In this document: in pieces, positions 1-64,000 of the stretch | Numbering within the stretch: position 1 is the stretch's first letter | How the letters are laid out: every line of letters begins with the position of its first letter | DNA from: Escherichia phage IME08 | Reading direction: 5' to 3' (one strand) | Length of the DNA: 64,000 nucleotides | Sequence record: NC_014260.1 | Made by a program: the position numbers and the translations under genes | The notes under the pieces: generated by a model | What the model saw: only the letters and a program-made list of their open reading frames with translations | Told to the model about the DNA's origin: nothing | Database searches by the model: none

Positions 1-159
1 GGCAAATCCTTAATTCAGCCAGAAGAGTCTATTATAATTCCGTTTTCGAACATCAGAATTTCTACAGAAAAGATAAAGTTAAATGAAGTTGAAGTTAACA
101 ATTTAGCAAAAAGTATTTTAGAATCAACAACCCAAGAAGAGGTTCATAGTGTGTTTTAG
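1..159 (+). CDS. 3' end of an ORF entering from upstream (identity unresolved; gp24-side late gene or N-terminal part of the collagen-like fibre gene)
   Basis: Open frame from window edge to TAG 157-159 (…EVHSVF*); only 53 codons visible, so coding status is tentative. Confidence 0.3.
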
Positions 160-1349
160 GAATAAACAATTCCCAGATAGAGCCAATAGAGGGTCCGCCG
201 GGCCCTCAAGGAGACCCGGGCCCACAAGGTATTCAAGGCCCGCCCGGCCCTCAAGGAGACCAAGGTCCACAAGGTATTCAAGGCCTTAAAGGAGATAAAG
301 GAGATACAGGTCCACAAGGTATTCAGGGCCTACAAGGACCCAAAGGACCTAAAGGAGACCAGGGTCCACAAGGCATTCAAGGGCCTATAGGTCCTATAGG
401 TCCCGCAGGGCTAATATGGAAAGGAGAATGGGATGTAGATACACTTTACTCTGTCGATGATGCTGTTGGATATGCAGGTGCATCATATTTTTGTATAGCC
501 GAAAATACCGGTAATATACCCACAGAATCGCCGGAAAACTGGGCCTTATTAGCATCGCAAGGAGCTAGAGGAGAATCAGGGGCCCAGGGCCTACAAGGAC
601 CCAAAGGGGATAAAGGAGATACGGGTCTTCAAGGTATTCAAGGACCCAAAGGGGATAAAGGAGATACAGGTCTTCAAGGACCTATAGGGCCTATAGGACC
701 TAAAGGAGACCAGGGTCCTCAAGGTTCTAGAGGTATTCAAGGTATTCAAGGTCCCCAAGGAGACCAGGGCCCACAAGGTTCTAGAGGTATTCAAGGTATT
801 CAAGGACCTCAAGGAGACCAAGGTCCGCAAGGCCTTCAAGGACCCCAAGGAGATAAAGGAGAGGATGGATTCGGAATTGATTCTAAAATAAGTGGGGTAT
901 ATAAAATTCCTGCATCCGGAACCAAAGGACAATTTTATATAAACTTACCTGGGGCAGGTGGTCTTAGATTGATTGTATCAACGGCTGGGACAGGTAATGC
1001 TGTTAAAATAGGATACGGAGGTAACTCTAGCACTGTTCAAAGAACATTTACTATAGGATATAATTTAACAGCTAATTATACCGATTTGGCAAAAATAAAA
1101 ACCGGTAGGATAAATTATACAGGGTATACTTCGGTTTCATATAGTAGCGATACAACGGCTCTAGTCGGATATGGGGATATGTATACAGCAATAGCCTCTA
1201 ATAAAGATACTTTAGATTCATGGCATATAGTAATATCAGGCGTAGTGGCAAAATCATCTGCTTCGGCCACTGATGGAAGATTACTTATATCTGTAACTAA
1301 AGTTTTTGATTCCGAAACTCAACAGATTCAAACAGGTGAAATATATTAA
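150..1349 (+). CDS. collagen-like (Gly-X-Y) repeat protein with CBM5/12-like insert and Gly-poor C-terminal domain; no canonical start codon
   Basis: Frame open from in-frame TAG 147-149 to TAA 1347-1349; Gly-X-Y triplets from 192; first ATG/GTG/TTG in frame is at 969. Confidence 0.5.
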
Positions 1350-1357
1350 AACATAAA

Positions 1358-1371
1358 GGGCCGCAAGGCCC
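1358..1371. terminator. GNRA-loop hairpin (GGGCC-GCAA-GGCCC) between convergent genes; bidirectional terminator
   Basis: Perfect 5-bp GC stem with GCAA loop between collagen-like ORF stop and rnlB stop. Confidence 0.6.
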
Positions 1372-1378
1372 TTATCAT

Positions 1379-2386
1379 TTATTTGGATACTAGTTCAATC
1401 CAAACATGTCTTAATGTTTCTTTTACACACTCAATGAGCTGCTTTTTAACTTCAACAGGATTTTCAGCGTCAGTTAATTCTAATTCTTCACGGGCAGCTT
1501 CTTCAAGGATATCTTGGACCGTCAAGCCCATTACCTTTCCAAAATCCTTTTTGGAAACTTCGCCAATCTTACTGATAACATTGTTAATACGGTTAACAGT
1601 CACATAATCAGTGAATTGCCACATCAAATCCATATCGTCTTGGGATAAAACTACCGCAGCCTTAATAGGCTTATCAGACTTTTTCTTCTCGCTGAATTTA
1701 GAGTTCTTACATTTAATCGCTACACGATTTCCGTTTGGAAGCCAGGTAGGAATATCAGGTTTAAGTACAAAGCCTTCAGCCGTGAATACTTTACCTTCTA
1801 CCTTAGGAATAAAGTCTGTAGAGTTTGCAATAGTTAGGCCGGCGTTATCCACCGCAAAATTATAATCAGGAATAACTGAATCAAAGTCATTAGGTAATTT
1901 AATAAGGTCTTCAAAGCTACCTGTAGCCAGACATGGGGCTACCTTAAACTTATGGATAATACAGAAGGCTTCCATCAATGTATCGGTTAGAACAGATTCT
2001 GAACCGTCTTCCTTAGTAACTCGGATATCGAACACATAAAAGTCTTTATCACCGTAGTCCACATTCTTCTGGATACCTGGTCCAGCGAATTCGCCATAAA
2101 TCTGGTACGACTGATAATTAATCGATTCAATTAGATGTTGAACAGATTTAATAGAATCAGCATAGTTCTTAAGTACAATTTCATAACCATAGAAATCTTC
2201 AGCAGGGAGGATAGGGCCAGTGCGCTTGGCGCATGTGACTGCGTCACGTTCTATGATTAAACTAAAGTTGGTCCCGTGAATCTTCTCACGTGCAACCCAT
2301 TCACCACCAGTCAAACCGTTGATACGGAGTTTTTCGATAAACTTACTGTTGTAGTGGTTTTCGAGACTGCTATATTTCTTGAACAT
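1379..2386 (-). CDS. rnlB: RNA ligase 2 (Rnl2)
   Basis: 335 aa; near-colinear with recalled T4 Rnl2 ([20 protein letters not shown]…, KIHGTN lysine-nucleotidyltransferase motif). Confidence 0.9.
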
Positions 2387-2500
2387 AAATCACCATAATA
2401 AATATAATTAAATAGAAGAGCTAGTATTCTTCTGTCACCAAGCCAAATGGTTTAACGGAAGGACCTAGACCCATTATAACACATCTAAATTTAAAGCATA

Positions 2501-2710
2501 TTACTTTGAACTAGAACGCGCTTTGCGCCGAACCTTGTTGTTCAATCTTTTACGATAGACAATCTTTTCTTTCGCTTTAAATTTGGCCTTAGCATTCTCA
2601 ACTTCGGTCCAAGCTTTAGCCATATCTCTGGCGGTTCCGCCAATCTTTTTAGCAATATCAATAAAATTCATACCCGATTCATGTAAAAAATGTACTTTAA
2701 TCTTATCCAT
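2501..2710 (-). CDS. small basic helix-turn-helix-like protein
   Basis: 69 aa; HTH-like segment GMNFIDIAKKIGGTARDMAKAW followed by Lys/Arg-rich tail; own early promoter upstream. Confidence 0.4.
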   Translation of the reverse strand: MDKIKVHFLHESGMNFIDIAKKIGGTARDMAKAWTEVENAKAKFKAKEKIVYRKRLNNKVRRKARSSSK

Positions 2711-2738
2711 AACAATTCTCTTGTGATTTGACTATTCA

Positions 2739-2768
2739 ATAATAACATGAGAATTTTAACTTGTAAAC
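2739..2768 (-). promoter_or_regulatory. T4-type early promoter (minus strand GTTTAC-N18-TATTAT)
   Basis: Plus-strand ATAATA (2739-2744) and GTAAAC (2763-2768), about 30-60 nt upstream of ORF start at 2710. Confidence 0.45.
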
Positions 2769-2862
2769 AGGAGATTTTATGCCAGACAATCCATTATACG
2801 GGCATGACGGTAGAGGTGTATCATTAGAACTCACTAGTGAAAGCACCTTTTAAGGAGGTTAA

Positions 2863-3729
2863 ATGATTGCACTTAAAATAAATGGTCCTAGATATGAATT
2901 GGTTGGTAAGACTGTAACGTTGTATACCGCATTTGTATTACCAGCAGGTTTGACTCTAGATGATATAGAAATTAATTGGTATAAAAATAATGTCCATGTC
3001 CCACAACTTCCTATTGAAGACCCTTTTGAATTGAATTTATGGGATGTTGGATATCCGGCGGCAGGAACATTTTATGCAACTATAACAAACAAGAAAAGTG
3101 GTGAAATAACAAAGAGTAATGAAATAGAACTTGAAATAGGTGTCATTCCAAGAAGAGTAATCCTGGATATAAGCTCTAGGGAATTAATATATGCCGATAT
3201 AGGAGAAACCGTTTCACTTCGCCCGTCGTGTAGAGTAGAACCTACTTATGCCGTACGTGATTGTAGATGGTATAGAAATGGAGTAGAATTATCTAACGAT
3301 GAAGATATTGATATAACAATAGATAGTTCTGATAAATTCGGTACATACATGTTGAAATCTATAGCGACCTGCGAAGGAGCGTATATCCCTGCTTCTGAAG
3401 AACTTTTAGTTGAAATAAAACCTAGAGGGGGTGTATTGCAGTGCCCGTTCATATATGATAACGACCTTAATGCCTATTTACCATATGGCGGCGGAAGAAA
3501 TGAATCTTATATGTGGATAGGTTGGTGGGTGTGGGACGAAATAAGAGAAGCCGTTAGATTAGGAGAAGATTGGACGTTGGATATAAACAACAGCCGTTAC
3601 AAGTATAAATGTGAGTTACAAAAAGTAGCCGACCTTTTGTCTAAGTATCATGAAGTAGAGATACAAGAATCTAGAAACGGATATATTCTGGGGCGTAAAG
3701 ACTTGCTTTATGTTCCGCCTGTACCATAA
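2863..3729 (+). CDS. Hoc-like paralog: two Ig-like domains plus Hoc-type capsid-binding C-terminal domain
   Basis: 288 aa; AAGGAGG RBS; C-terminus YMWIGWWVWDEI…EVEIQESRNGYILGRK parallels Hoc YIWCGWWVMDEI…EVDVQESRNGRIIHRT; Ig I-set-like patterns (INWYKNN…GTFYATITN; CRWYRNGVEL…GTYMLKSIATCEG). Confidence 0.7.
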   Translation: MIALKINGPRYELVGKTVTLYTAFVLPAGLTLDDIEINWYKNNVHVPQLPIEDPFELNLWDVGYPAAGTFYATITNKKSGEITKSNEIELEIGVIPRRVILDISSRELIYADIGETVSLRPSCRVEPTYAVRDCRWYRNGVELSNDEDIDITIDSSDKFGTYMLKSIATCEGAYIPASEELLVEIKPRGGVLQCPFIYDNDLNAYLPYGGGRNESYMWIGWWVWDEIREAVRLGEDWTLDINNSRYKYKCELQKVADLLSKYHEVEIQESRNGYILGRKDLLYVPPVP

Positions 3730-3738
3730 AAAAATAAA

Positions 3739-3754
3739 GGGACCCGAAGGTCCC
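3739..3754. terminator. bidirectional hairpin terminator (GGGACC-CGAA-GGTCCC) flanked by A-run and T-run
   Basis: Between convergent hoc-like (+) and hoc (-) stops. Confidence 0.7.
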
Positions 3755-3761
3755 TTTTTAA

Positions 3762-4895
3762 TTAATAAACGTAATCGTAAATAATTCCAGCATCCAAAGC
3801 GGTTCTGTGAATAATTCTACCATTACGAGATTCCTGTACATCAACCTCCGGATAGTCAGTAATCATTTTTTGAAGAGTATAACGATGGAGATAGAAATCA
3901 CTATCAGGGTCATCGGTTTTCCAGTCTTTGCCTTCAAGAGTCATTTTCTGGATTTCGTCCATAACCCACCAACCACACCAGATATAAGCTGAATTGCGAA
4001 CTGGTAGCGGATGAACGTAAGGTAGTTCGCCCTCTGGAACTGGTGCGACTTTAGCCGTGACTGTTACATTACCAGTTTTGGTAACAGTCGTAGGGTTATA
4101 ATCGGCGGCCGAAACAACAGCAGAAACTTCAATAACCTGTGAACCTTCAGCGCTTGTGTCAATTACTAATGTATCTGTAGCACCCACAACAGGTGAACCG
4201 TCTTTCTTCCAAGAATAAGCAAAAGTGGCACCACTAGGCGCACCTGCTACGGTAGCTTTAAAAGAAGCCGGAGTTCCTTCAGGTACATTAATAGAGGCTG
4301 GCGTTAAATTAACAGAAACCCCAGACATTGTTTTCTTAACAAAAGAAACCGTTACGCCTTTAGCAGCAGTTGCTGAACCGTATTCCGGAGAGGTAACAGT
4401 AACTTCACAATTCAAGGTATAATTTGCTTCGGCTGCTTCAGTTAGTGTAATAGTTTTAGAGGTTTGGCCTGAAATTACGGTGGTATTTCGTTTCCAAACA
4501 TAATTAATTGTTGCACCAGCAGGAGCACCGGTTACATTAGCCGTAACAACTTGGGATTGGCCGACTTCTTTAGAAACGGAAGTAGGGTCCAAAGCCAAAG
4601 AGATATCCATAGTTTTATTAGATACAGTAACTTCAAAGGTGTCTTCGGCTGTCTCAAGAGGACCCGCATCGCCAGGGTCAGAAGTTACTACTACTTTTAT
4701 AACTTTCTTACCCGCAGGAGCAGCACCCGTATATCTCAAAACATTAGTGGTTTCTGGGTTAGCAGCTCCATCAACGGTCCATACATATGCAATGGTTCCA
4801 CCTGTTACAACTGCGTCGGTTGCGGTAGCAGTGTAGTTAGCGCTTTCGCCTATTTTCATAGACGCTGCGCCGGCTATACTTACAGTAAAGGCCAT
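3762..4895 (-). CDS. hoc: highly immunogenic outer capsid protein Hoc
   Basis: 377 aa; matches recalled T4 Hoc along most of its length (Ig-like repeats, KTGNVTVTAKVAP…ELPYVHPLP, C-terminal capsid-binding domain). Confidence 0.9.
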   Translation of the reverse strand: MAFTVSIAGAASMKIGESANYTATATDAVVTGGTIAYVWTVDGAANPETTNVLRYTGAAPAGKKVIKVVVTSDPGDAGPLETAEDTFEVTVSNKTMDISLALDPTSVSKEVGQSQVVTANVTGAPAGATINYVWKRNTTVISGQTSKTITLTEAAEANYTLNCEVTVTSPEYGSATAAKGVTVSFVKKTMSGVSVNLTPASINVPEGTPASFKATVAGAPSGATFAYSWKKDGSPVVGATDTLVIDTSAEGSQVIEVSAVVSAADYNPTTVTKTGNVTVTAKVAPVPEGELPYVHPLPVRNSAYIWCGWWVMDEIQKMTLEGKDWKTDDPDSDFYLHRYTLQKMITDYPEVDVQESRNGRIIHRTALDAGIIYDYVY

Positions 4896-4904
4896 AGTTT
4901 ACCC

Positions 4905-5582
4905 TTATTTTAAAGTGACAAAAGATGAATTACGCGTTTCACGTACTAATACTGAGCCATTACGATTGATGTAATAAATCAGACTGAATAATGTTTGGTG
5001 GGCTGAAGGATGTTGGAAATCTTTAGGACGTTCTTTCCAATCAGGGGTTTCAGAAATCCATTGATAAATCCACCAAGGAACAGTACAGTAACCTGGGTTT
5101 TTACCAATAAGCAAAAGATTGGGACTAAAGTTTTCAGGGAGTTCAAATTTAGGTTTTTCTGATTCTTTAACCAAGGTTATAGCTTGATTGAATTTCTCTT
5201 CGACAAACGGAACAACTTCTTCAATAATCTCGACCTTAGGAAGTTCGACTACCTCAACGACTTCAACTACAGCCTCAGGGGCATCGAACAACAGGGTTGC
5301 TTCTTCTTTAGCAGGTTCGGCTCCATCAATAAATTCATTAGAACCTGTAAGTTCGTCAGCAGCATCAATCAAATCAGAAATGGACAAACCTTCGGTTTCT
5401 GGAAGTGGTTCGTCGGCCAGGGCTTTAAGACCTTCAGTGATATCGATAATCAAATTATCAAACGAACGGGTTTTCTTAAGTTTTAAACCGAACTGTTCGC
5501 CGTATTCGATTAACTTAGCTTTAGCTTCTTTTTTATCTTCGAGTGCACGAAGCTCTTCAATATATTGGCGGTCCATAATCAT
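4905..5582 (-). CDS. inh: inhibitor of prohead protease gp21 (Inh)
   Basis: 225 aa, position between hoc and uvsW as in T4; acidic central region. Confidence 0.75.
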   Translation of the reverse strand: MIMDRQYIEELRALEDKKEAKAKLIEYGEQFGLKLKKTRSFDNLIIDITEGLKALADEPLPETEGLSISDLIDAADELTGSNEFIDGAEPAKEEATLLFDAPEAVVEVVEVVELPKVEIIEEVVPFVEEKFNQAITLVKESEKPKFELPENFSPNLLLIGKNPGYCTVPWWIYQWISETPDWKERPKDFQHPSAHQTLFSLIYYINRNGSVLVRETRNSSFVTLK

Positions 5583-5596
5583 TCTCTTTTCTAGTG

Positions 5597-5604
5597 TATA
5601 AATA
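5597..5604 (+). promoter_or_regulatory. late promoter TATAAATA (uvsW)
   Basis: Exact TATAAATA about 30 nt upstream of uvsW ATG. Confidence 0.6.
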
Positions 5605-5610
5605 TAACTA

Positions 5611-5618
5611 TATTTATA
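5611..5618 (-). promoter_or_regulatory. late promoter TATAAATA on minus strand (inh/hoc)
   Basis: Plus-strand TATTTATA; divergent partner of the uvsW late promoter. Confidence 0.5.
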
Positions 5619-5632
5619 ACTGAGAATTACTT

Positions 5633-7129
5633 ATGCAAATTCAAGTACATTTCGATAATTTTAGTCATGTTCGTATTGAGTGTGATGAATCCACATTCTA
5701 CGAACTCAGAGACTATTTTAGCTTTGAAGCTGATGGATATAAATTCAACCCTAAATTTCGTTATGGTCAATGGGACGGACGTATTCGCCTTCTGGATTAT
5801 AATCGTAAACTTCCTTATGGATTGGTTCCGCAGATTAAAAAATTCGCTGAACAATTTGAATACTCTCTGTGGATTGACCCACGTATTCTTGAACAGGAAG
5901 ATATTTCTCGTGAAGATTTTGACTCATGGGTGGCATCTCAAGAAATTTATTCAGGGTCTACCAAGATTGAGCCCCATTGGTATCAGAATGAAGCCGTATA
6001 CAACGGTCTAACAAAACGTCGCGCAATTCTGAATTTACCTACATCTGCAGGTAAATCATTAATCCAGGCGCTCCTGAGTCGATACTACGTTGAGAACTAT
6101 GAAGGTAAAATTCTTATCTTAGTTCCTACTACTGCACTCGTTGACCAGATGATTAATGACTTCATCGATTATCGGTTGTTCCCTAAAGCCGCAATGCTTG
6201 GAATTCGTTCAGGTACTGCTCGTGATTCTGATGCAATGATTTACGTTTCGACTTATCAAACTGCTATTAAGCAACCTAAAGAATGGTTTGCTCAGTTTGG
6301 TATGTTTATGAACGATGAATGTCATTTGGCTACAGGTAAATCTATTTCTACCATCATCGAAGGCCTAACCAACTGTATGTTTAAATTCGGTTTGTCTGGT
6401 TCTTTAAAAGATGGTAAAGCTAATTTAATGCAATATATGGGTTTGTTTGGTGATGTGTTTAAACCTGTTTCCACCTCCCAATTGATGGAAGAAGGACAGG
6501 TTACAGACCTTAAAATCAACAGTATTTTCCTTCGATACCCAGACGAATTCACTGTTAAGATGAAAGGTAAAGATTACCAATCAGAAATTAAAGTCATTAC
6601 TAAGGCTACTCGTCGTAATAAATGGGTTGCTAATTTAGCTGTTAAACTCGCTAAGAAAGAAGAGAACGTATTCCTGATGTTTAAAAACATCGAACACGGT
6701 AAAACTCTTTTTGAAATGGTTAAAGAGCAACATAAAGAAGTTTATTACGTATCAGGTGAAGTTAATACCGAAACGCGTAATGCTCTGAAAGTAATGGCGG
6801 AAAATGGTAAGGGTATTATTGTTGTGGCAAGTTATGGTGTGTTCTCTACTGGTATTTCTGTTAAGAACCTTCATCACGTTGTATTTGCTCACCCAGTAAA
6901 ATCCAAAATCATTGTACTCCAGACAATTGGTCGTGTACTCCGTAAACATGCTTCCAAATCAACAGCGCAAGTATGGGATATCATCGACGACATGGGTGTT
7001 AAGCCTAAATCAGCTACGGCTAAAAAGAAATATGTTCATTTGAACTACGCCCTCAAACACGCTTTAGAACGTATTCAACGTTATGCTGATGAGAAATTTA
7101 ATTACGTAATGAAACAGGTGGATTTATGA
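5633..7129 (+). CDS. uvsW: UvsW DNA/RNA helicase
   Basis: 498 aa; SF2 helicase motifs (PTSAGKS Walker A, DECH box); T4 position. Confidence 0.9.
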   Translation: MQIQVHFDNFSHVRIECDESTFYELRDYFSFEADGYKFNPKFRYGQWDGRIRLLDYNRKLPYGLVPQIKKFAEQFEYSLWIDPRILEQEDISREDFDSWVASQEIYSGSTKIEPHWYQNEAVYNGLTKRRAILNLPTSAGKSLIQALLSRYYVENYEGKILILVPTTALVDQMINDFIDYRLFPKAAMLGIRSGTARDSDAMIYVSTYQTAIKQPKEWFAQFGMFMNDECHLATGKSISTIIEGLTNCMFKFGLSGSLKDGKANLMQYMGLFGDVFKPVSTSQLMEEGQVTDLKINSIFLRYPDEFTVKMKGKDYQSEIKVITKATRRNKWVANLAVKLAKKEENVFLMFKNIEHGKTLFEMVKEQHKEVYYVSGEVNTETRNALKVMAENGKGIIVVASYGVFSTGISVKNLHHVVFAHPVKSKIIVLQTIGRVLRKHASKSTAQVWDIIDDMGVKPKSATAKKKYVHLNYALKHALERIQRYADEKFNYVMKQVDL

Positions 7130-7353
7130 AAACCTTTAAAGAAGTTATTCAGGAAGCATCTATTGAAAGCTTCATGTCTAAAATTAGTTCGTGTCAGACC
7201 ATGGAAGGTCTGGAGGAATTAGAGAAGTATTACAAAACTCGTAGTAAGGAAGCCGAACTTCGTGATTCGGATGATATCAGCGTACGCGATGCATTGGCTG
7301 GTAAGAGAGCTGAATTGGAGTCGATGGACGACGAGGAAGAGGAAGATTTCTAA
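7126..7353 (+). CDS. uvsW.1: UvsW.1 small acidic protein
   Basis: 75 aa, ATGA-overlapped with uvsW stop; acidic C-terminus DDEEEEDF. Confidence 0.6.
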   Translation: MKTFKEVIQEASIESFMSKISSCQTMEGLEELEKYYKTRSKEAELRDSDDISVRDALAGKRAELESMDDEEEEDF

Positions 7354-7361
7354 ACAAAAAA

Positions 7362-7383
7362 GGCCCAACCTTTCGGAAGGGCC
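7362..7383. terminator. hairpin terminator after uvsW.1
   Basis: GGCCC…GGGCC stem with inner CC/GG pairing, directly after stop. Confidence 0.5.
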
Positions 7384-7413
7384 AATAACCATAAAATGGC
7401 TATACACACTAGA

Positions 7414-7581
7414 CTAAATTAATAATTGGGTTTCGTTCAGCTGTTCTTCAGTGTTTTCCGTAACCGGCAAGCTTTGAACGTAATTATAGCATGGACCCGG
7501 GTGAACCGGACCTTTTTCTGTTTCAACAACCAATGCAGCATCGATTGGAGTTTTACAGACAACGCAAATCTTATCTGACAT
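7414..7581 (-). CDS. small Cys-containing protein (CxxC…C), hypothetical
   Basis: 55 aa MSDKICVVCKTP…GPCYNY…; strong RBS AAGGAGA 7 nt upstream of ATG; not in the supplied ORF track (<60 aa). Confidence 0.4.
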   Translation of the reverse strand: MSDKICVVCKTPIDAALVVETEKGPVHPGPCYNYVQSLPVTENTEEQLNETQLLI

Positions 7582-7609
7582 GATTGTCTCCTTAGTTTAA
7601 CTTACATAT

Positions 7610-8308
7610 CTATTTATTAGCCAAATTCTTTTCAAATGTTTTAACCATATAACCTACATCTAAATCAGGAAATCCATTCTCAACTATTATGCGTTGAAAT
7701 TTCCTTCTTTTAGGCATTCCTTCCTTTATCCAAAGTTCACGGATTTCCTTTTCAAATTCCCATAATTTACTTCTCATAGAAAGCTTAGGCTGTGAATGTT
7801 TACCTATATGGGCCTCATTAGCCTCTTTGGTACGTTTCTTACCTAATTTGGCTAATGACATAGCTTTTTTAGCTTCTTCTGTATGAGAATATGGATTTCT
7901 TTTATGACCCGCACTTATGGCTTGTTTGGTGGATTCAGACCTTGGAATACCTCGTATTTTCGACGCACTCTTTTCAATAGATTCAGGAGAACGAGTAGTA
8001 CAACTACCTCCTTCACCACCAGGTTTCATATTCATACAGCGAATACCTTTACCAAACTTATCCCAAGCCTCTTCTATCAAAAGCTCTTCGAATTCATAAG
8101 CAAGTTGTTCGGTATCGAAAAAAGTCCTATCGACTATTTCAATTCGGTATTTTAATCTTTTTGCATAATAGATGTAATTACCAGACCCTACATACTTGTC
8201 AGATATTTTATCAGAAGAATGCTTACCAAAATATCGCCTAGTTCCGTTAGGCGAGTATACTAAAGTTTGGTAGCACATATGGTACTTTTTATTTTTCACC
8301 TGCTTCAA
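7610..8308 (-). mobile_element. free-standing homing endonuclease-like gene (seg-like, degenerate GIY-YIG N-terminus with NUMOD-like basic repeats)
   Basis: 232 aa; N-terminal LVYSPNGTRRYFGKHSS…YVGSG resembles GIY-x10-YIG; Ser/Lys-rich repeats (SxxxKxxISxxHKxNP, AKKAMSLAKLGKK) as in I-TevI/Seg DNA-binding regions; overlaps uvsY 3' end. Confidence 0.5.
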
Positions 8309-8726
8309 ATTTCCTGAGCTCCAACATATTCTTTAATGAGAAACCTCTGGCTTTGACTGCGTCTAAAGCCGAACTACAGAAGTCCTGTAATAAAGCCCAA
8401 TACTGGATTGACGTATCGATTTTAATTACACTAGAATCTGCAGCCATTACGGTCTTTAATTCAGACTTCTCATATTGGTCCATACAAACCTCATCACCAG
8501 GCTCTCCACGTCCCGTGTAGAAATCTAATCGCTTCTTAAGTGAGGTCTTTTTCTGGATTTCTAATCTCATTATTTCTTTCTTACAATTCGTATACAGTCT
8601 TAGCCATTTGCTGTGCAGCAAAACGTTGTTCTGTACTTCATACTGTAAACGAGTCCCATCAATCTTCAAATCTTCATCCAAAGCATCTTGAAACGACTCT
8701 AATTTATATTCAATCTCTTTACTCAT
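8289..8726 (-). CDS. uvsY: UvsY recombination mediator
   Basis: Start at internal ATG (MSKEIEY…); TRLQYEVQNNVLLHSKWL and C-terminal GFSLKNMLELRKFEAG match recalled T4 UvsY. Confidence 0.85.
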   Translation of the reverse strand: MSKEIEYKLESFQDALDEDLKIDGTRLQYEVQNNVLLHSKWLRLYTNCKKEIMRLEIQKKTSLKKRLDFYTGRGEPGDEVCMDQYEKSELKTVMAADSSVIKIDTSIQYWALLQDFCSSALDAVKARGFSLKNMLELRKFEAGEK

Positions 8727-8784
8727 CGCATGTTTCCTGTGTAATAACCATAGGACCATTATACACTATTCATTTGAACAGCAA

Positions 8785-9174
8785 TTAACCACTCTGGGAG
8801 AGCTGAATTCTAATTTGCTCTAATGTATCCGGGTCATCAACGATACTAAACTGAACAGTCACGATAATCGAGTTATCATCGTACACAGGTGTCACACCTA
8901 CAGCCAGGGCAGAAATTCTGGGTTCGAAGTTCCGCACAGCGGAAACTATATTACGCTTAATGGTGTCTGTGATTAATGGAGTAATATTCTCAAACAATTG
9001 GTTGCTGATGTCACAACCGAATTCAGGCATAAAAGGGCGTGAACCTTTGCGAGTAGTAATAATACCTAACAAGCTATTTTTTACTGCACGAGCGCCTATA
9101 GCTTTAGCAACGTCTCTATTCCAAGACGTCCTCATTTCAGGGTCTAAATCCGAATACATTTTATTGATATTCAT
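8785..9174 (-). CDS. 25: baseplate wedge subunit gp25
   Basis: 129 aa; MNINKMYSDLDPEM…GIITTRKGSRPFMPEFGCD matches recalled T4 gp25. Confidence 0.9.
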   Translation of the reverse strand: MNINKMYSDLDPEMRTSWNRDVAKAIGARAVKNSLLGIITTRKGSRPFMPEFGCDISNQLFENITPLITDTIKRNIVSAVRNFEPRISALAVGVTPVYDDNSIIVTVQFSIVDDPDTLEQIRIQLSQSG

Positions 9175-9797
9175 TACATCACCTTAAAGAACTCTTTAAG
9201 TCCCTCAATAACGTGGACAGTATGTTCACCACATTCACAAGAAATAGGTATGGCCAAAATAGGCTTAGGGGCAACTAGTGCATCATAAACTTCTTTTATA
9301 TCTTTTTCTGTTATCACAGAATAAAGGTCATCAAGTTCCACATCGCTTAAATCTGAAAGAAAAAGCTTTTCGCCTGTAGAAGTTAAAATATAATCGATAC
9401 ACCCTGCGACCATCATAGCCCTATTTTTATCTTCAAAGAGTTTAGGGTATCTGAAAACAATTTTAAAGTTGCCAAAGTCTTTAATAACATCAGGCTCTTT
9501 ACCCAATGTTGCGCGAGTTAGTGTCATAGGGACAACCTGTGAGCGACCACAACTACAAACCCACTCACGTTCTATATTCACTTCAGCTAATGAATGGGCC
9601 CACAGGTTTATCACTAGGAGCTCAGATTCTTGCTTGTTTAAATCACGAGCATCTGTGCAATTCGAAATGAGTTCATTGATAAAGGACTCTATTCTGCCTT
9701 CTAATTTAGCTTGGAGCAAGTCCTTATACTCTCTGAGGGTAAATGCTCTGCATTTTATGGTTTTGTTTTTAATTTTTACGTCAAAAGTATAATTCAT
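9174..9797 (-). CDS. 26: baseplate hub subunit gp26
   Basis: 207 aa, position and size as T4 gp26. Confidence 0.75.
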   Translation of the reverse strand: MNYTFDVKIKNKTIKCRAFTLREYKDLLQAKLEGRIESFINELISNCTDARDLNKQESELLVINLWAHSLAEVNIEREWVCSCGRSQVVPMTLTRATLGKEPDVIKDFGNFKIVFRYPKLFEDKNRAMMVAGCIDYILTSTGEKLFLSDLSDVELDDLYSVITEKDIKEVYDALVAPKPILAIPISCECGEHTVHVIEGLKEFFKVM

Positions 9798-9815
9798 TGT
9801 CTTCTCCTTTAAGCT

Positions 9816-9823
9816 TATTTATA
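9816..9823 (-). promoter_or_regulatory. late promoter TATAAATA on minus strand (gene 26)
   Basis: Part of palindromic TATTTATAAATA shared with the gene 51 promoter. Confidence 0.5.
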
Positions 9824-9827
9824 AATA
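9820..9827 (+). promoter_or_regulatory. late promoter TATAAATA (gene 51)
   Basis: TATAAATA about 20 nt upstream of ATG 9848, RBS AAGAGG between. Confidence 0.55.
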
Positions 9828-9847
9828 CATCAATAAGAGGACACCCT

Positions 9848-10600
9848 ATGGCTAATATCGTACGTTGTGAAATGCCTGATGGAGTCCACCGATTTAAACC
9901 TTTTACAGTAGCTGATTATCGTGATTTTATTTTGATTCGAAATGACATGAATAATAAATCGCCTGAAGAGCAAAAACAAATTTTAGATGAGTTACTGGAA
10001 GAATACTTCGGTGAATATCCTATGTCATGGCGCCCGTATATGTTCATTGAACTTTACACGTCATCACTCGGCAAGACCAAAATTCCTATCCGATACACTT
10101 GCAGTAAGTGTGAAAAGGATAGACAAGTTTTATTCAATTTGAAACAGGCCAAGTTAGATAATCCCACAATTGAAGTGGCAGGCTTGAAGCTAACATTCAA
10201 ATTTCCGGAAATAGAATATCAAGACAAATCTGAATTGATTTTGAACACCCTCCAAACCGTAGAAGATGAAAACGGAAAATATAATTGGACTGACCTTTCT
10301 GAAGAAGACCAATTAGCCGTAATAGATGCTATAGACTTATCCACTTTAGAGGATATAGTCAAACAAACCGGCCCTATCCACTTTGAGCTTAAATATGGGT
10401 GCTGTAATCGTAGAACAATTATGTATACCGATATTTTAGAGGTGTTTAAGCTTATAGTCAATCCGGATGAGATATTTTTATTTTACCAAATAAACCATTT
10501 ATTGGTAAAGAACAATTATTCATTAGAAAGCATTATGCAGATGATTCCAATCGAACGCGGTATTGCTTTGTCTTTGGTTGAAAAGGACCTTAAGAAATGA
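9848..10600 (+). CDS. 51: baseplate hub assembly protein gp51
   Basis: Start at internal ATG after RBS (MANIVRCEM…); about 250 aa; T4 position. Confidence 0.75.
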
Positions 10601-11766
10601 GTTCAAAAACTATGCAACGTGAAGGCTTTCCTAATATTAGTATACGCCTTTACGAAGATTATGACGCCTGGTTAGAGCATCGTTTTGTTGAACTAGGCGC
10701 AACATTTACTACCCTAACAATGAGGGATGGACTTTACGGTAGTAATGAAGGATTACTCCAGTTTTATGATGCAAAAAACCTTCATACTAAAATGGATGGC
10801 GAGCAGATTATCCAAGTTTCCGTTAAGAACGCTAACTCAGAACGTACCCAATCAAGAATTTATGGAAGCAAACACTTTGCTGTAGGAGTGGATTCGAAGG
10901 GCGACAATATCATAACAATACAACTCGCCCCAATCCACTTTTTAGAAAATCTTAAATTCGGACGTATGTTCTTCCCTAGTGTTCAAGAAACATTAACAGA
11001 AATGATTGGTGTTATTTACCAAGACCGACCACTTCTTGCACCTCCGTTGAACGGAATAAACGTTTACGTTCCTAATGTTCCTTGGTGTGATTCAATGGAC
11101 CGTTATATGGAATTTGTACGAGAAGTAGGTATGGCAGTTGAATCTGATAAATTTGTATTTGTCTGGGAAGATATAGATGGTATTTCTATCATGGACTACG
11201 AATTTATGGTTAATCAAGAGCCAATTAATTTTGTGGTAGGTGAGCCTCGTTTAATAGGCCAATACGTCCAAGATATGGACACCCCTATCGCATTTGATTT
11301 TGAATGGCTAACTAAAGCTAACCAGCATACCAGAAAGCCGTACGAAAATGCTACAGTATATGCCCATTCCTTCTTGGATAAAAACGCCACACGAATTACT
11401 TTTGGTGATGGACAAAACAGTATATTAGTTTCTCGTTCAGGTGGATATTCTGATTATACCTACCGAAACGGATTTGAAGAAGCTGATAGATTGGTTACTA
11501 TGGCTCAGTATGATGGTTATGCTCATTGCAAAGTATATGGGAACTTTGAATTAACCCCAGGTGATAAGATTAATTTCTATGACCCTAAAAACCAGTTCCA
11601 ATACGATTTTTATGTAGACGAAGTTATTCACGAAGTGAGTAACAATACATCAATTACAAACCTTTATATGTTTACTAATGGTAAGCCTATTAAGATTGAA
11701 GAACCACCGAAGGTTAAAAATGAACTTAAAACTGATACTCCCGATCAAGAAAATAACGCTGGGTGA
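10597..11766 (+). CDS. 27: baseplate hub subunit gp27
   Basis: 389 aa; ATGA overlap with gene 51; T4 size 391. Confidence 0.85.
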
Positions 11767-12247
11767 TAAAGAGATTTCTATTCCTAAATTGGGCCTTAAA
11801 CACCAGAAACTGGTTAAAGATGAAAAAGACCCTTATAAGGCTCTTCACATATTAATGAATTCCATTTATAAAGGTTTATCCGCGGCAGAGACCGATTTTG
11901 CCGCTCTTCATCTTTTAGAATTCAATGGAAGATTAAAAAGTAAAGTAACCAAAGACGGGTTTACTTATAATTTAAACGACCTTTATATTTGTCAACGACT
12001 TGAATTCCAGTTCCAAGGTAAAACGTTTAAATTTAAATCACACGAACCATTTCAAACATTTGGCCCTGTTGATAGTGTATTACAATCTCTTTACCTTGGT
12101 GATGATGTACCAGATTTTCTGGATATGCCTGCCTTTGTTGCTACATGGGCCGACGATATAACTTCTACTGTAGCTATCCCTGGTCCTAATGGTCCTATCA
12201 AAGGATTGCTTAAAATCATGGATATCTTAAATGAAGAACGAATCTAA
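11720..12247 (+). CDS. 28: baseplate hub distal subunit gp28
   Basis: Start at ATG 11720 after AAGG RBS, overlapping gene 27 end; about 175 aa. Confidence 0.75.
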
Positions 12248-13967
12248 TCAGAATAGTTTTCGTCGCAATAAACTGATTGAAGAAATGGCTCCTCAGCGTC
12301 GTGCTGAGGCGCTAGCCCAAACTCAGAACGACGAATTAGGAAATATATCAGATGTTTTATCCGATTCCCAGGCGGCGTCTGAATTGCTCTCTGAAGTGGT
12401 TGAGACAAAGTCTAATCAGATTATTAGTTCTGTAGACCGAGTAGATAAAAGCGTCCAAGATGTTGTCGCTGGAACAGAATTAACAGCTGAAGCTATATCA
12501 GAACAAACCCAACAATCTAAAGCTCTTTCGGACGCATTAAACGAAAAGATTAATAAGCTTTCTAATATGTTGGAGGCTAAATTTTCTGGTATTTCTATTC
12601 CACCTGAAGGGAGCTCATTAAAGGTTATTGAAGACTCTATTCCGGAAGAACCTAAGGCCGAAACTCCTAAAGTTCCTGCTGTTGTTGAAGATATTCTTCC
12701 ACCGGAAGACAATAAACCTGACGCTGAATTTGTTCCCGAGCCTCCTAAAAATTCAGATGAAGGTAAAGAAGGCGCTAAGTCTCCTCTTTCCGAGAAAATT
12801 GAAGCCCTTACTAAAATAACTGAAAAGGGATTTAAAGCTTCTGTAGGCGTTGCTGATAGAATTTCAGGTATGCTTTTTAAGTATACCATTACTGCCGCCG
12901 CTGAAGCTGCTAAACTCGCTGCAGGTTTAGTTCTTTTAATATTTGGTATAGATGCTATTCGTGTTTACTTCCAATATTTCATGGACCAATTTGAGGCAGG
13001 GTGGAAAGAATTTAACGATAAGTTTAAAGAGTGGGGCCCGTTACTTGAAGGGCTAATGACATGGGCCAAGAATGCCGAGGCTATGTTTAGTGAAGGGAAC
13101 TGGTTAGGCCTGGCCGAAGCTATTATTCGCGGTATGGTTAATCTTACTAAAAATATGGCTCAGCTTTTAATGGTCGGTATTTCTAAGTTGATTTCTGCTA
13201 TTTTAAGCAAAATACCTGGTATGGGTGAGTTGGCTGAAAACGTAGAGGCTTCCGCTTTAATGTCATATCAGCAAAATACTGGAGCCACTTTAGATGACGA
13301 AGACCAAACTAAAGTAGCCAAGTACCATGATAGACGTTCTGCTGAGGCTTTAGAAACAGCCGAGAAAATGAATAAGAAGTATAAGAATAAACCTGAGCTT
13401 ATAAACCAGGCAGAGAAATACGGTAATCTTACTAAAGAACAAGCTGACCAATTACGCGCAGGTGGAATTGACACAAGCTTCCGTGACCTCCCTGAAGAAG
13501 AACGTTTGGAGTATTTCAAGAAACGTGATAAAGCCCAGGCCGATATTATTCGTTTGACTCAAACTGCTGATAATATAATGAAGCCTGATTCTAAAGATAT
13601 CGAAAATGCTAAAGCATATAAAGCTGATATCGAGAAACAATTGGCTGACCCTATTATGGCTAAAGGTGGAGCACCGAAGGACCTTAATATCCAGCAATTA
13701 CTTGATAAGATGAATAAATCTTTAGAGAAATTTAACGAAGCCGAAAAGCCTAAACCTGCCTCTGTAGCGGAATCCCCTGAAAATACTCAGGTTAAAAAGG
13801 TTGACGAACAAATGAGAGCAAAGGAAAATGCTAAATATAGTCAGCAAGCTCCAACTCAAATAAATCAGCAAACGAATATCAAGAAAACGAGTAAGACCAG
13901 TTATAATTTACCTCCACAGTCTTCTACTCCTGCTCCTGGTATGCGTCAAGCTACTAAAGTTAATTAG
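12231..13967 (+). CDS. 29: baseplate hub subunit / tail length determinator gp29
   Basis: 578 aa; low-complexity Glu/Lys/Ala-rich extended protein; T4 order. Confidence 0.8.
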   Translation: MKNESNQNSFRRNKLIEEMAPQRRAEALAQTQNDELGNISDVLSDSQAASELLSEVVETKSNQIISSVDRVDKSVQDVVAGTELTAEAISEQTQQSKALSDALNEKINKLSNMLEAKFSGISIPPEGSSLKVIEDSIPEEPKAETPKVPAVVEDILPPEDNKPDAEFVPEPPKNSDEGKEGAKSPLSEKIEALTKITEKGFKASVGVADRISGMLFKYTITAAAEAAKLAAGLVLLIFGIDAIRVYFQYFMDQFEAGWKEFNDKFKEWGPLLEGLMTWAKNAEAMFSEGNWLGLAEAIIRGMVNLTKNMAQLLMVGISKLISAILSKIPGMGELAENVEASALMSYQQNTGATLDDEDQTKVAKYHDRRSAEALETAEKMNKKYKNKPELINQAEKYGNLTKEQADQLRAGGIDTSFRDLPEEERLEYFKKRDKAQADIIRLTQTADNIMKPDSKDIENAKAYKADIEKQLADPIMAKGGAPKDLNIQQLLDKMNKSLEKFNEAEKPKPASVAESPENTQVKKVDEQMRAKENAKYSQQAPTQINQQTNIKKTSKTSYNLPPQSSTPAPGMRQATKVN

Positions 13968-13975
13968 GATTAATA

Positions 13976-15064
13976 ATGAAAGTAAAAGAACTTGACTTTG
14001 ATGTAGCCTCCTTGTTTAAAGGAGGTTCAAAGACCTCCGCCGGCCAGTCTAAAGCTAAACCGATACAAACTACAGTAACGGCCCAATACCCGGCAGAAAG
14101 GGCCTCCGGTAATGACACCTCTACAGATATGGTGTTAAGCGATTTATATAAAAATGGCTTACTTTTTACGGCATATAATTTTAGCTCTCGTGTATCACCT
14201 GATTTGCGTAACGACCGTTCAAGTCAAATGACTAAAAAGTTTTCAAAGGCTACTGGTAAACTTACCGGTAATACCGGAGGATTCAGTGCGGTTAAAAACT
14301 TGTTTAGTAATAACTCCAAGGGAGTTAAATTTGACAACCAAGCTTTGGCAAATATTTTACTCCCACGTTCTAAATCTGACGTAGATTCGGTCACCCATAA
14401 ATTTAATGATGTCGGTGAATCATTAATTACTAAAGGTGGTGGTACTGCTACGGGTATTTTAAGTAACGTTGCCAGTACTGCTGTATTTGGTGCGTTGGAA
14501 TCCGTGACTAATGGCGTAATGGCCGATTCAGGTGAGCAGATATACACTACCGCCCGTAGTATGTACGCAGGTCCGGATAACCGTACTAAGGTATTCACTT
14601 GGGAAATGACCCCGCGAAACGCCCAAGACCTTATTCAGATTATTAAAATATATGAAATCTTTAACTACTATTCTTACGGCGAAACAGGCAACTCGGCCTT
14701 CGCTGGCGAATTAAAAGAGAAGATTGATACTTGGTATCGTTCTACGTTTAAAAAAGAAGCTATTGACAAGTTTGACGGTAAGCTATTAGGGGAAAGTATT
14801 ACAAGCTTCCTTTCTAATGTTATTGTGGTAAGTAACCCGACCATTTGGTATATCAGAAACTTTGGCGATAGCAGTTCATATGATGGTCGTGAAGATATTT
14901 TTGGTCCATGCCAAATCCAGAGTATCCGTTTTGATAAAACTCCGGATGGCCATTTTAACGGATTGGCTATTGCTCCTAACTTACCATCTACATTTAGTTT
15001 AGAAGTTACTTTCCGTGAAATCATTACTCTGAACCGTGGCTCACTTTATACGGAAGGATTCTAA
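13976..15064 (+). CDS. 48: baseplate tail tube cap gp48
   Basis: 362 aa; T4 size 364; position. Confidence 0.85.
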   Translation: MKVKELDFDVASLFKGGSKTSAGQSKAKPIQTTVTAQYPAERASGNDTSTDMVLSDLYKNGLLFTAYNFSSRVSPDLRNDRSSQMTKKFSKATGKLTGNTGGFSAVKNLFSNNSKGVKFDNQALANILLPRSKSDVDSVTHKFNDVGESLITKGGGTATGILSNVASTAVFGALESVTNGVMADSGEQIYTTARSMYAGPDNRTKVFTWEMTPRNAQDLIQIIKIYEIFNYYSYGETGNSAFAGELKEKIDTWYRSTFKKEAIDKFDGKLLGESITSFLSNVIVVSNPTIWYIRNFGDSSSYDGREDIFGPCQIQSIRFDKTPDGHFNGLAIAPNLPSTFSLEVTFREIITLNRGSLYTEGF

Positions 15065-16017
15065 TGTATACTTTACAAGAATTTCAGAACCAGGCAATTA
15101 ATATTGACCTACAGAGGAATAATCTGTTTAGTGTAGTATTTGCTACAGTTCCTTCTTCTAAATCCCAAGCGCTCCTCGACCAGTTCGGTGGAGCTTTATT
15201 TAACAATATCCCATTGAATAGCGATTTGTTTGGTATTACACAAGGAGAGTTGACCCAAGGTGTTACGACATTAGTGACAGCGGGCACTCAGAAGCTCATT
15301 CGTAAGTCAGGCATAAGTAAATATCTGATTGGAGCTATGTCATCCAGGGTTGTGCAGAGCTTACTAGGAGAGTTTGAAGTAGGTACATATCTGATGGATT
15401 TTTTCAATATGGCTTATCCTACAGCAGGTCTTTTAGTCCATGCCGTTAAAATCCCGGATAATACTTTGAACTATGAAATGGATTTGAACCACAACTCGCC
15501 TAATATCAAAATTACCGGAAGAGAATATTCTCCTCTGGTATTAAGCTTCCGTATGGATTCTGAAGCTGCCAACTACCGTGCTTTTAATGATTGGGTCAAT
15601 AGTGTCCAAGACCCTATTACACAATTAAGAGCATTACCCGAGGATGTTGAAGCTGATATTCAAGTCAACCTTCATTCTCGTAATGGGCTACCTCATACAG
15701 TAGTAATGCTTAACGGTTGTGTTCCTGTGGGTGTTTCATCGCCTGAATTATCTTATGACGGTGATAACCAAATTGCTTCGTTTGATGTTACATTTGCTTA
15801 TAGAAGTGTGCAGACGGGTGCAGTTGGTAAACAGGCTGCTTACGAATGGCTGGAAGATAAAGTCCTTAAAGGAGTGGCGGGCATAAGTGAGAGTAATTCA
15901 CTGAGTTCTTCAGTAGCTAAATTAAGCCGACTTTCAGGAGCTTCTAGTGGATTGACCGGATTGGTTAACACATTTGGCGGGCGTACTATTAATAATGGAA
16001 TATCGAGGTTGTTATAA
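15064..16017 (+). CDS. 54: baseplate tail tube initiator gp54
   Basis: 317 aa; ATG overlaps gp48 stop; T4 size 320. Confidence 0.85.
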   Translation: MYTLQEFQNQAINIDLQRNNLFSVVFATVPSSKSQALLDQFGGALFNNIPLNSDLFGITQGELTQGVTTLVTAGTQKLIRKSGISKYLIGAMSSRVVQSLLGEFEVGTYLMDFFNMAYPTAGLLVHAVKIPDNTLNYEMDLNHNSPNIKITGREYSPLVLSFRMDSEAANYRAFNDWVNSVQDPITQLRALPEDVEADIQVNLHSRNGLPHTVVMLNGCVPVGVSSPELSYDGDNQIASFDVTFAYRSVQTGAVGKQAAYEWLEDKVLKGVAGISESNSLSSSVAKLSRLSGASSGLTGLVNTFGGRTINNGISRLL

Positions 16018-16023
16018 CAAAAA

Positions 16024-16041
16024 AGGAGAGCGTATGCTCTC
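16024..16041. terminator. bidirectional hairpin terminator (GGAGAGC-GTAT-GCTCTCC)
   Basis: 7-bp perfect stem between convergent gene 54 (+) and the minus-strand early cluster. Confidence 0.65.
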
Positions 16042-16052
16042 CTTTAGGGGGT

Positions 16053-16343
16053 TTACTTACGGAACGAAATGAAACCTGCCGCCGTCATTAGCGGTTGCTT
16101 TTTAACAAATACCGTAACTGAAATAGGAGCTTCGGATTCAAGCTGACCAGTCACTACACCATTAAAGATATTTTCAGTTTGTTCCGGCTGAGAAAAGTTC
16201 TCAACAGGGCGGATATCAAATTGCTTATCTTCACCGAAAACTCGACGCAATTCATTACCAATGGCACTGTCAAACTCTTCGGAAGCAGGGATAACGTTTT
16301 CAACTACCAGTTCTTGACCATTAAAACGGAATGCAGATTTCAT
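16053..16343 (-). CDS. hypothetical protein downstream of alt (alt.-3-like position)
   Basis: 96-aa ORF, no recognised motif. Confidence 0.45.
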   Translation of the reverse strand: MKSAFRFNGQELVVENVIPASEEFDSAIGNELRRVFGEDKQFDIRPVENFSQPEQTENIFNGVVTGQLESEAPISVTVFVKKQPLMTAAGFISFRK

Positions 16344-16400
16344 AATGTTCTCCTCATGTTTGTGTAAGGTAATAGTACCACATCCATGTGGTGTTGTAAA

Positions 16401-18524
16401 CTACATTTTGAATTTATTTGGCAGAGCAGAGATATCCAAAGATGCAGCAAGGATTTCCATAGCCTCGTTGCTTTCAGAAACAGATTCACTAACCAAGAAC
16501 TGTTTAAAGCCATCCATCGGACGAACTTCACCGGTTTCCATCAGATGGTCGCCGTCATAAACAGATTCACTGAGCTCTGAAGGAGACATCACAGTAGCTT
16601 CCATAAGATATTTGTGAGATACCCTATCATTCATAGCAAAAGCCGCTACTTTATCAACCTTCATCAATAATCCGCGCGGAAGGATAATTTCTGCTTCTTC
16701 AGCGTATTCTGTAAGGTCACCAGGAGCGATAACTTTAACTGCTTCAGCACCTCGAATAACCATACCAATTTCAGCAATTCTATCCGCAGGGCCTTCAGGT
16801 GCAATTGGATTACCAAACTCGTCTTCTTCCCATTCTACCTCTTCATCGTCGACTTCACCTACATCAGATGAACTACCGCTAGCCAATTTAAACAACTCAT
16901 CAGCGGAGGATAAAGAACCTTCACCACCAACAAAAACGGCTTGGTTGTCGAGGGCCATATAATTTTTACCGAATTCACCAAAGATGTTAGGCTTTAGTGA
17001 GGCGGACACAAAGTTCTTAAAGTAAAATGTTTTGTTATCGATATTATGACGCAGAATTTTGTATGGCAAATCCTGACCACGATACAAAATAGTACCCTTA
17101 GGAAGTTTAATACCCTTAGTAAATGCCGAGTCTAAATCCTTAATCAATCTAATAGCCGTTGTATTGTTTTCGGATTCAGGTTTACCTAAAAGGAATAAGT
17201 TCATAGGAGCATATTCAGCTGCGCAATATTCAATAATAGCATTGCTTTCGTCTTTGGTTAGGTCCTTAGGTTTAATGAGCTCGCCTGAATAAGCATATGC
17301 ATCACCAATAGAATCGTTAATCAGTTTATAAACGGCTTCCATAGCGAAAGCAATTCGAGATGCCTTTTCTGAAGGGGAGCCATTAAAACGGGCACTCAGG
17401 TTATTAACAATTCTCTTAATAATATCCAGACTATTGGTAGTATTGATTTGCGAAAGGCCGCTTAAAAGTCTATCGACTTCTGTATTAAAAAATGCCATAT
17501 TTTTAGAGTAAATTTCAAACCCTTGTTTATCTCTATTAGCATAATTTAGTTTAAATTTACTATCAGTCATTAAAGCATGTGTGAGAGCAATAGTGTATCT
17601 AAAGTTAGCAAGGTCCTCGCTCTTAGATTTAAACTGAGAAGCCTGGCGCATTTTGGTAATAGCACCTTTTTTAAAGTTCTGACTAATCTGTTCAATACCT
17701 TCGTTCTCAGGGCCTTCGGCAGTGTGAACCGGTACAGAAGCTTCAAACTCGTTATAAACCTGCAATTCTTTAGGGGACAAAGTTTCAGGCTCAGCAGTAG
17801 AATACTGCGCGGCAGCCGCCATACGACGGGAAATCTTAGTACGAGTAATGACAGCCTTATCGGTACGTTTCTCTTCAACCTGTGCAATAGATGCCGCTAC
17901 GGCTTCGACCTTACTTACGGCCTGGCCGGTTTTCTTAGAAACATACACTTCGCCGACTTTAGAATCGACTTTGGTATAAAGGTCGGCATCAATTTCAGGC
18001 ATGCCTTTGATATCTTCGATATTGGAACCACGACGTACTAAAAGAACGTAGGTATGTTTTCCACTGAACTGGAACATGCTATCAACAACTTTAAACTTAC
18101 CGCCAGTACGAGCCATCGCTAAACGTGCCAATACGCGCTGAACAGTAGGACCCTTACCTTTCATTTTCTTGGTAGGGAAACGGAATAAAACTGCATCCAT
18201 TTTAAGTTTGTTTACTTGTTCGTATACAGTATCGAAAATGGTATTCAGTGTACCAAGTGGGTCAGAACCAAGGCCACCCTTAAGTTCAGCCGGAGCACCC
18301 TTGCTTGACAAACTCATTAGAATAACATGAATGTATTTGTCGCCTGGCTTAACCATTTTAATAGCGTCTCCTTGAGACGCATAAGATACCATACGAGCAA
18401 CCAGGTTATCATTACCTGGTGCATGGATAGAGAAAATCTGTGGAATACCGGAACCCGGTTTAAGATTTGTTACTGGATAGTTTTTAGCGGAATCACTATC
18501 AAAAACCTCGTTTAAATTTTCCAT
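16401..18524 (-). CDS. alt: Alt-like ADP-ribosyltransferase, paralog A
   Basis: 707 aa; R-S-E ART triad context (YRGQ…, FVSAS, EAEIILPRG); conserved N-terminus shared with paralog B. Confidence 0.85.
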   Translation of the reverse strand: MENLNEVFDSDSAKNYPVTNLKPGSGIPQIFSIHAPGNDNLVARMVSYASQGDAIKMVKPGDKYIHVILMSLSSKGAPAELKGGLGSDPLGTLNTIFDTVYEQVNKLKMDAVLFRFPTKKMKGKGPTVQRVLARLAMARTGGKFKVVDSMFQFSGKHTYVLLVRRGSNIEDIKGMPEIDADLYTKVDSKVGEVYVSKKTGQAVSKVEAVAASIAQVEEKRTDKAVITRTKISRRMAAAAQYSTAEPETLSPKELQVYNEFEASVPVHTAEGPENEGIEQISQNFKKGAITKMRQASQFKSKSEDLANFRYTIALTHALMTDSKFKLNYANRDKQGFEIYSKNMAFFNTEVDRLLSGLSQINTTNSLDIIKRIVNNLSARFNGSPSEKASRIAFAMEAVYKLINDSIGDAYAYSGELIKPKDLTKDESNAIIEYCAAEYAPMNLFLLGKPESENNTTAIRLIKDLDSAFTKGIKLPKGTILYRGQDLPYKILRHNIDNKTFYFKNFVSASLKPNIFGEFGKNYMALDNQAVFVGGEGSLSSADELFKLASGSSSDVGEVDDEEVEWEEDEFGNPIAPEGPADRIAEIGMVIRGAEAVKVIAPGDLTEYAEEAEIILPRGLLMKVDKVAAFAMNDRVSHKYLMEATVMSPSELSESVYDGDHLMETGEVRPMDGFKQFLVSESVSESNEAMEILAASLDISALPNKFKM

Positions 18525-18527
18525 TAT

Positions 18528-20612
18528 TTACCCTTGGATGAATTTTTCTGGGATGTCATAGAGGTCTATGCATGAAGCCAAAAGAGGCAGTACATCAAAC
18601 CGTGTAGATTTGACAAATGAATCAAAAGATACAGGGCTTTCGGAAGTATCGAAGTCATCTTGATATACGACCAACTCGCCGGTTTCCATTAGTACGTCAC
18701 CATCATACACCACAGATTCTTGAAGCTCATCTGTCGTCATAACTTCAGCTTGGATGAGTTTTGTATTATTAGATGTTGTTCCGTCATTATTAGAAGCATC
18801 TGTTATTTTATTAACTTTGACCATCAATCCGCGCGGTAGAATAACTTCAGCTTCTGTTGCTATTCCGAGACTTCCTGGATATACAACATTGACTTTATGA
18901 GCCCCATCAATCGCCCATCCTATTTGAACTTTAACGTAATCAGGATTTTCTTTATACGCTCTTATTTCATTAGGATTAATAGTTATTCCTTCTTCATTTT
19001 TATCGACTGTCAATTCATCGCGAACTTCCGGTTCTAAAAGACCAATACCAGCGTGTGTAACACCAAATCGTCCAAAAATGATAGGGGTTAAAGAAGTAGA
19101 TACAAAATTTCTGAAATAGAACACTTTATTTTTAACTAGTGCTTCGTATATAGGAGCAGTCATACTCTGTGCACGATAAACTGTGATGCCTTCTGGTATA
19201 CGGTCACCGTTTTCAAAAGCAGAATCCAAATTATTGACTGCAGATTCAATAGATTTTTCGTTCATTACATCATAGTTATGAGGATTATAGCGTCCTAAAA
19301 GAAGATTATTGATGTCTGTATATCCAGAACCACAATATTCTCTGATGCCGCGCTTTTGTGATGGGGTATATTTAGAGCCCTCACGAGCAATAGTAATATC
19401 GACCATAATACCGCCGCCCACACCAGCAAAACTATATACGCGTTTTTTAATGAATTTGGTCTTGGCTGCTTTCCACTTGGACTCGGTCAATTCATTCCAG
19501 AGGTCGTCGGGTTGGCCTTTACGAGTTTTGTTATGCTGGGCCAACCATTCGCCTTTGTATTCTTCGAAAACGGTATTAATAACAGAGGCATATTTTTCTA
19601 GAGCTTTAACAGATGTCAAAGGTTCGTTTTTGATGGCTGTAAGAATTTTCTCTTTAATTTTCTCTTGGATTTCACCTATACCATGAAGAGGAAACATTTT
19701 ATAATCGTAATGCAACTCTTCAGCAGTGCCTTCGGCTACTATATTAGCCACCTTATTTTTAGCCGCAGGAGAATTGTTATTAGTAACCATTTCCTGAGCC
19801 TCAGGGATTAATGGAGCTGTTGCCGGTTTATTAAAATCTACGGCAGTTGCTTCATATTTCTTAAACAGTTCACTTTCATTACGATAAGATTCTAACGATT
19901 GACTTGCTGCAATGGCACGACGAGAAATCTTAGTCTTGGTTATAACCATTTTATCAGTGCGACGTTCTTCAACTTTAGCAATACTGCCGGCAATAGCAGT
20001 TTCTTTAGTAACCTGCACACCTTCTTTTTTAGAAATATAAACTTCACCGACATCAGAATCTACCTTAGTGTATAATTCGGCATTAATTCCTGGCATACCT
20101 TTGATATCTTCGATATCAGCTTGTTTACGAACTACTAAGATATAAGTATGTTTACCAGTAAATTGGTACATAGCCGGAACTACTTTAAAACGTCCACCGG
20201 TTTTCTGTGCTACCAAACGTTGGATAATACGTTGGACAATAGGGCCTTGTCCTTTCATTTTCTTGGTAGGAAAACGGAACATGATGGCATCCATACGAAG
20301 CTTTTTAACTTGTTCGAATACTACGTCGAAAATGGTATTAATGGCATCAATAGGAGTAGGGCCTAAGCCGCCTTTAAGTTCAGCAGGAGAACCTTTAGCC
20401 GAAAGGCTCATAAGGATAACGTGGGCATATTTGTCACCTAATTTAACTTGTTTAATGGCATCGCCTTCAGAAGCGTAGGACACCATACGCGCCACTAATT
20501 GAGACTCTACGTCTCCAATCTTCCAAATCTGTGGTACTTTAAGTTTAGGGTTCAAGTTTACTGTAGGCAGTGTGCCTTCGGACTCAAACACTTCATTTAA
20601 TTGTTCGGTCAT
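18528..20612 (-). CDS. Alt-like ADP-ribosyltransferase, paralog B
   Basis: 694 aa; same architecture (YRAQ…, FVSTS, EAEVILPRG); divergent central segment. Confidence 0.85.
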   Translation of the reverse strand: MTEQLNEVFESEGTLPTVNLNPKLKVPQIWKIGDVESQLVARMVSYASEGDAIKQVKLGDKYAHVILMSLSAKGSPAELKGGLGPTPIDAINTIFDVVFEQVKKLRMDAIMFRFPTKKMKGQGPIVQRIIQRLVAQKTGGRFKVVPAMYQFTGKHTYILVVRKQADIEDIKGMPGINAELYTKVDSDVGEVYISKKEGVQVTKETAIAGSIAKVEERRTDKMVITKTKISRRAIAASQSLESYRNESELFKKYEATAVDFNKPATAPLIPEAQEMVTNNNSPAAKNKVANIVAEGTAEELHYDYKMFPLHGIGEIQEKIKEKILTAIKNEPLTSVKALEKYASVINTVFEEYKGEWLAQHNKTRKGQPDDLWNELTESKWKAAKTKFIKKRVYSFAGVGGGIMVDITIAREGSKYTPSQKRGIREYCGSGYTDINNLLLGRYNPHNYDVMNEKSIESAVNNLDSAFENGDRIPEGITVYRAQSMTAPIYEALVKNKVFYFRNFVSTSLTPIIFGRFGVTHAGIGLLEPEVRDELTVDKNEEGITINPNEIRAYKENPDYVKVQIGWAIDGAHKVNVVYPGSLGIATEAEVILPRGLMVKVNKITDASNNDGTTSNNTKLIQAEVMTTDELQESVVYDGDVLMETGELVVYQDDFDTSESPVSFDSFVKSTRFDVLPLLASCIDLYDIPEKFIQG

Positions 20613-20648
20613 AATAATTCCTCTTTAATAACCTTATTTATGCCAGAA

Positions 20649-20664
20649 AAGGCCCGAAGGCCTT
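20649..20664. terminator. hairpin AAGGCC-CGAA-GGCCTT (C(UUCG)G on minus transcript)
   Basis: Immediately upstream of alt paralog B start on the minus strand. Confidence 0.5.
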
Positions 20665-20836
20665 AAAGTGGTAGCAACGTACGGTATACTTCGAATGTCG
20701 GGCCTTTTTCGTAGCCATCAAAGACCTCAATAAATTTATTATATGCGGCTTCATCTATGAATTCTAAAATGGTTTGAGAAACGGCTGGGGCAGCCGTAGT
20801 ATGCGATATTACAATTGTTTCTAAATAAGCTTTCAT
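20663..20836 (-). CDS. hypothetical small protein (alt.1-like position)
   Basis: Probable start at internal ATG 20836, 1 nt after the ligase stop; ORF-track ORF 20663-20878. Confidence 0.4.
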   Translation of the reverse strand: MKAYLETIVISHTTAAPAVSQTILEFIDEAAYNKFIEVFDGYEKGPTFEVYRTLLPL

Positions 20837-20837
20837 A

Positions 20838-22343
20838 TTATAGTCCAGTTTGAGACCAATCACCGAATACATCTTCAAATGTATCAGCTTCTGTTTTATC
20901 GAAACGCCAACCTTTAATGATTGGAAGGAAAATACCTACAGTATCTGTACGTCCTTTAGAATGAACCCAACCATTACATTCACAGTCAGCAATACGTCCA
21001 ATCAACTTACCTTCACGAGCTTGTTTCATAAGAAGTTCACGGTCTAAATCAGGACGGTCTTCCAATGGAATCAATACCTTTTTACCTGATTTATCTTTCT
21101 TATGGGTGGTATCTTTAAAGCCTGAACCACAGTCACTTGTAATTCGTCGACAACGTGATACCAACTCGACCCCACCTAGTTTGTTAGGGTCCTTCGAGTG
21201 TTCATAATAACCTACTACTTCTAAAGCGATATCGATTACTTCTTTGAACTTGATAAGATTCTTAGAACGGCGGTTTTCCCAGTAGGAGTCCATGTTCTTA
21301 AGGATAATGCCTTCCAGACCTTGGTCGACATATTTTTTATAAACGACTTTAGCTTCTTCAAGATTATTAACCCATTGCGTTTCGATAGGCTCGACACGTG
21401 TAAAGCCTTCAGCCATTTGTACTAATGCCGCTAAACGAACATCGTATTTTTGACCTTTAATTTTGCCTTCAGAATAAACTTCATCCAGTGGAACAAAGTC
21501 CCATGCCTGTAATACCATACCATCGGCTTCAGCCGGAGTAATAGTTCCTTGAAGAGCCTTGTTAGCCAAGCCGTTTGAAGTAGAACGATCAGCGACAGTT
21601 TGGAATTCCTTAGCCTTACTTAATTCAGGAAGTTCCTCATCAAACATACTAAACAAATCATTAGATGCTTTAGGTTCTACTTTAGGAGTATGGTAAACTA
21701 ATTCACCATCAATCATAACCCCATTAGGATGGCGTTGTCGAGCTTCTTCGGTCATTTTAATAAGTTCGGCTGCAAGCTTAGTAAGCCCTTGATATTCATT
21801 ACCACCACGAGTAAGGAATGTCACCCCATCGTTACGAACTTCGGCAAAACAACGAGCACCGTCAGCTTTTAATTGAGCAAACGCTGGCCATTTAATATTT
21901 TTCTTAATTAAAGCTTCATCATAAGAACTAGCTAACATTTGAGGTTGTTCAGGGATTAAACCTTTCCAAACCTTGTTAGCAATAGAAATCGATGCACCGC
22001 ATTCAAGGTCACGCATCATTACACGACGTAATACCTCGGCATCCGAGGCCTTAGCATCAGCAATGATTTGAGCCAGTTCTTCAATAGCCGCATTACCCGT
22101 AATCTTACGGGTGGCTAATGTGAACTCTGCGAAATCAAGAAGGTCTTCAAGAGTAATCATACCAAAGGATTGAGACGTAAATCCAGGTTCTGGCCACTTT
22201 TTAATGCCATAGTTTAAACGACGGGTATAAGCCATACGATAAACACGTTTCAGAAGCTCATCGTCCTTTTCACGAGCAATAATGGCTTCTTTAGCTTTAG
22301 TAGAATCAATAGCAGCAATTTCGTTTAAGATATCTAAAATCAT
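20838..22343 (-). CDS. 30: ATP-dependent DNA ligase gp30
   Basis: Start at internal ATG (MILDILNEIAAI…); KADGARC adenylation motif; colinear with recalled T4 ligase. Confidence 0.9.
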   Translation of the reverse strand: MILDILNEIAAIDSTKAKEAIIAREKDDELLKRVYRMAYTRRLNYGIKKWPEPGFTSQSFGMITLEDLLDFAEFTLATRKITGNAAIEELAQIIADAKASDAEVLRRVMMRDLECGASISIANKVWKGLIPEQPQMLASSYDEALIKKNIKWPAFAQLKADGARCFAEVRNDGVTFLTRGGNEYQGLTKLAAELIKMTEEARQRHPNGVMIDGELVYHTPKVEPKASNDLFSMFDEELPELSKAKEFQTVADRSTSNGLANKALQGTITPAEADGMVLQAWDFVPLDEVYSEGKIKGQKYDVRLAALVQMAEGFTRVEPIETQWVNNLEEAKVVYKKYVDQGLEGIILKNMDSYWENRRSKNLIKFKEVIDIALEVVGYYEHSKDPNKLGGVELVSRCRRITSDCGSGFKDTTHKKDKSGKKVLIPLEDRPDLDRELLMKQAREGKLIGRIADCECNGWVHSKGRTDTVGIFLPIIKGWRFDKTEADTFEDVFGDWSQTGL

Positions 22344-22353
22344 AATCACCTCA

Positions 22354-22632
22354 TTAGTCATGGATTCTATTATAAGCCACATCGGCCAAAAGCAAGTCTA
22401 ATCGCTTATGATAAGAGAACACAAATCTCATTCGCCCGTCAGATTTAATTTTGGACATAAAATGGACATAAATGAATCCCTGTTCGACGCATTCGCGCCA
22501 AACAGGATGGTCTTTAGCCGGATTTACATCAAATGAGTAATCATGATTCACATGACGAATAAACTGGTTTACATGACCATAATCCATTGTAGTGGTAGGA
22601 CCATAGTCTGAAATTGTATGAACTACAAACAT
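22354..22632 (-). CDS. hypothetical protein (30.1-like)
   Basis: ORF with internal start MFVVHTIS…; T4-like position. Confidence 0.45.
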   Translation of the reverse strand: MFVVHTISDYGPTTTMDYGHVNQFIRHVNHDYSFDVNPAKDHPVWRECVEQGFIYVHFMSKIKSDGRMRFVFSYHKRLDLLLADVAYNRIHD

Positions 22633-22633
22633 A

Positions 22634-23272
22634 TTAACCTCGAGCAATCCATTCAACTGCGGCATTATTACGAAGGGATTCGATTGCTGCGATATCGTCC
22701 CATGAATTAACCTTTACGGCTAAATTAGGTTTAAAGTCACGTTCACCACGAGCTAACCAATAAACTTGGATATCCATGAGAACATTAGATGCTGCATCGC
22801 AGTGGTGAGCCAAATCATCAACATAAAACTTAATACGTTTACCGTATGTATTTTTAGCTCTTATGAACAAGTCTTCTTTTGATTCTGAATGACCACACAT
22901 CAGAATCTCCTTGAATGCGCCAGGGAACAAAGCATTCAAATTGAATTGTCTATTCAGCAGGGCATCAATTGAGTCGCCTAGCGCAGTCACGGCTACAAAA
23001 TCGAAGTCTTTTTTGAGCTTGTTGATATGTTTTAATGCGTCCATGTAAGGAGACAGATAACGAATAAAATCCGACTGATTATATTTCTCGATTAAACGAG
23101 CGCCCAATTCATTATCACAATTAAACAGCTCGCCTGGAGATAAGAAACGTTCGTCCTGAATCATATTCAAAATATGTTCTAAAGGCAAATTATATTTCTG
23201 TGCGAAATAAGGCAAGCCGGACTGCCAACTTAAACATACTCCATCGATATCTGTTAAGATAACTGGTTTCAT
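22634..23272 (-). CDS. HAD-superfamily phosphatase-like protein (30.2-like)
   Basis: 212 aa; N-terminal LTDIDGV (DxDG nucleophile motif) and distal Asp-containing motif. Confidence 0.55.
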   Translation of the reverse strand: MKPVILTDIDGVCLSWQSGLPYFAQKYNLPLEHILNMIQDERFLSPGELFNCDNELGARLIEKYNQSDFIRYLSPYMDALKHINKLKKDFDFVAVTALGDSIDALLNRQFNLNALFPGAFKEILMCGHSESKEDLFIRAKNTYGKRIKFYVDDLAHHCDAASNVLMDIQVYWLARGERDFKPNLAVKVNSWDDIAAIESLRNNAAVEWIARG

Positions 23273-23736
23273 AATAAATCTCTCAATTTGTTTAGGATGT
23301 CGATAAACTCTTTTTCAGTTAGTATTGTATCACATTCTGTAAGGTGGCTTGCCATCGAATGCTTTAAAACTTTACCTTTAGTGGCTTGTAACGCATCGCG
23401 GAATCCTTTGTTCTGGAGCGCTGCTTCAAAATACGCACTTTCGTAAAGCTCTTTCCACGCTGTGGAATATCTTGAAAACGGAGTTCCAAGCCAGAACAAC
23501 GTACCACGGTCCTGAGCTCTAGCATAAGCTCGTCCAGCTTGCTGAGCGGCCAACCCGGACATCCCAAATATACGTCTTTGTTGTTCAACATTTTTCACCT
23601 TACACCCTTGGAGGAATCCTTCGAGTCCACCAAATTGGATACCATCCATAACGAAAGGCCATTTAGCAAAGTTACTTAATGCGCATGATGGCCACGGAAA
23701 GTTGCTTCTGATTTCTAACTCAGACATCTTTGACAC
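23269..23736 (-). CDS. NADAR (YbiA-like) domain protein (30.3-like)
   Basis: 155 aa; LSNFAKWPFVMDGIQFGGLEGFLQGCK parallels E. coli YbiA FSNFAAWPIKVDGKTWPTSEHYFQAQK (recalled). Confidence 0.5.
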   Translation of the reverse strand: MSKMSELEIRSNFPWPSCALSNFAKWPFVMDGIQFGGLEGFLQGCKVKNVEQQRRIFGMSGLAAQQAGRAYARAQDRGTLFWLGTPFSRYSTAWKELYESAYFEAALQNKGFRDALQATKGKVLKHSMASHLTECDTILTEKEFIDILNKLRDLL

Positions 23737-23932
23737 TTACTACATCAACGTTTGCCCAATGTCCATAACTAGGTAGACGGTCTTTAATAGATAATCCACC
23801 GTCAGATTTCAGCATTTTAATTGTTTTAGTATATGGTTCAATATTTCGGGCCCATGGACTCCCGTCTGTTACGCGATAAGTCACTTCGACCATTTCCGTA
23901 CCTAATAATTTCTGAATCAATTTCTTAACCAT
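23720..23932 (-). CDS. hypothetical small protein
   Basis: 70-aa ORF in early cluster. Confidence 0.4.
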   Translation of the reverse strand: MVKKLIQKLLGTEMVEVTYRVTDGSPWARNIEPYTKTIKMLKSDGGLSIKDRLPSYGHWANVDVVSVKDV

Positions 23933-23933
23933 A

Positions 23934-24128
23934 TTATCCTCGCTTTAAACATTTGATTACAGACAGTTCACCACCCATACGAACATCTTCAGTTCCATCG
24001 ACCCATAGGACGGTGTAGGCTTCTTTAATAGTAACATTACCTAATTTAAAAGCAGGTATAACCTTTGAAATCATGCCAGGAATACCTACACCTTTTAATT
24101 GGACTGTTTGCGATAAGAATAGTTGCAT
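23934..24128 (-). CDS. hypothetical small protein
   Basis: 64-aa ORF, tightly packed with neighbours. Confidence 0.4.
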   Translation of the reverse strand: MQLFLSQTVQLKGVGIPGMISKVIPAFKLGNVTIKEAYTVLWVDGTEDVRMGGELSVIKCLKRG

Positions 24129-24415
24129 TAGAACCTCATCTGAAAGCCATGTGATTTAACATTACCGCCATAGATGTCAGATGTATTGACTTCACGTGCA
24201 GCGCTCGGGTCGATATTGATATCATGGTTGAGCTTAGTGATTGCTAGGGTATCACGACCATTAACAGTACGGAATTCTACTGGGCACACAGCATCAGCAT
24301 AAGCCTTAATAGATTCACGAGTAGGTTGTTTGTCGGCAGGAACGTCTTTACCTGCTTTAGAGAAAACAACTTCACAGAAATTTTTACGAGTATCAAAATA
24401 AGTGGTCATAAACAT
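24128..24415 (-). CDS. hypothetical protein
   Basis: Start at internal ATG after GAGGAAA RBS. Confidence 0.45.
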   Translation of the reverse strand: MFMTTYFDTRKNFCEVVFSKAGKDVPADKQPTRESIKAYADAVCPVEFRTVNGRDTLAITKLNHDINIDPSAAREVNTSDIYGGNVKSHGFQMRF

Positions 24416-24430
24416 AATATTTTCCTCAAA

Positions 24431-24446
24431 GGAGGCCGAAGCCTCC
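24431..24446. terminator. hairpin GGAGGC-CGAA-GCCTCC (C(UUCG)G on minus transcript)
   Basis: Between two minus-strand ORFs; the stem contains the RBS-like GGAGG. Confidence 0.5.
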
Positions 24447-24456
24447 ATTTTTAAGA

Positions 24457-24822
24457 TTAGATATCGAATTCGTTCAGAACTACATCAAAGATTGCTTCCA
24501 GGTGTTCAGGTTTAGCTCGGTTGCTCAGGATGTGACGAATCCAAGTTTTAACCAGAAGCTTACGATTATCACCGTTCCAGCAAGGATGGGTACCTAAATC
24601 ACGTTGACGGAAATCGTCATCTAAAGCGATTTTAAAAGTAGAACCTTCCATTGTGATTGAAACCGTAATACCATTTTCAAAGCGCATATAAACGTAGTTA
24701 GGAGTCATGCACTGTTCGATTTCGCACACTGTACCGTTGTTGTGTTTCCACAGGCAAATAACTTCAGAAGAACCAGCGATACCGTTAGAAACATATTTAC
24801 GTTCGAAGTTGATGTAGTTCAT
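24457..24822 (-). CDS. hypothetical protein
   Basis: 121-aa ORF preceded by an early-promoter cassette. Confidence 0.5.
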   Translation of the reverse strand: MNYINFERKYVSNGIAGSSEVICLWKHNNGTVCEIEQCMTPNYVYMRFENGITVSITMEGSTFKIALDDDFRQRDLGTHPCWNGDNRKLLVKTWIRHILSNRAKPEHLEAIFDVVLNEFDI

Positions 24823-24863
24823 TTTATTCTCCAGTTTGTTTTCGTATTATTTGGTACAGGTCT

Positions 24864-24892
24864 ATAATAACACAACCTGTACCAAAGTAAAC
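24864..24892 (-). promoter_or_regulatory. T4-type early promoter (GTTTAC-N17-TATTAT) with flanking inverted repeat
   Basis: Plus-strand ATAATA 24864-24869 and GTAAAC 24887-24892; GGTACAGG/CCTGTACC inverted repeat brackets the -10. Confidence 0.55.
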
Positions 24893-24896
24893 TGTT

Positions 24897-25265
24897 TTAT
24901 GCAACTTTAATCCAATTATCTAAATTTAATTCACCTTTGGCTTTCATTTTTTCAATCAAATCATCGGCAGTGGTGCGACCATTTTGATACCATGTAACAT
25001 CTTCAGAATAACCGGTTTCTTCATCTTCATAGGTCTTACAACGAATCTTACCGGTTATGATAGTTTTCAGTTCGTAGGTATCACCGGTAAAAAAGTTTGT
25101 TACCATAATTTTCCAAGAGAAGTCATCAGAAGGACCTTCCGGAGTCATGCAACCTACAAATTCAAATTGTTCTTTGTACAAGCGCCATTGCATTTCTTTA
25201 GTTTCGATTGCTTTGTAACCGTCGTGGTCTTTACATTTGATATATGAGTTAAGATTGATTTTCAT
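24897..25265 (-). CDS. hypothetical protein
   Basis: 122-aa ORF preceded by a near-identical promoter cassette. Confidence 0.5.
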   Translation of the reverse strand: MKINLNSYIKCKDHDGYKAIETKEMQWRLYKEQFEFVGCMTPEGPSDDFSWKIMVTNFFTGDTYELKTIITGKIRCKTYEDEETGYSEDVTWYQNGRTTADDLIEKMKAKGELNLDNWIKVA

Positions 25266-25306
25266 TTTATTCTCCAGTTTGTTTTTGTATTATTTGGTAC
25301 ATGTCT

Positions 25307-25335
25307 ATAGTATCATGCCTACCGGAGATGTACAC
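25307..25335 (-). promoter_or_regulatory. T4-type early promoter variant (GTGTAC-N17-TACTAT)
   Basis: Plus-strand ATAGTA 25307-25312 and GTACAC 25330-25335. Confidence 0.45.
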
Positions 25336-25363
25336 CCTTTTTTAAAGATTTAGAAACAAAAAT

Positions 25364-25381
25364 GGGACTCCGAAGAGTCCC
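25364..25381. terminator. hairpin GGGACTC-CGAA-GAGTCCC
   Basis: 7-bp stem directly upstream (minus sense) of promoter cassette and after small ORF stop. Confidence 0.6.
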
Positions 25382-25386
25382 ATAAC

Positions 25387-25548
25387 TTATGCCTGAGGCT
25401 TACCAAAGCAAGCAGCATCTGCACGCAATACTGCACGAGCACGAGCTTGAAGCTTATCAACTACCTGATTGATACGCTTGTTGGACGCACGCTTGTAACC
25501 AGCGCGTTTAGAGGTACCGTCAACTACTTTAACTTCTTTCTTGGCCAT
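25387..25548 (-). CDS. small basic protein, hypothetical
   Basis: 53 aa MAKKEVKVVDGTSKRAGYKRASNKRINQ…; weak RBS; not in ORF track. Confidence 0.3.
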   Translation of the reverse strand: MAKKEVKVVDGTSKRAGYKRASNKRINQVVDKLQARARAVLRADAACFGKPQA

Positions 25549-25875
25549 TTTAAATCTCTTAAATTAGAATGCAGGACTTATTGGCGTTGCCTGCGCAAGC
25601 CCTCAAGGGGAACATAGGTTTCGGATATTTAACGACAGGATAACCATAAACCTCGTCATCATACCAACCACGGCTTAGACAGATAACCTTTTTCTGACGC
25701 GTGATAGTACAAAATACATTCAAGAGGTACACCGTAAAACTGTCGGGGTCTTAAAACTATAATGATTCGCAAATCATTAATCAAACAGTTCGACGGCTCC
25801 TCGGATGATATTAAAGACAACATACAAGCAGGTATCATATTATAGTGGAGGTACCTGCCAACATCCACTTAAAAC

Positions 25876-26124
25876 TTACTTCAGGGTAATAATAAAATGA
25901 CGTACTGCTTTACGAGCTGCTGAAGCCAAAGGCTTAGCAAATTTCAGTTCATCTTTAGCTTCCAGTTCAGCAGCCAGAGTAGCCTGAGCAGGATTCAGAT
26001 GTTTGAAATAACGCAGGATTTCCAGTGCTTCGGCTTCAACATCAATAGATGCGCCGTAGTTTTCGTGACCGTTGTTCCAAGCGTTGCGTTGCAGTTCAAG
26101 AGCGTGATTCAGTTGTTTGTTCAT
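25876..26124 (-). CDS. rIII: rIII lysis-inhibition accessory protein
   Basis: 82 aa (T4 rIII is 82 aa), position between 31 and ligase cluster. Confidence 0.6.
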   Translation of the reverse strand: MNKQLNHALELQRNAWNNGHENYGASIDVEAEALEILRYFKHLNPAQATLAAELEAKDELKFAKPLASAARKAVRHFIITLK

Positions 26125-26261
26125 TTTAGTTTCTCAATTCGAGATAAAGATTGGCGAGCACGTTCGTCTCAGTATTCCAGCTGAGTTGTATCTCGCCGTA
26201 TGGAAGAGGCTAACCCCATACACCAACCGAAGTTCTGTATGACATCAACCTCTTCGTAATT

Positions 26262-26585
26262 TTATTTATACAAGCAAGGAATTGCTTTATAGTGGCAGGT
26301 AACGAATTTTTGTTTAATTTCTTTAGGCTGTTTAATACCCAATGCAACTAAAGGATGAGGCACGTTAGCAATCTTACCAACAGGAAGTGGAGTCAAATCG
26401 CCTACTTCACAAAAACCTTCAGGGACATCAGGTCCTACAGAATAAATTTCACAAAGTTCAGGGATTTCACCTTGATGAAGTTTGCCAATAACGATACCAG
26501 ATGCAGTAGTTTCTTCATCACCAGCTTGTTTTGGTTCGGAAACGAGAATAACATATTCTCCGACCGCTTTAATAGGAAGTTCCAT
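26262..26585 (-). CDS. 31: gp31 co-chaperonin (GroES-like)
   Basis: 107 aa; T4 size 111; position. Confidence 0.8.
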
Positions 26586-26643
26586 ATTTAATCCATATTG
26601 TTTTGTTGATAGATTAATAATAACACGCTATTCTTAAAGCATA

Positions 26644-26940
26644 TTACAGGACAAGCAGAGTTTCGGTCTGAAGCCCATTAACAGAAATCAGCTTATCGAA
26701 ACGGAATGAGCGCCATTGTTGAAGGTCGACATCAAAAACATATAGAGAATTACGTGGGCCCTGTTTACCTGTTTGAGATTTGAAGTCTTCCTTTTTAGGA
26801 AGAAGGTCTAAGTCCCGAGTACATTTAAGACGACGAATATTACCATTAATCTTTTCAAACACCACTTCGTGAGTGCCTACAGACAGGATGGTTTTTACTT
26901 TTTCACATAGACGAATTGTTTCTTGTTCAGTTAAAATCAT
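26644..26940 (-). CDS. hypothetical protein (31.1-like)
   Basis: 98-aa ORF. Confidence 0.45.
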   Translation of the reverse strand: MILTEQETIRLCEKVKTILSVGTHEVVFEKINGNIRRLKCTRDLDLLPKKEDFKSQTGKQGPRNSLYVFDVDLQQWRSFRFDKLISVNGLQTETLLVL

Positions 26941-26942
26941 AA

Positions 26943-27176
26943 TTATTCCAGAATAGTTTTGATAGTGGTTGCATTACGCTCTTTTAGAGCTCTTAATAGA
27001 TTATGACAATTATCAAGAATAGGCACCGTTTTATATTTCATTTCGGCGCGAACCCACTCGGATTTATAGTACGATTTCCAACGAGAGAAAAAGTACTTTT
27101 TATATTCTACTGAATAGGCTATCAGGTTTTCACCTTTTGAGTTCAGGCCTGAAAATTTAACTAGACGAAATTTCAT
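26943..27176 (-). CDS. hypothetical protein (31.2-like)
   Basis: 77-aa ORF. Confidence 0.45.
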   Translation of the reverse strand: MKFRLVKFSGLNSKGENLIAYSVEYKKYFFSRWKSYYKSEWVRAEMKYKTVPILDNCHNLLRALKERNATTIKTILE

Positions 27177-27721
27177 TATTCACCACAATAGTTTTGAATT
27201 GATTCCCAGTTCAAAGAACGGAGACCTGTACGATTATACTGGATAACTTCGATGCCTGATTCACGGAGGATATCGTCCCAACCTTCAGGATTTCGGTCAT
27301 AGAGCTCAGCATAAACCAGTGTTTTAATTCCGGACTGCGCAATAGACTTAGCACAATCAGCGCACGGAGATAACGTCACGTACATCGTAGCGCCATCAAT
27401 AGAACTTCCGGTACGAGCTGCAAACAAAATAGCATTCAGTTCAGCATGGATTTCATTTTTAGATGACCATGCAGCGTGAGCCATACGGTGTTCTTTAAGA
27501 AGAACCGATTTATGCGACATTCGAGCTGGGTCATACACAACACGAGTCCAGTCCTGTTCCACAGCGTGGTCGCAACAGTTAACACCACCGGATGGTGAAC
27601 CATTATAGCCTGTAGAGATAATGCGACCATTCTTTTCGATAACCGCACCCACTTTCCATGAACAACATTTTGATTCTTGAGAAATCAGATATGCAATCTG
27701 AAGGTATGTGCTTGCTTTCAT
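27176..27721 (-). CDS. cd: dCMP deaminase
   Basis: 181 aa; zinc-ligand motifs HAELNAI and SPCADCA. Confidence 0.9.
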   Translation of the reverse strand: MKASTYLQIAYLISQESKCCSWKVGAVIEKNGRIISTGYNGSPSGGVNCCDHAVEQDWTRVVYDPARMSHKSVLLKEHRMAHAAWSSKNEIHAELNAILFAARTGSSIDGATMYVTLSPCADCAKSIAQSGIKTLVYAELYDRNPEGWDDILRESGIEVIQYNRTGLRSLNWESIQNYCGE

Positions 27722-28059
27722 TACATCACCACTAGATAAGCTGTATTATTGGTTTCGACACGATATAAATCGGTACGAAGTTTAGTGATAGATTTCACAC
27801 GTGAGGTTAATATACCATAACCGTCTGGGAAGCGTTTTTGTTTATCGAAAAATACCGCCGCCGGAATTCGATCACCAATTTCAACCGGAAGAACAGTAGC
27901 CAGCACAGCATCATATGTTGAAGTATGGATGCTTTGGAAATCTTCACTCAGTTTAAAAAGGTCTTTGATGTACTGAGTAGCCTTTTCAGAGAGACCTCGA
28001 TGGTCTCCGTCTTCGTCAGATTGTAAGGTGGCATTAACTTCTAGTTTTAAATTAAGCAT
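27721..28059 (-). CDS. hypothetical protein (cd.1-like)
   Basis: Start at internal ATG (MLNLKLEV…). Confidence 0.4.
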   Translation of the reverse strand: MLNLKLEVNATLQSDEDGDHRGLSEKATQYIKDLFKLSEDFQSIHTSTYDAVLATVLPVEIGDRIPAAVFFDKQKRFPDGYGILTSRVKSITKLRTDLYRVETNNTAYLVVM

Positions 28060-28288
28060 CAATATACACCCGCTGCGCTTCGACCAAACCATCTGAACCG
28101 AGTTTTAACTGGGTAACCTGGCCACCATTTTTAAGATTAACTATAACCAATACCGCGCGGGGTGTTTCCTGGATTACTCGCAGAGTTGCGTCAGGAAAAC
28201 GTACAGAAACCTTATTAATCAGGGCCTGAGCAAATTCTTTAACTTTAACTTGGAACTGCTCTACAGTAATAGGTTGTTCGCTCAGCAT
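28052..28288 (-). CDS. hypothetical protein
   Basis: 78-aa ORF. Confidence 0.4.
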   Translation of the reverse strand: MLSEQPITVEQFQVKVKEFAQALINKVSVRFPDATLRVIQETPRAVLVIVNLKNGGQVTQLKLGSDGLVEAQRVYIDA

Positions 28289-28842
28289 TAGATTGTCTCC
28301 AACTTAAGTTGTTTGGTAGTGGTAGCTTGGGTAACATCGCCTTTAACAATATAACACACTTGTTGGAACGAACTGGTCAAAAGCTCTTCAGCCTGACGAT
28401 CGGCTTGTTCCTTTGTGTTATGGCGAGAATGAACTTCAATCTTACCATTTTTAACAATAAGCACTTTCCAATCGGCCGGAGTTTTAATAGGTTTGATTTC
28501 AGGGTTCTGGAAAACTAACTGCAGTTCTTTAGGGTCTACCACTTCGATAAAGTATTCGAATTCATGGCTAAAAAAGCCCGCTGAATTAAAAAGAACACTA
28601 TTTGCATCGTCAGGATTACCTGTCATTTTGCTCGGGTCGACAAACATCATCTCGTCATATACACGAATTCGGCTTACACGTTCACGCCCATTATGGTAAT
28701 CAATTTCAACTTCAAACGGATTCATACCCACATACTTAGCAAAAGCTGTATTGAGGCCATAAGCACCGTTATTAGTGAATTTGTTTTTAGTGTATTCACC
28801 AACGAACTTGTAAAACTTACGCTCTTCAAAGAACTTACTCAT
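28288..28842 (-). CDS. hypothetical protein
   Basis: 184-aa ORF. Confidence 0.5.
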   Translation of the reverse strand: MSKFFEERKFYKFVGEYTKNKFTNNGAYGLNTAFAKYVGMNPFEVEIDYHNGRERVSRIRVYDEMMFVDPSKMTGNPDDANSVLFNSAGFFSHEFEYFIEVVDPKELQLVFQNPEIKPIKTPADWKVLIVKNGKIEVHSRHNTKEQADRQAEELLTSSFQQVCYIVKGDVTQATTTKQLKLETI

Positions 28843-28904
28843 TTCGATTTCCTCATTTGTTTCGGTAAGGTCATCATATCACCGTCCTTGGTGAAAGTAA
28901 ACAC

Positions 28905-29183
28905 TTAAATTGCTTCGACAACTACCGTTTGTTTCTGGAAGTCCATTTTGCATGAAATAGCCAAAATGTGGTTATCAATTTTAAATGGAACAATTGCAAA
29001 TGCTGCACCAGGTGTGAGTTGAACAGTGATTGCATCAACTGCATCTGGGAACATGATTTCCAGAATAGCAGACAAACGAGCGTGTACTTTTAGTTCAGTC
29101 GACGTGTCGACGGTTTCGTATAGATAATCAGATACAATCTGACTAAAAACAGTTTTAACAATTTGAGAATAAGTAGGGAACAT
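28905..29183 (-). CDS. hypothetical protein
   Basis: 92-aa ORF. Confidence 0.45.
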   Translation of the reverse strand: MFPTYSQIVKTVFSQIVSDYLYETVDTSTELKVHARLSAILEIMFPDAVDAITVQLTPGAAFAIVPFKIDNHILAISCKMDFQKQTVVVEAI

Positions 29184-29190
29184 AATTACC

Positions 29191-29406
29191 TCAGTGTACT
29201 GTATGGACCTTCACGTTAACAATAAACCGGTCAACGACTTCAGTCAGAGGAACGAACTCAACATAGTATTCGCCTTTGTAACGTTCATTGAGGTCATTAC
29301 GAAGGGCCGCTAGTGAGTTAATGAGGGTAGGAGACATATTCTGACCTACCAGTTTCTGAAGCTCTTTATAAGCTTCTTCTTCAACTTCATGGTGTTTGTT
29401 ATACAT
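29191..29406 (-). CDS. hypothetical protein
   Basis: Start at internal ATG (MYNKHHEVEE…). Confidence 0.4.
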   Translation of the reverse strand: MYNKHHEVEEEAYKELQKLVGQNMSPTLINSLAALRNDLNERYKGEYYVEFVPLTEVVDRFIVNVKVHTVH

Positions 29407-29595
29407 AATGTTCTTCCAAGAAGGCAAGGAGTTCAGGCGCGGATTTAAAAATACCACCATCGACCTTGTCTTCATCTTTATAGTCCATAACATCCAGGCC
29501 AATACGTCCGTCAGTTAAAGGCCATACGCCGAAGAAAAAGCATTTACGTTTTTCAATTTCTTCGATTGTACGAAAAATCTTTTCGATATTATTCA

Positions 29596-29596
<1 letters not shown>
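29399..29596 (-). CDS. hypothetical protein
   Basis: Start ATG overlaps pseT stop (TAATG). Confidence 0.4.
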
Positions 29597-30796
<1,200 letters not shown>

Positions 30797-30800
<4 letters not shown>

Positions 30801-31279
30801 ACGTCAAGTTCCTTATAAAGTTCTTCACGGCAGGTTTTAAGGGTTTTACCCGATTCGTAAGCAACACTTTCAGGAACATCGCCAAGGGTTACTGCGGATT
30901 GCATTTGACCATGGCGTTTAGCCGCATATTCAAAACTTTTCACCAATTCACGAATACGTTCTTTTTCATTATACTCTTCAATGAATTCAGGGTATTCCCA
31001 AACTGGGCGCATCATACGATACCAATGCTGAATAGTAATATAATTACTTCCATCCAGATTAATAATTTGCGAAGGCTTAATAGCGCCCGGAGCATAAAAA
31101 GTTACCTGTCTTACTACATCAATACCGTCCACCATAGCCCAAGCAAAATCAAAAGTTGCCTTCTTTTCAAGTGGTGTACTTGCACAGGACCCTAGCTTAA
31201 GGAGCTTTTGTAATGCAGGCGATTTAACGCCTGAAATGTACTCAGGATTAGCCACAAAACTGTTATCACGTAATGTCAT
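30797..31279 (-). CDS. hypothetical protein
   Basis: Start at internal ATG after GAGGAAA RBS; early promoter upstream. Confidence 0.45.
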
Positions 31280-31313
31280 AGTCATTTCCTCAAATTTTAT
31301 AATCCGTAGGAGC

Positions 31314-31343
31314 ATTATACTCTGCTCCCAAGAGTTTGTAAAC
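31314..31343 (-). promoter_or_regulatory. T4-type early promoter (GTTTAC-N18-TATAAT)
   Basis: Plus-strand ATTATA 31314-31319 and GTAAAC 31338-31343. Confidence 0.5.
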
Positions 31344-31447
31344 TACTTTCCAAAAAGACCATCAATACACATACTGAAAGCAATCCCGAAGCAAAAGAAT
31401 GCGATAGCTAATCTAACGGCATCCCAACCAAGACTACACTCAATCAT
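31343..31447 (-). CDS. small hydrophobic protein, hypothetical
   Basis: 34 aa MIECSLGWDAVRLAIAFFCFGIAFSMCIDGLFGK; ATGA-coupled to o-spanin stop. Confidence 0.3.
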   Translation of the reverse strand: MIECSLGWDAVRLAIAFFCFGIAFSMCIDGLFGK

Positions 31448-31734
31448 TTGCACTTCTCCTCTTTTAACCCGGAACGATAATAACATAACATAGATTTCTG
31501 GTCTTGTACATATCTTTTTACGTCATTCAACCAAATACGATGTTCTTGGGAATCTTCAAATGGCATTCCAACCCAAGCTTTACCATCGATTACCTTAACC
31601 TGCCATTTAACATTATGTTCGGCAATAGGTTGTGGCCATGAAGGATGTAGTTGTTGTTTAGGCACTACAGGAAGCTCCTGAGCACACCCAACTAACAAGC
31701 CAATAGATAATACTACCACAGATAATTTAATCAT
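31444..31734 (-). CDS. pseT.2: o-spanin (outer-membrane lipoprotein, Rz1-like)
   Basis: 96 aa; signal peptide with lipobox LLVGC; directly downstream of i-spanin. Confidence 0.7.
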   Translation of the reverse strand: MIKLSVVVLSIGLLVGCAQELPVVPKQQLHPSWPQPIAEHNVKWQVKVIDGKAWVGMPFEDSQEHRIWLNDVKRYVQDQKSMLCYYRSGLKEEKCK

Positions 31735-32084
31735 TCTGTAATGCTCCTGAAGTCTTCTGTAAAGGAATCGAAGGACTTGTTGATTTGTTTTTCGACCAGT
31801 CCTGGCTTACTTGCCACCACGTGCGCCTTCTTCGAATCTTTACGGAGCTTTTCATTTTCTACCTTAATTTTATCCATTCGGGCATTCATTTCAGTAGTAC
31901 GGAATTCAATATCAGAGTATTGACCACGAAGGTCCTCTACAGCTTCGGCGTTCTGTTTTGCCGTTTGCTGGGTTGTTTTCAGTTCTTCAGTAAGGGTATC
32001 AATACGGCTTGATTGATACGAAATAAAACCGTAAGCACCTACTGCAATGGCTCCAGCTAAAAGGTAAATACTTAATTTAGACAT
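31731..32084 (-). CDS. pseT.3: i-spanin (inner-membrane, Rz-like)
   Basis: 117 aa; N-terminal TM helix followed by coiled-coil-like charged region. Confidence 0.7.
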   Translation of the reverse strand: MSKLSIYLLAGAIAVGAYGFISYQSSRIDTLTEELKTTQQTAKQNAEAVEDLRGQYSDIEFRTTEMNARMDKIKVENEKLRKDSKKAHVVASKPGLVEKQINKSFDSFTEDFRSITE

Positions 32085-32572
32085 TTGGTAATAATCTCGA
32101 TGATGTCATCACGTGACAGGGAATTAATAAGAACTGTTTTAGGATTTTCACACTGAATTTTGTACGTTTCGAACATAAAACACAATTCTTCAGCGGTATG
32201 GTAAGGACTTGAAATGCCAAGGCGATTAAACTTGTCGCTTAATGGGTCACAAATCAAATAGAAAGTGATGCCTGAGATTTTAACATTAGGTTGGCTAATA
32301 TTAATGAACACCTCGGCATCGTACTTGGAAAGGTTGTTTCGGAGAAACTCAACCATAGAGTTAACAGCTTCGGGCATGGCTTCACGCTTTTCTTCTGCAT
32401 AACGGGTAGAGTATTCTTTTTGCTTGATTTTCTTTTTAGCATTTTTGGCTAAAGTAACACGAAGATCGGTCAGGTAACCTACTGCACGAGAACCTTTAAA
32501 AACTTGGATACCGTCAGTAGAGTCACCAAAAGCCTTAACAACCATTTCGTTAGTAATCATTTGCATATTCAT
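32072..32572 (-). CDS. alc: Alc-like inhibitor of host transcription
   Basis: 166 aa (T4 Alc 167 aa), position between spanins and rnlA; early promoter upstream. Confidence 0.6.
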   Translation of the reverse strand: MNMQMITNEMVVKAFGDSTDGIQVFKGSRAVGYLTDLRVTLAKNAKKKIKQKEYSTRYAEEKREAMPEAVNSMVEFLRNNLSKYDAEVFINISQPNVKISGITFYLICDPLSDKFNRLGISSPYHTAEELCFMFETYKIQCENPKTVLINSLSRDDIIEIITKCLN

Positions 32573-32602
32573 TTTGTTTTCTCCTCATTAGTTGGTAAGT
32601 CT

Positions 32603-32631
32603 ATACTAACACATCATGAGGAGATGTAAAC
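32603..32631 (-). promoter_or_regulatory. T4-type early promoter (GTTTAC-N17-TAGTAT)
   Basis: Plus-strand ATACTA 32603-32608 and GTAAAC 32626-32631. Confidence 0.55.
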
Positions 32632-33779
32632 TACTCTACCACAATTTCTTTCAAATATTTTTCAGGGATTTGGGCTTTATGGTTTTTCAAGAACACCGAG
32701 TTAATCTGGTCTACAACCGTATCATAATTAATACCGCCTACGTACGCCTGCATAAGAATAGAGAACAACCCTGGGAAGTCCTTAAGGATTAGCTGTCCGG
32801 TAACGGCATAGTCTTTACGGTCGCGGCCCTTGAGTTGGGAATACGCTGCTTCCAACAAAGCCAATGATTGTTCTAGGTAATCTAAATGGATGCGTTCAAA
32901 GGCATCGATTTTCTCGATAGCAAACGAATCTGTACTGAACAGACCACGAAGGTCGTCAGTTCCACCTGCCACTACAACTTCAAACAAACGTTCGTTATTG
33001 TTAATGGAATCTTTGGTATGATGCAATGCACTGTACCAGGCAGTTTTGAGTTTAAAGAACGTACCATCTTTCAGTACAAAGATGAAACCTTCAATACCCT
33101 CTTGTTTACGGATGTTTTCTACGAAATCACCTTCAGTGAGGTCATAACTTTCAACCAAATGCTTACGCAGGGCCCCATCTTTAAACAGTTCGGCATACGG
33201 AATATATTCACCTGTTTCATTATTACGAACATTCAACAGGATGAGGTTTGTTTCTTGGTAAGCCAGCACGATACGGTTGGTAGGTGCAACATATTCAAGG
33301 TTGCAGGTATACCCAGCTTTGGTGATTTCTTCTAGACGTGCGGCAAAAGCCTCGTTCTCAGGGAGACGAAGGAAGCGTAAAGAATCATGCACCATTGATG
33401 AATGGATAGAGCCTTTAGATTTAACAGAAAGATACTGTCGGTCCATGAATGTAGAAATCAGAGAACCATCTTCCTTAGCCATTACGAGGTCGATATTTTC
33501 TGGCGACAAATCTAGACCGATAGTCAGTGGGTTTTCGTCAAGGTTAAAGAACTTTTGCATAGGACGAGCAGCAATACGTACCGGACCGTTCTCGTCCATT
33601 TCAAACATAATGCCACGGCACTCTAGTGCGCCGTCTTCCAACCAATCACTGTACGATGCATAGTTATAACTAAAGATGCGATAGTTGACTCCTAGCGCAC
33701 TCTGAAAGTCTTTAAAGAAGAACTTAGATTTAGTCGAGTTTTTAACCAGGGCCATCAAGTTATCATATAATTCAATCAT
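32631..33779 (-). CDS. rnlA: RNA ligase 1
   Basis: 382 aa; KEDGSL adenylation motif; position. Confidence 0.85.
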   Translation of the reverse strand: MIELYDNLMALVKNSTKSKFFFKDFQSALGVNYRIFSYNYASYSDWLEDGALECRGIMFEMDENGPVRIAARPMQKFFNLDENPLTIGLDLSPENIDLVMAKEDGSLISTFMDRQYLSVKSKGSIHSSMVHDSLRFLRLPENEAFAARLEEITKAGYTCNLEYVAPTNRIVLAYQETNLILLNVRNNETGEYIPYAELFKDGALRKHLVESYDLTEGDFVENIRKQEGIEGFIFVLKDGTFFKLKTAWYSALHHTKDSINNNERLFEVVVAGGTDDLRGLFSTDSFAIEKIDAFERIHLDYLEQSLALLEAAYSQLKGRDRKDYAVTGQLILKDFPGLFSILMQAYVGGINYDTVVDQINSVFLKNHKAQIPEKYLKEIVVE

Positions 33780-34189
33780 TGCTTTATCCTATGTTGGGTA
33801 TTCCAAGGTGGATTAAATTTCTTTATGAACATTGGCTCTTCAAGAGACATGGTCTCAACTGACATAGTTCCAAGTTCGTTAGTCATCGACAGATTAAAGC
33901 ACTGCCGTGCATAGAACTCTACCTTTTTACCTGCCATTAACGCTTCATGAATCAGAATGGACTTAGTCGAATCTGACGTTTGGTCCTTACGATTAATAGC
34001 GGTTCGGTAGTAGTTGATGCGCTTACGAAGATTTTTAGTCTTCCCGATGTAGACTAGTATATCATCAACCGCTATAGCATATATGACATTTTGTTTATTT
34101 GGTACTGTGAGTGGAGCTATGGTGGCGTCATCTTGGAGTTCTAGGGTGACGTACTTGATAAAGCTAAATTCGTCTGCGATTTCTTTCAT
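33776..34189 (-). CDS. denA: endonuclease II (GIY-YIG family)
   Basis: Internal start MKEIADEF…; VIYAIAVDDILVYIGKT GIY-YIG-like motif; T4 size 136 aa. Confidence 0.8.
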   Translation of the reverse strand: MKEIADEFSFIKYVTLELQDDATIAPLTVPNKQNVIYAIAVDDILVYIGKTKNLRKRINYYRTAINRKDQTSDSTKSILIHEALMAGKKVEFYARQCFNLSMTNELGTMSVETMSLEEPMFIKKFNPPWNTQHRIKQ

Positions 34190-34197
34190 AGCAATAA

Positions 34198-34211
34198 GGG
34201 GCCGAAGCCCC
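34198..34211. terminator. hairpin GGGGC-CGAA-GCCCC (C(UUCG)G on minus transcript)
   Basis: Between nrdB stop and denA start. Confidence 0.5.
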
Positions 34212-34216
34212 ATTCC

Positions 34217-35386
34217 TTAAAAATATTTCTTGTACGATGCCATTACTTTTTCATCAACATCGTTATCAATTTGTGCTACAAGGTAAGAACTGATTTCCAC
34301 TTCCTGAGGAGCAGCCTGTACAGCATCAGAGTTCAGGTATTCGCGAATCCAAGGATAAGGATGGCGAGTAGGGGCATCAGTAATAGGACATGGTAAGCCA
34401 CATTGTTTCATACGAGAAACTGTCAGGTAATCGACAAAAGCACCCATGTTCTGAGTATTTAATCCAGGGCAAGTACCGTCTTTGAACAGGTGAGTGGCCC
34501 ATTCTTTTTCTTGGCGGTTAACTTCCATGAAAATATCAACTGCTTCTTGTTCGCACTCTTGAGCAATTTTAACCCATTCGTCGCCATCAGTACCAAGTTG
34601 AAGCTGACGAATAATGTACTGGGTGCCTTTAAGGTGGAGCTGTTCATCACGTGCAATGAACTTCATAATCTTAGCATTACCTTCCATGATTTCCATGTTC
34701 TTATGGAAGTTAAAGGTACATGCGAAAGATACATAAAAACGAATAGCTTCTAGGGCGTTGATTACATGCAGGCAAAGATAAAGAGAACGCATTAGTTCGT
34801 ATTTGGCCTGTTTTACGCCTTCGCTAAACTCATGATATTCTTCTAAAGCATTCTGATAAAGGCGAGTTTTATCAATAACGTCATCATAATAACGACCAAT
34901 AGATTCAGCACGTTTCATGATGGCGTCATCTAACAGAATTTCATCAAATACCTTAGATGGGTCTGTATAGAGGTTACGCATGATATGGGTATATGAACGA
35001 GAGTGAATGGTTTCACTAAAGGTCCATGTTGCCACCCAAGTATCAAGGCTAGGGTCTGAAATCAAGGCTTGGAGAGCTGCAGAAGGAGCACGACCCTGAA
35101 TACTATCCAGAAGTGATTGATACTTCAGGTTATTGGTAAAAATATTTTGCTGGAATTGTGGAAGCTTATTAAATTGAGCAGCATCCATCATCAAGTTGAC
35201 TTCTTCTGGACGCCAGAAAAAACTCAACTGCTTCTCACAAAGCTCTTCGAACACTTTATGACGTTGGATATCATAACGAGCAATACCCAATCCTGAACCA
35301 AAGAACATCGGCTCGACTAAAACATCAACTGGGGTGGTATTAAAAACTGTAGACATATTATTCTCATTTGTTAGTGACTCATCCAT
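34217..35386 (-). CDS. nrdB: ribonucleotide reductase small subunit (intron-less)
   Basis: 389-aa uninterrupted ORF of full NrdB length. Confidence 0.9.
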   Translation of the reverse strand: MDESLTNENNMSTVFNTTPVDVLVEPMFFGSGLGIARYDIQRHKVFEELCEKQLSFFWRPEEVNLMMDAAQFNKLPQFQQNIFTNNLKYQSLLDSIQGRAPSAALQALISDPSLDTWVATWTFSETIHSRSYTHIMRNLYTDPSKVFDEILLDDAIMKRAESIGRYYDDVIDKTRLYQNALEEYHEFSEGVKQAKYELMRSLYLCLHVINALEAIRFYVSFACTFNFHKNMEIMEGNAKIMKFIARDEQLHLKGTQYIIRQLQLGTDGDEWVKIAQECEQEAVDIFMEVNRQEKEWATHLFKDGTCPGLNTQNMGAFVDYLTVSRMKQCGLPCPITDAPTRHPYPWIREYLNSDAVQAAPQEVEISSYLVAQIDNDVDEKVMASYKKYF

Positions 35387-35409
35387 GAGTCAATTATAAT
35401 CAGATTTTA

Positions 35410-37665
35410 TTAAAGCTTACAAGCTGCACAATCGTCGGCTTTAGGAGTTTCGATTTCGTAGTCATCAGTACCGGAGCCATCACGGGTGTTATGATAATAG
35501 AGATTTTTTCCACCATAATACCAGAAATATAGCAGGTCATCAAGCATTACAGACATCGGAACTTTTCCTTTTGGAAAAATCTGCGGGTCGTAATATGTAT
35601 TCGCTGATGCCGATTGACAAACCCATTTCAACATAATCACTACCTGCGTAAGATAAGGTTTATTACCTTTCTTAGCAAGGGTCCAAGCGTAATCATACAG
35701 CCCTTGGTTATGTTCTACATTAGGAACTACCTGACGGAAGTTACCTTCTTTAGATTCTTTAATACTTACCGGGCCACGCGGAGGTTCGATACCGTTTGTA
35801 GAGTTGGAAACCTGGCTGCTTGATTCGCATGGCATAAGTGCTGATAATGTGCTATTACGGATGCCATGTTTAGCCAAGTCTTCCCGCAACGACGTCCAGT
35901 CACAAACATAGTTAGGGGCTGCGATTTGGTCAATCTTTTTATTGTACCAGTCGATAGGTAGTTCGCCTCGAGACCATTTAGTGTCTGAATAATACTCGCA
36001 AGGTCCTTTTTCTTCGGCCAGCTTGATTGATGCTCGGATAAGTCCATATTGTAATCTCTCAAACAGTTCATGAGTTAAATCGTTTGCGTCTTCATAAGAA
36101 GCAAAGTTGCTTGCTAACCAAGCAGCGTAGTTCGTAACACCAACACCCAGGTTACGACGTTTCTTAGCCTTCAGAGCTTCAGGAACAGGATAATCTTGGT
36201 AGTCTAACAGGTTATCAAGTGCACGTACTTGTACTTCAGCAAGTTCGTTGATTTTGTCTTGGTCCTGCCAATCGAAGTTATCCAGCACAAATGCAGACAA
36301 TGTACACAAGCCAATTTCAGCGTCCGGACTATTCACATCAGTGGTCGGGATAGCAATTTCACAACATAAGTTGCTCTGGCGAATAGGAGCTTTCTCACGA
36401 ATAAATGGTGTGAAGTTGTTAGTGTTATCGACGAACTGAGGATAAATTCGTGCAGTGCCTGAACGTTCAGTCATGAACAATTCGAAGAGGTCACGTGCCT
36501 TAATACGTTTCTTACGAATACTAGGGTCTTTTTCTGCAGCTTCATACAATTCACGGAAACGGTCTTGGTCTTCGAAATAAGAATGGTAAAGCTCACCGCT
36601 CATTTCATGAGGACTAAACAGAGTAATGTAATCATTCTTACCGAAACGTTCCATCATCAGGTCATTCAACTGGATTCCGTAGTCCATATGTCGAATACGG
36701 TTTTCATCAACGCCCTTGTTATTTTTCAGAACGAGCAGATTTTCAACTTCCAAATGCCAAATAGGATAATAAGCAGTAGCAGCGCCGCCACGGATTCCAC
36801 CTTGTGAACATGATTTAACAGCAGTCTGGAAATGTTTCCAGAATGGAATAACACCGGTATGTTTGACTTCACCCATGCCAATACGAGAACCTTCAGCACG
36901 AATCATACCAACGTTGATACCAATACCTGCACGTTTAGAAATGTATTCAATTATCGAGTTAGCAGTTTTGTTAATAGATTTCAGCGAGTCGCCTGCTTCA
37001 ATAACCACACAAGAACTAAATTGGCGAGTCGGTGTACGCGCTCCAGCCATAATAGGGGTAGGCAACGAAACCTGACGAGTACTTACAGCATCATAAAAAC
37101 GAATAATATGTGCTAAACGATTACCGGGTTCTTCTTGGTGTAAGGCCATACCAATACACATGATAGCGAACTGAGGGGTTTCATAGATTTTACCGGTTGT
37201 TTTATCTTTAACCAGATATTTCTCTTTCAGCTGCATTGCGCCTGCATAGGTCAATTCAAAGTCACGTTCATGCTTGATATGAGATTCTAAGAAAGTAATT
37301 TCTTCTGCAGAATATCGAGACAGCAATTCAGGGTCATATTTACCTTCGTTAACACAATAGGAAATATGGTCGATAAAACTACGTGGTTCGAATTGGCCAT
37401 AAACTTCTTTACGCAGTGCAAACATCAATTGCTTTGCAGCAACATATTGGTAATCAGGCTCTTCAACCGAAATAAGGTTGGCTGCGACCTTAACAGTCAG
37501 ATTCTGGATATCTTTGGTAGTCATACCATCACGAAGATGAGATTTGATTTCTTCGTATAATTCATAGGGGTCGATTTGGGTTCCTTCACAGCCCCAAGTC
37601 AGAACTTTAATAATTTTTTGTGCGTCAAAATCTTGGGATACACCGCTACTTTTTTGTACTTGCAT
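35410..37665 (-). CDS. nrdA: ribonucleotide reductase large subunit
   Basis: 751 aa; C-terminal Cys pair; ATP-cone N-terminus. Confidence 0.95.
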   Translation of the reverse strand: MQVQKSSGVSQDFDAQKIIKVLTWGCEGTQIDPYELYEEIKSHLRDGMTTKDIQNLTVKVAANLISVEEPDYQYVAAKQLMFALRKEVYGQFEPRSFIDHISYCVNEGKYDPELLSRYSAEEITFLESHIKHERDFELTYAGAMQLKEKYLVKDKTTGKIYETPQFAIMCIGMALHQEEPGNRLAHIIRFYDAVSTRQVSLPTPIMAGARTPTRQFSSCVVIEAGDSLKSINKTANSIIEYISKRAGIGINVGMIRAEGSRIGMGEVKHTGVIPFWKHFQTAVKSCSQGGIRGGAATAYYPIWHLEVENLLVLKNNKGVDENRIRHMDYGIQLNDLMMERFGKNDYITLFSPHEMSGELYHSYFEDQDRFRELYEAAEKDPSIRKKRIKARDLFELFMTERSGTARIYPQFVDNTNNFTPFIREKAPIRQSNLCCEIAIPTTDVNSPDAEIGLCTLSAFVLDNFDWQDQDKINELAEVQVRALDNLLDYQDYPVPEALKAKKRRNLGVGVTNYAAWLASNFASYEDANDLTHELFERLQYGLIRASIKLAEEKGPCEYYSDTKWSRGELPIDWYNKKIDQIAAPNYVCDWTSLREDLAKHGIRNSTLSALMPCESSSQVSNSTNGIEPPRGPVSIKESKEGNFRQVVPNVEHNQGLYDYAWTLAKKGNKPYLTQVVIMLKWVCQSASANTYYDPQIFPKGKVPMSVMLDDLLYFWYYGGKNLYYHNTRDGSGTDDYEIETPKADDCAACKL

Positions 37666-37793
37666 AATTTCCTCAATGTGTTAGGTTCTACAATTATTCT
37701 ATCATAGAACCTGTTAAGCATGGACTGATATTTATAGAATGAAATTCAGTCCGACCATAATAACCAAAAACAGAGTACAGATTATTTGAATTT

Positions 37794-39482
<1,689 letters not shown>

Positions 39483-39507
39483 TTTATTCTCCTTAGTTGA
39501 CAAGGCT

Positions 39508-39537
39508 ATAGTATCACTACCATAGCCTGAGGTAAAC
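39508..39537 (-). promoter_or_regulatory. T4-type early promoter (GTTTAC-N18-TACTAT)
   Basis: Plus-strand ATAGTA 39508-39513 and GTAAAC 39532-39537. Confidence 0.5.
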
Positions 39538-39765
39538 TTATTTTTGAATTAGGCCCATATAAAATTTAGCGTCTTCCGGGTGCATACCGTCACAATACTC
39601 GACAGCCATAAAGCGGGTAAGGTCTTCAAGAGGACCTTGGACTTCAATTTGCATACTACAGAATTGCGTATCTTTAATATGGGTCATAACTAAAGAAGGA
39701 TAACGATTACGGATAACTTCGTAAGTGTATTCAAAATCAACGATATCAATATTAACCTTAGCCAT
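39538..39765 (-). CDS. hypothetical small protein (frd.2-like)
   Basis: Start ATG 39765 after GAGGAAA RBS. Confidence 0.4.
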
Positions 39766-39797
39766 TTTATTTTCCTCACTCATTAGTTGATAGGTCT

Positions 39798-39826
39798 ATA
39801 GTATCATGTTTAAAGCAGATGTAAAC
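39798..39826 (-). promoter_or_regulatory. T4-type early promoter (GTTTAC-N17-TACTAT)
   Basis: Plus-strand ATAGTA 39798-39803 and GTAAAC 39821-39826; conserved TTGATAGGTCTATAGTA cassette. Confidence 0.55.
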
Positions 39827-39828
39827 AC

Positions 39829-40089
39829 TTATTTTTGAATTTTATCAAGCCATTTACCAAGCTTAATCATTTCTTTGGTAGCTTTTTCCATACTTCTGAA
39901 TTTAACCAGTAAAGGTTGTGCATCAACACCCATAACTAAAGTGGTTACAAGACTATGTTCACCTACAAGCCATAACGAATACGTTTGGATATCGAGCCCG
40001 TAATTTCGGTCTTTATGAACTCGTACACCCATCACTTCAAATTTCTCACTGGCTTTTTCTACTGCATCCAGGAAATCATCTTTAGTCAT
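39829..40089 (-). CDS. hypothetical protein (frd.3-like)
   Basis: Start at internal ATG 40089, 1 nt after upstream stop. Confidence 0.4.
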   Translation of the reverse strand: MTKDDFLDAVEKASEKFEVMGVRVHKDRNYGLDIQTYSLWLVGEHSLVTTLVMGVDAQPLLVKFRSMEKATKEMIKLGKWLDKIQK

Positions 40090-40090
40090 A

Positions 40091-40477
40091 TTAGGCCTTA
40101 AAAGTTTTTTGCAAAAGTTCAATGATTTGGTCAACGTTCTGTTCGGTGACAATGCAATGGATTTGAGTCACGCCCGCCTTAGTAACGGGTTCGTCAACTT
40201 CGTCTTGTTCAGCACATTCACGGAAGCAATAGAATTCATCTTCGTGCAATTCAAAATAATTTGGCACCAACCCAACTTCATTATAAGTCTCGCCGTTAGC
40301 GCATTCGATTTCAGTCACAAATTTGTCGCCATCCATAGTCAACATATCCTTTACTTCAAACCAACCGCCGTTGTCTTGGATAAGGTCGACCATGCTTTTA
40401 TTATTTTCATATTCGTCCATTTCAATAAAGTCTTTAATGCATTCAGGACGAAGTTCATATTTTTTACCGATTTCCAT
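40091..40477 (-). CDS. hypothetical acidic protein
   Basis: 128-aa ORF with GAGGAAA RBS and early promoter. Confidence 0.5.
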   Translation of the reverse strand: MEIGKKYELRPECIKDFIEMDEYENNKSMVDLIQDNGGWFEVKDMLTMDGDKFVTEIECANGETYNEVGLVPNYFELHEDEFYCFRECAEQDEVDEPVTKAGVTQIHCIVTEQNVDQIIELLQKTFKA

Positions 40478-40506
40478 TTTTATTTCCTCATGTAGTTGAT
40501 AGGTCT

Positions 40507-40535
40507 ATAGTATCATGTTTAAAGGCATTGTAAAC
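40507..40535 (-). promoter_or_regulatory. T4-type early promoter (GTTTAC-N17-TACTAT)
   Basis: Plus-strand ATAGTA 40507-40512 and GTAAAC 40530-40535. Confidence 0.55.
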
Positions 40536-40551
40536 CATTAAATGCCAAAAA

Positions 40552-40571
40552 GGGAAGACCGAAGTCTTCCC
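40552..40571. terminator. hairpin terminator after gene 32 (GGGAAGAC-CGAA-GTCTTCCC)
   Basis: 8-bp stem 17 nt downstream of gene 32 stop on the minus strand. Confidence 0.7.
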
Positions 40572-40587
40572 ATTATAAATCAATAAC

Positions 40588-41493
40588 TTATAGACCAGCT
40601 AACAGGTCGTCCAGACCATCGTCATCAGAAGGACTTACTGACGGCTCAGGAGTAGTGGAACGAGTTGGTGTAGACGGTTTAGAATCATATGCATCAAGGT
40701 CTGCACTGAAGGCGTCCAGGTCATCACCAATCTTATCAGCGGCTGCAGAAGCTTTAGCGGCAGCACCACCAAGAGCAGCTGTACCAACAACTTTCTTAAA
40801 CTTGGCTTCGTTAGTTTCGAATGATTTGAAATCGAGCAGTTTAGAAAGGTCGTGCATTTCTTCCATCAATTTAGCTTGGTAAGCTTCATCATTGATGTTA
40901 GGAATTTCAGACTGACCCATGAATTTGGAATCATCGTAGTTCTTGAAGTCGCCAACTTTCTTAGATTTCAGTACGAAGTTCGCACCATCAAACGGACATG
41001 TTACGTCAACCGGCACTTCACCAATATCAGTATCAACTTCAACCATCTGGTTGATTTTATCCATAATTTTCTGACCGAAACGGAATTTAAACACTTTACC
41101 TTCGTTAGCAGGCACTGCACTATCCTTAATAACAAGGATGTTAGCCCAGAAGGAAGTTTTACGTTTCATCAGTTTGTATTCGGCATTATTAGTATTAAAG
41201 GTATCATTCTGGTTCATGTATTTACATACAGGACACGAATCGAAATCACCGTGAGTAGACGTACAGTTTTCAATGTACCATTGACCATTTTTCTTAAAAC
41301 CGTGGTTAACGAGCTTAATGAATGGAGATGGATTTTCTTCGTTTTTCGAAGGTAGGAAACGAATTACCGCAGTACCAACACCGTTGTCATCTTTCAATTT
41401 CCATTCAGCTTTATCATCGGAAGAGAAAGAAGAACCACCTTTCATTGCGGACAGTTGAGCAGCCAGTTGGGAAGGGTCTTTACGTTTAAACAT
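40588..41493 (-). CDS. 32: single-stranded DNA-binding protein gp32
   Basis: 301 aa; MFKRK…VIRFLPSK…GDFDSCPVC zinc site and acidic C-terminus DDLLAGL match recalled T4 gp32. Confidence 0.95.
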
Positions 41494-41582
41494 TTTATTT
41501 ACCTTAGCAGATTTAGCAGTTGTATTTTATTAACAGTTTTTAACAGATTGAGTTAGTATATTAACACAGTTTATTTGGAGCA

Positions 41583-42236
41583 TTAAAACTTACAAGATTT
41601 GATAGTTTCAATGAACAATTTACGAGCTTCTAAATTATCAATTATAAGGATTTTCTTATAAGCATTTAATTTAGTCGAATACTTAGACCACACTAAATCG
41701 TTGGTCTGTTCATCATGTTTATTTATTATATCCATAAATGAATCAAGCAAAATAAACGTTTCGAATGAAATAACATTCGATTGAAGGAGCTTAAAAATAT
41801 AGCTCGAGTTAACTTTTTTATTATAATCAAAAATTTCAGAAAGCGCTTGAACTTCCACTTTCTTACTAAAATAATAAATGTTTTTGATATCATCCTCAAA
41901 AACTTGTTTTATTCTTTTAAGTCTACCGATATATTCTCGGTAAAAGACTAAGGCGTCAGCATCACTGATGTCGCCAATCCATGCGTCTTGGTTAGCCACC
42001 AAGTTACTCATGAAGATAAGAGCAAGCTCTTTCAAAGTGTATTTATCACTCAATTTCTCAAAGAAATATTTGTCACGACGTTTTTGATAAGCCGTATCAG
42101 AGATTCGCATGACCCAGTTATATTTTATAACGTCGTATTTGGCATTGAAGTGATGTTTGAGCATTAAGTATAGTGAATATACGCTCTTACCATTCACCAT
42201 ACGGTTATTGTTTGGTGGCATGCGAATCTTAATCAT
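41583..42236 (-). CDS. 59: helicase loader gp59
   Basis: 217 aa (T4 gp59 217 aa); position. Confidence 0.8.
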   Translation of the reverse strand: MIKIRMPPNNNRMVNGKSVYSLYLMLKHHFNAKYDVIKYNWVMRISDTAYQKRRDKYFFEKLSDKYTLKELALIFMSNLVANQDAWIGDISDADALVFYREYIGRLKRIKQVFEDDIKNIYYFSKKVEVQALSEIFDYNKKVNSSYIFKLLQSNVISFETFILLDSFMDIINKHDEQTNDLVWSKYSTKLNAYKKILIIDNLEARKLFIETIKSCKF

Positions 42237-42535
42237 AACAAGAAATCCAGGGTATTAGTCTTTTGCGTTCGGGCCATTGAAGGTCGAAGCAAGTTATCAT
42301 CAATGGCTTCGTTCATAATTTTATCAATAATTCCTGCAGGCAAATAACGAGCAAAGTTACCTTCAGGGATGCTGTTCTCTTCCAACCATGCGGTAGCCGC
42401 TTCGAGATAGCTACATCCTTCAGCCTCAACAAAGGCCTCAATATCAAGGCCATTCTGTTGTTTGTTCACCAATACATGGACAGGTTCGGAAGCGGTATTA
42501 ACCGCTCCATCAAAATCATTCAAAGATTGTGTCAT
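42233..42535 (-). CDS. 33: late transcription co-activator gp33
   Basis: 100 aa; C-terminal LDFLL clamp-binding-like motif. Confidence 0.65.
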   Translation of the reverse strand: MTQSLNDFDGAVNTASEPVHVLVNKQQNGLDIEAFVEAEGCSYLEAATAWLEENSIPEGNFARYLPAGIIDKIMNEAIDDNLLRPSMARTQKTNTLDFLL

Positions 42536-42794
42536 ACAGTTCTACCACTTCAGTTTTTTCGTCTTCGAAACGTTCACGAGTGCCTTTATGATACAGGGAG
42601 AACAGTTGGTTAAACATTTTACCGTCTACACCAAGTTCAGTCTTAGCACGGTCTTTGATATCTTTAATTTCGTCACCGTAAGCTTCCATTTTTAATTTAG
42701 TATCGGAAGCCGACTTAATCAGTTGTGCCAATGTGTTGCCATGTTCTTCTTGATTGAATTCAACTTTCACTTTTTCTTTAGCCATTATATTCAC
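42516..42794 (-). CDS. dsbA: double-stranded DNA-binding protein DsbA
   Basis: 92-aa basic protein at the T4 dsbA position. Confidence 0.6.
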   Translation of the reverse strand: MNIMAKEKVKVEFNQEEHGNTLAQLIKSASDTKLKMEAYGDEIKDIKDRAKTELGVDGKMFNQLFSLYHKGTRERFEDEKTEVVELYDTIFE

Positions 42795-42795
42795 C

Positions 42796-43743
42796 TTAAT
42801 AAAAATCAGCTACTGTAGCGGTTAGTTTAGACAAACCGGATTTAACGAAATAAGGATAAACTTTAGATTTCGAAGGTTTGTTATACGTATTATATCTTTC
42901 AGTAATTAAAGCAACAATATCATCCGGAATAAAGTCCATATCAATTAAGATTTGGTTTTCACAGAAACGTTCATATTGTTCTTCAGTAAGAAGTGTTTTA
43001 ATTATATCATGGTCATAATAATTAAGAGCAATTGCTTCAAGTTCCTTAGCACGAGTGCTAGGAGTACGTTCACCTTCAACCATTGTCAACCAGTAATCAC
43101 CACGAACTTTAATACTCGCGACGTTATCTTTACGGTCGCCTTTAACTACTTTAGTTACGCAATCAAGCAAGGCATCACCAGATTTCGTTTTGACGAATTT
43201 TTTCTGCATTGGAGACCATTGTTTCACCCCAGGGAATTTATGGAGTTGGGTAAAGTCACCATCAGAAGAACCAATCATAACCGGATGGCCTAAAGCCGTG
43301 AGGATTCGGGTTAAAACAGCAATATGGTCATCAGCTTCGATTGTATCGATGTTCATAACAATATAAGGCATGTTTTGTTCCAGTTCATCAACAATAATAT
43401 GCATTGCTGTGAATAAACCTTCCCAATCAAATGGTGATTCGTCACGTGCCTTAGCACGGTTTTTCTTATAATAAGAAGAATAACGACGACGCCAATAACC
43501 TGATTTAGAGTTATCAACACAAATAATCAGTTGGTTGTAACCTTGTTTTTTAAAGTCTTTAATGTTTTTCTTAATTGAATTCAACACAAGGTGTCGAAGC
43601 ATTGCTGTAGTTACTTTAGGAAATCCAGCATTTTCACCAAATTCTTGGAATGCGGCAGCCATAATGATTTGGCTAAAGTCTAACAACAAGAATCCATCTT
43701 TTTGACGTTCTTCTTCAGGAAGTAAAAAATCTAAATCGTTCAT
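42796..43743 (-). CDS. rnh: RNase H (5'-3' exonuclease / flap endonuclease)
   Basis: Start at ATG 43743 (MNDLDFLL…); colinear with recalled T4 RNase H (SSDGDFTQLHK, WSPMQKK, KGDRKDNVASIKVR). Confidence 0.9.
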   Translation of the reverse strand: MNDLDFLLPEEERQKDGFLLLDFSQIIMAAAFQEFGENAGFPKVTTAMLRHLVLNSIKKNIKDFKKQGYNQLIICVDNSKSGYWRRRYSSYYKKNRAKARDESPFDWEGLFTAMHIIVDELEQNMPYIVMNIDTIEADDHIAVLTRILTALGHPVMIGSSDGDFTQLHKFPGVKQWSPMQKKFVKTKSGDALLDCVTKVVKGDRKDNVASIKVRGDYWLTMVEGERTPSTRAKELEAIALNYYDHDIIKTLLTEEQYERFCENQILIDMDFIPDDIVALITERYNTYNKPSKSKVYPYFVKSGLSKLTATVADFY

Positions 43744-43810
43744 ATGAACCTCTGTCCAATTAGTGTAGAGGTTCATTATATCATGACCCTAGAAGAAGTA
43801 AACACTTTGC

Positions 43811-43818
43811 TATAAATA
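43811..43818 (+). promoter_or_regulatory. late promoter TATAAATA (gene 34)
   Basis: Exact TATAAATA 33 nt upstream of gene 34 ATG. Confidence 0.65.
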
Positions 43819-43850
43819 GTTCTATACCCTGAAAACGAAAAGGAAATAAA

Positions 43851-46800
43851 ATGGCTGATATTTTAAAACCTGCATTCCGTGCTACATCCGGACTCGATGC
43901 TGCGGGCGAGAAAGTTATCAATGTTGCCAAAGCCGATTACAATGTATTAGATGATGGCGTCAACGTTGAATTCTTTATAGATGAGAACACCATCCAGGCG
44001 TACGACGAGACGCGCGGATATAAGAAAGGGTTTGCAGTAATCCATGACCAACGTATCTGGGTTGCTCAACGTGATATCGATGCTCCTGCAGGAACCTTTG
44101 TACCTGGTTATTGGACTGCTACCCGTACTGACCCTAAATGGATTACCGTAGCGTCTCCTACACGCCAGCTGGCTTCCGGTGAATATATTGCAGTAGATTC
44201 TGCTGCTAGCTTTACTACATTTACCCTGCCTCCTAACCCTACTGATGGCGATACCGTTGTAATTAAAGATATTGGCGGACGTGTTGGTTATAACGAAATC
44301 AAGGTCCAATCTAGTTCTGCTCCTGGCGGCGGTAACCAGAAAATTGTTCGTTTTGGTAATCAGTTTACTGAGACCTTAATTACGAAGCCTTTTTCTTATA
44401 ACATGCTTATCTTTGCTAACCGTCTTTGGCATTTCTGGGAAGCAGGTAATGAAGAACGTGGTATCCGTGTAGAACCAAACATGGCCCAGTTCCAATCACA
44501 AGCAGGTGATAACGTTCTCCGTCGTTATACTTCAGGTGCAATAATTAAGTTTACTCTTCCTAAGTATGCAAACCAAGGTGATATGATTAAAACCGTTGAT
44601 ATCGATGGTTTAGGAAGTAAGTTCCACTTAATCGTTGAAACGTTTGATGCTTCATCTTCATTAGGTAAGCTTGGTCAGCATAGCATGGAATTCCGTACCT
44701 CAGGTGATGGATTCTTTGTTTATAACTCTACCGAAAAATTATGGTATGTTTGGGACGGCGACCGTCAAACTCGTTTACGTGTAATTCGTGACGATGTTGA
44801 GCTCTTGGCTAATGAAAGTGTTATTGTTTTTGGCCCTAATAATACAACACCACAGACGATTAATATCACATTACCCACAAGCGTAGCCCAGGGTGATGTC
44901 GTTAAGATTGCTCTGAACTATCTCCGTAAAGCTCAGACGGTAAATATTAAGGCAGCCGTAGGAGATAAAATAGCTTCTTCGGTTCAATTGCTCCAGTTCC
45001 CTAAACGTTCTGAATATCCGCCGGATACCGAATGGGTATTGAATGATGTATTGACTTTCAATGGTAACTTAAGTTATACTCCGGTTATTGAACTGAGTTA
45101 TATCGAAGACTCAACCACAGGTGGCAAATATTGGGTTGTTGCCCAGAACGTTCCTACTGTAGAACGTGTGGATTCTAAGGATGATTTAACTCGCGCGCGT
45201 CTCGGTGTTATTGCTCTGGCGTCACAGACCCAAGCAAACGTCGACCATGAAAATAATCCTGAAAAAGAACTGGCTATCACCCCACAGACTTTAGCTAATC
45301 GTGTAGCGACTGAATCACGACGTGGTATTGCTCGTATTGCTACAACTGCTCAGGTAAACCAGAATACTGGATTTGCATTCCAGGACGATTTGATTATTTC
45401 TCCTAAGAAATTAAACGAACGTACTGCTACCGAAACTCGTCGTGGTGTCGCTGAAATTGCTACGCAACAGGAAACTGATGCAGGTGTTGATGATACAACC
45501 ATTATCACTCCTAAGAAGCTACAGACGCGCCAGGGAACCGAAACCCTGTCAGGTATAGTAAAATACGTATCCACCACAGGAACCACTCCTGCGGACTCTA
45601 GAGCAACTGTAGGTACTAACGTTTATAATAAGAACACAACTACTTTAGTTATTTCTCCTAAAGCTTTGGACCAATATAAAGCTAACTATGAGAACCAAGG
45701 CGCTGTATATCTTGCTACGCAAGCCGAAGTTAACGCTGGTGCTACTAACCAAGGTTTTAGTAACTCAGCTGTTACACCTGAAACATTAGGTGCTCGTCGT
45801 GCTACTGATACTAATCACGGTTTAATTGAAATTGCTACGCAAGCAGAGACTGATGCTGGAACTGATTATACTCGTGCGGTAACGCCTAAGACGTTAAATG
45901 ACAGGAATGCTACTCAAACACTTACTGGTATTGCTCGTATTGGTACTCAAGTAGAATTTGATGCAGGTGTATTAGATAATGTTATTTCAACTCCGTTGAA
46001 AATTAAAACACGTTTTAATAATACTGCTAGAACTTCTGTCTCAGCAGCCAGTGGTTTGGTTGAATCAGGAACCTTATGGAACCATTATACACTAGATATC
46101 CGAGAAGCAAGTAATACTCAACGTGGTACGGCTCGTTTGGCTACCCAAACTGAAGTTAATACTGGTACCGATGACAAAACAATCATCACTCCGCTTAAGC
46201 TTCAAGCTAAAAAGGCTACCGAAAACGCTGAAGGTATTATCCAACTCGCTACTCAGGCCGAAGTTATTGATGGTACGGTAAGTAATAAAGCGTTTAGTCC
46301 TAAGCATTACAAATATATCGTTCAACAGGAAAAATCCTGGGAAGCTACTTCTGCTCGTAGAGGATATGTTAAATTAACCACAGGTACAGCCACTTGGGAA
46401 GGTGACGACACTAATGGTTCTGTTGCTAACCTGGCTAAATTTGAAGATTCCGGCTTTGCTATTTCCCCTCTTCAAATGAACACCGCTTTAACTCATTATC
46501 TTCCGATTAAAGGTAAGGCTTTTGACTCTGATAAATTGGACAACCTGGATAGCTCTCAGTTCGTCAGGAGAGATATTGACCAAATAGTTGAAGGAACATT
46601 AACCCTTCGTAAAAACATCAGAGTGGATGGCCAGTTGGCTACAGGCGGTACTGGTGAATTTGGTGGTTCTTTAGCTGCTAATAGCACATTTACCCTCCGT
46701 AATACAGGAACGGCTACGCGTATAATATTTGAAAAGGGTCCTCAAACAGGAACCAACCCTGCCCAATCTATGAGTATTCGCGTATGGGGTAACCAATTTG

Positions 46801-47750
46801 GCGGCGGGTCCGACCAAACCCGTTCTACAGTGTTTGAAGTTGGCGATGAAACCTCTAACCACTTCTATAGCCAGCGTAACAATTTAGGTAACATTACCAT
46901 GAGTATTAATGGTACTGTCCAACCTATTAATGTTAACGCTTCAGGTTCATTGAACGCTTCCGGTGTTGCAACATTTGGTAGTTCAGTTACGGCCAATGGT
47001 GAATTCATTAGCAAGTCTGCAAACGCATTTAGAGCAATTAGTGGTGATTACGGATTCCTTATTCGCAATGATGGCACTAATACCTATTTTTTGCTAACCC
47101 ATCCAGGAGGCCAGACTGGCGGATTTAGTGGATTGCGTCCTTTAGCTATTAATAATACATCCGGCCAGGTTACAATTGCCGAAGGGCTTGTTATTGCTAA
47201 AGGTGCTACTATAAACTCAGGTGGTTTAACTGTTAATTCTAGAATTCGTTCACAGGGTTCTAAACCTGCTGACCTTTATTCGAGAAAACCTGATGCAGAT
47301 AATACAGGCTTCTGGTCTGTTGACGTTAATGATTCAGCCACATATAACCAGTTCCCAGGTTATTTTAAAATGGTTGAAAAGACCAACGAAGTAACCGGAC
47401 TGCCGTATCTGGTCCGCGGTGAAGAAGTTAAATCTCCTGGTACGTTAACTCAGTTCGGTAACACTCTGAATTCGCTTTACCAAGATTGGATTACCTATCC
47501 AAATACTGCAGACGGAAGCACTACTCGTTGGACTCGTACTTGGCAGCAAAATAAAAATGCTTGGTCTGGATTTGTTCAGGTATTTGATGGCGGTAACCCA
47601 CCACAACCGTCCGATATCGGTGCTTTGCCTTCTGACAACGCTTCAATGAGTAACTTGACCATTCGTGATTGGTTACGTATCGGTAACGTACGTATGGTTC
47701 CGGACCCGGTAACTCGTTCTGTTAAATTCGAATGGATTGATACACCATAA
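43851..47750 (+). CDS. 34: long tail fibre proximal subunit gp34
   Basis: 1299 aa (T4 1289 aa); repeated ETRRGxAxIAT motifs. Confidence 0.9.
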   Translation: MADILKPAFRATSGLDAAGEKVINVAKADYNVLDDGVNVEFFIDENTIQAYDETRGYKKGFAVIHDQRIWVAQRDIDAPAGTFVPGYWTATRTDPKWITVASPTRQLASGEYIAVDSAASFTTFTLPPNPTDGDTVVIKDIGGRVGYNEIKVQSSSAPGGGNQKIVRFGNQFTETLITKPFSYNMLIFANRLWHFWEAGNEERGIRVEPNMAQFQSQAGDNVLRRYTSGAIIKFTLPKYANQGDMIKTVDIDGLGSKFHLIVETFDASSSLGKLGQHSMEFRTSGDGFFVYNSTEKLWYVWDGDRQTRLRVIRDDVELLANESVIVFGPNNTTPQTINITLPTSVAQGDVVKIALNYLRKAQTVNIKAAVGDKIASSVQLLQFPKRSEYPPDTEWVLNDVLTFNGNLSYTPVIELSYIEDSTTGGKYWVVAQNVPTVERVDSKDDLTRARLGVIALASQTQANVDHENNPEKELAITPQTLANRVATESRRGIARIATTAQVNQNTGFAFQDDLIISPKKLNERTATETRRGVAEIATQQETDAGVDDTTIITPKKLQTRQGTETLSGIVKYVSTTGTTPADSRATVGTNVYNKNTTTLVISPKALDQYKANYENQGAVYLATQAEVNAGATNQGFSNSAVTPETLGARRATDTNHGLIEIATQAETDAGTDYTRAVTPKTLNDRNATQTLTGIARIGTQVEFDAGVLDNVISTPLKIKTRFNNTARTSVSAASGLVESGTLWNHYTLDIREASNTQRGTARLATQTEVNTGTDDKTIITPLKLQAKKATENAEGIIQLATQAEVIDGTVSNKAFSPKHYKYIVQQEKSWEATSARRGYVKLTTGTATWEGDDTNGSVANLAKFEDSGFAISPLQMNTALTHYLPIKGKAFDSDKLDNLDSSQFVRRDIDQIVEGTLTLRKNIRVDGQLATGGTGEFGGSLAANSTFTLRNTGTATRIIFEKGPQTGTNPAQSMSIRVWGNQFGGGSDQTRSTVFEVGDETSNHFYSQRNNLGNITMSINGTVQPINVNASGSLNASGVATFGSSVTANGEFISKSANAFRAISGDYGFLIRNDGTNTYFLLTHPGGQTGGFSGLRPLAINNTSGQVTIAEGLVIAKGATINSGGLTVNSRIRSQGSKPADLYSRKPDADNTGFWSVDVNDSATYNQFPGYFKMVEKTNEVTGLPYLVRGEEVKSPGTLTQFGNTLNSLYQDWITYPNTADGSTTRWTRTWQQNKNAWSGFVQVFDGGNPPQPSDIGALPSDNASMSNLTIRDWLRIGNVRMVPDPVTRSVKFEWIDTP

Positions 47751-47758
47751 GAGGTAAT

Positions 47759-48883
47759 ATGGAAAGATTTATGGCTGAATTTGGACAAGATTACGTTCAA
47801 ATTCCTGTACTATCTGAAAATAATGCCGTTAGTTATAAACTTAGTATAGCAGGGAGCTGTACTAAGTCCACTAAAAAGGCTTATATTAAATTTCAAGATG
47901 AGGACTTAGGTCCTCAGAATTTCCAATCTGGCCTAAATTTGGTTGAAATAGACCCGACCAATAACACAATAGTGACTACAAAATCATACGCCTTTACTAA
48001 AGACCATGATGTTATTTCCCAAGCGTTTATAACTTATATTTCGTCTATACCCGCCGGTAGAATTGTTTGCTTTATTTCTTCCGGTAAATTAAACGCCTCA
48101 CAGGTATTAATTGATTGGTTTAGAGCTTCCGGTTCTACAGCGTTTCCAGATAAATGGCTCATTGATAAAGTGGATACTTCTTATTCAGCTTTTTATGTTT
48201 CAGGAAGGAATGCTATAGTAATGGAACACGTGCTTTATAACGACGGCGTTTTGGTAGAAGACGTTTCCACCCCATTAGAAGTCGTTTATGACAACTTTAA
48301 TGATGTAGGAGGAACTGGGTTCCCTGTTAGAGTCATTGAAGATGAAAACACTTACTATAGTGGAGCTACTCAAGAAATTAAAAGGTTTCCTACCGAATCC
48401 ACTATAACTCCTTGTGCCGGTTATAATATGGTTCCTGGAGATTTCTTTTATCTCAAATTTCAAATGACCTACGACCAGGCTTTAAAAGATTTAGGAACGA
48501 CCCAGATGTCCATACGATTTTTTAATGGCCAGGAAATGATTCAATCCACTGATATCAATATTCCTGTAGGAGCGGGCTCTCCACCAGCAGGTGCATGGAT
48601 GTCTTTTGAGCGCGTAATAGAAGTTCCGCCGAATGCCAATGGTTTTACATTATATTGTAGAAAAACTGTCTCAGGCGGAGTAGGAGGTGTTAGGAATGTT
48701 ATGTTTGGTGAAATAGCTAGACCTGAAGATACTCCTAAATCCGCTGAAATTGGTGTTAACGGTATTCGTATGAGCTACGGTACTGAAACCCGTTCAATGG
48801 GTAATGTTATTGCACAATTGAATGACAAATCATCTGGTAATGCAGGTAAAGTATTTGTTCAAGAATTTAAAGAAAAATATTAA
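47759..48883 (+). CDS. 35: long tail fibre hinge connector gp35
   Basis: 374 aa (T4 372 aa). Confidence 0.8.
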   Translation: MERFMAEFGQDYVQIPVLSENNAVSYKLSIAGSCTKSTKKAYIKFQDEDLGPQNFQSGLNLVEIDPTNNTIVTTKSYAFTKDHDVISQAFITYISSIPAGRIVCFISSGKLNASQVLIDWFRASGSTAFPDKWLIDKVDTSYSAFYVSGRNAIVMEHVLYNDGVLVEDVSTPLEVVYDNFNDVGGTGFPVRVIEDENTYYSGATQEIKRFPTESTITPCAGYNMVPGDFFYLKFQMTYDQALKDLGTTQMSIRFFNGQEMIQSTDINIPVGAGSPPAGAWMSFERVIEVPPNANGFTLYCRKTVSGGVGGVRNVMFGEIARPEDTPKSAEIGVNGIRMSYGTETRSMGNVIAQLNDKSSGNAGKVFVQEFKEKY

Positions 48884-48899
48884 GGGACCTTACGGTCCC
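48884..48899. terminator. hairpin GGGACC-TTAC-GGTCCC after gene 35
   Basis: Directly after TAA of gene 35, followed by a T-run. Confidence 0.6.
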
Positions 48900-48907
48900 T
48901 TTTTTGC

Positions 48908-48915
48908 TATAAATA
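48908..48915 (+). promoter_or_regulatory. late promoter TATAAATA (gene 36)
   Basis: TATAAATA 26 nt upstream of gene 36 ATG. Confidence 0.65.
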
Positions 48916-48940
48916 CGTTATCTAATAAAGAGGAATAACT

Positions 48941-49600
48941 ATGGCTGATTTAAAATTAGGCTCAACCGCTGGAGGTTCCGTTATATGGCACCAAGGCAAT
49001 TTTCCGCTGACGCCGGTATCAAATGATATTTTATATAAGACCTACAAAATCTATACTGAATTTAATAAGCCTCAAGCCGCTGATAACGATTTTGTTTCTA
49101 AGGCCAACGGTGGGAATTATTTAGGTACAGTAAACTTTGATAAAGACTTGCAATTTAAAGATTCTGATGGATACTGGGTTAAATTAGGTAGAAAAACCAA
49201 TACAACTCCAATGTCATCCACGTATTCTTTCTCATTCAGAATGAGTAAAGGCATGGGTCTTGAAACTGAAACAGGAACCCCATTTGTAATCTTTGACCCT
49301 AGCACTACAGTAGGAGCTAACCGTCTTACAGTAATGGGTGATATCCTTGGACGTCAAATTAAAGACGAATCCGGAAGAGTATTTTCTCCAGGGAATACTC
49401 CGACAAAAGCCCAGGTGGGTTTAAGCGATGTAGATAACGCAAAACAGGTCCAAATAAATAATAGTAACATACAATCTATGGCTGGCGTTCTTTCAGCCCC
49501 GAATTTTATATCTAGGAACCCAGGTACATTGAACGAACACGTTCCTCGTATCGACCAGGTTGTTCTTAGAGGTACATCTGAAGATTTTGGATATTATTAA
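48941..49600 (+). CDS. 36: long tail fibre distal connector gp36
   Basis: 219 aa (T4 221 aa). Confidence 0.8.
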   Translation: MADLKLGSTAGGSVIWHQGNFPLTPVSNDILYKTYKIYTEFNKPQAADNDFVSKANGGNYLGTVNFDKDLQFKDSDGYWVKLGRKTNTTPMSSTYSFSFRMSKGMGLETETGTPFVIFDPSTTVGANRLTVMGDILGRQIKDESGRVFSPGNTPTKAQVGLSDVDNAKQVQINNSNIQSMAGVLSAPNFISRNPGTLNEHVPRIDQVVLRGTSEDFGYY

Positions 49601-49608
49601 GAGGCATT

Positions 49609-52600
49609 ATGGCTACTTTAAAATCGATACAATTTAAAAGAAGTAAAACACCAGGAGCCAAGCCTACTGCAGCTCAGTTAGATGAAGGCGAACTGGCTAT
49701 TAACTTGCGTGACCGCACTATTTTTACTAAGTCAGACCAGGGACAGATTATTGATTTAGGCTTTGCTAAAGGTGGCCAGGTTGATGGTGACGTGACTATT
49801 AACGGCCGTTTGACTTTAGAAGGCGAACTTGTCCAAACTAGTACTGCGGGTATGAGAACTGAAGGTAGTATTACCGCACCTGTCTTCCGAGCTAGTAAGG
49901 GCTCATTTTATTCTAGAGCATCTAATGATACTGCTAATGCTCATTTGTGGTTTGAAAATACCAACGGTTCTGAACGCGCTGTATTATATGCCAAACCACA
50001 GCTTGAAAATGAAGGCGTAATTACAATGCGTGTTCGACAAGGAACCGCAGCCGGCGCACAGAATTCAGAGTTCCATTTTATTTCTAATGATGGTGGTATC
50101 TTCCAGGCACGCAAATTAACTGCTTTAACTTCTATTAGTACACCAACTATTAGTGTTAATTTAATTAATCATGATTCTAAAGCCTTTGGACAATACGATT
50201 CACAATCATTAGTTCAGTATGTTTATCCAGGCACCGGTGAAACGAATGGTGTAAACTATCTTCGTAAAGTTCGTGCTAAATCCGGCGGCACCATGTGGCA
50301 CGAGCTTTGCACCGCCCAATTAGGTCAAGCTGATGAACTGTCTTGGTGGACAGGTAATACTCCGTCATCTAAACAATATGGCATTCGTAATGACGGACGA
50401 ATGGCAGGCCGTAATAGCCTTGCATTAGGTACATTCACTACAGATTTCCCGTCTAGTGATTATGGTAACGTCGGTGTAATGGGCGATAAGTATCTTGTTC
50501 TAGGTGACACTGTAACTGGTCTGAAATATATTAAACAAGGTAATTTTGATTTAGTAGGTGGAGGTTATTCTGTCGCTTCTGTTACTTCCGACGGCTTCCG
50601 TGGGACTAGTAAAACCATATTTGGCCGTAGTAATGACCAAGGTCTTACTTGGCTTCTGCCTGGCCAGAACTCTTCTATGGTTTCTATTAGAACCGAAATA
50701 GACGGTAATAACTCTGGGGATGGTCAAACCCATTTAGGTTATAATTCTAATGGTAAACTTTATCATTATTTCCGTGGTACAGGTCGTGTAGCCATTTCTA
50801 TGGCAGAAGGCATGATTATTGAACCGGGTATTTTGAATATTAAGACCGGGGTCAATGAACTGAATCTTAGAGCAGATGGCACAGTTTCTACCACCCAACG
50901 TCTGCAAATTAATAATGGCCTTGTTCTTAATTCTAATAATAATACTTCAGCCTTAGCTTTCACTGCTCCTACAGCCGTTGACGGGACAAAAACCCTTAAT
51001 TGGGATTCAGGTACTCGCGCAGGTCAGAACAAAAACACTGTTATTCTTAAAGCATGGGGTAACTCATTTAATGCTGAAAAAGGTAATCGTGAAACGGTAT
51101 GGGAAGTTTCAGATTCACAAGGTTATTATTTTTATGCCCAACGAACCAATCCAGCTGTTGCTGGTGGTGTGGGACCTGTTAATTTTAAGTTTAACGGAAC
51201 TGTTGAAACAGGCCATATCATAGGCCTTGGTAATATAAGTGCCTCTGGTACAGGTTCTTTTGGTGGCAATGTTACCATGACTAATGGCCTGTTTGTCCAA
51301 GGTGGTGCTTCAATTAACGGACAAGTTAAAATGGGTGGTACCGCTGACGCATTAAGAATTTGGAATGCCGAATACGGTATGATTTTCCGTCGTTCAGAAA
51401 CAGGTTCTTCTGCTTCATTACATCTTATTCCTACCCTTCAGAACGCTGGTGAAAACGGTGGAATAAGTGACCTTCGCCCGCTTTCCATTAATTTGGCTAA
51501 TGGCACGGTTATAATGGGTAATAAAAGTGCTGGATATGGTCCACTTTTTACAGTAGACAACGTAAGCAAATTTGTTCAGACCGACTGTCGACTGCGTGTT
51601 AATATGGATTCCGACGCCATTGTGGTAAATGCTTCATCCCAGGCGGCATCTAACTTTATCCAAGGACGTAAAGCCGATGTTACAAAATGGTATTTAGGTA
51701 TTGGCGACGGTGGTAACGTTGTTCGTTTACATAACTATACTTATTCACATGGTATTGCATTAAACTCTGATACTGTTGATATAACCAAGCCTCTTAAAAT
51801 TGGTTCTGATATTCGTATTGGTACCGATGGTAATATTATAGGCAGTGCTACTTTAGATAACTTTAAAAACCTGAATTCAACATTAGACCATAAAGTTAAT
51901 ATGGGTGGTTGGGCCGGTGGTGCTACTACAGGTTGGTATAAATTTGCTACTGTAGAAATTCCACAATCTACAGGTACAGCATCCTTTAAAATATCAGGTG
52001 GTTCCGGATTTAATTTTAAAAGTTATGGCCAGGCTTCAATAGCCGAAATAGTCCTTAGAACCGGTAATAATAACCCTAAAGGCCTTAATGCTACGCTATG
52101 GAATAGAACTTCTGAAGCTATTTCCCAGGTTGCTTCGGTTAATACAAGCGAAGATATCTATGATATTTACGTTTACTTAGGCGGGTATTCTAATTCTTTG
52201 GTAGTAGAATATACATGCAGTAGCAATAGTAAAGTAACCGTGGTAGGTATGGATAGCGGTGTCCAGCCTTTGGTAGAAACATTACCTGAAGGTCATGTTG
52301 TAGGTAAATCTGTAAGAATGCTGAACAACATTGACGGAATGTTTGCTGCTGGCGAATCGGATATTGTTACACGTGGTGAATACGTTACCAATAATCAAAA
52401 AGGTATGCGTATCAAATCCAGTGGTAATGATATAGGTTCTAATGCTGCTTTGATTAGAAACGACGGTGGAAGTTTTTATATTTTAGTTACAGATAAAAAC
52501 ACGGCAGAAAACCCAAATGCAACTGACGGGCTGTGGAATGGCTTAAGACCTTTCTCTATCAACATGGCCGATGGCCGTGTTGGCATGAACCACGGGTTAA

Positions 52601-53478
52601 ATATTACTGGTGGCGGATTAAACGTTACCGGTGGTAATACTAACCTTGGCAATATTACTTCGCGAGTGGTTTCATCCGCACGCGCGCCGGGCGGTTGGGC
52701 TGATAACTCAGATTCCACGAAATCTAAAATCACCTTTATGGCAGACCATGGTGATTTATCCAATTCGGGTAGTTATTATCCTATTGTCGGTGCGTGGAGT
52801 AACTATGGTTCAGCGGGTTATCGTCAAACCTTTGAATTTGGATGGGTCGGCACTGGTACCACAGCTGGTTGGCGCGATGGCATTATTCGTATACGTGGCG
52901 ACAACGCTACCGGCCAACAAGCAAGATGGCGCTTTACAATGGACGGTCTTTTAGATTGCCCTGGTAAAGTACAGATGCCACAAACAAGTGCCTTTGGTGT
53001 TAATACAACTAACTCACTCGGTGGAAGTAGTATAACATTTGGCGATAGTGATACCGGTATTAAGCAAAACGGTGATGGATTATTAGACATATATGCGAAC
53101 AATATACAAGTATTCCGTTTCCAAAATGGTGATTTGTACTCGTATAAAAATATAAATGCTCCTAACGTTTATATTCGTTCTGATATTCGTTTGAAATCAA
53201 ACTTCAGGCCTATTGAAAATGCTCTTGAAAAGGTTGAACAGCTCGACGGTTTAATCTATGATAAAGCTGAATATATCGGCGGTGAAGCGGTTCAAACCGA
53301 AGCGGGTGTTATTGCGCAGAGCCTGGAAGAAGTATTACCTGAAGCTATTTGTGAAGCTGAAGATATCAAAGGTAATAAAGTTCTAACAGTTTCGACTCAG
53401 GCACAAGTTGCTCTGTTAATTGAAGCGGTTAAAACCCTGTCGGCTAAAGTTAGAGAACTTGAAGCTAAATTAAATTAA
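49609..53478 (+). CDS. 37: long tail fibre distal subunit gp37 with C-terminal intramolecular-chaperone (S74-like) domain
   Basis: 1289 aa; C-terminus YIRSDIRLKSN…LSAKVRELEAKLN has the S-D-x3-K pattern and terminal helix of IMC autoprotease domains. Confidence 0.85.
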   Translation: MATLKSIQFKRSKTPGAKPTAAQLDEGELAINLRDRTIFTKSDQGQIIDLGFAKGGQVDGDVTINGRLTLEGELVQTSTAGMRTEGSITAPVFRASKGSFYSRASNDTANAHLWFENTNGSERAVLYAKPQLENEGVITMRVRQGTAAGAQNSEFHFISNDGGIFQARKLTALTSISTPTISVNLINHDSKAFGQYDSQSLVQYVYPGTGETNGVNYLRKVRAKSGGTMWHELCTAQLGQADELSWWTGNTPSSKQYGIRNDGRMAGRNSLALGTFTTDFPSSDYGNVGVMGDKYLVLGDTVTGLKYIKQGNFDLVGGGYSVASVTSDGFRGTSKTIFGRSNDQGLTWLLPGQNSSMVSIRTEIDGNNSGDGQTHLGYNSNGKLYHYFRGTGRVAISMAEGMIIEPGILNIKTGVNELNLRADGTVSTTQRLQINNGLVLNSNNNTSALAFTAPTAVDGTKTLNWDSGTRAGQNKNTVILKAWGNSFNAEKGNRETVWEVSDSQGYYFYAQRTNPAVAGGVGPVNFKFNGTVETGHIIGLGNISASGTGSFGGNVTMTNGLFVQGGASINGQVKMGGTADALRIWNAEYGMIFRRSETGSSASLHLIPTLQNAGENGGISDLRPLSINLANGTVIMGNKSAGYGPLFTVDNVSKFVQTDCRLRVNMDSDAIVVNASSQAASNFIQGRKADVTKWYLGIGDGGNVVRLHNYTYSHGIALNSDTVDITKPLKIGSDIRIGTDGNIIGSATLDNFKNLNSTLDHKVNMGGWAGGATTGWYKFATVEIPQSTGTASFKISGGSGFNFKSYGQASIAEIVLRTGNNNPKGLNATLWNRTSEAISQVASVNTSEDIYDIYVYLGGYSNSLVVEYTCSSNSKVTVVGMDSGVQPLVETLPEGHVVGKSVRMLNNIDGMFAAGESDIVTRGEYVTNNQKGMRIKSSGNDIGSNAALIRNDGGSFYILVTDKNTAENPNATDGLWNGLRPFSINMADGRVGMNHGLNITGGGLNVTGGNTNLGNITSRVVSSARAPGGWADNSDSTKSKITFMADHGDLSNSGSYYPIVGAWSNYGSAGYRQTFEFGWVGTGTTAGWRDGIIRIRGDNATGQQARWRFTMDGLLDCPGKVQMPQTSAFGVNTTNSLGGSSITFGDSDTGIKQNGDGLLDIYANNIQVFRFQNGDLYSYKNINAPNVYIRSDIRLKSNFRPIENALEKVEQLDGLIYDKAEYIGGEAVQTEAGVIAQSLEEVLPEAICEAEDIKGNKVLTVSTQAQVALLIEAVKTLSAKVRELEAKLN

Positions 53479-53483
53479 GAAAA

Positions 53484-53497
53484 GGGCCTTCGGGCCC
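53484..53497. terminator. hairpin GGGCC-TTCG-GGCCC (UUCG tetraloop) after gene 37
   Basis: Immediately after gene 37 stop. Confidence 0.55.
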
Positions 53498-53509
53498 TAA
53501 GGATTTATT

Positions 53510-54298
53510 ATGGCAATTGTAGGATTACCTGGTTGGGTCGGACAATCTGCAGTTGACGAAACCGGTCAACGTTGGATGGATGCAGCAATGCGTGATGTTC
53601 GTGTAGCTGTTCCGGGTTGGATGGGTTCGATGGCTAACCAATCAAAAGAAATTTACTATTCAATAGGGGCTAATCATAACTATGATAAAAACACCCTTAT
53701 AAACTGGATGAGAGCCCAAGGCGGGGCGCCTGTAGTTATCACAATTACCGGCAACATAGTATCAAATAGTACAGGCAACGCTTGCCTGGAATTTCCTAGT
53801 GACCTTCCTAATGCGTATATTCAACTTACCATTAATAGTGGCGTAACTGTTTATGGCCGAGGAGGTAACGGTTCGACTAACGGTTCAGCCGGTGGTAATG
53901 GTGGTGTTGCTATCCGTAACTCAGCAGGAACCAAATTGCGTATTCGAAACAATGGCGCTATCGCAGGTGGTGGCGGCGGTGGCGGCGCTGTATCGTTACA
54001 GAACAGCTATCCGACTAACGGTACCTGTGGCGGTGGTGGTGGTAGACCATTCGGCAACGGCGGGAAAATAGGGTCTGATGCCATATTGTCCGGTGCAAAC
54101 GCATCTTTAACTGGCGCTGGCTCGGGTGGTACCACGGTCCAATATGGTGCAGGCAACGGCGGTAACGTTGGAGCTGCAGGCGGACGAGGATGGGGTAAAA
54201 ACGTTTATACCTCTGCAGGTGGTTCAGCTGGCGCAGCCGTTACAGGTAATGCTCCTTCTTGGCAGAACGTAGGAACCATCTACGGAAGCCGTGTGTAA
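53510..54298 (+). CDS. 38: gp38 receptor-recognising adhesin (T2 type, glycine-rich motifs)
   Basis: 262 aa; conserved N-terminus MAIVGLPGWVG…ETGQRWM; poly-Gly islands (GGGGGGGA, CGGGGGRPFGNGG). Confidence 0.8.
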   Translation: MAIVGLPGWVGQSAVDETGQRWMDAAMRDVRVAVPGWMGSMANQSKEIYYSIGANHNYDKNTLINWMRAQGGAPVVITITGNIVSNSTGNACLEFPSDLPNAYIQLTINSGVTVYGRGGNGSTNGSAGGNGGVAIRNSAGTKLRIRNNGAIAGGGGGGGAVSLQNSYPTNGTCGGGGGRPFGNGGKIGSDAILSGANASLTGAGSGGTTVQYGAGNGGNVGAAGGRGWGKNVYTSAGGSAGAAVTGNAPSWQNVGTIYGSRV

Positions 54299-54309
54299 TA
54301 CTTCTGTAT

Positions 54310-54317
54310 TATAAATA
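54310..54317 (+). promoter_or_regulatory. late promoter TATAAATA (holin t)
   Basis: TATAAATA 19 nt upstream of t ATG, AAGGAGA RBS between. Confidence 0.65.
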
Positions 54318-54335
54318 TCTTTAAAGGAGAAAAGT

Positions 54336-54989
54336 ATGGAACCAAAAGTAGGAATATCGTTATCAGACCTACTTTTTGGACTTCTTGATAGAATTTTTAA
54401 AGATACTTCTTCCGGGAAAGTAGTTTTTTCCCGGGTCCTAGTCGTGGTATTATTGTTCTTTATGGCACTGGTTTGGTATAAAGGCGAGTATATTCTAAAC
54501 TTTTACAAAGAGACAACTTATGCCTCTTATACTGAAATGATTAGACAAGACCAGGACAATAGATTTAAAATTGCGGCTATCGAGCAGCTCCGAATAGTGC
54601 ATTCTTCTTCAGGCGCAGACTTCACAGCAATATATTCTTTTAGACCAACCAACATGAATTATTTTGTGGATATGGTGGCTTACGAGGGTAAATTACCGGA
54701 AACGGTAGACGCAAAAAACACGGGAGGGTTTCCAATTGACAAAACGTCAATAGAATATATGGCGGGAGTTAACGGGAACTATTTTGAATCAAGTACTGAA
54801 ACTGTATTTCTTCCTACAAAGAAGAAAACACAATTCACGTATATGTTTTCGTGCCCGTTTTTTAATTTGGATAACGTCTACGCCGGCTCGATATCGTTGT
54901 ACTGGTATGATATCAAACCGGATTTAGGATTTCCTAGACTTTCGTCTATGTGCGGTCAAGCCGGAAGGACATTAGGTCGAACACGTTAG
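54336..54989 (+). CDS. t: holin T
   Basis: 217 aa; single N-terminal TM (VLVVVLLFFMALVWY) and large periplasmic domain; colinear with recalled T4 T. Confidence 0.9.
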   Translation: MEPKVGISLSDLLFGLLDRIFKDTSSGKVVFSRVLVVVLLFFMALVWYKGEYILNFYKETTYASYTEMIRQDQDNRFKIAAIEQLRIVHSSSGADFTAIYSFRPTNMNYFVDMVAYEGKLPETVDAKNTGGFPIDKTSIEYMAGVNGNYFESSTETVFLPTKKKTQFTYMFSCPFFNLDNVYAGSISLYWYDIKPDLGFPRLSSMCGQAGRTLGRTR

Positions 54990-55261
54990 AAATTGGAGGT
55001 ATACATCATTAAATAACGATGTATATCTTCATACCCTTCATTAAATTGCTCAATAAGAGTTTCACGCTCATCTTCAGTTAAAGACTTAAATAATTTGTTA
55101 TAAGACAAACCATTAAGTTCCTTTCCATGTTCATTACGAATACCTAACTCATTCAAAAAGGCAATAAACTCATCACGACGTTGCATGATGTCTTCACAAT
55201 CCGTTTTAATCAAAATGGAAACAATAGTGGCAATTTCGGAAACGATTTCAATTTTAGTCAT
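54986..55261 (-). CDS. asiA: anti-sigma-70 factor AsiA
   Basis: 91 aa; IVSILIK…FIAFLNE…NEGYEDIHRYLMMYT matches recalled AsiA. Confidence 0.85.
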   Translation of the reverse strand: MTKIEIVSEIATIVSILIKTDCEDIMQRRDEFIAFLNELGIRNEHGKELNGLSYNKLFKSLTEDERETLIEQFNEGYEDIHRYLMMYTSNF

Positions 55262-55302
55262 AATATTCTCTTCAATTCAGTACGACATTATCTGATAGGG
55301 CT

Positions 55303-55331
55303 ATACTAACATATCCTTAGGGATTGTAAAC
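55303..55331 (-). promoter_or_regulatory. T4-type early promoter (GTTTAC-N17-TAGTAT) for asiA
   Basis: Plus-strand ATACTA 55303-55308 and GTAAAC 55326-55331. Confidence 0.55.
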
Positions 55332-55475
55332 ATGTTCTTCGTTCTTTTTAACATATTCCTGATACATCTCTTCTATTGGTTCCTGGAACTTAAAATCAGC
55401 TCCCAGGAATTCCTCAAAGCACTCCTGCTCACGCGTACGCATGCCTGTTACGGTATTCTCTAAGTTATGGCTCAT
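55317..55475 (-). CDS. small acidic protein, hypothetical
   Basis: 52 aa, Glu-rich (MSHNLENTV…EEFLGADFKFQEPIEEMYQEYVKKNEEH); not in ORF track. Confidence 0.3.
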   Translation of the reverse strand: MSHNLENTVTGMRTREQECFEEFLGADFKFQEPIEEMYQEYVKKNEEHVYNP

Positions 55476-55564
55476 AGCCTTTACCCTTATGTTTATGTTT
55501 ACGTTTAGACTCTTTAAGATTTTTCTTCTTGTCCTTATGGACAGAAGCCTTATTGAAATCGTGC

Positions 55565-55846
55565 TTAGCTACCAGATTGTTCACGTAATTTCCTTAATTG
55601 ATATTCAAGAGAGCTGATAATTTCTTTATTAGTTGCAATATACATATCACGTAGGAACGGCTTCAAACCTTCCATATTCCCATGGATTGTCTTAGAACTA
55701 ATATTCTTTATATATTCATGGTCTAATGCATCCCAAGCCGGTTGGTTCACATAAGTTCCCCAATTATCTTCCACCGTAACATTCAGTCGTTTAACATGAT
55801 TAATATGGGCTTCGATTGCATCAATCTGGAGTTGTTTAAGATTCAT
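55565..55846 (-). CDS. hypothetical protein (arn/motA.1 region)
   Basis: 93-aa ORF. Confidence 0.4.
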   Translation of the reverse strand: MNLKQLQIDAIEAHINHVKRLNVTVEDNWGTYVNQPAWDALDHEYIKNISSKTIHGNMEGLKPFLRDMYIATNKEIISSLEYQLRKLREQSGS

Positions 55847-56334
55847 TAGTAAAGGTCCTCAGAGTAAAGTTCTTTTTCACTACCACCACGTTCAATACGA
55901 ACTTGTCCAGCGTAAGTCGCAATAATCATTGCTTCTTCGCGAGTCCAATAGTTTGAATATTGGTCAATAAATCCTTGGTCATCACCACAAACATGGTCAG
56001 ATACAAGCTTATCACTCACCTGGTCAAGCACTTCTGCCATATCTTTGGAATAATGTCGAGCGCCAGGAATAACCAGAGTCCCGCCACCTTTTAACTTAAA
56101 GCGGTTGGCTGCACATACAATTCGTCGCTGATATTTTTCATTATTGTTCCAATAGGCAATCTGCCAACATATTTCAGGAACCTCTTCTAAAACATCCTCT
56201 TCTGTATATTCGGTGTAATCGCCATAAGCCCGTAATTTAGCCGCTAGACTTTCAGGCGTCTCACGAGAAAGAGCTTTATCTAATAAAGCCATACGGTCTT
56301 TAAAGGATAGTGCTTTACCTTTTAGTGGATTCAT
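55846..56334 (-). CDS. hypothetical protein
   Basis: 162-aa ORF. Confidence 0.5.
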
Positions 56335-56678
56335 TTGAAAATTACCTTATGGCCGATATCTTTAGCGAATTCTTGAATTTTGGTGGCAGTTTCAATTAAA
56401 TCACCTTTATAATAGGATGATAATTTAATATTAACTGTTTGGCCCTCGCCATACGAAGTTATATTTACCTTTTCAATAAAAATAATCTCAAGAAATCGTA
56501 ATAACTGCATACCAAATTCAAGATAAACGTTATCAATCTGGAGATTGAGTTGATAAATTTTCTTAATACCATTTACCAGAGCCACACGCTCATCCCAATC
56601 ATTACGCTGCTCTTCAATCAATTTAAGGGAATGGCCTTCGCCGTCCCAGTCAAGTTCCATCGGAATCATTTGAACCAT
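56331..56678 (-). CDS. hypothetical protein
   Basis: 115-aa ORF. Confidence 0.45.
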
Positions 56679-56995
56679 CCTTTAACACGTTGCCATAAAG
56701 TTTTCTGTTGAGCTTTATTAACACCAATTGAACGAATGACAGGTTGTGATTCCTGGTATTCTTTGTAGTCCGCTTTATAGACTTCATAAGCGGCTGGAAC
56801 AAAGGTGCTGATTGCGGCCATAAAGTTCTTACGAATTCCCATAGAAGCTTCAGAACCACCACGGATGATTAAGTATTTACCTGCTTTAATCTTAACAATA
56901 GTGCCGAGATAAGCACCGTGGTACCAAATGTCCCAACCTTCTTGAGTAGGTTCTGCACAACGACGAAGTTCATTAACAATATTCAGCTTGTTCAT
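56666..56995 (-). CDS. hypothetical protein
   Basis: 109-aa ORF. Confidence 0.45.
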   Translation of the reverse strand: MNKLNIVNELRRCAEPTQEGWDIWYHGAYLGTIVKIKAGKYLIIRGGSEASMGIRKNFMAAISTFVPAAYEVYKADYKEYQESQPVIRSIGVNKAQQKTLWQRVKGWFK

Positions 56996-57013
56996 AATAA
57001 TTTCCTCAGTCAG

Positions 57014-57646
57014 TTAAATTGCGTTGGTTACGGTTTTGATAACTTCAGATGATACGTTTTGGAAGTCAATATAAGTATTCTTACCACCAGTCTTAATCTT
57101 AACATCAAGATTCAAGGAAGTAAACACTTGTTTTTCTTTATCAGTCATATTATAACCGAAGATACGCATCATTCCGTCACGACGGACTTCGATTTGACGA
57201 ATACCATTGGTACGTTTGGCGAATCGAACTTCAAGGTTGCTACGGTTTTCAGCAATTTCACGAATCTCGATACGGTCTTCTAATAAAGCTTTAACTTCAT
57301 CAGCCAATGTTACCATTTCAGGAGTAACACCACGTGAACTACGCGTTTTACGTTTTTCCAACATCTCAGGAGCATTTTCAGAAGCGAACAAGTCGGCAGC
57401 TTTTTGAACAAGGTCCATTGCTTCACCCGTAGCCACTAAACCATCACCGGATTTTTCGATGAACCCTTTCTTAATCAATACACCGATGTTAGAGTTGACC
57501 ACCGCAGCACTAAATTGCTCACTCAGGGCTTCACGGACTTCGCCTGAAGTGATGAAGTTATGCTTGATGATATGTACTAAGATCGAAGCAGTTTTTTCAT
57601 TCAGGGCGTCTTCAGAAGCTTTGATGATATAAGTAATTTTAGACAT
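57014..57646 (-). CDS. motA: middle-mode transcription activator MotA
   Basis: 210 aa; MSKITYIIKAS…VNSNIGVLIKKGFIEKSGDGL… matches recalled MotA. Confidence 0.9.
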   Translation of the reverse strand: MSKITYIIKASEDALNEKTASILVHIIKHNFITSGEVREALSEQFSAAVVNSNIGVLIKKGFIEKSGDGLVATGEAMDLVQKAADLFASENAPEMLEKRKTRSSRGVTPEMVTLADEVKALLEDRIEIREIAENRSNLEVRFAKRTNGIRQIEVRRDGMMRIFGYNMTDKEKQVFTSLNLDVKIKTGGKNTYIDFQNVSSEVIKTVTNAI

Positions 57647-57680
57647 TTTAATCTCCGATAACCATTTATTTGATAGGTCT

Positions 57681-57710
57681 ATAATAACATTATCATAGAC
57701 CTTTGTATAT
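57681..57710 (-). promoter_or_regulatory. early promoter-like cassette upstream of motA (weak -35)
   Basis: Shares TTGATAGGTCTATAATA; -35 position reads GTATAT rather than GTAAAC on plus. Confidence 0.35.
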
Positions 57711-57720
57711 AATTTTTTAA

Positions 57721-57942
57721 TTAAATTGCGCTTTTAACATAATCAACATAAGCTTCAACAACTTTCTTAGAAGAAATTTTAGCTTGACCACGACCATTAC
57801 CGGTTTTTAAATTTTTCTTAACAACCACTTTATCTGACTTAACACCCCATACATGGATATAAGTATCTAAATCACAATCAAAGAACATTGCATGATCGGT
57901 ATTAGCATTGTAGAAAAAAGAATTAATATTTAAGGTTTTCAT
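57721..57942 (-). CDS. hypothetical small protein
   Basis: Start ATG 57942 after GGAGA RBS inside the repeated cassette. Confidence 0.4.
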   Translation of the reverse strand: MKTLNINSFFYNANTDHAMFFDCDLDTYIHVWGVKSDKVVVKKNLKTGNGRGQAKISSKKVVEAYVDYVKSAI

Positions 57943-58000
57943 TTTGTATCTCCATTTCACTCTGTTGTTTTGATAGGTCTATAATAACACGTTTAAAGCA
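57940..58000. repeat. 61-bp direct repeat copy 1 (start codon + leader + RBS + early promoter -10)
   Basis: Identical to 58263-58323. Confidence 0.8.
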
Positions 58001-58009
58001 AAAGTAAAC
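57981..58009 (-). promoter_or_regulatory. T4-type early promoter (GTTTAC-N17-TATTAT)
   Basis: Plus-strand ATAATA 57981-57986 and GTAAAC 58004-58009. Confidence 0.55.
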
Positions 58010-58049
58010 TTTATTTTGAGCTCTTTTCAAGAGCTCTGGTAAAAATTAC

Positions 58050-58265
58050 TTAGATTGATAGGTCTTTAATCTCGGCGATTAAAGCAGCTTTTCCTTCACG
58101 AAGTTTTTCCAGTTCACGACCATTAGAGCCGCGAACTACTAAGGAATTTATCTCTATTTCCAACCAATTTAGTTTTTCAACCAGTTCTTTACGTTTAGCA
58201 TTCATGCCGGGTTTAACTTTACCGAAACGGATGGTAGCGTTTTGGGTATTTTTCATCTTATTCAT
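58050..58265 (-). CDS. hypothetical small protein
   Basis: Start ATG 58265 in second cassette copy; coiled-coil-like composition. Confidence 0.4.
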   Translation of the reverse strand: MNKMKNTQNATIRFGKVKPGMNAKRKELVEKLNWLEIEINSLVVRGSNGRELEKLREGKAALIAEIKDLSI

Positions 58266-58323
58266 TTTGTATCTCCATTTCACTCTGTTGTTTTGATAGG
58301 TCTATAATAACACGTTTAAAGCA
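58263..58323. repeat. 61-bp direct repeat copy 2
   Basis: Identical to 57940-58000. Confidence 0.8.
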
Positions 58324-58332
58324 GATGTATAC
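58304..58332 (-). promoter_or_regulatory. T4-type early promoter variant (GTATAC-N17-TATTAT)
   Basis: Plus-strand ATAATA 58304-58309 and GTATAC 58327-58332. Confidence 0.45.
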
Positions 58333-58357
58333 CTTTATTTTCACTAAACCCAAAAAA

Positions 58358-58373
58358 GGAACCCGAAGGTTCC
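58358..58373. terminator. hairpin GGAACC-CGAA-GGTTCC
   Basis: Follows the stop of the small membrane ORF. Confidence 0.55.
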
Positions 58374-58376
58374 TTA

Positions 58377-58478
58377 CTTTTTAAAGTGAGCTGCTATTAA
58401 ACCTATAGCTAAGCCTGTCGCCAGGCCTAGGATAACAGCAAAGATACAGAGTAACAAGAACTCGACTCCAAGGCTCAT
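58377..58478 (-). CDS. small hydrophobic membrane peptide, hypothetical
   Basis: 33 aa MSLGVEFLLLCIFAVILGLATGLAIGLIAAHFK; start ATG overlaps gene 52 stop (ATGA). Confidence 0.3.
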
Positions 58479-59854
58479 AGAGCCTCCAAATCTTTAACAT
58501 ACTCAGTTACCACATCAGTGGTTTTCCAGTATCGGTGCTCTTCTTTCTTAGCCTTGGCTTCGAGGGCCAGTTTCTTGGCTTCATCAGAAGTGATATGGAA
58601 AATGTTCATGGCCACTAGTTTATCAGCGTATTCGCCATAGACTTTATTACTAGCCAATTCTTCGGTTAAAACCTTGCGAGTCTTACCTTGGATAACCACT
58701 ACACCATCAATAACATCTTTGATAAATGTGGCTTTAGCCAATGCCAGTTTGAAAGCTTCTTCAGTTTCGATGATTTTACCATCAATACGTTTCTGTACAA
58801 AGGTCTTACGGACCTCAACGAAATCACGAATCAGTTCAACTGCATCTTCGTAAACCTTAAGTTTACCTTTCTCATTAATGACAGTCAGGTTTTGTGAACG
58901 ACGTTCGATTAACCCGAAGTCCTTCATGATTTTTTCATGCTTCTTATTTTCTTCGGTAGGCAATTCATATTCTTTACGAATCTTAACCTTGAAGCCGAAA
59001 CCGTTCTCGTCACAGTCATCATCATATGTGATATACCCTTTGTCTTCCAGAGGGTCTAATATCTTGGCCACATATGTTTCACGGTCATATTTGTACGGGA
59101 TTTCCGTGATATGCATTTGGGTTCGGGATGTGAACTTATACGTTCCACGAATCTCATAACTACCTGGTTCAATTTCAACAACTTCACCACGGAATTCAGG
59201 ATAAGCCACTTTAGGTTTTGTTACTCGTTTTTCCTGAAGAACTTGCAATACAGCTTTCTTAACAGAATCAAAACTATGAGGAAGAATATTAGTTGCATAA
59301 CCAGTTGCAATACCGGAAACGCCATTAAGAAGAACAGTAGGAATAATAGGCAGATAAAAAGCCGGTGGCTTATGTTCGACATCCGCATGAACCGGAGCAT
59401 ATTCTGTGTCCTTATAAACTTTTGCAAAGTTACTTCCAATACGTGCAAAGATATAACGAGAGGCCGCAGCTTTTTGAACCAATCGGGAACCAAAGTTACC
59501 TTGACCGTCTAACAATGGATAGTTGTTGTTCCATGTGTTAGCCATCAAAGCCCCTGCTTCCTGAGCAGAACCTTCACCATGGTGATATCCAAGGTCGGCT
59601 ACACCACCAGCGATAGAAGCCAGTTTGTGGAATTTTTCTTTATTACCACGAGCCATATCAAGACAACGAGCAACCACAAAACGTTGTACAGGTTTAAAGC
59701 CATCAATCATATTTGGAATGGCTCGGTTTTCGACAGTATACATTGCATAAGCCAATGCTTCGTTGTCGATAATACTTTTTAAGTCACGAGGAGTAAAAGC
59801 ATCGTCGTAAACATCTAAAGCCTGTTTAAAAAGGGTATCAATTACATCAGCCAT
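58475..59854 (-). CDS. 52: DNA topoisomerase II medium subunit gp52
   Basis: 459 aa; GyrA-like N-terminus (AIPNMIDGFKPVQRF…, SRYIFAR with active-site Tyr context). Confidence 0.9.
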   Translation of the reverse strand: MADVIDTLFKQALDVYDDAFTPRDLKSIIDNEALAYAMYTVENRAIPNMIDGFKPVQRFVVARCLDMARGNKEKFHKLASIAGGVADLGYHHGEGSAQEAGALMANTWNNNYPLLDGQGNFGSRLVQKAAASRYIFARIGSNFAKVYKDTEYAPVHADVEHKPPAFYLPIIPTVLLNGVSGIATGYATNILPHSFDSVKKAVLQVLQEKRVTKPKVAYPEFRGEVVEIEPGSYEIRGTYKFTSRTQMHITEIPYKYDRETYVAKILDPLEDKGYITYDDDCDENGFGFKVKIRKEYELPTEENKKHEKIMKDFGLIERRSQNLTVINEKGKLKVYEDAVELIRDFVEVRKTFVQKRIDGKIIETEEAFKLALAKATFIKDVIDGVVVIQGKTRKVLTEELASNKVYGEYADKLVAMNIFHITSDEAKKLALEAKAKKEEHRYWKTTDVVTEYVKDLEAL

Positions 59855-59861
59855 AATTTTA

Positions 59862-59999
59862 CCATACTAGTGAATGAATAGCCATAATAACATCGGAAAT
59901 AAAAAGCACAACTTGGATAAGTCCGAACATTACTCCATAATACAGTGCTACTAATAAAGCAGCAAGGGCTAACGAGTAGCCCAGGATTTTATTAATCAT
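59862..59999 (-). CDS. small hydrophobic membrane peptide (ac-like position), hypothetical
   Basis: 45 aa MINKILGYSLALAALLVALYYGVMFGLIQVV…. Confidence 0.3.
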
Positions 60000-60153
60000 T
60001 TTTAATCATCTTAAGTAAACCGACAAAAGCAGAAAGAACCCAGCCAATAAGCAGAAAACTTAAAAATATTGGACCAGGGGTCCACACACCTAAAAAGAAG
60101 CAAACCGAACAGACTATAGCCATAATAAGTTCAATAAAAACTAGGATAATCAT
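59992..60153 (-). CDS. small hydrophobic membrane peptide, hypothetical
   Basis: 53 aa MIILVFIELIMAIVCSVCFFLGVWTPGPIFLSFLLIGWVLSAFVGLL…; its stop overlaps the next ATG. Confidence 0.3.
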   Translation of the reverse strand: MIILVFIELIMAIVCSVCFFLGVWTPGPIFLSFLLIGWVLSAFVGLLKMIKND

Positions 60154-60163
60154 ATTTTCCTCA

Positions 60164-60241
60164 TTAGCGTCCGAAGACGCCTTTAGTTTTAAGATTGTTA
60201 CGATAGAACTGCATCACATGTTCGTTATGGAAATTGCTCAT
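60164..60241 (-). CDS. stp: Stp peptide (suppressor of three-prime phosphatase; host restriction / anticodon-nuclease modulator)
   Basis: 25 aa [25 protein letters not shown], essentially the recalled T4 Stp; ATG overlaps ndd stop (TAATG). Confidence 0.75.
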
Positions 60242-60690
60242 TAGTATGCCTGCAGAATGAATTTAAAGTTATCAGCCAACATGCGGTTCATTTCTTCCAG
60301 TGTCTGGAGGTCGGAACTATGATTGCGAGTGAAAGCCATTGCAATTTGACCCTTACCAAAACCTGTAGTCAGAGGTTTCATCTTAGAAGCCGGTACATAA
60401 AGAACTTCATACACAACACCATTCACTGCCATGGTGCGAGCTGATTGAGAACGTTTCTTACGAATGTTAGCCACAATACCATCAAGACCTTGAGCAGAAC
60501 GTTGATTACCGACATAAAAACGAGCAGCTACGACACGAGAATCAGCTCCACCTTTAACAAAGAAGTAGAAGCCTGGTTGAGCAGAGATTTCTTTAGAAGG
60601 TTTACCATTTTGGTATTCACCATTCTTAACATAAGCAACAGTAGTAGCACCAGCAGACAGAACGTTACGGCGAGTCATATAAGTATTCAT
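60241..60690 (-). CDS. ndd: nucleoid disruption protein Ndd
   Basis: 149 aa; [10 protein letters not shown]…[12 protein letters not shown]…TRNHSS…[16 protein letters not shown] matches recalled T4 Ndd. Confidence 0.85.
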
Positions 60691-60767
60691 ATCAATTTCC
60701 TCAGTAGATTAATGTTTTGTTATCCAGTCAACGAGAACCATTATAACATGATTCTCGAGGTTGTAAA

Positions 60768-61112
60768 CTATTTTTGTAGCTGTTCTAAAATAAATCCGCT
60801 CGTATAAAAAGAAGCATTATAAACCTTGTTCAGTGGGTTCAAAGCGCGTCCATAGGTATCACGTAATTCTTTGATAACGTTTTCATAACTCACGTAGTAA
60901 GCACTACGATAGTCAGGGTCCAGGCTCATACGGAATTTGATGAATCGATAAAAACCTGTAGCCGGGTCTTGAACGAAAACGAAATCCGCACTTGCCATAG
61001 TTTTTGAATCTAGCCCAGTAACCAGTTCTTGATTGAAGGCCTTCAATGCCTCTTTAAGACTGAGTTGCTCAAAGAACATGACATTAGCATTACCAAAAAA
61101 GATTTTAGACAT
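60768..61112 (-). CDS. hypothetical protein (ndd.1-like)
   Basis: Start at internal ATG after AAGGAAA RBS. Confidence 0.45.
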   Translation of the reverse strand: MSKIFFGNANVMFFEQLSLKEALKAFNQELVTGLDSKTMASADFVFVQDPATGFYRFIKFRMSLDPDYRSAYYVSYENVIKELRDTYGRALNPLNKVYNASFYTSGFILEQLQK

Positions 61113-61122
61113 GATAATTTCC

Positions 61123-61335
61123 TTATTCAGCGTCAACAGAAATAGCCATCAGTTCATCAACAGTAAGGCACTGTACACTTGGCCCTACACAAAAACGCTT
61201 AGTTGAATCATAAAGGTCTGTAGCATTAACAGGTTGTAATTCAGTACCAACTTGCAAAGGAGAAATGCGAATCAGTTGTTGACCATTATGTAATACAAAG
61301 CTCTCACCAACTGCAACATCTTTAAAAAGTTTCAT
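61123..61335 (-). CDS. hypothetical protein
   Basis: Start at internal ATG after GAGGAAA RBS. Confidence 0.4.
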   Translation of the reverse strand: MKLFKDVAVGESFVLHNGQQLIRISPLQVGTELQPVNATDLYDSTKRFCVGPSVQCLTVDELMAISVDAE

Positions 61336-61345
61336 AATATTTTCC

Positions 61346-61456
61346 TCAGAAGTTAAAGAATACACGTACATGGTCAATCATAAAAACGATTGGGAAAATG
61401 CTCAATACCAAAAATAACACAAACATGTTCCAAATTGCTTTAAGTAAGTTTTTCAT
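61346..61456 (-). CDS. small hydrophobic membrane peptide, hypothetical
   Basis: 36 aa MKNLLKAIWNMFVLFLVLSIFPIVFMIDHVRVFFNF; GGAG RBS. Confidence 0.3.
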   Translation of the reverse strand: MKNLLKAIWNMFVLFLVLSIFPIVFMIDHVRVFFNF

Positions 61457-61482
61457 AATCATCTCCATTAGTTGATAGGTCT

Positions 61483-61511
61483 ATAATATCATGATTAATG
61501 GAGATGTATAC
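61483..61511 (-). promoter_or_regulatory. T4-type early promoter variant (GTATAC-N17-TATTAT)
   Basis: Plus-strand ATAATA 61483-61488 and GTATAC 61506-61511. Confidence 0.45.
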
Positions 61512-61601
61512 TGATTTATGCCAATTTCCACAACAATAAACTAAAACATACACAAATCACTGGGATACAGGCCATCCAAATAAGGCACCACGTTTTGCTA
61601 C

Positions 61602-61868
61602 TCAAAACACCACCTCTTTTATCTCAATCAATCCCCTGTACAATGCAGTGCGGAGGTCATAAAGAATATCTATGCCGTCAACATTATCTAGTTTACCGTC
61701 GATAAGTTTTTGTAAATCTTCCTTTGATGCGATTAAGGGACGGAGAAATTTACATTCAGAAAGAGATAACTCTGTAGTAATATCATCACCTTCACCTGAC
61801 GCGTCATACATAGCGGCAACAACCGTACCTGTAACTTTATGTTTAGCGTAATATAATTTGATATCCAT
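61602..61868 (-). CDS. hypothetical protein
   Basis: Start at internal ATG (MDIKLYYAKH…). Confidence 0.4.
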   Translation of the reverse strand: MDIKLYYAKHKVTGTVVAAMYDASGEGDDITTELSLSECKFLRPLIASKEDLQKLIDGKLDNVDGIDILYDLRTALYRGLIEIKEVVF

Positions 61869-61896
61869 TTTGTTCTCCTCATTAGTTGATAGGAAG

Positions 61897-61926
61897 ATAG
61901 TAACACCATCCATGGCGTATGTAAAC
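61897..61926 (-). promoter_or_regulatory. T4-type early promoter (GTTTAC-N18-TACTAT)
   Basis: Plus-strand ATAGTA 61897-61902 and GTAAAC 61921-61926. Confidence 0.5.
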
Positions 61927-61938
61927 ACTTATTTTAAA

Positions 61939-62520
61939 TTATAAGGCGAGATACCAGCCGTTGTAATTGCTCTTACGGACCAGCTTTGTGATGGCTTCTC
62001 TGTCACCAGAGAACTTAGGAGTGAACAGGACATCGCCTGCCTCATTTACTGAAGTGTCGAATATAATTATACAGTCTGCGACTTTATGATTCAAGAGCGG
62101 TCCCAGGTTAATCCCTGTTCCATAAGGGAAGTCACCCGAGTATCCTGTAGTACAGGAAATCCACTTAGAATCTGATTGGTGGGTCTTGACCTCTACACGT
62201 AGTCCACAGTACATAGGATGAGCTAAAACATCCCATGCATAGGTATAAGGGTCGTCATGGTCTTCCAGACCGCTGTTAACGTATCCTTTCAACCAATCAG
62301 CAACCATGTACTCGGCATACGTTGCAATGACACACCGAGTCAATACTTCTTTCTTATCTTGGGACGGGTCTTGGCTTAAGGAATACAGTACGGTATCCTT
62401 AATCTTGACCTTCATTTCACCTGTTAAATCAGATGTCTTCAGGGTAAATGTCGGCATCGCTGCCAATCGGAGTAGTCCCGGGTTCGTCTTCACCATAAAT
62501 GCCTCGAATATGAAGTTCAC
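61939..62520 (-). CDS. hypothetical protein at the denB position (possible endonuclease IV; start uncertain)
   Basis: 193-aa ORF whose 5' end overlaps the upstream ORF by 92 nt; identity not verifiable from memory. Confidence 0.35.
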   Translation of the reverse strand: MNFIFEAFMVKTNPGLLRLAAMPTFTLKTSDLTGEMKVKIKDTVLYSLSQDPSQDKKEVLTRCVIATYAEYMVADWLKGYVNSGLEDHDDPYTYAWDVLAHPMYCGLRVEVKTHQSDSKWISCTTGYSGDFPYGTGINLGPLLNHKVADCIIIFDTSVNEAGDVLFTPKFSGDREAITKLVRKSNYNGWYLAL

Positions 62521-62737
62521 CGTAATAAATTCGGTCGTCAGGTTCTAAAGTATCAGAATCTGCTAAAGGAAATTCACCTTCGACCACCTCATCACATTCC
62601 AGAAAAGCGTAATGAACATCACCAGGGTGTTTAACGAGCTTAGCACAATAAACAGTACCCGCTTTATGGAACCCACGCAAATTGGAAATCTTGATATCGC
62701 GTTCACCGACATTCAGGTAATTAATCATTTTACTCAC
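62429..62737 (-). CDS. hypothetical acidic protein
   Basis: 102-aa ORF. Confidence 0.35.
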   Translation of the reverse strand: MSKMINYLNVGERDIKISNLRGFHKAGTVYCAKLVKHPGDVHYAFLECDEVVEGEFPLADSDTLEPDDRIYYGELHIRGIYGEDEPGTTPIGSDADIYPEDI

Positions 62738-62927
62738 CGAAATAAGAAATACGAACCTCTAAACAATGAGCATAAGCACCCATCGCATCCAGTTGAGCAA
62801 TCAGTAACCCTTGTTGACGGATATCAAGAGTTTCAAAAACACCGCCTTTAATAAAGGTTTCTAGTGCATTAATTTTAAGAACCAGCTGGTCGTATTCTTC
62901 AACTACACGTGCTTGGTAACCTAACAT
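62730..62927 (-). CDS. hypothetical small protein
   Basis: 65-aa ORF directly downstream of rIIB. Confidence 0.35.
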   Translation of the reverse strand: MLGYQARVVEEYDQLVLKINALETFIKGGVFETLDIRQQGLLIAQLDAMGAYAHCLEVRISYFGE

Positions 62928-62939
62928 AATTTCCTCTTA

Positions 62940-62955
62940 GGAGGCCGAAGCCTCC
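62940..62955. terminator. hairpin GGAGGC-CGAA-GCCTCC after rIIB
   Basis: Same hairpin sequence as at 24431-24446. Confidence 0.55.
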
Positions 62956-62965
62956 GTTTATTGAT

Positions 62966-64000
62966 TTAGTATTTGTATTCGTTTGCGAACTGTTCAGTGA
63001 CGTCTTCTAGAACTTCATAATAACATACACGCATTTTAGCATCACCGTAATCGACTGGAATACTAACAACATCACGTGGGTTAACTTTACACGAAACTAC
63101 TTTACAGCTTGAGTTACCAAAATGACCAATATAGCTACGAGAGCAAACGTGCAGACCACTTGAACAAGTTACTTCATCATCGTCATTTACACGAGAACGT
63201 GGCATTTTAACAGGTTTGCCTGGCGAGTTATCAAACGTACCGGTACGACAGTCGGTGTAATCAGAGTTAACAACTTTCCATGTGATAAAATGGCCATCTT
63301 CAGTGATTTTGATATCGTTTGCAACCAGGAAGTCAAACAAACGCTGTACAGCTTTTTCGCTTGGGTTTTCTAACAGGTTTTCAAGGAAAGGCAGGTAGAA
63401 TTCGAAGTCTTCACCGTTTTCCATTGAAGTGATAATACGGTCAATCAACCCTGAACGCAATTCGATACCTTGATAAACCAGACGTCCACCTTCAATACGA
63501 ACGTTGCCTTTAACAAATGCCTTAACAGCTTCTTTAATGGAAATCAGTTTAATCGCATCATCGAAACGAGATTCTTTAAGAGCCTGTACGATGGCATCAA
63601 AATGTTTGTTCTTATTAGTGGTGTTCCATACTGTTCGGCCTTCGGTGATGGACACGAATTTAGAACTAGCATTCCAAATAATTTCAGGGCGAGAGCCGCC
63701 AATAGTAACTTCAACGGGAACTACACGAGGCTCGTTAGGAACTGTTACTTTGATATTTCCGGTAATAACCACTTCTGCTGGGGCATTAAGAGGTACAGTA
63801 GGCGCTTTTTTAAGCGATTCGGCTAAAGAATTAGCCACTTGAGAACGTTTAGCTTCTTCAGCATTTTTCAGGACTTTACGAATGGTATCAACCGAAACAC
63901 TATACCAGTCAGCTAGTTCTTGCTGGGTATAATTACCGGATTTATAGAGGGAAACTACTTTCTCTTGTTCAGATTTAGCCAGACACTTAATATTGTACAT
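62966..64000 (-). CDS. rIIB: rIIB protein (start codon at window edge)
   Basis: 344 aa from ATG at 64000; MYNIKCL…GNYTQQELADW…VSVDTIRKVLKNAEEAKR and C-terminal FANEYK match recalled T4 rIIB. Confidence 0.9.
   Translation of the reverse strand: MYNIKCLAKSEQEKVVSLYKSGNYTQQELADWYSVSVDTIRKVLKNAEEAKRSQVANSLAESLKKAPTVPLNAPAEVVITGNIKVTVPNEPRVVPVEVTIGGSRPEIIWNASSKFVSITEGRTVWNTTNKNKHFDAIVQALKESRFDDAIKLISIKEAVKAFVKGNVRIEGGRLVYQGIELRSGLIDRIITSMENGEDFEFYLPFLENLLENPSEKAVQRLFDFLVANDIKITEDGHFITWKVVNSDYTDCRTGTFDNSPGKPVKMPRSRVNDDDEVTCSSGLHVCSRSYIGHFGNSSCKVVSCKVNPRDVVSIPVDYGDAKMRVCYYEVLEDVTEQFANEYKY

Follow-up and report, generated by a model that had tools for sequence, protein, structure and literature searches.

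In bacteriophage T4, the long, upstream-initiated transcripts of genes e (lysozyme), soc, 49 and I-TevI carry a helix in which the Shine-Dalgarno (SD) sequence and/or the AUG is buried, and a promoter situated at or inside the 5' strand of this helix gives rise to shorter, translatable transcripts from which that strand is missing (PMC3014915). The RNase H gene of T4, rnh, is transcribed from the early promoter Pe148.6, which stands at the head of the rnh-dsbA-33-59-32 unit; primer extension was used to study it both in vivo and in vitro, and it shows activity 1 min into infection (PMC6024815).

The stretch of DNA analyzed here (the window, 64,000 nucleotides) belongs to a T4-like myovirus of the genus Dhakavirus. 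A 1-kb query (43300-44300) was 97.4% identical to Escherichia phage C6, and the 151 nt around the hairpin site showed 100% identity with phages C6 and IME341. The site is the 107-bp intergenic region between the divergent genes rnh and 34. Based on Pfam, T4 and PDB matches, rnh (42796-43743, minus strand) encodes a T4-type RNase H/5'-3' exonuclease of 315 amino acids (RNaseH_C, 1e-42; 5_3_exonuc_N, 4e-13; 57% identity to T4 RNase H; E = 2e-114 against PDB entry 1TFR, T4 RNase H). Gene 34, for the proximal subunit of the long tail fibre, is read in the opposite direction from the ATG at 43851 (plus strand). Its late promoter TATAAATA (43811-43818, plus strand), which has the T4 late-promoter consensus, lies outside the hairpin, and the same motif was found in the same place in relatives.

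In-frame ATGs are present at both 43776 and 43743, and both had been offered as candidate starts of rnh in the preliminary description, which preferred the second. The preference was right. The alignment with T4 RNase H (1TFR) begins at residue 14 of the long open reading frame, and the equivalent methionine is the start in relatives. The upstream ATG (43776-43774) reads TATA-ATG, that is, it lies within the -10 box and the 5' arm of the hairpin, and it is missing in T4 and in the JS98-type Dhakaviruses. From its loss there and from the alignment with T4 RNase H, the ATG at 43741-43743 (minus strand) is therefore assigned as the start codon of rnh, while that at 43776 is assigned to the promoter and dropped as a start. 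The GenBank records of phages C6 and AnYang annotate an rnh open reading frame of 981 nt from the ATG equivalent to 43776, which takes in promoter sequence. In records such as these the upstream ATG should not be annotated as the rnh start.

An octamer inverted repeat had been noted at the site, GAACCTCT at 43746-43753 and AGAGGTTC at 43767-43774 on the plus strand. It is real, and the complementarity is longer than was claimed, 10 bp rather than 8 bp: on the minus strand ATGAACCTCT (43776-43767) and AGAGGTTCAT (43753-43744) are perfectly complementary and enclose a loop of 13 nt (43754-43766), which holds the conserved leader ACTAATTGGAC (43764-43754). The 3' arm (43744-43753) contains the SD sequence GAGG(T) (43752-43748), placed five nt before the rnh ATG. 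The order on the minus strand is GTTTAC (43803-43798), 17 nt, TGaTATAAT (43783-43775), GAACCTCT ACACTAATTGGAC AGAGGTTCAT ATG. When a 66-nt RNA was folded, the helix gained four extra pairs, between the UAUA within the -10 box and the start-codon UAUG; this extended fold had an energy of -14.8 kcal/mol (z = -2.5), and 4 of 200 shuffled sequences folded equally well.

The repeat finder listed 278 inverted-repeat pairs in the window. Perfect hairpins with a stem of at least 8 bp and a loop of 3-20 nt numbered 38, against 19.4 +/- 5.6 expected from Markov-1 random sequence, and three had a stem of at least 10 bp, against 1.75 +/- 1.2 expected. The large repeat is among the three longest in the window and barely exceeds chance expectation. 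What statistical weight it has derives solely from where it lies, on the rnh ribosome-binding site; conservation gives it no backing.

Upstream of rnh lies a predicted, near-consensus T4-type sigma-70 early promoter, the homolog of Pe148.6. It consists of the -35 element GTTTAC (43798-43803, minus strand), the -35 of T4 early promoters, which is invariant in 16 Dhakavirus genomes and occurs also in T4 and JS09, and of the extended -10 element TGaTATAAT (43775-43783, minus strand), the last T of which (43775) is the second base of the ATG at 43776-43774. The promoter scan gave 10 of 12 sigma-70 matches, with the TG extension, for GTTTAC-17-TGaTATAAT, and TATAAT is likewise invariant in the 16 genomes. 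The 5' arm of the large repeat consists of the final base of the -10 box followed by the discriminator and the start-site region. From the promoter geometry, transcription is predicted to start at 43766-43768 (minus strand), 7-9 nt beyond the -10 box. In T4, the region transcribed from Pe148.6 extends upstream to 150,727 (PMC6024815); the ATG of T4 rnh is at 150,704, so that this limit lies 23 nt upstream of it and is the 7th nt after the T4 TATAAT, a canonical distance for a start. By this homology and by the geometry, the start of rnh transcription in the window would be at 43768, or at the Y-R step 43767/43766. The predicted +1 (43768-43766) falls after 8-10 of the 10 arm bases, and at most the last two bases of the 5' arm would be transcribed.

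The two promoters occupy the same place between gene 34 and rnh, have GTTTAC and TATAAT in common and stand at equal distance from the conserved leader and the rnh ATG. They differ in the 8-9 nt after the -10 box, which are AGAAATCTC in T4 and GAACCTCTA in the window, and T4 has no helix which sequesters the SD sequence. Among the relatives which bear the leader motif, the distance from the end of the -10 element (TATAAT, TACTAT, TAATAT or TAAGAT) to the ATG is 28-33 nt. In phage 212, KPN6 and P545 a MotA box replaces the -35 element, and the promoter is therefore of the middle type.

Minus-strand RNAs with varied 5' ends were folded and the probabilities that the SD sequence is unpaired were compared. 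The predicted value was 0.00 for 5' ends at 43900, 43830, 43790, 43776 or 43774, 0.05-0.11 for those at 43772-43770 and about 0.5 for those at 43769-43765; the AUG was unpaired with a predicted probability of about 0.2 in read-through RNAs. The predicted change between on and off is abrupt: were transcription to begin just 2-3 nt further upstream, CUCU or CCUCU would enter the mRNA and re-sequester the SD sequence. The hairpin had been thought to sequester the region upstream of the ATG at 43743, and in an RNA with both arms it is predicted to bury the ribosome-binding site of rnh. The principal rnh mRNA is another matter: with its 5' end predicted to fall within or beyond the 5' arm, this mRNA would lack the full arm and would therefore be unable to form the 10-bp helix. 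According to the folding model, silencing by the large helix is limited to RNA begun upstream of the normal start window.

Sixteen Dhakavirus genomes, the window counted, were compared; the comparison sample amounted to about 60 records, among 110 matching phage records and about 1,000 rnh-bearing records. Neither the promoter elements (-35 and -10) nor the leader core nor any base of the 3' arm varies among the 16 Dhakavirus genomes, and the 3' arm is nearly invariant out to T4 and Klebsiella phages. The 5' arm (43767-43776, minus strand), the 8-10 nt after the -10 box, is variable in relatives and absent in other genera. Within the 16 genomes it occurs as five haplotypes, with helix energies from -13.8 to -5.2 kcal/mol. 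The haplotype ATGAACCTCT (-13.8 kcal/mol) is that of the window, C6, IME341, AnYang, PSD9, FB and WG01; ATGGACCTCT, in QL01 and PSD2002, has one G.U pair (-12.8 kcal/mol). NC-G carries ATGGACATCT (-6.2 kcal/mol), VR5 carries ATGAACTCCT (-6.9 kcal/mol), and JS98, IME281, CUA3, dhabil and dhaeg carry ATAACCTTCT, for which only a register-shifted helix of 6 bp is predicted (-5.2 kcal/mol). Three of the five haplotypes, that of the JS98 group included, thus lose 7-8.6 kcal/mol, more than half of the stability.

For none of the 5'-arm changes was a compensatory change in the 3' arm found in the 16 Dhakavirus genomes. Outside the genus, no helix sequestering the SD sequence was predicted in T4, T2, JS09/Mosigvirus, phage 212, IME523, P545, KPN6, COW86c or the metagenomic relatives, and the predicted accessibility of the SD sequence in these was equal in read-through and promoter-initiated RNA. 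The pattern suggests that the 5'-arm segment is unconstrained and varies like the adjacent promoter spacer. A pyrimidine-rich, partly anti-SD character of the 5' segment is kept in all five haplotypes; this may be shared ancestry, because the Dhakavirus genomes are closely related. Translational control of RNase H by the hairpin, which had been suggested, would apply to any RNA with both arms, but the helix is neither conserved nor compensated and the principal mRNA is predicted to exclude it.

The leader does contain a second, smaller structure, which was recognized by folding and covariation. In the window it consists of UGGAC (43758-43754), the loop AGAG (43753-43750) and GUUCA (43749-43745), on the minus strand (43745-43758), with a G.U wobble at the pair 43756-43747. 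Its general form is UGRAC-loop-GUUCA, with 5-6 bp, directly 5' of the AUG and with the SD purines in the loop. The leader consensus ACTAAYTGAAC-(A)(A)GAG-GTTCAW-ATG was found in Tequatrovirus, Mosigvirus, Dhakavirus, Kanagawavirus, Jiaodavirus and others, where TGAAC/GTTCA makes up a 5-bp stem around a loop of 3-5 nt which contains the SD purines. Single-sequence folding gave the small hairpin as the minimum free energy (MFE) structure of the +1-initiated RNA in 23 of 23 motif-bearing relatives. The small and the large helix are mutually exclusive because both use one 3' strand.

Independent double changes were seen in the small stem of two relatives, TGTAC/GTACA in one (L009) and TTCAAC/GTTGAA in the other (L243). 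The stem of the P545 clade, TGAATA-GGT-TATTCA, is compensated (L223 has the same stem with a 4-nt loop), as is that of a further clade (L016), TGAATg-AGAt-TATTCA, with TGAAT/ATTCA. The clade of the window has TGGAC/GTTCA, in which the G.U pair is valid only on rnh-sense RNA. Covariation was counted over 13 in-register sequences, the shifted clades being described by hand and by single-sequence folding. Over these 13 sequences 98.5% of the cells were paired and two of the five pairs had changed on both sides (GC to CG and AU to UA, plus one G.U); 2 of 500 shuffles reached both, and slid controls were 15-57% paired. A covariance model built from the alignment of the small hairpin gave exactly one match per genome, which in every case had the rnh ATG as its end; for the 64-kb window this match was 43741-43765. 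With E <= 1 and default filters the P545 and L016 clades were missed by this model.

The structure is weak. The MFE of the +1-initiated RNAs with the small hairpin was only -2.4 to -5.7 kcal/mol overall, and the hairpin dropped out of the MFE structure once more coding sequence was included, as alternative folds compete. RNAalifold gave no consensus structure for a 20-sequence alignment from the -10 box to +15, in which four sequences stand one register apart from the rest; when just the hairpin segments were aligned with MAFFT, the result was out of structural register. In Rfam 15 none of seven matches reached the gathering threshold, the best being Vault RNA with 21.8 bits against 34. A pattern scan of IMG/VR with the conserved 16-mer returned for the most part unrelated matches that had arisen by chance, and its new matches were left out of the analysis. 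The literature search turned up no paper on the structure of the rnh leader, and the small hairpin is absent from the 2010 review of post-transcriptional control in T4 (PMC3014915). On comparative grounds the small SD-loop hairpin, rather than the large helix, is put forward as the conserved cis element of the rnh leader.

Taken together, it appears rather probable that the large helix is a clade-specific, incidental by-product which is inert on the main mRNA and that the small stem-loop is a real cis element. The large inverted repeat is probably incidental. The 3' arm would be its functional half, comprising the translation-initiation region of rnh, the SD sequence GAGG and the 3' strand of the small hairpin, and the 5' arm would be an unconstrained half which drifts freely and in one lineage came by chance to be complementary to the 3' arm. 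E. coli RNA polymerase would begin at about 43768-43766 and produce a leader of about 25 nt without the 5' arm; this promoter-initiated leader is predicted to fold into the weak 5-bp structure UGGAC-AGAG-GUUCA directly before the AUG. The role of the small stem-loop is most likely to set, and slightly to reduce, the loading of ribosomes on the RNase H message. Silencing of the rnh start by the large helix would be limited to read-through RNA that arrives antisense to gene 34. As a counterpoint, at any one site named in advance there is little chance that a specific 10-mer meets its perfect complement within about 30 nt (only about 1.75 such hairpins are expected in the whole window). The small hairpin offers a cheap target for testing how weak structures tune the expression of a replication nuclease.

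The locus might also work in the manner of T4 e, soc, 49 and I-TevI: long transcripts antisense to gene 34 would fold the helix of 10-14 bp and go untranslated, and RNA from the embedded promoter would be translated. This is a tentative reading and we regard it as unlikely. The architecture fits, since the SD sequence and the AUG would be inaccessible in read-through RNA (folds of -14.8 to -16.7 kcal/mol, with an SD unpaired probability of 0.00) and released in promoter RNA. The perfect helix is present in 7 of the 16 Dhakavirus genomes, the window counted, and in two more via a G.U pair. The T4 oriG promoter probably sits within gene 34 and would be read antisense to it, a potential source of read-through RNA. 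Close to the rnh/34 strand switch, T4 oriG/ori(34) possesses a MotA-dependent promoter (PMC3016281), and switches of this class are documented in T4 (PMC3014915). Against this, three of the five haplotypes lose 7-8.6 kcal/mol with no compensatory change, and the helix is missing from every other genus examined. The embedded promoter is, moreover, predicted to be early, not late; read-through and promoter RNAs would coexist, and there is therefore no temporal logic for a switch.

The supply of read-through RNA is a further difficulty, as an RNA with both arms would have to cross gene 34 in antisense. No minus-strand promoter was found in gene 34, where a strict MotA-box promoter was sought on that strand; the single strict minus-strand MotA-box match near rnh (42913-42889) corresponds to T4 PmdsbA. 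Further upstream on the minus strand are two strong, bidirectional terminator-like hairpins (53498-53483 and 48901-48882). Read-through RNA into the rnh leader is thus considered unlikely. The RNA-seq counts for T4 gene 34 at 5 min come from a stranded library and so do not speak for antisense read-through.

Somewhat more doubtful still is that the large helix is a working switch confined to the lineage of C6, IME341 and WG01, or else that the SD-loop hairpin is the operator of a trans-acting factor. In the first case RNase H may be translated only from RNA of its own early promoter, its translation being shut off on antisense or origin-type RNA that emerges from gene 34; this would link the supply of RNase H to promoter choice beside the replication-origin region. 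If the large helix worked, it would be an early-gene addition to the small T4 set of promoter-inside-hairpin switches; the evidence says that it probably does not. In the second case the hairpin with its ACUAAUUG leader, which occurs once per genome in at least eight T4-like genera, may be bound by RegA or by RNase H itself. The leader motif occurs once in the window, and elsewhere in it was met no more than by chance; there is therefore no shared operator within these 64 kb.

It is improbable that the helix forms on the main rnh mRNA through a more upstream start and in this way throttles translation of RNase H. RNA starting at 43770-43776 would leave the SD sequence unpaired with a probability of only 0.00-0.11, and low expression is plausible for a nuclease such as RNase H. 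Such a start, at or upstream of 43770, would be merely 1-5 nt after the -10 hexamer, when the usual distance for E. coli RNA polymerase is 6-10 nt and the coordinate of the T4 homolog is the 7th nt; conservation of the helix, too, is lacking.

The hairpin had also been proposed as a terminator for upstream early transcripts, and a role as an intrinsic terminator for these, or for plus-strand transcripts approaching gene 34, is very improbable. A stem of 10 bp with five G-C pairs would suit a terminator. The loop of 13 nt would not, and neither strand has a U run after the stem (AUGAACGAUUUAG comes next on the minus strand and UAUAUCAUGACC on the plus strand), so that the large hairpin is no terminator; the terminator scan was negative at the site. 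It lies, in addition, within a promoter and a ribosome-binding site which need read-through, and it is not conserved. Hardly more credible is a role of the repeat in the DNA itself, where it would form a cruciform or be bound by a protein as a palindrome close to the rnh/34 strand switch, for instance in connection with the origin: one arm is free to vary and the other fixed, unlike a dimer-binding palindrome, and the tolerance of the small stem for loops of 3-5 nt, for register shifts and for G.U pairs valid only in the rnh sense indicates RNA.

Compared with the T4 systems, the large helix resembles those of e, soc, 49 and I-TevI in that it takes in the SD sequence GAGG, with the AUG paired in the extended helix, and in that the promoter is placed, by its predicted position, for starts within or after the 5' strand. 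It differs in three respects: their internal promoter is late (or middle/late) and delays a late function, whereas that of rnh is predicted to be early; their structures are conserved in related phages, whereas the present helix is found in part of one genus and is uncompensated; and no upstream transcript is evident at rnh of the window.

RegB sites and RegA operators (PMC3014915) are likewise found on the ribosome-binding sites of early replication-gene mRNAs. RegB requires GGAG or GGAU in the initiation region (PMC3014915); the leader ACAGAGGUUCAUAUG of the window has neither (it has GAGG) and was rejected as a RegB target. The UAAUUG of the leader weakly resembles the RegA SELEX core AAAAUUGUUAUG, but RegA sites are A+U-rich and unstructured, whereas this leader is predicted to be structured and is not A-rich beside the AUG.

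The small hairpin is comparable to those of T4 genes 38 and 25 (PMC3014915), which are short, local, cis-acting stem-loops of the ribosome-binding site, conserved in T-even phages, which work without a repressor. There the SD sequence is remote from the AUG and a hairpin between them draws the two together, whereas in rnh of the window the spacing between SD and AUG is already normal and the SD sequence is held in the loop and the first pair of the stem.

The promoter of rnh, the gene for RNase H, was compared among T4-related phages (relatives carry handles beginning with L). In phage 212 (L008/L208), P545 (L014/L210) and KPN6 (L018/L217), a MotA box, reading TGCTTTA or TGCTTCA, was identified in the stretch 30-60 nt ahead of the rnh start codon and 12-13 nt 5' of the -10 box. 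In these three phages it occupies the place of the early -35 element GTTTAC which is found in T4 and in the window. Since MotA box and GTTTAC appear at one position among relatives, the rnh promoter slot alternates between early and middle class. A MotA dependence of T4 Pe148.6 has been reported and left unexplained (PMC6024815), and the switching of this slot may have a bearing upon it.

Just upstream of rnh in the relatives L016-L022, L211 and L217, the late promoter of the divergent gene 34 lies on the opposite strand (TATAAATA) and overlaps the rnh -10 box. Where the intergenic region is short, as in these relatives, the overlap reads TATTTATAAT and a single A+T block is common to both promoters.

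Immediately 5' of the rnh AUG (window 43745-43758, minus strand) lies a small stem-loop, UGRAC-loop-GUUCA, which shows covariation and whose loop carries the Shine-Dalgarno purines. It occurs once per genome, was located in relatives L001, L008-L021, L087-L099 and L208-L243, and is kept together with the leader ACUAAYUG across many T4-like genera. A perfect 12-nt palindrome, GTTCATATGAAC (43738-43749, minus strand; GUUC-AUAU-GAAC), is centred on the start codon and gives the same 3' strand a third alternative pairing. The palindrome is restricted to phages with AAC as second codon.

Most sister GenBank records use the T4-equivalent rnh start. In MW679410 (C6), MK234886 (AnYang) and PP597396 (COW86c) the gene is annotated from an upstream in-frame ATG, which falls within the -10 box in the first two and within the leader (TAAATGAAC) in COW86c.

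Elsewhere in the window, perfect hairpins with a stem of at least 10 bp were found only at 24850-24886 (TTTGGTACAGGT / ACCTGTACCAAA; 12 bp, 13-nt loop) and 16022-16045 (10-bp stem, 4-nt loop). Two G+C-rich, bidirectional terminator-like hairpins, each with T runs on both strands, are located at 48882-48901 (AAGGGACC..GGTCCCTT) and 53483-53498 (AGGGCC..GGCCCT). These follow ORFs ending at 48883 and 53478, respectively, which based on gene order are probably genes 35 and 37. A cluster of overlapping palindromes, with units CCTATAGG / AGGACCTATAGG, is present at 380-395 and 668-706.

Within the 3' end of rnh itself, a strict MotA-box middle promoter (TGCTTTA-12-TATAAT) was identified at 42889-42913 on the minus strand. 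It lies upstream of a dsbA homolog, and its position matches that of T4 PmdsbA.

Follow-up and report, generated by a model that had tools for sequence, protein, structure and literature searches.

The window analysed here, a 64,000-nucleotide stretch of Escherichia phage IME08 (NC_014260.1), contains the gene order 35-36-37-38-t, as in T2. Gene 37 (49609..53478, + strand) encodes a protein of 1289 residues that ends ...NVYIRSDIRLKSNF...LSAKVRELEAKLN in the list of open reading frames. Its product was recognized as the precursor of the distal long-tail-fibre subunit by a match to PHROG 1699 (‘long tail fiber protein distal subunit’, E = 0), and it also matches the Pfam families gp37_trimer and Gp34_trimer. 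Gene 38 (53510..54298, + strand) lies directly 3´ of g37 and 5´ of the holin gene t, an order common to T2, IME341, fDHCT2, AnYang, VR20 and KRT47, and encodes a T2-type receptor-recognizing adhesin of 262 residues, assigned through Pfam GP38 and PHROG 2056. The two genes and the identity of their products to IME08 proteins are established: gp37 has the same amino acid sequence as ADI55564.1 / YP_003734385.1, and gp38 as ADA59472.1 / ADI55565.1, in both cases over the full length, although in the IME08 genome record gp38 begins one codon further upstream (263 versus 262 residues).

The short gap between g37 and g38 harbours a putative intercistronic hairpin, AGGGCC-UUCG-GGCCCU (53483..53498, + strand), detected by RNA folding and by its conserved position. 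The hairpin is kept in six relatives, five of which have the same UUCG loop, while the stem is imperfect in AnYang; the stem bases differ from those of the window in T2, VR20 and KRT47. It is no more stable than shuffled sequences (z = -0.76), and the only support for it is its conservation across phages with changed stem bases. It is followed by an AAGGA ribosome-binding site, read from the sequence 6 nt 5´ of the g38 ATG (53499..53503, + strand) and conserved in 7/7 aligned phages. A scan for promoters and terminators over 53000-54500 gave counts not above those of shuffled sequence.

The C-terminal end of gp37 carries a Peptidase_S74 domain (PF13884), which matches residues 1191-1246 with 54.5 bits (cut-off 22, E 1.4e-14). 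The match covers model positions 1-56 of 58, with the first model position falling on Ser1191. From this residue, the last 99 of the 1289 amino acids form an intramolecular chaperone domain at the extreme C-terminus of the fibre protein (53179..53475, + strand), predicted to be released after trimerization. An earlier, sequence-only reading had delimited a feature at 53165-54298, whose end is the gp38 stop codon and whose start falls 5 nt before the Tyr1188 codon (53170); its ‘~100 residues’ of gp37 correspond to amino acids 1188-1289. The S74-like chaperone domain that it had assigned to this segment is borne out by the Pfam match and by the alignment with S16 gp37 described below.

The catalytic motif lies at the start of the domain. 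Ser1191 (codon 53179..53181, + strand), on which the Pfam S74 model starts and which aligns with the serine of S16, is the predicted nucleophile, with the scissile bond placed at Arg1190/Ser1191; Lys1196 (codon 53194..53196, + strand) is predicted to serve as general base in this Ser/Lys pair. The two residues show the i/i+5 spacing, in agreement with the dyad that the earlier reading had claimed, and are invariant across seven homologues in the gp37 alignment. The chaperone domain as a whole shows 78-92% identity to T2 and to Dhakavirus/Gaprivervirus homologues, and the context of the cleavage site, NINAPNVYIR/SDIRLKSNF (cut at /), is identical in T2. The residues immediately before the cut, KNINAPNVYIR (amino acids 1180-1190; 53146..53178, + strand), would be the last of the mature gp37; they are identical in T2 and essentially conserved among seven T2-type gp37 proteins, and they are presumed to form the gp38 docking surface. 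In S16/fPS, the equivalent strand has been described as the tip on which gp38 docks (PMC7917993).

A structurally characterized relative is the gp37(3)-gp38 tip of phage S16 (PDB 6F45; Dunne et al. 2018), which is homologous over the whole of gp38 and the gp37 chaperone domain. The gp37 C-terminus matches S16 gp37 (6F45_A) with an E-value of 6.9e-11, with SDIRLK aligned on SDRRIK, and a profile of the chaperone domain retrieves 6F45_A from the PDB (E 1.8e-5), together with the auto-processing domain of MYRF (7DC3, E 3.7e-5). The phage tail fibre 8JOV was a weak match in the sequence and profile searches of the PDB with this domain, and matches to interleukin-10 in a PDB search (E 0.2-0.5) were dismissed as chance. 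S16 gp37 cuts just before the serine of SDRRIK (DLNVS^SDRRIKK) and autocleaves its last 113 residues, compared with the 99 predicted here, exposing the docking surface for gp38 (PMC7917993).

The K1F endosialidase and the L-shaped fibre protein pb1 of T5 are alike in having a C-terminal auto-processing domain behind a trimeric fibre, likewise with a Ser(i)/Lys(i+5) pair and a cut immediately before the serine (PMC4690869). In T5 pb1 the catalytic residues are Ser1264/Lys1269 (i/i+5), with cleavage at Thr1263/Ser1264, and in both T5 and K1F upstream Arg and Asp residues from a neighbouring chain sense correct folding (PMC4690869); R1170 and D1175 are sequence candidates for such sensors in gp37. 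These proteins are distant in sequence, and differ in that here, after release of the domain, a separate adhesin would cap the tip, which is not itself the receptor-binding end. Neither sequence nor profile searches of the PDB with the chaperone domain retrieved the K1F or T5 chaperones, so the link to them comes from Pfam and the literature. A literature search for the K1F endosialidase pair Ser911/Lys916 found nothing.

The cleavage of gp37 is inferred from homologues, and the AF2 model of residues 1161-1289 is poor (pLDDT 56, pTM 0.34), being a single-sequence monomer model in which the trimer is not visible and which is too poor for a fold search; chaperones of this family fold into a mixed alpha-beta part and a trimeric coiled coil at the C-terminus. 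These two points leave some room for the S74-like C-terminus being an uncleaved relic that stays on the mature fibre. Such a fate is very unlikely given the invariance of Ser1191 and Lys1196 and the strong conservation of the entire domain. Moreover, the context of the site is that of T2, for which processing was reported (PMC3157838), and a retained domain would obstruct capping by gp38, since gp38 of S16 docks on the surface exposed by cleavage (PMC7917993).

The adhesin gp38 belongs to its family over its full length. PF05268 (GP38) matches residues 47-262 with the whole model (267.4 bits, cut-off 25, E 1.4e-79), PF21721 (Gp38_N) matches residues 1-42 (58.7 bits, cut-off 25, E 5.7e-16), and the protein matches PHROG 2056 (‘tail fiber protein; host specificity’) with an E-value of 2.4e-98. 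The GP38 and Gp38_N matches, like that of Peptidase_S74 in gp37, are far beyond chance and well over the Pfam cut-offs, the PHROG names agree with them, and the memberships are established; no NCBIfam model matches gp37 or gp38. The N-terminal attachment domain (amino acids 1-42; 53510..53635, + strand), delimited by Gp38_N and the AF2 model, consists in that model of three short helices (10-18, 23-29 and 38-41), each adjoined or begun by one of the tryptophans W9, W22 and W37. Of 73 homologues, 71 carry W9 and W22, and 45 carry W37, which upholds the conserved attachment segment that had been proposed for the 262-residue protein. In S16, three conserved tryptophans of gp38 plug into pockets of gp37 (PMC6851490).

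Downstream of this domain, a linker and a predicted beta-helix body occupy amino acids 43-115 (53636..53854, + strand), with AF2 strands at 48-115 (pLDDT 91-98) that superpose on 6F45_D. The specificity domain follows (amino acids 116-246; 53855..54247, + strand), defined by entropy and indels in an alignment of 73 sequences. It comprises five conserved glycine motifs (116-121, 149-159, 174-185, 215-225 and 237-246) and, between them, four variable segments of high entropy that bear indels (122-148, 160-173, 186-214 and 226-236), the first with its high-entropy, indel-bearing stretch at 122-130; the boundaries are empirical and approximate, being drawn from column entropy and indel positions. 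This layout matches the GRM1-5/HVS1-4 scheme (PMC3157838) and agrees with the glycine-rich motifs framing variable loops anticipated by the earlier reading. Glycine makes up 23% of gp38 overall and 33% over residues 116-262, with runs at G153-G159 and G174-G178. The conserved C-terminal end (NAPSWQNVGTIYGSRV; 54248..54295, + strand), placed by the alignment and by AF2 strands at 244-258, is predicted to lead back to the beta-helix.

The AF2 model of gp38 (pLDDT 92, pTM 0.88) predicts a fold made up of a beta-helix and a polyglycine-II (PGII) sandwich, the latter having been described for S16 gp38 (PMC6851490). In a Foldseek search of the PDB, only the adhesins of PP01 (9V85, TM 0.78/0.91) and S16 (6F45_D, TM 0.82/0.87) were retrieved, with E-values of about 1e-22; the next match had E = 7. 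The same two relatives were found by sequence (6F45_D, E 1.7e-43, full length; 9V85, E 1.3e-43). The identity to S16 gp38 is only 43% in the structural alignment, with differences in the loops and in their lengths.

The founding example of a gp37–gp38 tip is T2 (work of Drexler, Riede and Henning from 1986-1989, cited by PMC3157838). T2 gp38 has the same length (262 residues) and 88% identity, with 32 substitutions, of which about 13 lie in variable segments, and falls together with SV76 and the protein studied here in one 90%-identity cluster. In gp37, the last ~270 residues show 72-94% identity to T2 per 50-residue block, whereas the shaft is a mosaic, with less than 25% identity at residues 51-178 and 627-733. 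The genome backbone also differs, being Dhakavirus-like in IME08 and that of a Tequatrovirus in T2.

Some database records call homologues of gp38 ‘distal long tail fiber assembly catalyst’, which would fit a role as in T4, where gp38 would be a folding chaperone of gp37 absent from the virion and the tip of gp37 itself would bind the receptor. These names are carried over from the annotation of T4, whose gp38 has been described as very different in sequence (PMC6851490). The gp38 of IME08 matches the adhesin family over its full length (GP38 plus Gp38_N), its predicted fold is that of the virion-bound adhesins of S16 and PP01, and its gp37 partner terminates in an S74 domain that can be removed, and not in a receptor-binding tip of the T4 type. 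Together with the identity to T2 gp38 and the cluster shared with T2 and SV76, these data make a T4-like role extremely improbable, and the T2-type nature of gp38 put forward by the sequence-only reading stands.

The locus is thus best read as a standard T2-type tip of the long tail fibre, formed by a self-cleaving gp37 and a gp38 adhesin cap that chooses the host, with a probability of roughly 90%. According to this mechanism, gp37 would be made as a 1289-residue precursor, whose 99-residue C-terminal Peptidase_S74 domain would drive the trimerization and folding of the fibre end. The domain would then cut itself off at Arg1190/Ser1191, Ser1191 being the nucleophile and Lys1196 the base, and leave. 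A single gp38 would cap the exposed trimeric tip (...NINAPNVYIR), presumably with a 3:1 stoichiometry and as a component of the virion, its three-helix N-terminal domain putting Trp9, Trp22 and Trp37 into pockets of gp37. At the distal end, the conserved glycine motifs would form a polyglycine-II ‘sandwich’, and the variable loops would determine the host range by touching a protein of the outer membrane, which, as in T2, would most probably be FadL and/or OmpF. The S16 tip complex supplies the mechanism in structural terms: Trp prongs, a beta-helix and a PGII sandwich. The course expected is the same as in T2, with processing of the gp37 C-terminus followed by the adhesin cap, and C-terminal proteolytic cleavage of gp37 with subsequent capping by gp38 has been described for T2/T6 (Drexler et al. 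1986, as cited in PMC3157838). A processed gp37 and a host range determined by the gp38 loops, both predicted by the sequence-only reading, are published T2-type properties (PMC3157838, PMC12529663). For IME08 we infer them, since no virion-protein or receptor experiments on this phage were found, the IME08 papers located being concerned with genome termini.

The most likely receptor of IME08 gp38 is FadL and/or OmpF, a soft prediction; there are 32 differences from T2 gp38, which binds both proteins (PMC12529663, PMC8509860). In contrast, S16 targets OmpC (PMC12892980). It is conceivable, at odds of about one against several, that the architecture is as described but that loop changes in gp38 redirect the phage to LPS or to a different outer-membrane protein. 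The variable segments differ from T2 at, among other positions, V161A, Q164K, T172S, A191S, A196S, G202D, S205T and V210F (window residue first), and Asn183, in the third glycine motif, is Val or Leu in all 14 closest relatives. Changes of one or two residues are able to switch the receptor, as between T2 and SV76 (PMC3157838) or, through Q206L, between RB51 and RB68 (bioRxiv 10.64898/2026.04.02.716166). Against such a shift, close relatives of gp38 generally have a common receptor (PMC12032242), and gp38 shares its 90% cluster with T2. In addition, Asp190, the position altered in an escape mutant of T2, is conserved, and FadL is the hypothesized receptor of two other Dhakavirus isolates (PMC12753057). 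FadL and/or OmpF thus remains the preferred assignment; that this particular allele, T2-type on a Dhakavirus backbone, might recognize neither FadL nor OmpF but some other receptor is a slightly fainter prospect still.

The gp37–gp38 tip is already known and already annotated; it adds nothing beyond T2, S16 and PP01 and raises no new question. Its main value lies in a correct annotation, which names the determinant of host range of this phage. It also points to residues for engineering: the variable segments of gp38 for retargeting, Ser1191/Lys1196 for fibre maturation and the N-terminal 42-113 residues of gp38 for compatibility with gp37.

In IME08, g37 (49609-53478, + strand, 1289 aa) and the adjacent g38 (53510-54298, + strand, 262 aa) lie downstream of g35 (47759-48883) and g36 (48941-49600) and upstream of the holin gene t (54336-54989). 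T-even long-tail-fibre operons, that of T2 among them, are arranged in this way. The sequence-only reading had placed a self-cleaving C-terminus of gp37, the distal fibre subunit precursor, and a gp38 adhesin at 53165-54298. This region is accurate, since it starts 5 nt ahead of the Tyr1188 codon of YIRSDIRLK, as quoted, and ends at the g38 stop codon. The gp37 sequence is identical to ADI55564.1/YP_003734385.1 and that of gp38 to ADA59472.1 (all Escherichia phage IME08), and the surrounding 24 kb show 95% nucleotide identity to Dhakavirus phage IME341. In the same operon, gp35 aa 57-128 match Pfam PF15711 ILEI (E 1.5e-08, 35.5 bits, cut-off 27), the "interleukin-like EMT inducer", a FAM3/PANDER-type domain whose name one would not expect on the hinge protein of a phage fibre.

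The gp37 C-terminus carries a Peptidase_S74 domain ("chaperone of endosialidase") at aa 1191-1246, scoring 54.5 bits against a Pfam cut-off of 22, with Ser1191 at the first model position. The claimed Ser/Lys dyad was found as Ser1191 and Lys1196, an i/i+5 spacing the same as in T5 pb1, where Ser1264, activated by Lys1269, cuts the Thr1263-Ser1264 bond (PMC4690869). The last 289 aa match the distal fibre subunit of Salmonella phage S16 (6F45_A, E 6.9e-11), with SDIRLK aligned on SDRRIK; S16 gp37 autocleaves its last 113 residues between both serines of DLNVS^SDRRIKK (PMC7917993). Besides S16, the only significant PDB match to the chaperone domain, obtained with a profile of seven T2-type C-termini, is the myelin regulatory factor auto-processing domain (7DC3, E 3.7e-5). 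A single-sequence model of the domain was poor (pLDDT 56).

The predicted cut falls at Arg1190-Ser1191, between nt 53178 and 53179, and would release 99 residues. The site, NINAPNVYIR/SDIRLKSNF, is identical in T2 gp37, and NAPNVYIRSDIRLKSNF is invariant across the seven T2-type phages. C-terminal proteolytic cleavage, followed by gp38 capping, has been reported for T2 and T6 gp37 (PMC3157838, citing Drexler et al. 1986). Motif spacing, site identity and this reported processing together strongly argue that IME08 gp37 is cleaved. Within the chaperone domain, Cys1259 (53382-53384, EAICEAED) is Arg or His in the six relatives compared, and is probably neutral because the domain would be discarded.

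Relative to T2, gp37 is strongly mosaic: identity is 78% at aa 1-50, falls to 12-22% in the stretches 51-178 and 627-733, is 36-62% through most of the middle, and reaches 72-94% in the final ~400 aa (IME341 gp37 is 96% identical overall). It is the tip, which has to fit gp38, that is conserved.

Pfam GP38 (E 1.4e-79) and Gp38_N (E 5.7e-16) jointly span the entire gp38, which belongs to PHROG 2056, "tail fiber protein; host specificity", and matches both solved gp38 adhesins (E ~1e-43). An AlphaFold2 model built from a 73-sequence homologue alignment was confident (pLDDT 92, pTM 0.88). By Foldseek it matches PP01 gp38 (9V85, TM 0.78/0.91) and S16 gp38 (6F45_D, TM 0.82/0.87); no other PDB entry was matched, the next standing at E = 7. 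Trp9, Trp22 and Trp37 adjoin or start three short N-terminal helices, W9 and W22 being present in 71/73 homologues and W37 in 45/73. In S16, three conserved tryptophans anchor one gp38 molecule on the gp37 trimer (PMC6851490).

A gp38 acting only as a T4-style chaperone is excluded by its family, its fold and the kind of end that gp37 has. That the S74 domain is an uncleaved relic is unlikely, given the invariant catalytic pair, a site identical to that of T2 and the exposed tip needed by gp38. In the first reading, the T2-type module of a presumably processed gp37 and a gp38 adhesin was both observed and interpreted correctly.

Column entropy on the 73-sequence alignment delimits, with approximate boundaries, conserved glycine motifs at aa 116-121, 149-159, 174-185, 215-225 and 237-246, alternating with variable, indel-rich segments at aa 122-130, 160-173, 186-214 and 226-236. 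This layout follows the GRM1-5/HVS1-4 scheme that Trojet et al. described (PMC3157838); therefore, the "poly-glycine islands framing variable loops" are real and typical of the family.

The 90%-identity cluster of gp38 includes T2, SV76, VR20, dhabil/CLB_P2, dhaeg, AnYang, IME341 and fDHCT2; T2 gp38 is 88% identical, and those of IME341 and fDHCT2 are 94-95% identical. T2 gp38 recognises FadL and OmpF (PMC12529663, PMC8509860), related gp38 proteins generally have receptors in common (PMC12032242) and FadL is the hypothesised receptor of two Dhakavirus isolates (PMC12753057), so FadL and/or OmpF can be predicted for IME08 with moderate confidence. Caution is advised by the 32 residues differing from T2 (~13 in variable segments), by a unique Asn183, and by receptor switches through one- or two-residue changes between T2 and SV76 (PMC3157838) and between RB51 and RB68 (bioRxiv 10.64898/2026.04.02.716166). 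Asn183 (54056-54058) belongs to the third of the glycine motifs, which reads RPFGNGG here and RPFGVGG or RPFGLGG in each of the 14 closest relatives, T2 and SV76 included. Within the T2-type cluster, this allele has no other residue of its own; among the 15 closest sequences, Asn183 occurs nowhere else.

A GC-rich hairpin with a UUCG tetraloop, AGGGCC-UUCG-GGCCCU (53483-53498), separates the g37 stop codon from the g38 ribosome-binding site. T2, VR20 and KRT47 carry GAGGGC-UUCG-GCCCUC at the equivalent place, so the pairing is preserved although the bases differ; the stability of the hairpin does not exceed that of shuffled sequence (z = -0.76). T4 has long been known for stable intercistronic hairpins of the C(UUCG)G kind, reportedly treated by Tuerk et al. 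in 1988, and this one probably belongs among them. The genome record starts a 263-aa gp38 at an ATT one codon upstream of the 53510 ATG (53507-53512), apparently through an annotation error: the ATG (MAIVG...) is the start in ADA59472.1, in T2 and in every relative, and here it stands 6 nt past an AAGGA ribosome-binding site.

The gp37-gp38 module is textbook T2-type biology in a phage already deposited and annotated.

Follow-up and report, generated by a model that had tools for sequence, protein, structure and literature searches.

Two neighbouring small genes on the early strand of Escherichia phage IME08 start with one and the same promoter region, leader, ribosome-binding site (RBS) and start codon, while the coding sequences behind them are unrelated. 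This locus raises the question of whether such a repeat provides portable homology for the shuffling of small early genes. The initial annotation of the locus proposed this role and compared the repeat with the promoter-early stem-loop (PeSL) cassettes described for T4-type phages. PeSLs are defined by an AT-rich tract, a sigma-70-type early promoter, a variably placed stem-loop, a Shine-Dalgarno (SD) sequence and a start codon (PMC2839356, PMC4122927). PeSLs are numerous in variable regions, close relatives differ by indels at these elements, and crossovers have been reported between the -10 box and the ATG (PMC2839356, PMC4122927). The phages treated in these papers are RB49/phi1, T4/PST, and KVP40/nt-1; JS98 is mentioned only for PeSL-like sequences near g43 (PMC2839356, PMC4122927). 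A full-text literature search retrieved no paper on PeSLs in the JS98 group.

The stretch analyzed in this study, referred to as the window, comprises 64,000 nt of sequence record NC_014260.1. We consider it probable, at roughly 80%, that the repeats are PeSL-type regulatory cassettes of Dhakavirus, and that genes are shuffled by phage homologous recombination between their copies.

Anatomy of the repeat and of the 52-motA slot

The window stems from a T4-like phage of the Straboviridae, Tevenvirinae, and belongs to the genus Dhakavirus, as do AnYang, IME341, and JS98. In a megablast search with positions 56500-59500, AnYang and IME341 were 96.9% identical at 92% coverage and JS98 was 94% identical. 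The repeat pair is located on the minus (early) strand in a variable slot. Gene 52 (topoisomerase II medium subunit, 59854-58475) and an overlapping 34-aa membrane ORF (phrog_16377, 58478-58374) form its upstream anchor, and motA (57646-57014) is the downstream anchor gene; all of them are encoded on the minus strand. The order in the direction of transcription is gene 52, the 34-aa ORF, a hairpin with a U6 run, the P1 cassette, ORF A, stem-loop SL2, the P2 cassette, ORF B, the early promoter of motA (PmotA), and motA.

The longest exact direct repeat measures 63 bp, with copy 1 (58261-58323, minus strand) before ORF A and copy 2 (57938-58000, minus strand) before ORF B. At 93% identity, the repeat can be followed over 80 bp (57938-58017 and 58261-58340). 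As simple counting gives an expectation of approximately 1e-29 for an exact 63-bp repeat in 64 kb, the repeat is not a product of chance. The initial annotation had reported 61 identical bp (57940-58000 and 58263-58323); the identity holds, but the exact repeat is the longer one given here.

Read on the minus strand, either copy is TGCTTTAAACGTGT-TATTAT-AGACCTATCAAAACAACAGAGTGAAATGGAGATACAAA-ATGAA. The perfect repeat is thus composed of 14 nt from the promoter spacer, the -10 box, the leader, a GGAG Shine-Dalgarno sequence, and the start codon plus 2 nt. The initial transcribed sequence after the -10 box is AGACCTATCAA, and the SD with the start codon reads GGAGATACAAAATG in both copies. In one respect the repeat contains less than had been stated: the -10 box, leader, GGAG, and ATG lie inside it, but the -35 box (GTATAC vs. 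GTTTAC) is situated just beyond the perfect repeat, within the 93% extension. Promoter P1 (58304-58331, minus strand) consists of the -35 box TATACA (within GGTATACA), a 16-nt spacer, and a TG-extended -10 box TATTAT; it scored 9/12 with TG in the promoter scan and 52.5 with the position weight matrix (PWM) described below. P2 (57981-58008, minus strand), likewise detected by PWM and promoter scan, has the -35 box TTTACT (within GTTTACT) and the same spacer length and extended -10 box. Immediately upstream of the -35 box, AAAATAAAG is found at both promoters. Judged by sequence alone, the boxes of P1 and P2 fit the TTTACW...TAYWAT consensus published for T4/PST.

On its own, the 63-nt unit is unstructured (-2.3 kcal/mol; folds at least as stable were obtained for 194 of 200 shuffled sequences), a property that would suit a translation-initiation region. 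A structured RNA element in the repeat was ruled out by this result and by the absence of an Rfam match; with the Rfam covariance models, no hit reached the gathering score in the window and none had E ≤ 1 in 57500-58600. A MotA-dependent middle promoter in the spacer was rejected as well. Such promoters have the MotA box (TGCTTtA) ~12-15 nt ahead of the -10 box, the annotated rule being GCTT-N13-15-TATAAT; TGCTTTA is present in the spacer, but only 9 nt separate GCTT from TATTAT.

Upstream of P1, a terminator scan predicted an intrinsic-terminator hairpin, AAGGAACC-UUCG-GGUUCCUU followed by U6 (58350-58375, minus strand). Its hairpin part (58356-58375) folds with -11.9 kcal/mol and is kept in AnYang, JS98, MX01, and JS10. 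Stem-loop SL2, AGAGCUCU-UGA-AGAGCUCU, with an 8-bp stem as folded, lies between ORF A and P2 (58018-58036, minus strand; -11.0 kcal/mol, z -3.8). It has no U-run, hence it is not a canonical terminator. SL2 is kept in JS98, JS10, Sf21, and Mosigvirus SA79RD, with one compensatory change from A-U to G-C. PmotA (57669-57713, minus strand; PWM and promoter scan) has the 21-nt sequence TGTTATTATAGACCTATCAAA in common with both cassettes, and a 12-bp hairpin (57675-57702; -14.6 kcal/mol, z -4.8) spans its -10 box.

ORF A (58050-58265, minus strand) encodes 71 aa and belongs to phrog_6200; it occupies the same slot in JS98-type Dhakaviruses and in Mosigvirus. ORF B (57721-57942, minus strand; 73 aa), characterized by translation, tblastn, and PHROG match, belongs to phrog_13302. 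The two are unrelated, as the initial annotation had recognized: BLASTP gave no alignment at E ≤ 100 and the PHROGs differ, which rules out diverged tandem paralogues. ORF A, ORF B, and a third slot gene, ORF C, match PHROGs of unknown function only (6200, 13302, and 10955), and neither these ORFs nor the 34-aa ORF had a match in Pfam, PADLOC, or PDB sequence searches. The end of ORF A (58055-58071, minus strand) reads ...AAAGACCTATCAATCTAA, a copy of the AGACCTATCAA motif within coding sequence that is present in JS98 too and missing from the Mosigvirus homologue; this copy may have been left behind by an older cassette junction.

A cassette family on the early strand

A PWM was built from the copies and both strands of the window were scanned. 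Thirteen early-promoter cassettes were detected, each of them on the minus strand. All 13 have a GTTTAC-like -35 box and a TAnTAT -10 box, and each ends with an SD followed by ATG. The family pattern is a GTTTAC-like -35 box, a 16-nt spacer, TG-n-TA(Y)TAT, AGACCTATCAA, and a short leader with GGAG or GAGG before the ATG. The claim of at least ten related cassettes is roughly right, the number 13 applying to this wider family; for the literal motif, TTGATAGGTCTATA[AG]TA, six exact matches and seven with up to two mismatches were found, vs. 0.06 expected in the window.

The cassettes are located in the 30.x, 32-frd, arn-motA-52, and ndd regions. Besides the slot, a second pair (39787-39830 and 40496-40539) flanks two ORFs downstream of gene 32. 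A third pair (24853-24896 and 25296-25339) shares the leader AAATAATAC[A/G]AAAACAAACTGGAGAATAAAATG with different ORFs behind it. Two more cassettes (61472-61515 and 61886-61929) were identified by PWM and motif search, and single ones by PWM at 55292-55335, 39497-39540, 32592-32635, and, with a weaker score of 24.5, at 43764-43807; all of them are on the minus strand. The pair at 57938 and 58261 is the most alike of all with 63 exact nt, and the next pairs have 32 and 25 nt.

A fourteenth PWM match (26606-26649, minus strand) fits a MotA-box middle promoter instead (ATGCTTTA, GCTT-N14-TATTAT). In many cassettes, the spacer following the -35 box and the initial transcribed motif are complementary (AGGTCTAT/ATAGACCT; GGTACAGGT/ACCTGTACC), and in others the spacer is complementary to the SD region (ATCTCCATTA/TAATGGAGAT; TCTCCTCAT/ATGAGGAGA). 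The resulting hairpins span the -10 box, as in the cassettes at 57670, 24853, 39497, 61472, and 32592.

Gene turnover and transfer at the slot

Slot states were assigned from a multiple alignment of the 52-motA intergenic regions of the window and its relatives, and from tblastn counts. Comparison with related phages revealed gene turnover between cassette copies, with five states: no gene, A, B, C, and A+B. The slot is empty in at least 10 Dhakavirus records. In one of the empty slots, that of MX01, the cassette leader ...GTGAAATGGAGATACAAAATG is fused straight to the motA coding sequence at its ATG, at a junction that rests on just ~6-13 nt of common sequence. AnYang has the terminator, a cassette, ORF B, and PmotA. 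In JS98, CLB_P2, and Mosigvirus SA79RD, ORF A comes after the terminator and cassette, and behind it stand the stem-loop and a hybrid promoter that has the motA leader. JS10 carries the unrelated ORF C (phrog_10955) with the same promoter before it and the same stem-loop after it, and ORF C is also found at the slot of Tequatrovirus Sf21. According to tblastn, ORF A is present with ≥90% identity in 15 records and with ~73% in Mosigviruses, the exact ORF A protein of the window not being on record. ORF B is 100% identical in AnYang, IME341, and 04086 only. ORF C is 100% identical in the JS10 group and 98.7% identical in many Tequatroviruses, at the same slot.

The ORF C module crosses a genus boundary. 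JS10 (Dhakavirus) and Sf21 (Tequatrovirus) are ~99% identical over ~400 nt, vs. 50-75% in the gene 52 and motA flanks. Within the upstream promoter, the tract starts at CTATCAAATAAATG in the -10/initial-transcribed motif; it covers ORF C, the stem-loop, and PmotA and stops ~8 nt past the beginning of motA (ATG+8). The module was exchanged between the two genera, with tract ends set by the cassette.

ORF B and the leader also occur at other genomic positions. Homologues of ORF B (63-66% identical) are located ~87 kb away, beside 57B, in Mosigvirus ST0 and between 39 and rIIA in Aeromonas phage 25; both lie in variable regions and have their own early promoter ahead of them. The leader TATAGACCTATCAAAACAACAGAGTGAAATGGAGA also precedes the unrelated 70-aa ORF D (MKLSNQAINMLNEV...) in JS98 (at ~62.9 kb), VR5, IME341, and others, ~100 kb from the 52-motA slot. 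A single leader is hence used by four genes, namely ORFs A, B, and D and, in MX01, motA.

In the window, A and B stand in tandem, an arrangement known from this one sequence only. None of 50,697 phage records in INPHARED covered ≥80% of 57600-58520 in one place, and no close match was found for the junction of stem-loop, P2, and ORF B. IMG/VR returned only IME341 and a distant Pectobacterium phage, and JGI metagenomes contained no A+B. This singularity would be expected if the tandem were an assembly chimera from a mixed population of A-only and B-only phages, and short-read assemblies do break in this leader. We nevertheless regard a chimera as extremely improbable. The A-to-P2-to-B junction (GCTTTAAACGTGTTATTATAG...) cannot be obtained by simply joining known A-only and B-only sequences, each of the two promoters has variants present in neither type, and the 63-bp repeat is below ordinary read length. 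The contig breaks are accounted for by ORF D: Logan short-read contigs carrying ORF B stop 36 nt upstream of its ATG, because a second genomic copy of the leader precedes ORF D in ordinary Dhakavirus genomes. These contig ends were for the same reason discarded as a hint of tandem A+B in other samples.

The variants shared by the two promoters indicate concerted change. CGTGTTATTAT is found in both window copies, as opposed to CATGATACTAT at the orthologous promoters in JS98, AnYang, and CLB_P2. Both carry ...AAACGTGTTATTATAG, and the orthologues of the same three phages ...AAACATGATACTATAG, with flanks that are 96-97% identical. The adjoining motA promoter also has TGTTATTAT. A variant common to the tandem copies points to conversion among them or to a very recent duplication.

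Indel junctions at the slot and at other loci

Indels were defined from colinear BLAST chains of the window against JS98, AnYang, and MX01, and nucleotides aligning to both ends were counted as overlap. At the slot, the overlap was 80 nt for the ORF A indel, 59 nt for the A+B indel, and 22 nt for the ORF B indel, so that all three are situated between direct repeats, the cassettes. As aligned, every junction at the slot falls within a cassette. Overlaps of 0-28 nt were determined for the non-cassette indels.

Two further loci behave in the same way. Downstream of gene 32, the cassettes at 40496 and 39787 enclose 647 nt (39827-40473) with two ORFs that are missing from AnYang. The overlap at this junction amounts to 63 nt and lies within the cassettes, of which AnYang retains a single chimeric one with the crossover between SD and ATG. 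JS98 has an additional frd.2 paralogue inserted at the cassette downstream of gene 32. In the 30.7/30.8 region, the cassettes at 25296 and 24853 have a 33-nt leader in common with different ORFs behind it. AnYang is without 860 nt here, with breakpoints at the -10/transcribed motif and the RBS GAGGAAAATATTATG, and between the same two cassettes the first ORF is represented in JS98 by a divergent allele.

Among the clean indels relative to the three relatives, 6 of 18 touch cassettes, which make up 1.4% of the window. Random placement predicts 0.5 such indels, and none of 20,000 placements reached six. This uniform-placement test overstates the enrichment, because whole-gene indels are viable only with ends in intergenic sequence, much of which is occupied by promoters. 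More specific evidence than the placement enrichment comes from the long junction overlaps.

These data bear on a simpler explanation, in which the repeats are conserved just as good early promoters and initiation regions, and gene differences arose by illegitimate recombination with selection keeping intergenic junctions. The positions of the -35, -10, TG, and GGAG elements are plainly under functional constraint, and the 12 clean indels without cassettes fit this explanation as well. We hold it to be unlikely, however, since the 63 nt are perfect even at spacer and leader positions that vary freely in the other 11 cassettes, and since both copies have a -10-region variant missing from the orthologous promoters of close relatives. 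Furthermore, junction overlaps of 59-80 nt are a signature of homologous crossover, and the boundary of the inter-genus transfer lies inside a promoter motif.

Some of the 12 indels that touch no cassette use short RBS/ATG homology and others involve homing-endonuclease genes in relatives. AnYang and MX01 have annotated homing-endonuclease genes beside genes 32 and 59 that are missing in the window (41542-41584 and 42228-42237); no cassette is involved in these indels. The translation-initiation string GAGGAAAATATTATG occurs twice in the window (61333-61347 and 24413-24427, minus strand), both times at indel junctions. In JS98, two copies of it flank an additional 136-nt ORF, and the 860-nt deletion of AnYang ends at it. 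RBS-ATG units seem to serve by themselves as short recombination homology.

Additional differences from the relatives were observed elsewhere in the window. A 288-aa ORF (2863-3729, plus strand) adjoins a Hoc-like ORF (3762-4895, minus strand), with a weak Ig_2 match and a C-terminus that is alike; the ~980 nt containing it are missing from JS98, AnYang, and MX01, and it may be a second Hoc-like decoration gene. A 232-aa ORF (7610-8308, minus strand) between uvsW and uvsY is missing from the same three phages and has no Pfam match; by eye only, it seems to resemble a free-standing homing endonuclease. In the alt region (18860-25229), the window is JS98-like in length, with a net length difference of about -1.9 to -2.1 kb relative to AnYang and MX01. 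Three Alt-like genes are annotated in this region in AnYang and MX01, and two in JS98.

Proposed mechanism of gene exchange

The proposal that the repeats act as portable homology for gene shuffling is supported by the five slot states, the junctions in cassettes, the ~400-nt inter-genus module, and the two further loci. From consensus and hairpins, we infer promoter and terminator activity of the cassettes. Each unit would comprise a stem-loop for terminating or attenuating transcription that arrives from upstream, together with an A-rich tract, a sigma-70 early promoter, AGACCTATCAA, an unstructured GGAG leader, and the ATG. Such a cassette would make each small early gene an insulated, self-expressed, and separately transcribed module.

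The 20-63 bp common to many copies could support crossover by T4-type homologous recombination, for which less than 50 bp of homology is needed according to Singer et al. (1982), as cited in PMC2839356. Within one genome, a crossover would result in deletion or in excision of a mini-circle; between co-infecting phages, it would lead to unequal crossover or mini-circle integration. In this way, insertion, deletion, or replacement would affect whole genes and leave promoter, RBS, and start codon untouched.

We likewise infer the recombination pathway and the direction of events. The A+B arrangement could have arisen by one crossover between the second promoter of a JS98-type (A-only) phage and the first promoter of an AnYang-type (B-only) phage, which have ~41 nt in common. 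Alternatively, integration of a one-gene circle would yield the same gene order. The perfect 63-bp repeat would be the footprint of this event, of gene conversion at a later time, or of both. If the two 63-bp copies recombine with each other, a B-only genome and a 323-bp circle with ORF A are predicted, and the predicted circle with ORF B, formed between 21-bp repeats, would measure ~300 bp.

A dedicated sequence-specific mechanism, for example an integron-like one with a protein recognizing the hairpins or AGACCTATCAA, might take the place of general homologous recombination. The AGACCTATCAA/CTATCAA motif after the -10 box is kept across Dhakavirus, Mosigvirus, and Tequatrovirus loci, several junctions are located exactly at it, and Arbiol et al. 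(PMC2839356) raised this possibility for PeSL stem-loops. Its probability appears quite low to us, because the crossovers occur at various points of the cassette (the promoter spacer, the -10/transcribed motif, and SD-ATG) and because the slot is without a recombinase or integrase gene, ORFs A, B, and C matching only PHROGs without assigned function. Similarly improbable is a specific version of this idea, in which AGACCTATCAA, often hairpin-paired with the spacer, would be the recognition or nicking site of a phage-encoded, integron-like cassette exchange without a classical integrase, and A+B a captured intermediate. General homologous recombination between cassette copies is the preferred reading.

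Relation to known systems and significance

Comparability with PeSLs, as put forward in the initial annotation, was confirmed in that the anatomy fits the published definition. The cassettes are built from the same composite parts (AT-rich tract, early promoter, stem-loop, SD, and start codon), and many copies stand on the early strand before small genes of unknown function in variable regions. Junctions of indels and replacements between close relatives are situated in the element, here at three loci, and the crossover zones between the -10 box and the ATG correspond to those mapped for RB49 mini-circles. Unlike the PeSL papers, this analysis concerns the genus Dhakavirus, with two adjacent copies that are 100% identical over 63 bp. 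In addition, the stem-loops are AT-richer, with UUCG loops or spanning the -10 box, whereas those of PeSLs are polyG/polyC. The slot cassettes display every PeSL feature that sequence can reveal, and they would be a new example of the mechanism described.

The conserved early-promoter-based elements of the internal-protein (IP) loci of T-even coliphages, with weak AT-rich stem-loops and located at the flanks of highly polymorphic small genes, are also similar as far as their secondary description goes (Repoila et al. 1994, via PMC2839356 and PMC4122927); unlike these, the present loci are 52-motA, 32-frd, and 30.x. As with the Botstein-Campbell linkers of lambdoid phages, modules are separated by short conserved sequences that provide homology for their exchange while regulation is kept, but here the linker is the expression signal itself and is repeated many times per genome. 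Morons (Hendrix et al. 2000) and integron cassettes are likewise single genes travelling with their own expression or recombination signals. However, morons are not thought to move via regulatory sequences, and integrons need an integrase and attC sites, neither of which is present here.

JS98/Dhakavirus phages are widely used in phage-therapy cocktails. Near-identical therapeutic phages can differ in small early genes beside motA, and short-read assemblies tend to break at such leaders. The tandem A+B with its 63-bp repeat would be a substrate for measuring gene excision and mini-circles, and the sufficiency of general T4 recombination. The slot offers a clean natural series (empty, A, B, C, and A+B) together with an inter-genus transfer with cassette-defined ends, and would extend PeSL-type modular shuffling to the JS98/Dhakavirus group.

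Follow-up and report, generated by a model that had tools for sequence, protein, structure and literature searches.

A conserved ndd-stp-52.1-52 block with a proposed small membrane-peptide cassette in the Dhakavirus-type T4-like coliphage IME08

The Stp product of phage T4, which has been proven both genetically and biochemically to act as a peptide (PMC3014915), is necessary and sufficient for activating the tRNA-Lys anticodon nuclease PrrC (PMC3014915, summarising Penner et al. 1995). This activation proceeds via the inhibition by Stp of the type Ic enzyme EcoprrI, and EcoR124I is inhibited too (PMC3014915); a 2025 review gives the mechanism of EcoprrI inhibition as still unknown (PMC12707154). 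Loss-of-function suppressors in Stp cluster at residues 4-14 (PMC3014915, citing Penner et al. 1995), its N-terminal 18 residues are almost invariant, and removal of the eight C-terminal stp codons results in only a moderate drop in activity (PMC3014915). In T4, stp (165505-165585) lies directly after ndd, with which it shares one nucleotide in a TAATG-type overlap, and the genes are ordered ndd-stp-ac-52.1-52, with a further overlap of 8 nt between ac and 52.1. The 51-aa hydrophobic product of ac (phrog_2501) is a proposed, but not directly proven, blocker of the AcrAB-TolC transporter (bioRxiv 10.1101/2025.06.30.662393), and gp52.1 is a 46-aa peptide encoded directly upstream of gene 52. T4 mRNA is also where extra-stable CUUCGG hairpins were first described (PMC4371310).

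We analyzed a 64,000-nucleotide stretch (hereafter the window) of the roughly 170-kb genome of Escherichia phage IME08 (NC_014260.1), which displays the same gene order and the same 1-nt and 8-nt overlaps on its minus strand between positions 58475 and 60767. The five genes are ndd, stp, an ORF coding for a hydrophobic 53-aa peptide (ORF53) in the place of ac, 52.1, and gene 52. The first of these (60241-60690) codes for the nucleoid disruption protein of 149 aa (Pfam PF06591, 230 bits; phrog_1102), which is identical to T4 Ndd at 95 of 152 positions (63%). The last (58475-59854) codes for the 459-aa medium subunit of DNA topoisomerase II, as established by alignment with T4 gp52 (359/460 identical, 78%), and its counterpart carries the gp52 annotation in the phages JS10 and WG01. 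Between them lie stp (60164-60241), ORF53 (59992-60153) and 52.1 (59859-59999). The stop codon of ndd and the ATG of stp share a single base (TAATG), and the stop of ORF53 overlaps the start of 52.1 by 8 nt (ATGATTAA); both junctions had been noticed in the initial annotation. It had further given the two hydrophobic peptides as 53 and 45 aa in length, of which the former is correct and the latter is in fact 46 aa; the start coordinate of 59862 given there omits the stop codon. The profile matches obtained for the 25-aa, 46-aa and 53-aa ORFs (72, 78 and 94 bits, respectively) indicate that these small ORFs are not chance occurrences. The block is closest to the Dhakavirus genomes UGJNEcP3, WG01 and JS10, with 96-97% nucleotide identity, and the curated annotation of JS10 already has stp and 52.1 at the matching positions. 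We hold it to be very probable that the region is a conserved early/delayed-early block of a Dhakavirus-type T4-like coliphage, with the organization ndd-stp-small membrane-peptide cassette-52.1-52, and that Stp with its attendant repair enzymes, gp52.1 and the slot occupied by ORF53 are to be read as set out below.

The annotation of these genes in public records is uneven: stp is unannotated in most deposited T4-like genomes, where only 'ndd' appears under the match, and the ORF53 homologue (L001 2098-2259) is unannotated even in the curated JS10 record. Further, the N-terminus of the gene 52 product comes in two forms among the Dhakaviruses, namely the 459-aa form seen in the window (58475-59854), which begins with MADVIDTLFKQ, and a 442-aa form that begins with MELTSRGLKSII and resembles that of T4 (comparison loci L004, L005 and L006, from 2800). 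The existence of these two forms suggests a further mosaic boundary just downstream of 52.1.

The 25-aa ORF had been taken to be T4 Stp from the outset, and the alignment bears this out: all 25 residues are identical to residues 1-25 of the T4 peptide, with only the C-terminal Gln26 being absent. It matches Pfam PF08133 (Nuclease_act) over positions 1-25 of the 26 in the profile with 72.1 bits (E 2e-20; gathering cut-off 25 bits) and phrog_6763 with an E-value of 1.6e-20, and stp is the curated gene name at the matching position in both JS10 and T4. Peptides with at least 99% identity to it are encoded in 437 phage records. At the nucleotide level, IME08 differs from T4 by a TAA that replaces the CAG codon of Gln26 and by two synonymous changes. 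It had been envisaged that the peptide might depart from Stp at residues needed for activity; none of these is changed, with residues 4-14 and the N-terminal 18 residues being the same as in T4. As no important residue differs, it is very unlikely that the absence of Gln26 has any effect. A sequence search of the PDB with Stp recovered no match, and hence no solved structure containing it, and searches of NCBIfam and PADLOC yielded no meaningful matches for any of the three peptides. We also observed a second natural allele of Stp, MSNF(H/Y)NEHVMQWHRHNLKLTGVFGRP; its departures from T4, at residues 12, 13 and 15, fall within the N-terminal 18 residues that have been called nearly invariant. 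It is found in VR7 (L017 1501-1581), NC-G (L002 1678-1758), and the loci L006, L008, L022 and L023.

The window also codes for both enzymes of the T4 tRNA repair pathway, and the two ORFs initially assigned to them are real and full-length. On the minus strand, pseT (29596-30504) specifies the 302-aa polynucleotide 5'-kinase/3'-phosphatase Pnk, which acts in tRNA 'healing' (Pfam HAD_PNKP and AAA_33), and rnlA or gene 63 (32631-33779) specifies the 382-aa RNA ligase 1 (Rnl1), which acts in tRNA 'sealing' (Pfam RNA_lig_T4_1 and T4_Rnl1_C). Pnk retrieves T4 Pnk (1LTQ) with an E-value of 3e-187 in a phmmer search and retains the P-loop GCPGSGKS, Arg126, and the phosphatase DVDGT motif (Asp165/Asp167), while Rnl1 matches its T4 counterpart (2C5U; E 3e-113) and retains the KEDGS adenylylation motif. 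Given that the catalytic motifs of both enzymes are intact, it is reasonable to expect, on the strength of T4 genetics, that this phage depends on Pnk and Rnl1 on prr+ hosts. By analogy with T4, Stp would bind and inhibit the type Ic restriction enzymes EcoprrI and EcoR124I; in hosts carrying prr this inhibition would unmask PrrC, the tRNA-Lys anticodon nuclease, after which the cut tRNA would be mended by the Pnk and Rnl1 of the phage.

With regard to the two hydrophobic peptides, it had been missed at first that the one of 46 aa corresponds to gp52.1, which has a name in T4 and is highly conserved, and that the one of 53 aa occupies the position of ac in T4 without being related to it. The former matches PF24129 (DUF7396) over positions 1-46 of 46 with 78 bits, against a gathering cut-off of 27 bits, as well as phrog_3595, and is identical to T4 gp52.1 (L003 5210-5350) at 44 of 46 positions (96%), the two exceptions being the conservative substitutions K3N and L41I. 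The two genes differ in 14 codons, 12 of them synonymously and two non-synonymously; set against the 63% and 78% identity of the flanking Ndd and gp52, this points to clear purifying selection on gp52.1. In its own right, gp52.1 is thus far more conserved than the adjacent Ndd and the essential gp52, and is among the most constrained proteins of the block. Its placement relative to gene 52, with the 52.1 stop ending at 59859 and the gene 52 ATG at 59854, is the same in T4, JS10, VR7 and TU02, and it was found in 886 phage records. AlphaFold, run on the single sequence, models it as one continuous helix spanning residues 2-45 (pLDDT 96), with a conserved Asp36 inside this hydrophobic helix, and the peptide is strongly hydrophobic overall (GRAVY 1.75). 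We read gp52.1 as a strongly conserved and probably membrane-inserted peptide.

ORF53 shows a full-length match to phrog_9347 (positions 1-53 of 53; 94 bits, E 7e-27) and none among the Pfam families. It is likewise strongly hydrophobic (GRAVY 1.86), and the AlphaFold model displays two helices, at residues 2-21 and 28-52 (pLDDT 75), by which ORF53 is predicted to form a membrane hairpin. The family is preserved at full length across the Dhaka-, Gapriver-, Kanagawa-, Kagamiyama- and Winklerviruses, with E8, G22, W24, P26 and W38 being invariant. It is represented in 88 phage records and in seven clusters among 5.8 billion proteins. When the ORF53 alignment was used as an HMM to search 1.8 billion representatives exhaustively, four matches were recovered, three of them genuine (52-54 aa) and the fourth (P0010) rejected as a repeat-protein artefact; neither Ac nor any bacterial relative was among them. 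Scans of IMG/VR with ORF53 and with T4 Ac gave five close loci each, and the diversity considered here was therefore drawn from GenBank phage records. By these searches ORF53 is a narrow family, seen in T4-like phages only. The phage vB_EcoM_005 (a 155-kb record; L007 2501-2713) presents a divergent case, in which the homologue is 70 aa long and runs into gene 52 and 52.1 was not detected, pointing to either a deletion or an assembly problem.

The boundary between stp and ORF53 is marked by a compact RNA element. Codons 21-25 of stp (GVFGR), together with the first base of its stop codon, can form a C(UUCG)G tetraloop hairpin (GGCGUC-UUCG-GACGCU; 60166-60181, minus strand), which is present in both the minimum-free-energy and centroid folds with a local z of -2.27; the folding of the whole 431-nt block is not significant (z = -1.37). 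This is the same motif as in the hairpins of T4 mRNA, and that of IME08 sits within the last five stp codons, before the next Shine-Dalgarno sequence. The hairpin pairs in 12 of 12 loci, in which three variable positions stay paired via G.U; these loci display no compensatory covariation, and any function of the hairpin is accordingly one that we infer. Its codons are also constrained as protein, as the homologue from the Drexlerviridae retains KGVFGK using different codons and without the hairpin. On the same strand, it is followed by a translation-initiation region (UGAGGAAAAUAUG; 60151-60165) comprising a GAGG Shine-Dalgarno sequence (60159-60162) and the ATG of ORF53 (60151-60153), which is invariant before both ORF53-type and ac-type genes in the 12 loci; T4 stp shares both the hairpin and the Shine-Dalgarno element downstream. 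The combined stretch (60151-60181, roughly 32 nt) is invariant across both alleles of stp. The hairpin could be envisaged as an intrinsic terminator acting on sense transcription; this we rejected, since it lacks a downstream U-run on the minus strand. On the antisense (plus) strand, the hairpin is followed by CTTTAGTTTT (60167-60190), which attains a terminator-like score, with no gene being present there, and a 'terminator' feature appears under stp in two GenBank records.

With respect to transcription, a sigma-70-type promoter-like site is found on the minus strand about 50 nt upstream of ndd (60740-60767), with TTTACA and TATAAT separated by 16 nt, an upstream TG, and 11 of 12 matches. 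Going by this consensus match, the site may serve as the early promoter of the unit ndd-stp-ORF53-52.1-52, and the block is probably transcribed from it. A weaker promoter-like hexamer pair, with 9 of 12 matches, lies inside ORF53/52.1 (60014-59986). MotA-box middle promoters, looked for with a regular expression, were represented only by weak matches within coding sequence, and no late T4-type promoter (TATAAATA) was found. In terms of consensus matches, ORF53 has a good GAGG Shine-Dalgarno sequence, and stp and 52.1 have weaker sites combined with overlaps, suggesting that their translation could be coupled through the TAATG and ATGATTAA junctions.

Across the Tevenvirinae genera, the interval between ndd and gene 52 contains varying combinations of stp and four mutually unrelated families of small hydrophobic ORFs, namely a 57-aa family, the Ac-type, the ORF53-type and 52.1. 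Members of the 57-aa family, which end in FERL..CG(V/I)(I/Y)(K/E), occur directly after ndd in many genera, often without stp (L002 1512-1685; L005 2247-2420; L014-L016; L020-L024); no ORF of this family is present in the 64-kb window. Every Ac-type or ORF53-type gene that we examined in stp-carrying genomes is preceded by GGCGTCTTCGGACGC, 4-5 nt, and TGAGGAAAATATG, corresponding to the hairpin formed by the final five stp codons and to the Shine-Dalgarno sequence behind it. In JS98, IME281, NC-G and TH40, which contain an ac-type and an ORF53-type cassette in tandem, the two are separated by recombination scars, in which a piece from the 5' end of 52.1 joins a 3' part of stp (52.1'::'stp) at a GAGTAAT microhomology. 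These scars are located at approximately 2350-2490 in JS98 (L006), at the same position in IME281 (L008), and at 1912-2019 in NC-G (L002) and 1356-1458 in TH40 (L023); that of NC-G is an intact chimeric ORF of 35 codons. They fit a process of cassette exchange or tandem insertion by recombination between conserved flanks. Taken as a comparison of sequences, the above suggests that ac and ORF53 are cassettes that can replace one another, with a left boundary at the hairpin and Shine-Dalgarno sequence where stp ends and a right boundary where 52.1 begins. Of the arrangements seen, that of the window is the simplest, comprising a single stp and a single ORF53 cassette, and ORF53 is an alternative, non-homologous occupant of the slot held by ac in T4. 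Extending this, we tentatively propose, as a possibility deserving of some caution, that the sequence separating stp from 52.1 serves specifically as a site of exchange for small, unrelated inner-membrane peptides of the Ac-, ORF53- and VR7-types, delimited by the hairpin/Shine-Dalgarno element and 52.1, and that ORF53 is an unstudied effector directed at the host membrane that replaces or complements Ac, for instance by acting on another host transporter or on a membrane-associated defence.

On a different reading, ORF53 would be equivalent in function to T4 Ac, and perhaps even its extremely diverged orthologue; in the inner membrane it would either raise acridine uptake or block AcrAB-TolC, such that the phage would be acriflavine-sensitive by virtue of ORF53. 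This reading has in its favor the location of ORF53 between stp and 52.1 with the same 8-nt overlap with the latter, the comparable size (53 versus 51 aa) and hydrophobicity of the two peptides, the absence of any Ac-like ORF from the 64-kb window in a search with the Ac HMM, and the proposal of AcrAB-TolC as the target of T4 Ac (bioRxiv 10.1101/2025.06.30.662393). However, a global alignment of ORF53 with T4 Ac yields just 14 identities over 59 positions, with no detectable homology, hhalign, run on profiles built from 12 ORF53 and six Ac members, returns a probability of 0.8%, and the two are assigned to distinct PHROGs (phrog_9347 and phrog_2501). The one feature they share, a C-terminal Asn-Asp, follows from the overlap (AATGATTAA) with 52.1, the start of which is invariant. 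Moreover, NC-G, JS98/IME281, TH40 and EcS1 each have both an ORF53 homologue and an Ac-like gene, an argument for different genes with different roles rather than orthologues. We therefore regard equivalence to Ac as unlikely, and an Ac-like, transporter-directed role of ORF53 in the membrane as possible but unsupported. The close association with 52.1 raises the alternative that ORF53 and gp52.1 form a hetero-oligomeric inner-membrane complex, be it channel-like, transporter-modulating, or acting in superinfection or defence, with translational coupling setting the stoichiometry. ORF53 is indeed always adjacent to and directly upstream of 52.1, overlapping it in the Dhakavirus loci and EcS1, and in each peptide a single conserved acidic residue is embedded in a hydrophobic helix (E8 of ORF53, D36 of gp52.1). 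Against this, gp52.1 occurs without ORF53 in T4, which has Ac instead, and in the Jiaodavirus TU02, and ORF53 and 52.1 are about 130 nt apart in the Kanagawaviruses. As gp52.1 is present in 886 records and ORF53 in 88, the former cannot depend on the latter, and we find a complex of this kind quite improbable.

Finally, one might question whether the small ORFs are translated at all, their conservation instead reflecting nucleotide elements such as RNA structure or regulatory sites for gene 52. The very stable hairpin formed by a portion of stp, and the promoter-like hexamer pair within ORF53/52.1, would be in line with this. Yet 12 of the 14 codons of 52.1 that differ from T4 do so synonymously, the Drexlerviridae homologues of Stp keep the peptide despite their different codons and lack of the hairpin, and the frame and key residues of ORF53 are retained across genera at identities of 33-60%. 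Together with the established peptide nature of T4 Stp (PMC3014915) and the unremarkable folding of the block as a whole, these observations leave us giving next to no credence to such an explanation.

Outside the T4 group, we encountered Stp-like peptides, mostly unannotated, in siphophages of the Drexlerviridae and Skatevirus (L018 1483-1575; L019 1501-1581; L025-L027 about 801-881). We do not put forward the T1-like homologues as new, as those of Drexlerviridae such as TLS and Stevie were already published in 2015 (PMC4319613). The Drexlerviridae peptides have in common with Stp the core (S/N)(F/W)HNEH(V/I)MQ(F/W)YR, corresponding to the functional residues 3-14, whereas most of them differ in the C-terminal half and occur in another genomic context, without ndd or 52.1 as neighbors. 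In the Klebsiella phage Samwise, the Stp-like ORF is situated approximately 0.5 kb upstream of a gene for a polynucleotide kinase.

In conclusion, Stp, gp52.1, Ndd, gp52, Pnk and Rnl1 all belong to well-known T4 families, from whose already-known biology we infer their activities in IME08. The value of the present analysis lies mainly in correct annotation, given that stp and ORF53 are frequently overlooked in deposited genomes. What is mildly new is descriptive, namely the ac slot as an apparent recombination site for cassettes of unrelated membrane peptides and the conservation of gp52.1 in excess of that of its essential neighbors. Both gp52.1 and ORF53 are reasonable targets for functional study of the small membrane proteins of T4-type phages. 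At the same time, the classic counter-defence triad of Stp, Pnk and Rnl1 is carried by this Dhakavirus-type phage; with the triad in place, the phage should trigger PrrC-type anticodon nucleases and survive, which helps predict its host range on prr+ strains.

Follow-up and report, generated by a model that had tools for sequence, protein, structure and literature searches.

The denB region of a Dhakavirus T-even phage: three predicted early genes and a 68-nt overlap of denB with a DUF7418 gene

The region between the ndd cluster and rIIB in the window (the whole stretch of 64,000 nt from Escherichia phage IME08, NC_014260.1) very probably carries three early genes, independent of one another, that belong to a T-even phage of the Dhakavirus type. 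All three lie on the minus strand, each is predicted to have its own Shine–Dalgarno (SD) sequence and ATG, and denB is predicted to begin at ATG 62496 and to overlap the preceding gene by 68 nt. The layout is ordinary: all three genes belong to catalogued families, and the 68-nt overlap is already annotated in some GenBank records. The genes are as follows:

61939..62496, minus strand: denB, endonuclease IV, 185 aa; ATG 62496; stop TAA 61941-61939
62429..62728, minus strand: DUF7418 gene, 99 aa; ATG 62728; stop TGA 62431-62429; SD GGTGAG 62738-62733
62730..62927, minus strand: denB.1, 65 aa; ATG 62927; stop TAA 62732-62730; SD AAGAGGA 62938-62932

Gene content and family assignment

The ORF listing of the region contains three minus-strand ORFs: 61939..62520 (193 aa, GTG), 62429..62737 (102 aa, GTG) and 62730..62927 (65 aa, ATG). 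A previous sequence-only reading had reported these ORFs with overlaps of 92 nt and 8 nt, and both values were reproduced (62429-62520 and 62730-62737). These lengths result from the longest-ORF rule, by which the first ATG, GTG or TTG after a stop is taken as the start; in the 102-aa ORF the family match begins at an internal ATG at residue 4, and in the 193-aa ORF at one at residue 9. Upstream in the direction of transcription, the group is adjoined by rIIB (62966..64000, minus strand; phrog_609, E = 6e-105), and small ORFs of the ndd-cluster type lie downstream of the 193-aa ORF. Both gene order and homology bear out the earlier placing of 61939-62927 at the denB position downstream of rIIB. 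The T4 locus, rIIB-denB.1-denB-ndd, has the same gene order and strand; T4 differs in lacking a complete gene between the two denB-named genes.

A megablast search of 61500-64000 against the phage collection returned 286 records. The best matches were the Dhakavirus T-even phages KIT01, UGJNEcP3, AnYang, vB_EcoM_005, QL01, CLB_P2 and Bp7, with 92–97% identity. The same three genes are found in AnYang (NC_055782), CLB_P2 (OL770107), Bp7 (NC_019500) and KIT01 (AP019521), at 92–97% nucleotide identity over the interval searched.

The 193-aa ORF matches phrog_1360, “DenB-like DNA endonuclease IV”, from residue 9 onwards (E = 2.8e-89, profile positions 1-188 of 203); no Pfam model for DenB was matched, and PHROG alone identifies the protein. 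From M9, which corresponds to ATG 62496, it aligns with T4 DenB (NP_049887, 185 aa) end to end and without gaps over 185 residues, with 72% identity, the same length and the same MxKTNPGL start. The earlier reading had been unable to match any of the ORFs to DenB. The residues G79, S184, G188 and W189 (193-aa numbering) are invariant in the alignment and correspond to G71, S176, G180 and W181 in DenB numbering. Ser176, Gly71, Gly180 and Trp181 are described as shown or implicated as functional in the T4/T2 enzyme (PMC2175332, PMC12916289). By homology to the characterised T4 enzyme, the DenB of the window would be a Mg2+-dependent, dC-specific single-strand DNA endonuclease attacking cytosine-containing DNA.

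The 102-aa ORF matches Pfam family PF24193 (DUF7418) with 138.8 bits against a cut-off of 27, its residues 4-101 covering profile positions 1-100 of 101, and also phrog_2237. With these families (RB69ORF272c-like proteins) it shares the full-length match and the genomic place, the difference being one of sequence divergence only. A CDS of 300 nt is annotated at this position in all four relatives inspected (AnYang, Bp7, KIT01 and CLB_P2). GTG 62737 was rejected as the start, the Pfam match beginning at ATG 62728, which lies 1 nt past the denB.1 stop and 4 nt past GGTGAG. The 8-nt overlap with denB.1 is an artefact, since it arises from accepting the upstream GTG. The low ratio of nonsynonymous to synonymous differences in the core of the gene (pN/pS, listed below) identifies it, on comparative grounds, as a real protein-coding gene.

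The 65-aa product of denB.1 matches Pfam family PF21825 (crAss001_48-related) with 70.3 bits against a cut-off of 24.8. It shows 55% identity with T4 DenB.1 over 65 aa and 98% with its Bp7 counterpart. Scans of the three proteins with NCBIfam and PADLOC gave no match. Judged by curated-family matches far above threshold, none of the three ORFs is a chance ORF, and the gene structure, previously called unresolved, can be read as separate known homologues with conventional starts for each ORF, the very outcome that the sequence-only reading had given as its refutation.

Position of the denB start

The start of denB was compared across the T4 locus and 26 related loci, which represent at least seven genera. 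In the window, the SD and the ATG of denB both fall within the coding sequence of the DUF7418 gene, the ATG spanning the Y and G codons of the latter:

62502..62505, minus strand: denB SD GAGG, 5 nt upstream of ATG 62496, inside the R-G codons of the DUF7418 motif HIRGIYG

An SD and ATG homologous to those of T4 were present at every locus compared, including those of Tequatro-, Mosig-, Jiaoda-, Karam-, Marfa- and Dhakavirus. The SD homologous to GAGG of the window reads cAGAGGnatntATG or cGAGGcatttATG in Mosigvirus, Jiaodavirus, Marfavirus and Dhakavirus loci. In lineages with the motif GELHIRG[IL]YG, the codons CAT ATC AGA GGn ATT TAT GGn supply both AGAGG and the ATG of denB; where the DUF7418 residues differ, another purine-rich SD occupies the same place (GGTGGTGattATG in JS10, AAGGAAAgtctaaATG in ACG-C40 and T4, AAGGTGAatATG in KMB20). 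T4 Endo IV is described as a protein of 185 aa, and active recombinant enzyme was obtained from ATG CAG AAA ACG AAT CCT GG (MQKTNPG...) (PMC1635256). The numbering of Tyr38 in that work agrees with the 185-aa start, the activity having been shown for the recombinant form (PMC1635256). This comparative evidence supports a DenB start at ATG 62496, giving the 185-aa T4-type form.

Translation of the whole 193-aa ORF from GTG 62520, with a 92-nt overlap, is scarcely credible. This GTG is the first start codon past the upstream stop; however, it is not preceded by an SD (ttattacgGTG), it reads GCG in KIT01, and the 8 additional residues have no counterpart in the PHROG profile or in T4 DenB. None of the public records of AnYang, Bp7, KIT01 and CLB_P2 uses it. 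The earlier suggestion of an internal start for the 193-aa ORF was therefore correct as regards the start itself (M9, ATG 62496), but this start does not remove the overlap, of which 68 nt are real and conserved.

A start further downstream, at ATG 62415 (M36, 158 aa), would remove the overlap entirely, the upstream in-frame codons then being merely open. AGGTGA stands immediately 5′ of this ATG, and three GenBank/RefSeq records (Bp7, JS10 and ACG-C40) use it. Nevertheless, we regard M36 as the main start as very unlikely. The SD is just 1–2 nt from the ATG, and the ATG itself is missing in Jiaodavirus (GEAKV), Karamvirus (SDRV) and two further loci, L023 (EDRV) and L025 (EDKV). The 27 residues upstream of M36 are about 67% identical to T4 DenB (18/27), although T4 has no full overlapping upstream gene. 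Within the overlap, substitutions have been filtered according to the DenB frame, and T4 Endo IV has been described and used as a 185-aa protein (PMC1635256). A minor, shorter DenB isoform may still be made from M36, given the AGGTGA just upstream.

The annotation of DenB in public records of close relatives varies accordingly in length: 158 aa in Bp7 (L002 943-1419), JS10 (L008 1232-1708) and ACG-C40 (L009 1244-1720), 172 aa in KIT01 (L003 1224-1742) and 185 aa in AnYang (L001 940-1497) and CLB_P2. These three lengths arise because gene callers avoid the overlap. The AnYang and CLB_P2 records give exactly the layout proposed here, with a 558-nt denB overlapping a 300-nt upstream CDS by 68 nt, and an overlap of 68 nt (or 65 nt) is likewise annotated in Shf125875 and KEN25_2. 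The AnYang record omits denB.1, and the CLB_P2 record labels denB.1 “endonuclease”. The main value of the present analysis is therefore one of annotation: it adds a comparative case for the 185-aa DenB start and a description of the overprinted tail and the embedded ribosome-binding site (RBS). It has some practical relevance, since DenB triggers retron Eco2 and serves as a marker for transduction and for the capacity to degrade host DNA.

The overlap of denB with the DUF7418 gene

The sequence shared by the two genes comprises the terminal codons of each, the denB frame being +1 relative to the DUF7418 frame:

62429..62496, minus strand: dual-coding overlap, 68 nt; last 22 codons and stop of the DUF7418 gene, first 22 codons of denB

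Recurrence across lineages indicates that the 68-nt overlap is genuine and conserved among many related phages. Each of the five T-even genera examined for this feature has an overlap of 44–68 nt; in two other lineages it is reduced to 17 nt or absent. It amounts to 68 nt in Dhaka-, Tequatro-, Jiaoda- and Karamvirus and in Citrobacter phage Moon; in the Karamvirus KMB20 record, a later annotated ATG gives 44 nt. Elsewhere the overlap is 65 nt (Mosigvirus), 53 nt (Marfavirus), 80 nt (locus L026) or 17 nt (locus L020), and in Gaprivervirus DK-13 the two genes are separated by a gap of 4 nt.

Selection in the two frames was assessed with Nei-Gojobori counts summed over 10 close pairs, with the following pN/pS values:

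DUF7418 core: 0.09
Rest of DenB: 0.14
Overlap, DenB frame: 0.30
Overlap, DUF7418 frame: 1.31

The counts for the overlap are small, the pairs are phylogenetically non-independent and dN/dS in dual-coding sequence is confounded, so these values are supportive rather than a formal test. They are consistent with the purging of substitutions that change the denB reading of the overlap, but not of those that change its DUF7418 reading. When three Jiaodavirus loci are compared, the differences within denB codons 1–22 are silent for DenB and change the DUF7418 tail. Translated in the DenB frame, the overlap shows 54% amino-acid identity across 7 lineages; translated in the DUF7418 frame, it shows 39%. 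In the best AlphaFold2 (AF2) model of the DUF7418 protein, tail residues 84-99 have pLDDT values below 50, and some homologues of 84–87 aa have no C-terminal tail. The C-terminal tail of the DUF7418 protein would thus be a disordered extension under weak constraint, “overprinted” on the 5′ end of denB.

The sequence-only reading also offered a frameshifted or split gene as an explanation. On this view, the 102-aa and 193-aa ORFs would belong to a single gene, either read through by a programmed +1 frameshift or interrupted by a frameshift mutation or sequencing error. The DenB frame, which is +1 to that of DUF7418, is open for 16 codons upstream of M9, and a record of Shigella phage sb3 has a single 272-aa CDS in which the two are fused through a 1-nt deletion. 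Against this stands, in the first place, the clean full-length homology of each ORF to a separate family, each with an SD and ATG. T4 DenB is complete and active at 185 aa without an upstream domain, and the DenB of the window aligns with it from end to end. The same two-ORF layout, with a separate stop and start for each, recurs in dozens of independently sequenced genomes; the DUF7418 gene lies apart from denB in Serratia phage 92A1, where two other ORFs stand between them, and does not overlap it in DK-13. The DUF7418 stop (TGA, TAG or TAA) and its context are unconserved between lineages, inspection by eye revealed no prfB-like or other shift-prone site in the overlap, and the sb3 fusion is one record with an indel in an A-run. 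A split or frameshifted gene is consequently extremely improbable, since DenB is complete compared with T4 and has a conserved start of its own, the DUF7418 gene is independent and the stop context is variable.

As a specific shift site, AUC UGA U at the DUF7418 stop was considered and rejected, having no conserved context and a varying stop codon; in our reasoning, the P-site tRNA would also re-pair poorly there. The sb3 CDS itself (PQ666541; L013 901-1719) has lost one base before the denB ATG, CTAAATG becoming TTAATG. The lost base probably reflects an error in sequencing or a mutation private to sb3; if real, the CDS would represent a natural DUF7418-DenB fusion.

With two separate genes as the preferred reading, denB initiation at ATG 62496 would be directed by the GAGG embedded in the DUF7418 coding sequence. 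From what is generally known of translational coupling, an overlap of 68 nt would exceed the length that ordinary termination-reinitiation allows. The most economical mechanism would be that ribosomes start denB independently at the internal SD, and not by frameshifting or termination-reinitiation. RNA folding around the denB RBS revealed no notable structure (z = −0.9). Known overprinted or long-overlap gene pairs of phages are alike in having two frames, a downstream SD and ATG within conserved upstream codons, and one frame that is the most constrained; in contrast to them, the overlap here is limited to 22 codons at the end of one gene and 22 at the start of the other, and the RBS structure is unremarkable. 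The locus can serve as a small example of overprinting, with an RBS fixed in a conserved peptide motif and a disordered tail laid over the 5′ end of another gene.

The DUF7418 family, its T4 remnant and neighbouring features

The DUF7418 family is small and, as far as sequence searches reach, confined to T-even-type phages. Homologues were detected by tblastn in 710 phage records, and an exhaustive HMM search of 1.84 billion representatives yielded 11 clusters, 10 of which consist of proteins of 84–133 aa. The eleventh, a 25-residue match within a 5745-aa protein, was set aside as probably spurious. None of the 11 clusters contained a distant relative in a non-T-even context that could hint at function. 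The position upstream of denB is kept in Mosig-, Jiaoda-, Karam-, Marfa-, Gapriver- and Tequatrovirus.

The best AF2 model of the DUF7418 protein shows a small all-beta domain (residues 8-83) with pLDDT values of 80–89 over most of the core; its mean pLDDT is 73 and the other four models reach 36–49, which makes the fold only moderately trustworthy. The model had no fold match in the PDB, and a Foldseek search against BFVD found other DUF7418 proteins only. Sequence searches of the PDB with DenB and DUF7418 gave nothing significant, and the literature searched contained nothing on DUF7418, with one incidental mention among the gene and family names of this locus.

The difference between T4 and the other phages can be traced in an alignment of T4 with its close relative ACG-C40, in which the DUF7418 gene is intact. 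The 82-nt “intergenic” gap between denB.1 and denB of T4 opens with the DUF7418 start ATGATTTATATGAATATCGGTGATTCCGACAT and then skips, by a deletion of about 220 nt, to AAAGGAAAGTTTAAATG, which contains the denB SD and start. The deletion is in-frame and leaves an unannotated ORF of 37 codons, MIYMNIGDSDIKESLNAENESWVTETISDSDIYPIEQ*, which still extends over 68 nt of denB:

NC_000866 about 167593-167706 (L004 4094-4207), minus strand in L004: T4 DUF7418 remnant ORF, 37 codons, within the 82-nt gap plus first 68 nt of denB

Since T4 keeps this deleted remnant alone, the DUF7418 gene is dispensable in T4. The T4 denB RBS is, in turn, a relic of DUF7418 coding sequence, because the in-frame deletion joins the DUF7418 start to AAAGGAAAGTTTAAATG.

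The DUF7418 protein might be a partner or regulator of DenB, for example by restraining a toxic nuclease or by hiding it from defences that sense DenB, such as retron Eco2. In that case the conserved overlap, in which the SD and ATG of denB are locked into the invariant HIRGIYG, would keep the genes co-inherited and make denB initiation dependent on upstream ribosome traffic. DenB has been described as the phage trigger of retron Eco2 (PMC12916289). The pair is syntenic in at least seven T-even genera, and the family was found nowhere else (11 clusters, 1.84 billion proteins); this synteny is the sole support for a modulation of DenB/Eco2, which could in principle occur. The idea is nevertheless very unlikely, being weakened by the fact that T4 does without the gene, by the general conservation of synteny in T-even phages, by the lack of structure at the denB RBS and by the absence of constraint on the overlapped tail in its own frame.

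Several further differences between the window and its relatives were observed. In JS10, also a Dhakavirus, the DUF7418 core (L008 901-1218) is only about 40% identical to 62429-62728 of the window, while the sequences around it, namely denB.1, the shared tail (DADIYPEDI) and denB, hardly differ. This pattern points to allelic replacement or mosaic recombination limited to the DUF7418 core. KIT01 carries an additional insertion of about 285 bp with a 75-aa ORF (L003 926-1153) between denB and the phrog_2390 gene; the window has no such insertion, and UGJNEcP3 probably has the same one, judging by the same extra match length. In the window, the ORF downstream of denB (61602-61928, minus strand; 108 aa, GTG) matches phrog_2390 only from residue 21. 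The real start of this gene is likely ATG 61868 (MDIKLYYAKHK..., 88 aa), preceded by GAGGAG, and the GTG would be another artefact of the longest-ORF rule.

The gap between rIIB and denB.1 contains a hairpin with a calculated energy of −12.4 kcal/mol (z = −1.4), which might act in RNA stability or processing or as a terminator:

62940..62955, minus strand: GGAGGC-UUCG-GCCUCC hairpin, between the rIIB stop (62968-62966) and the denB.1 SD

A promoter and terminator scan of 61500-63200 found fewer promoter-like sites than in shuffles, and the sole terminator-like match was the plus-strand reading of this hairpin. In T4 and ACG-C40, a similar GGGC-UUCG-GCCC hairpin is located after denB.1 (about 4224-4239 in the T4 locus L004).
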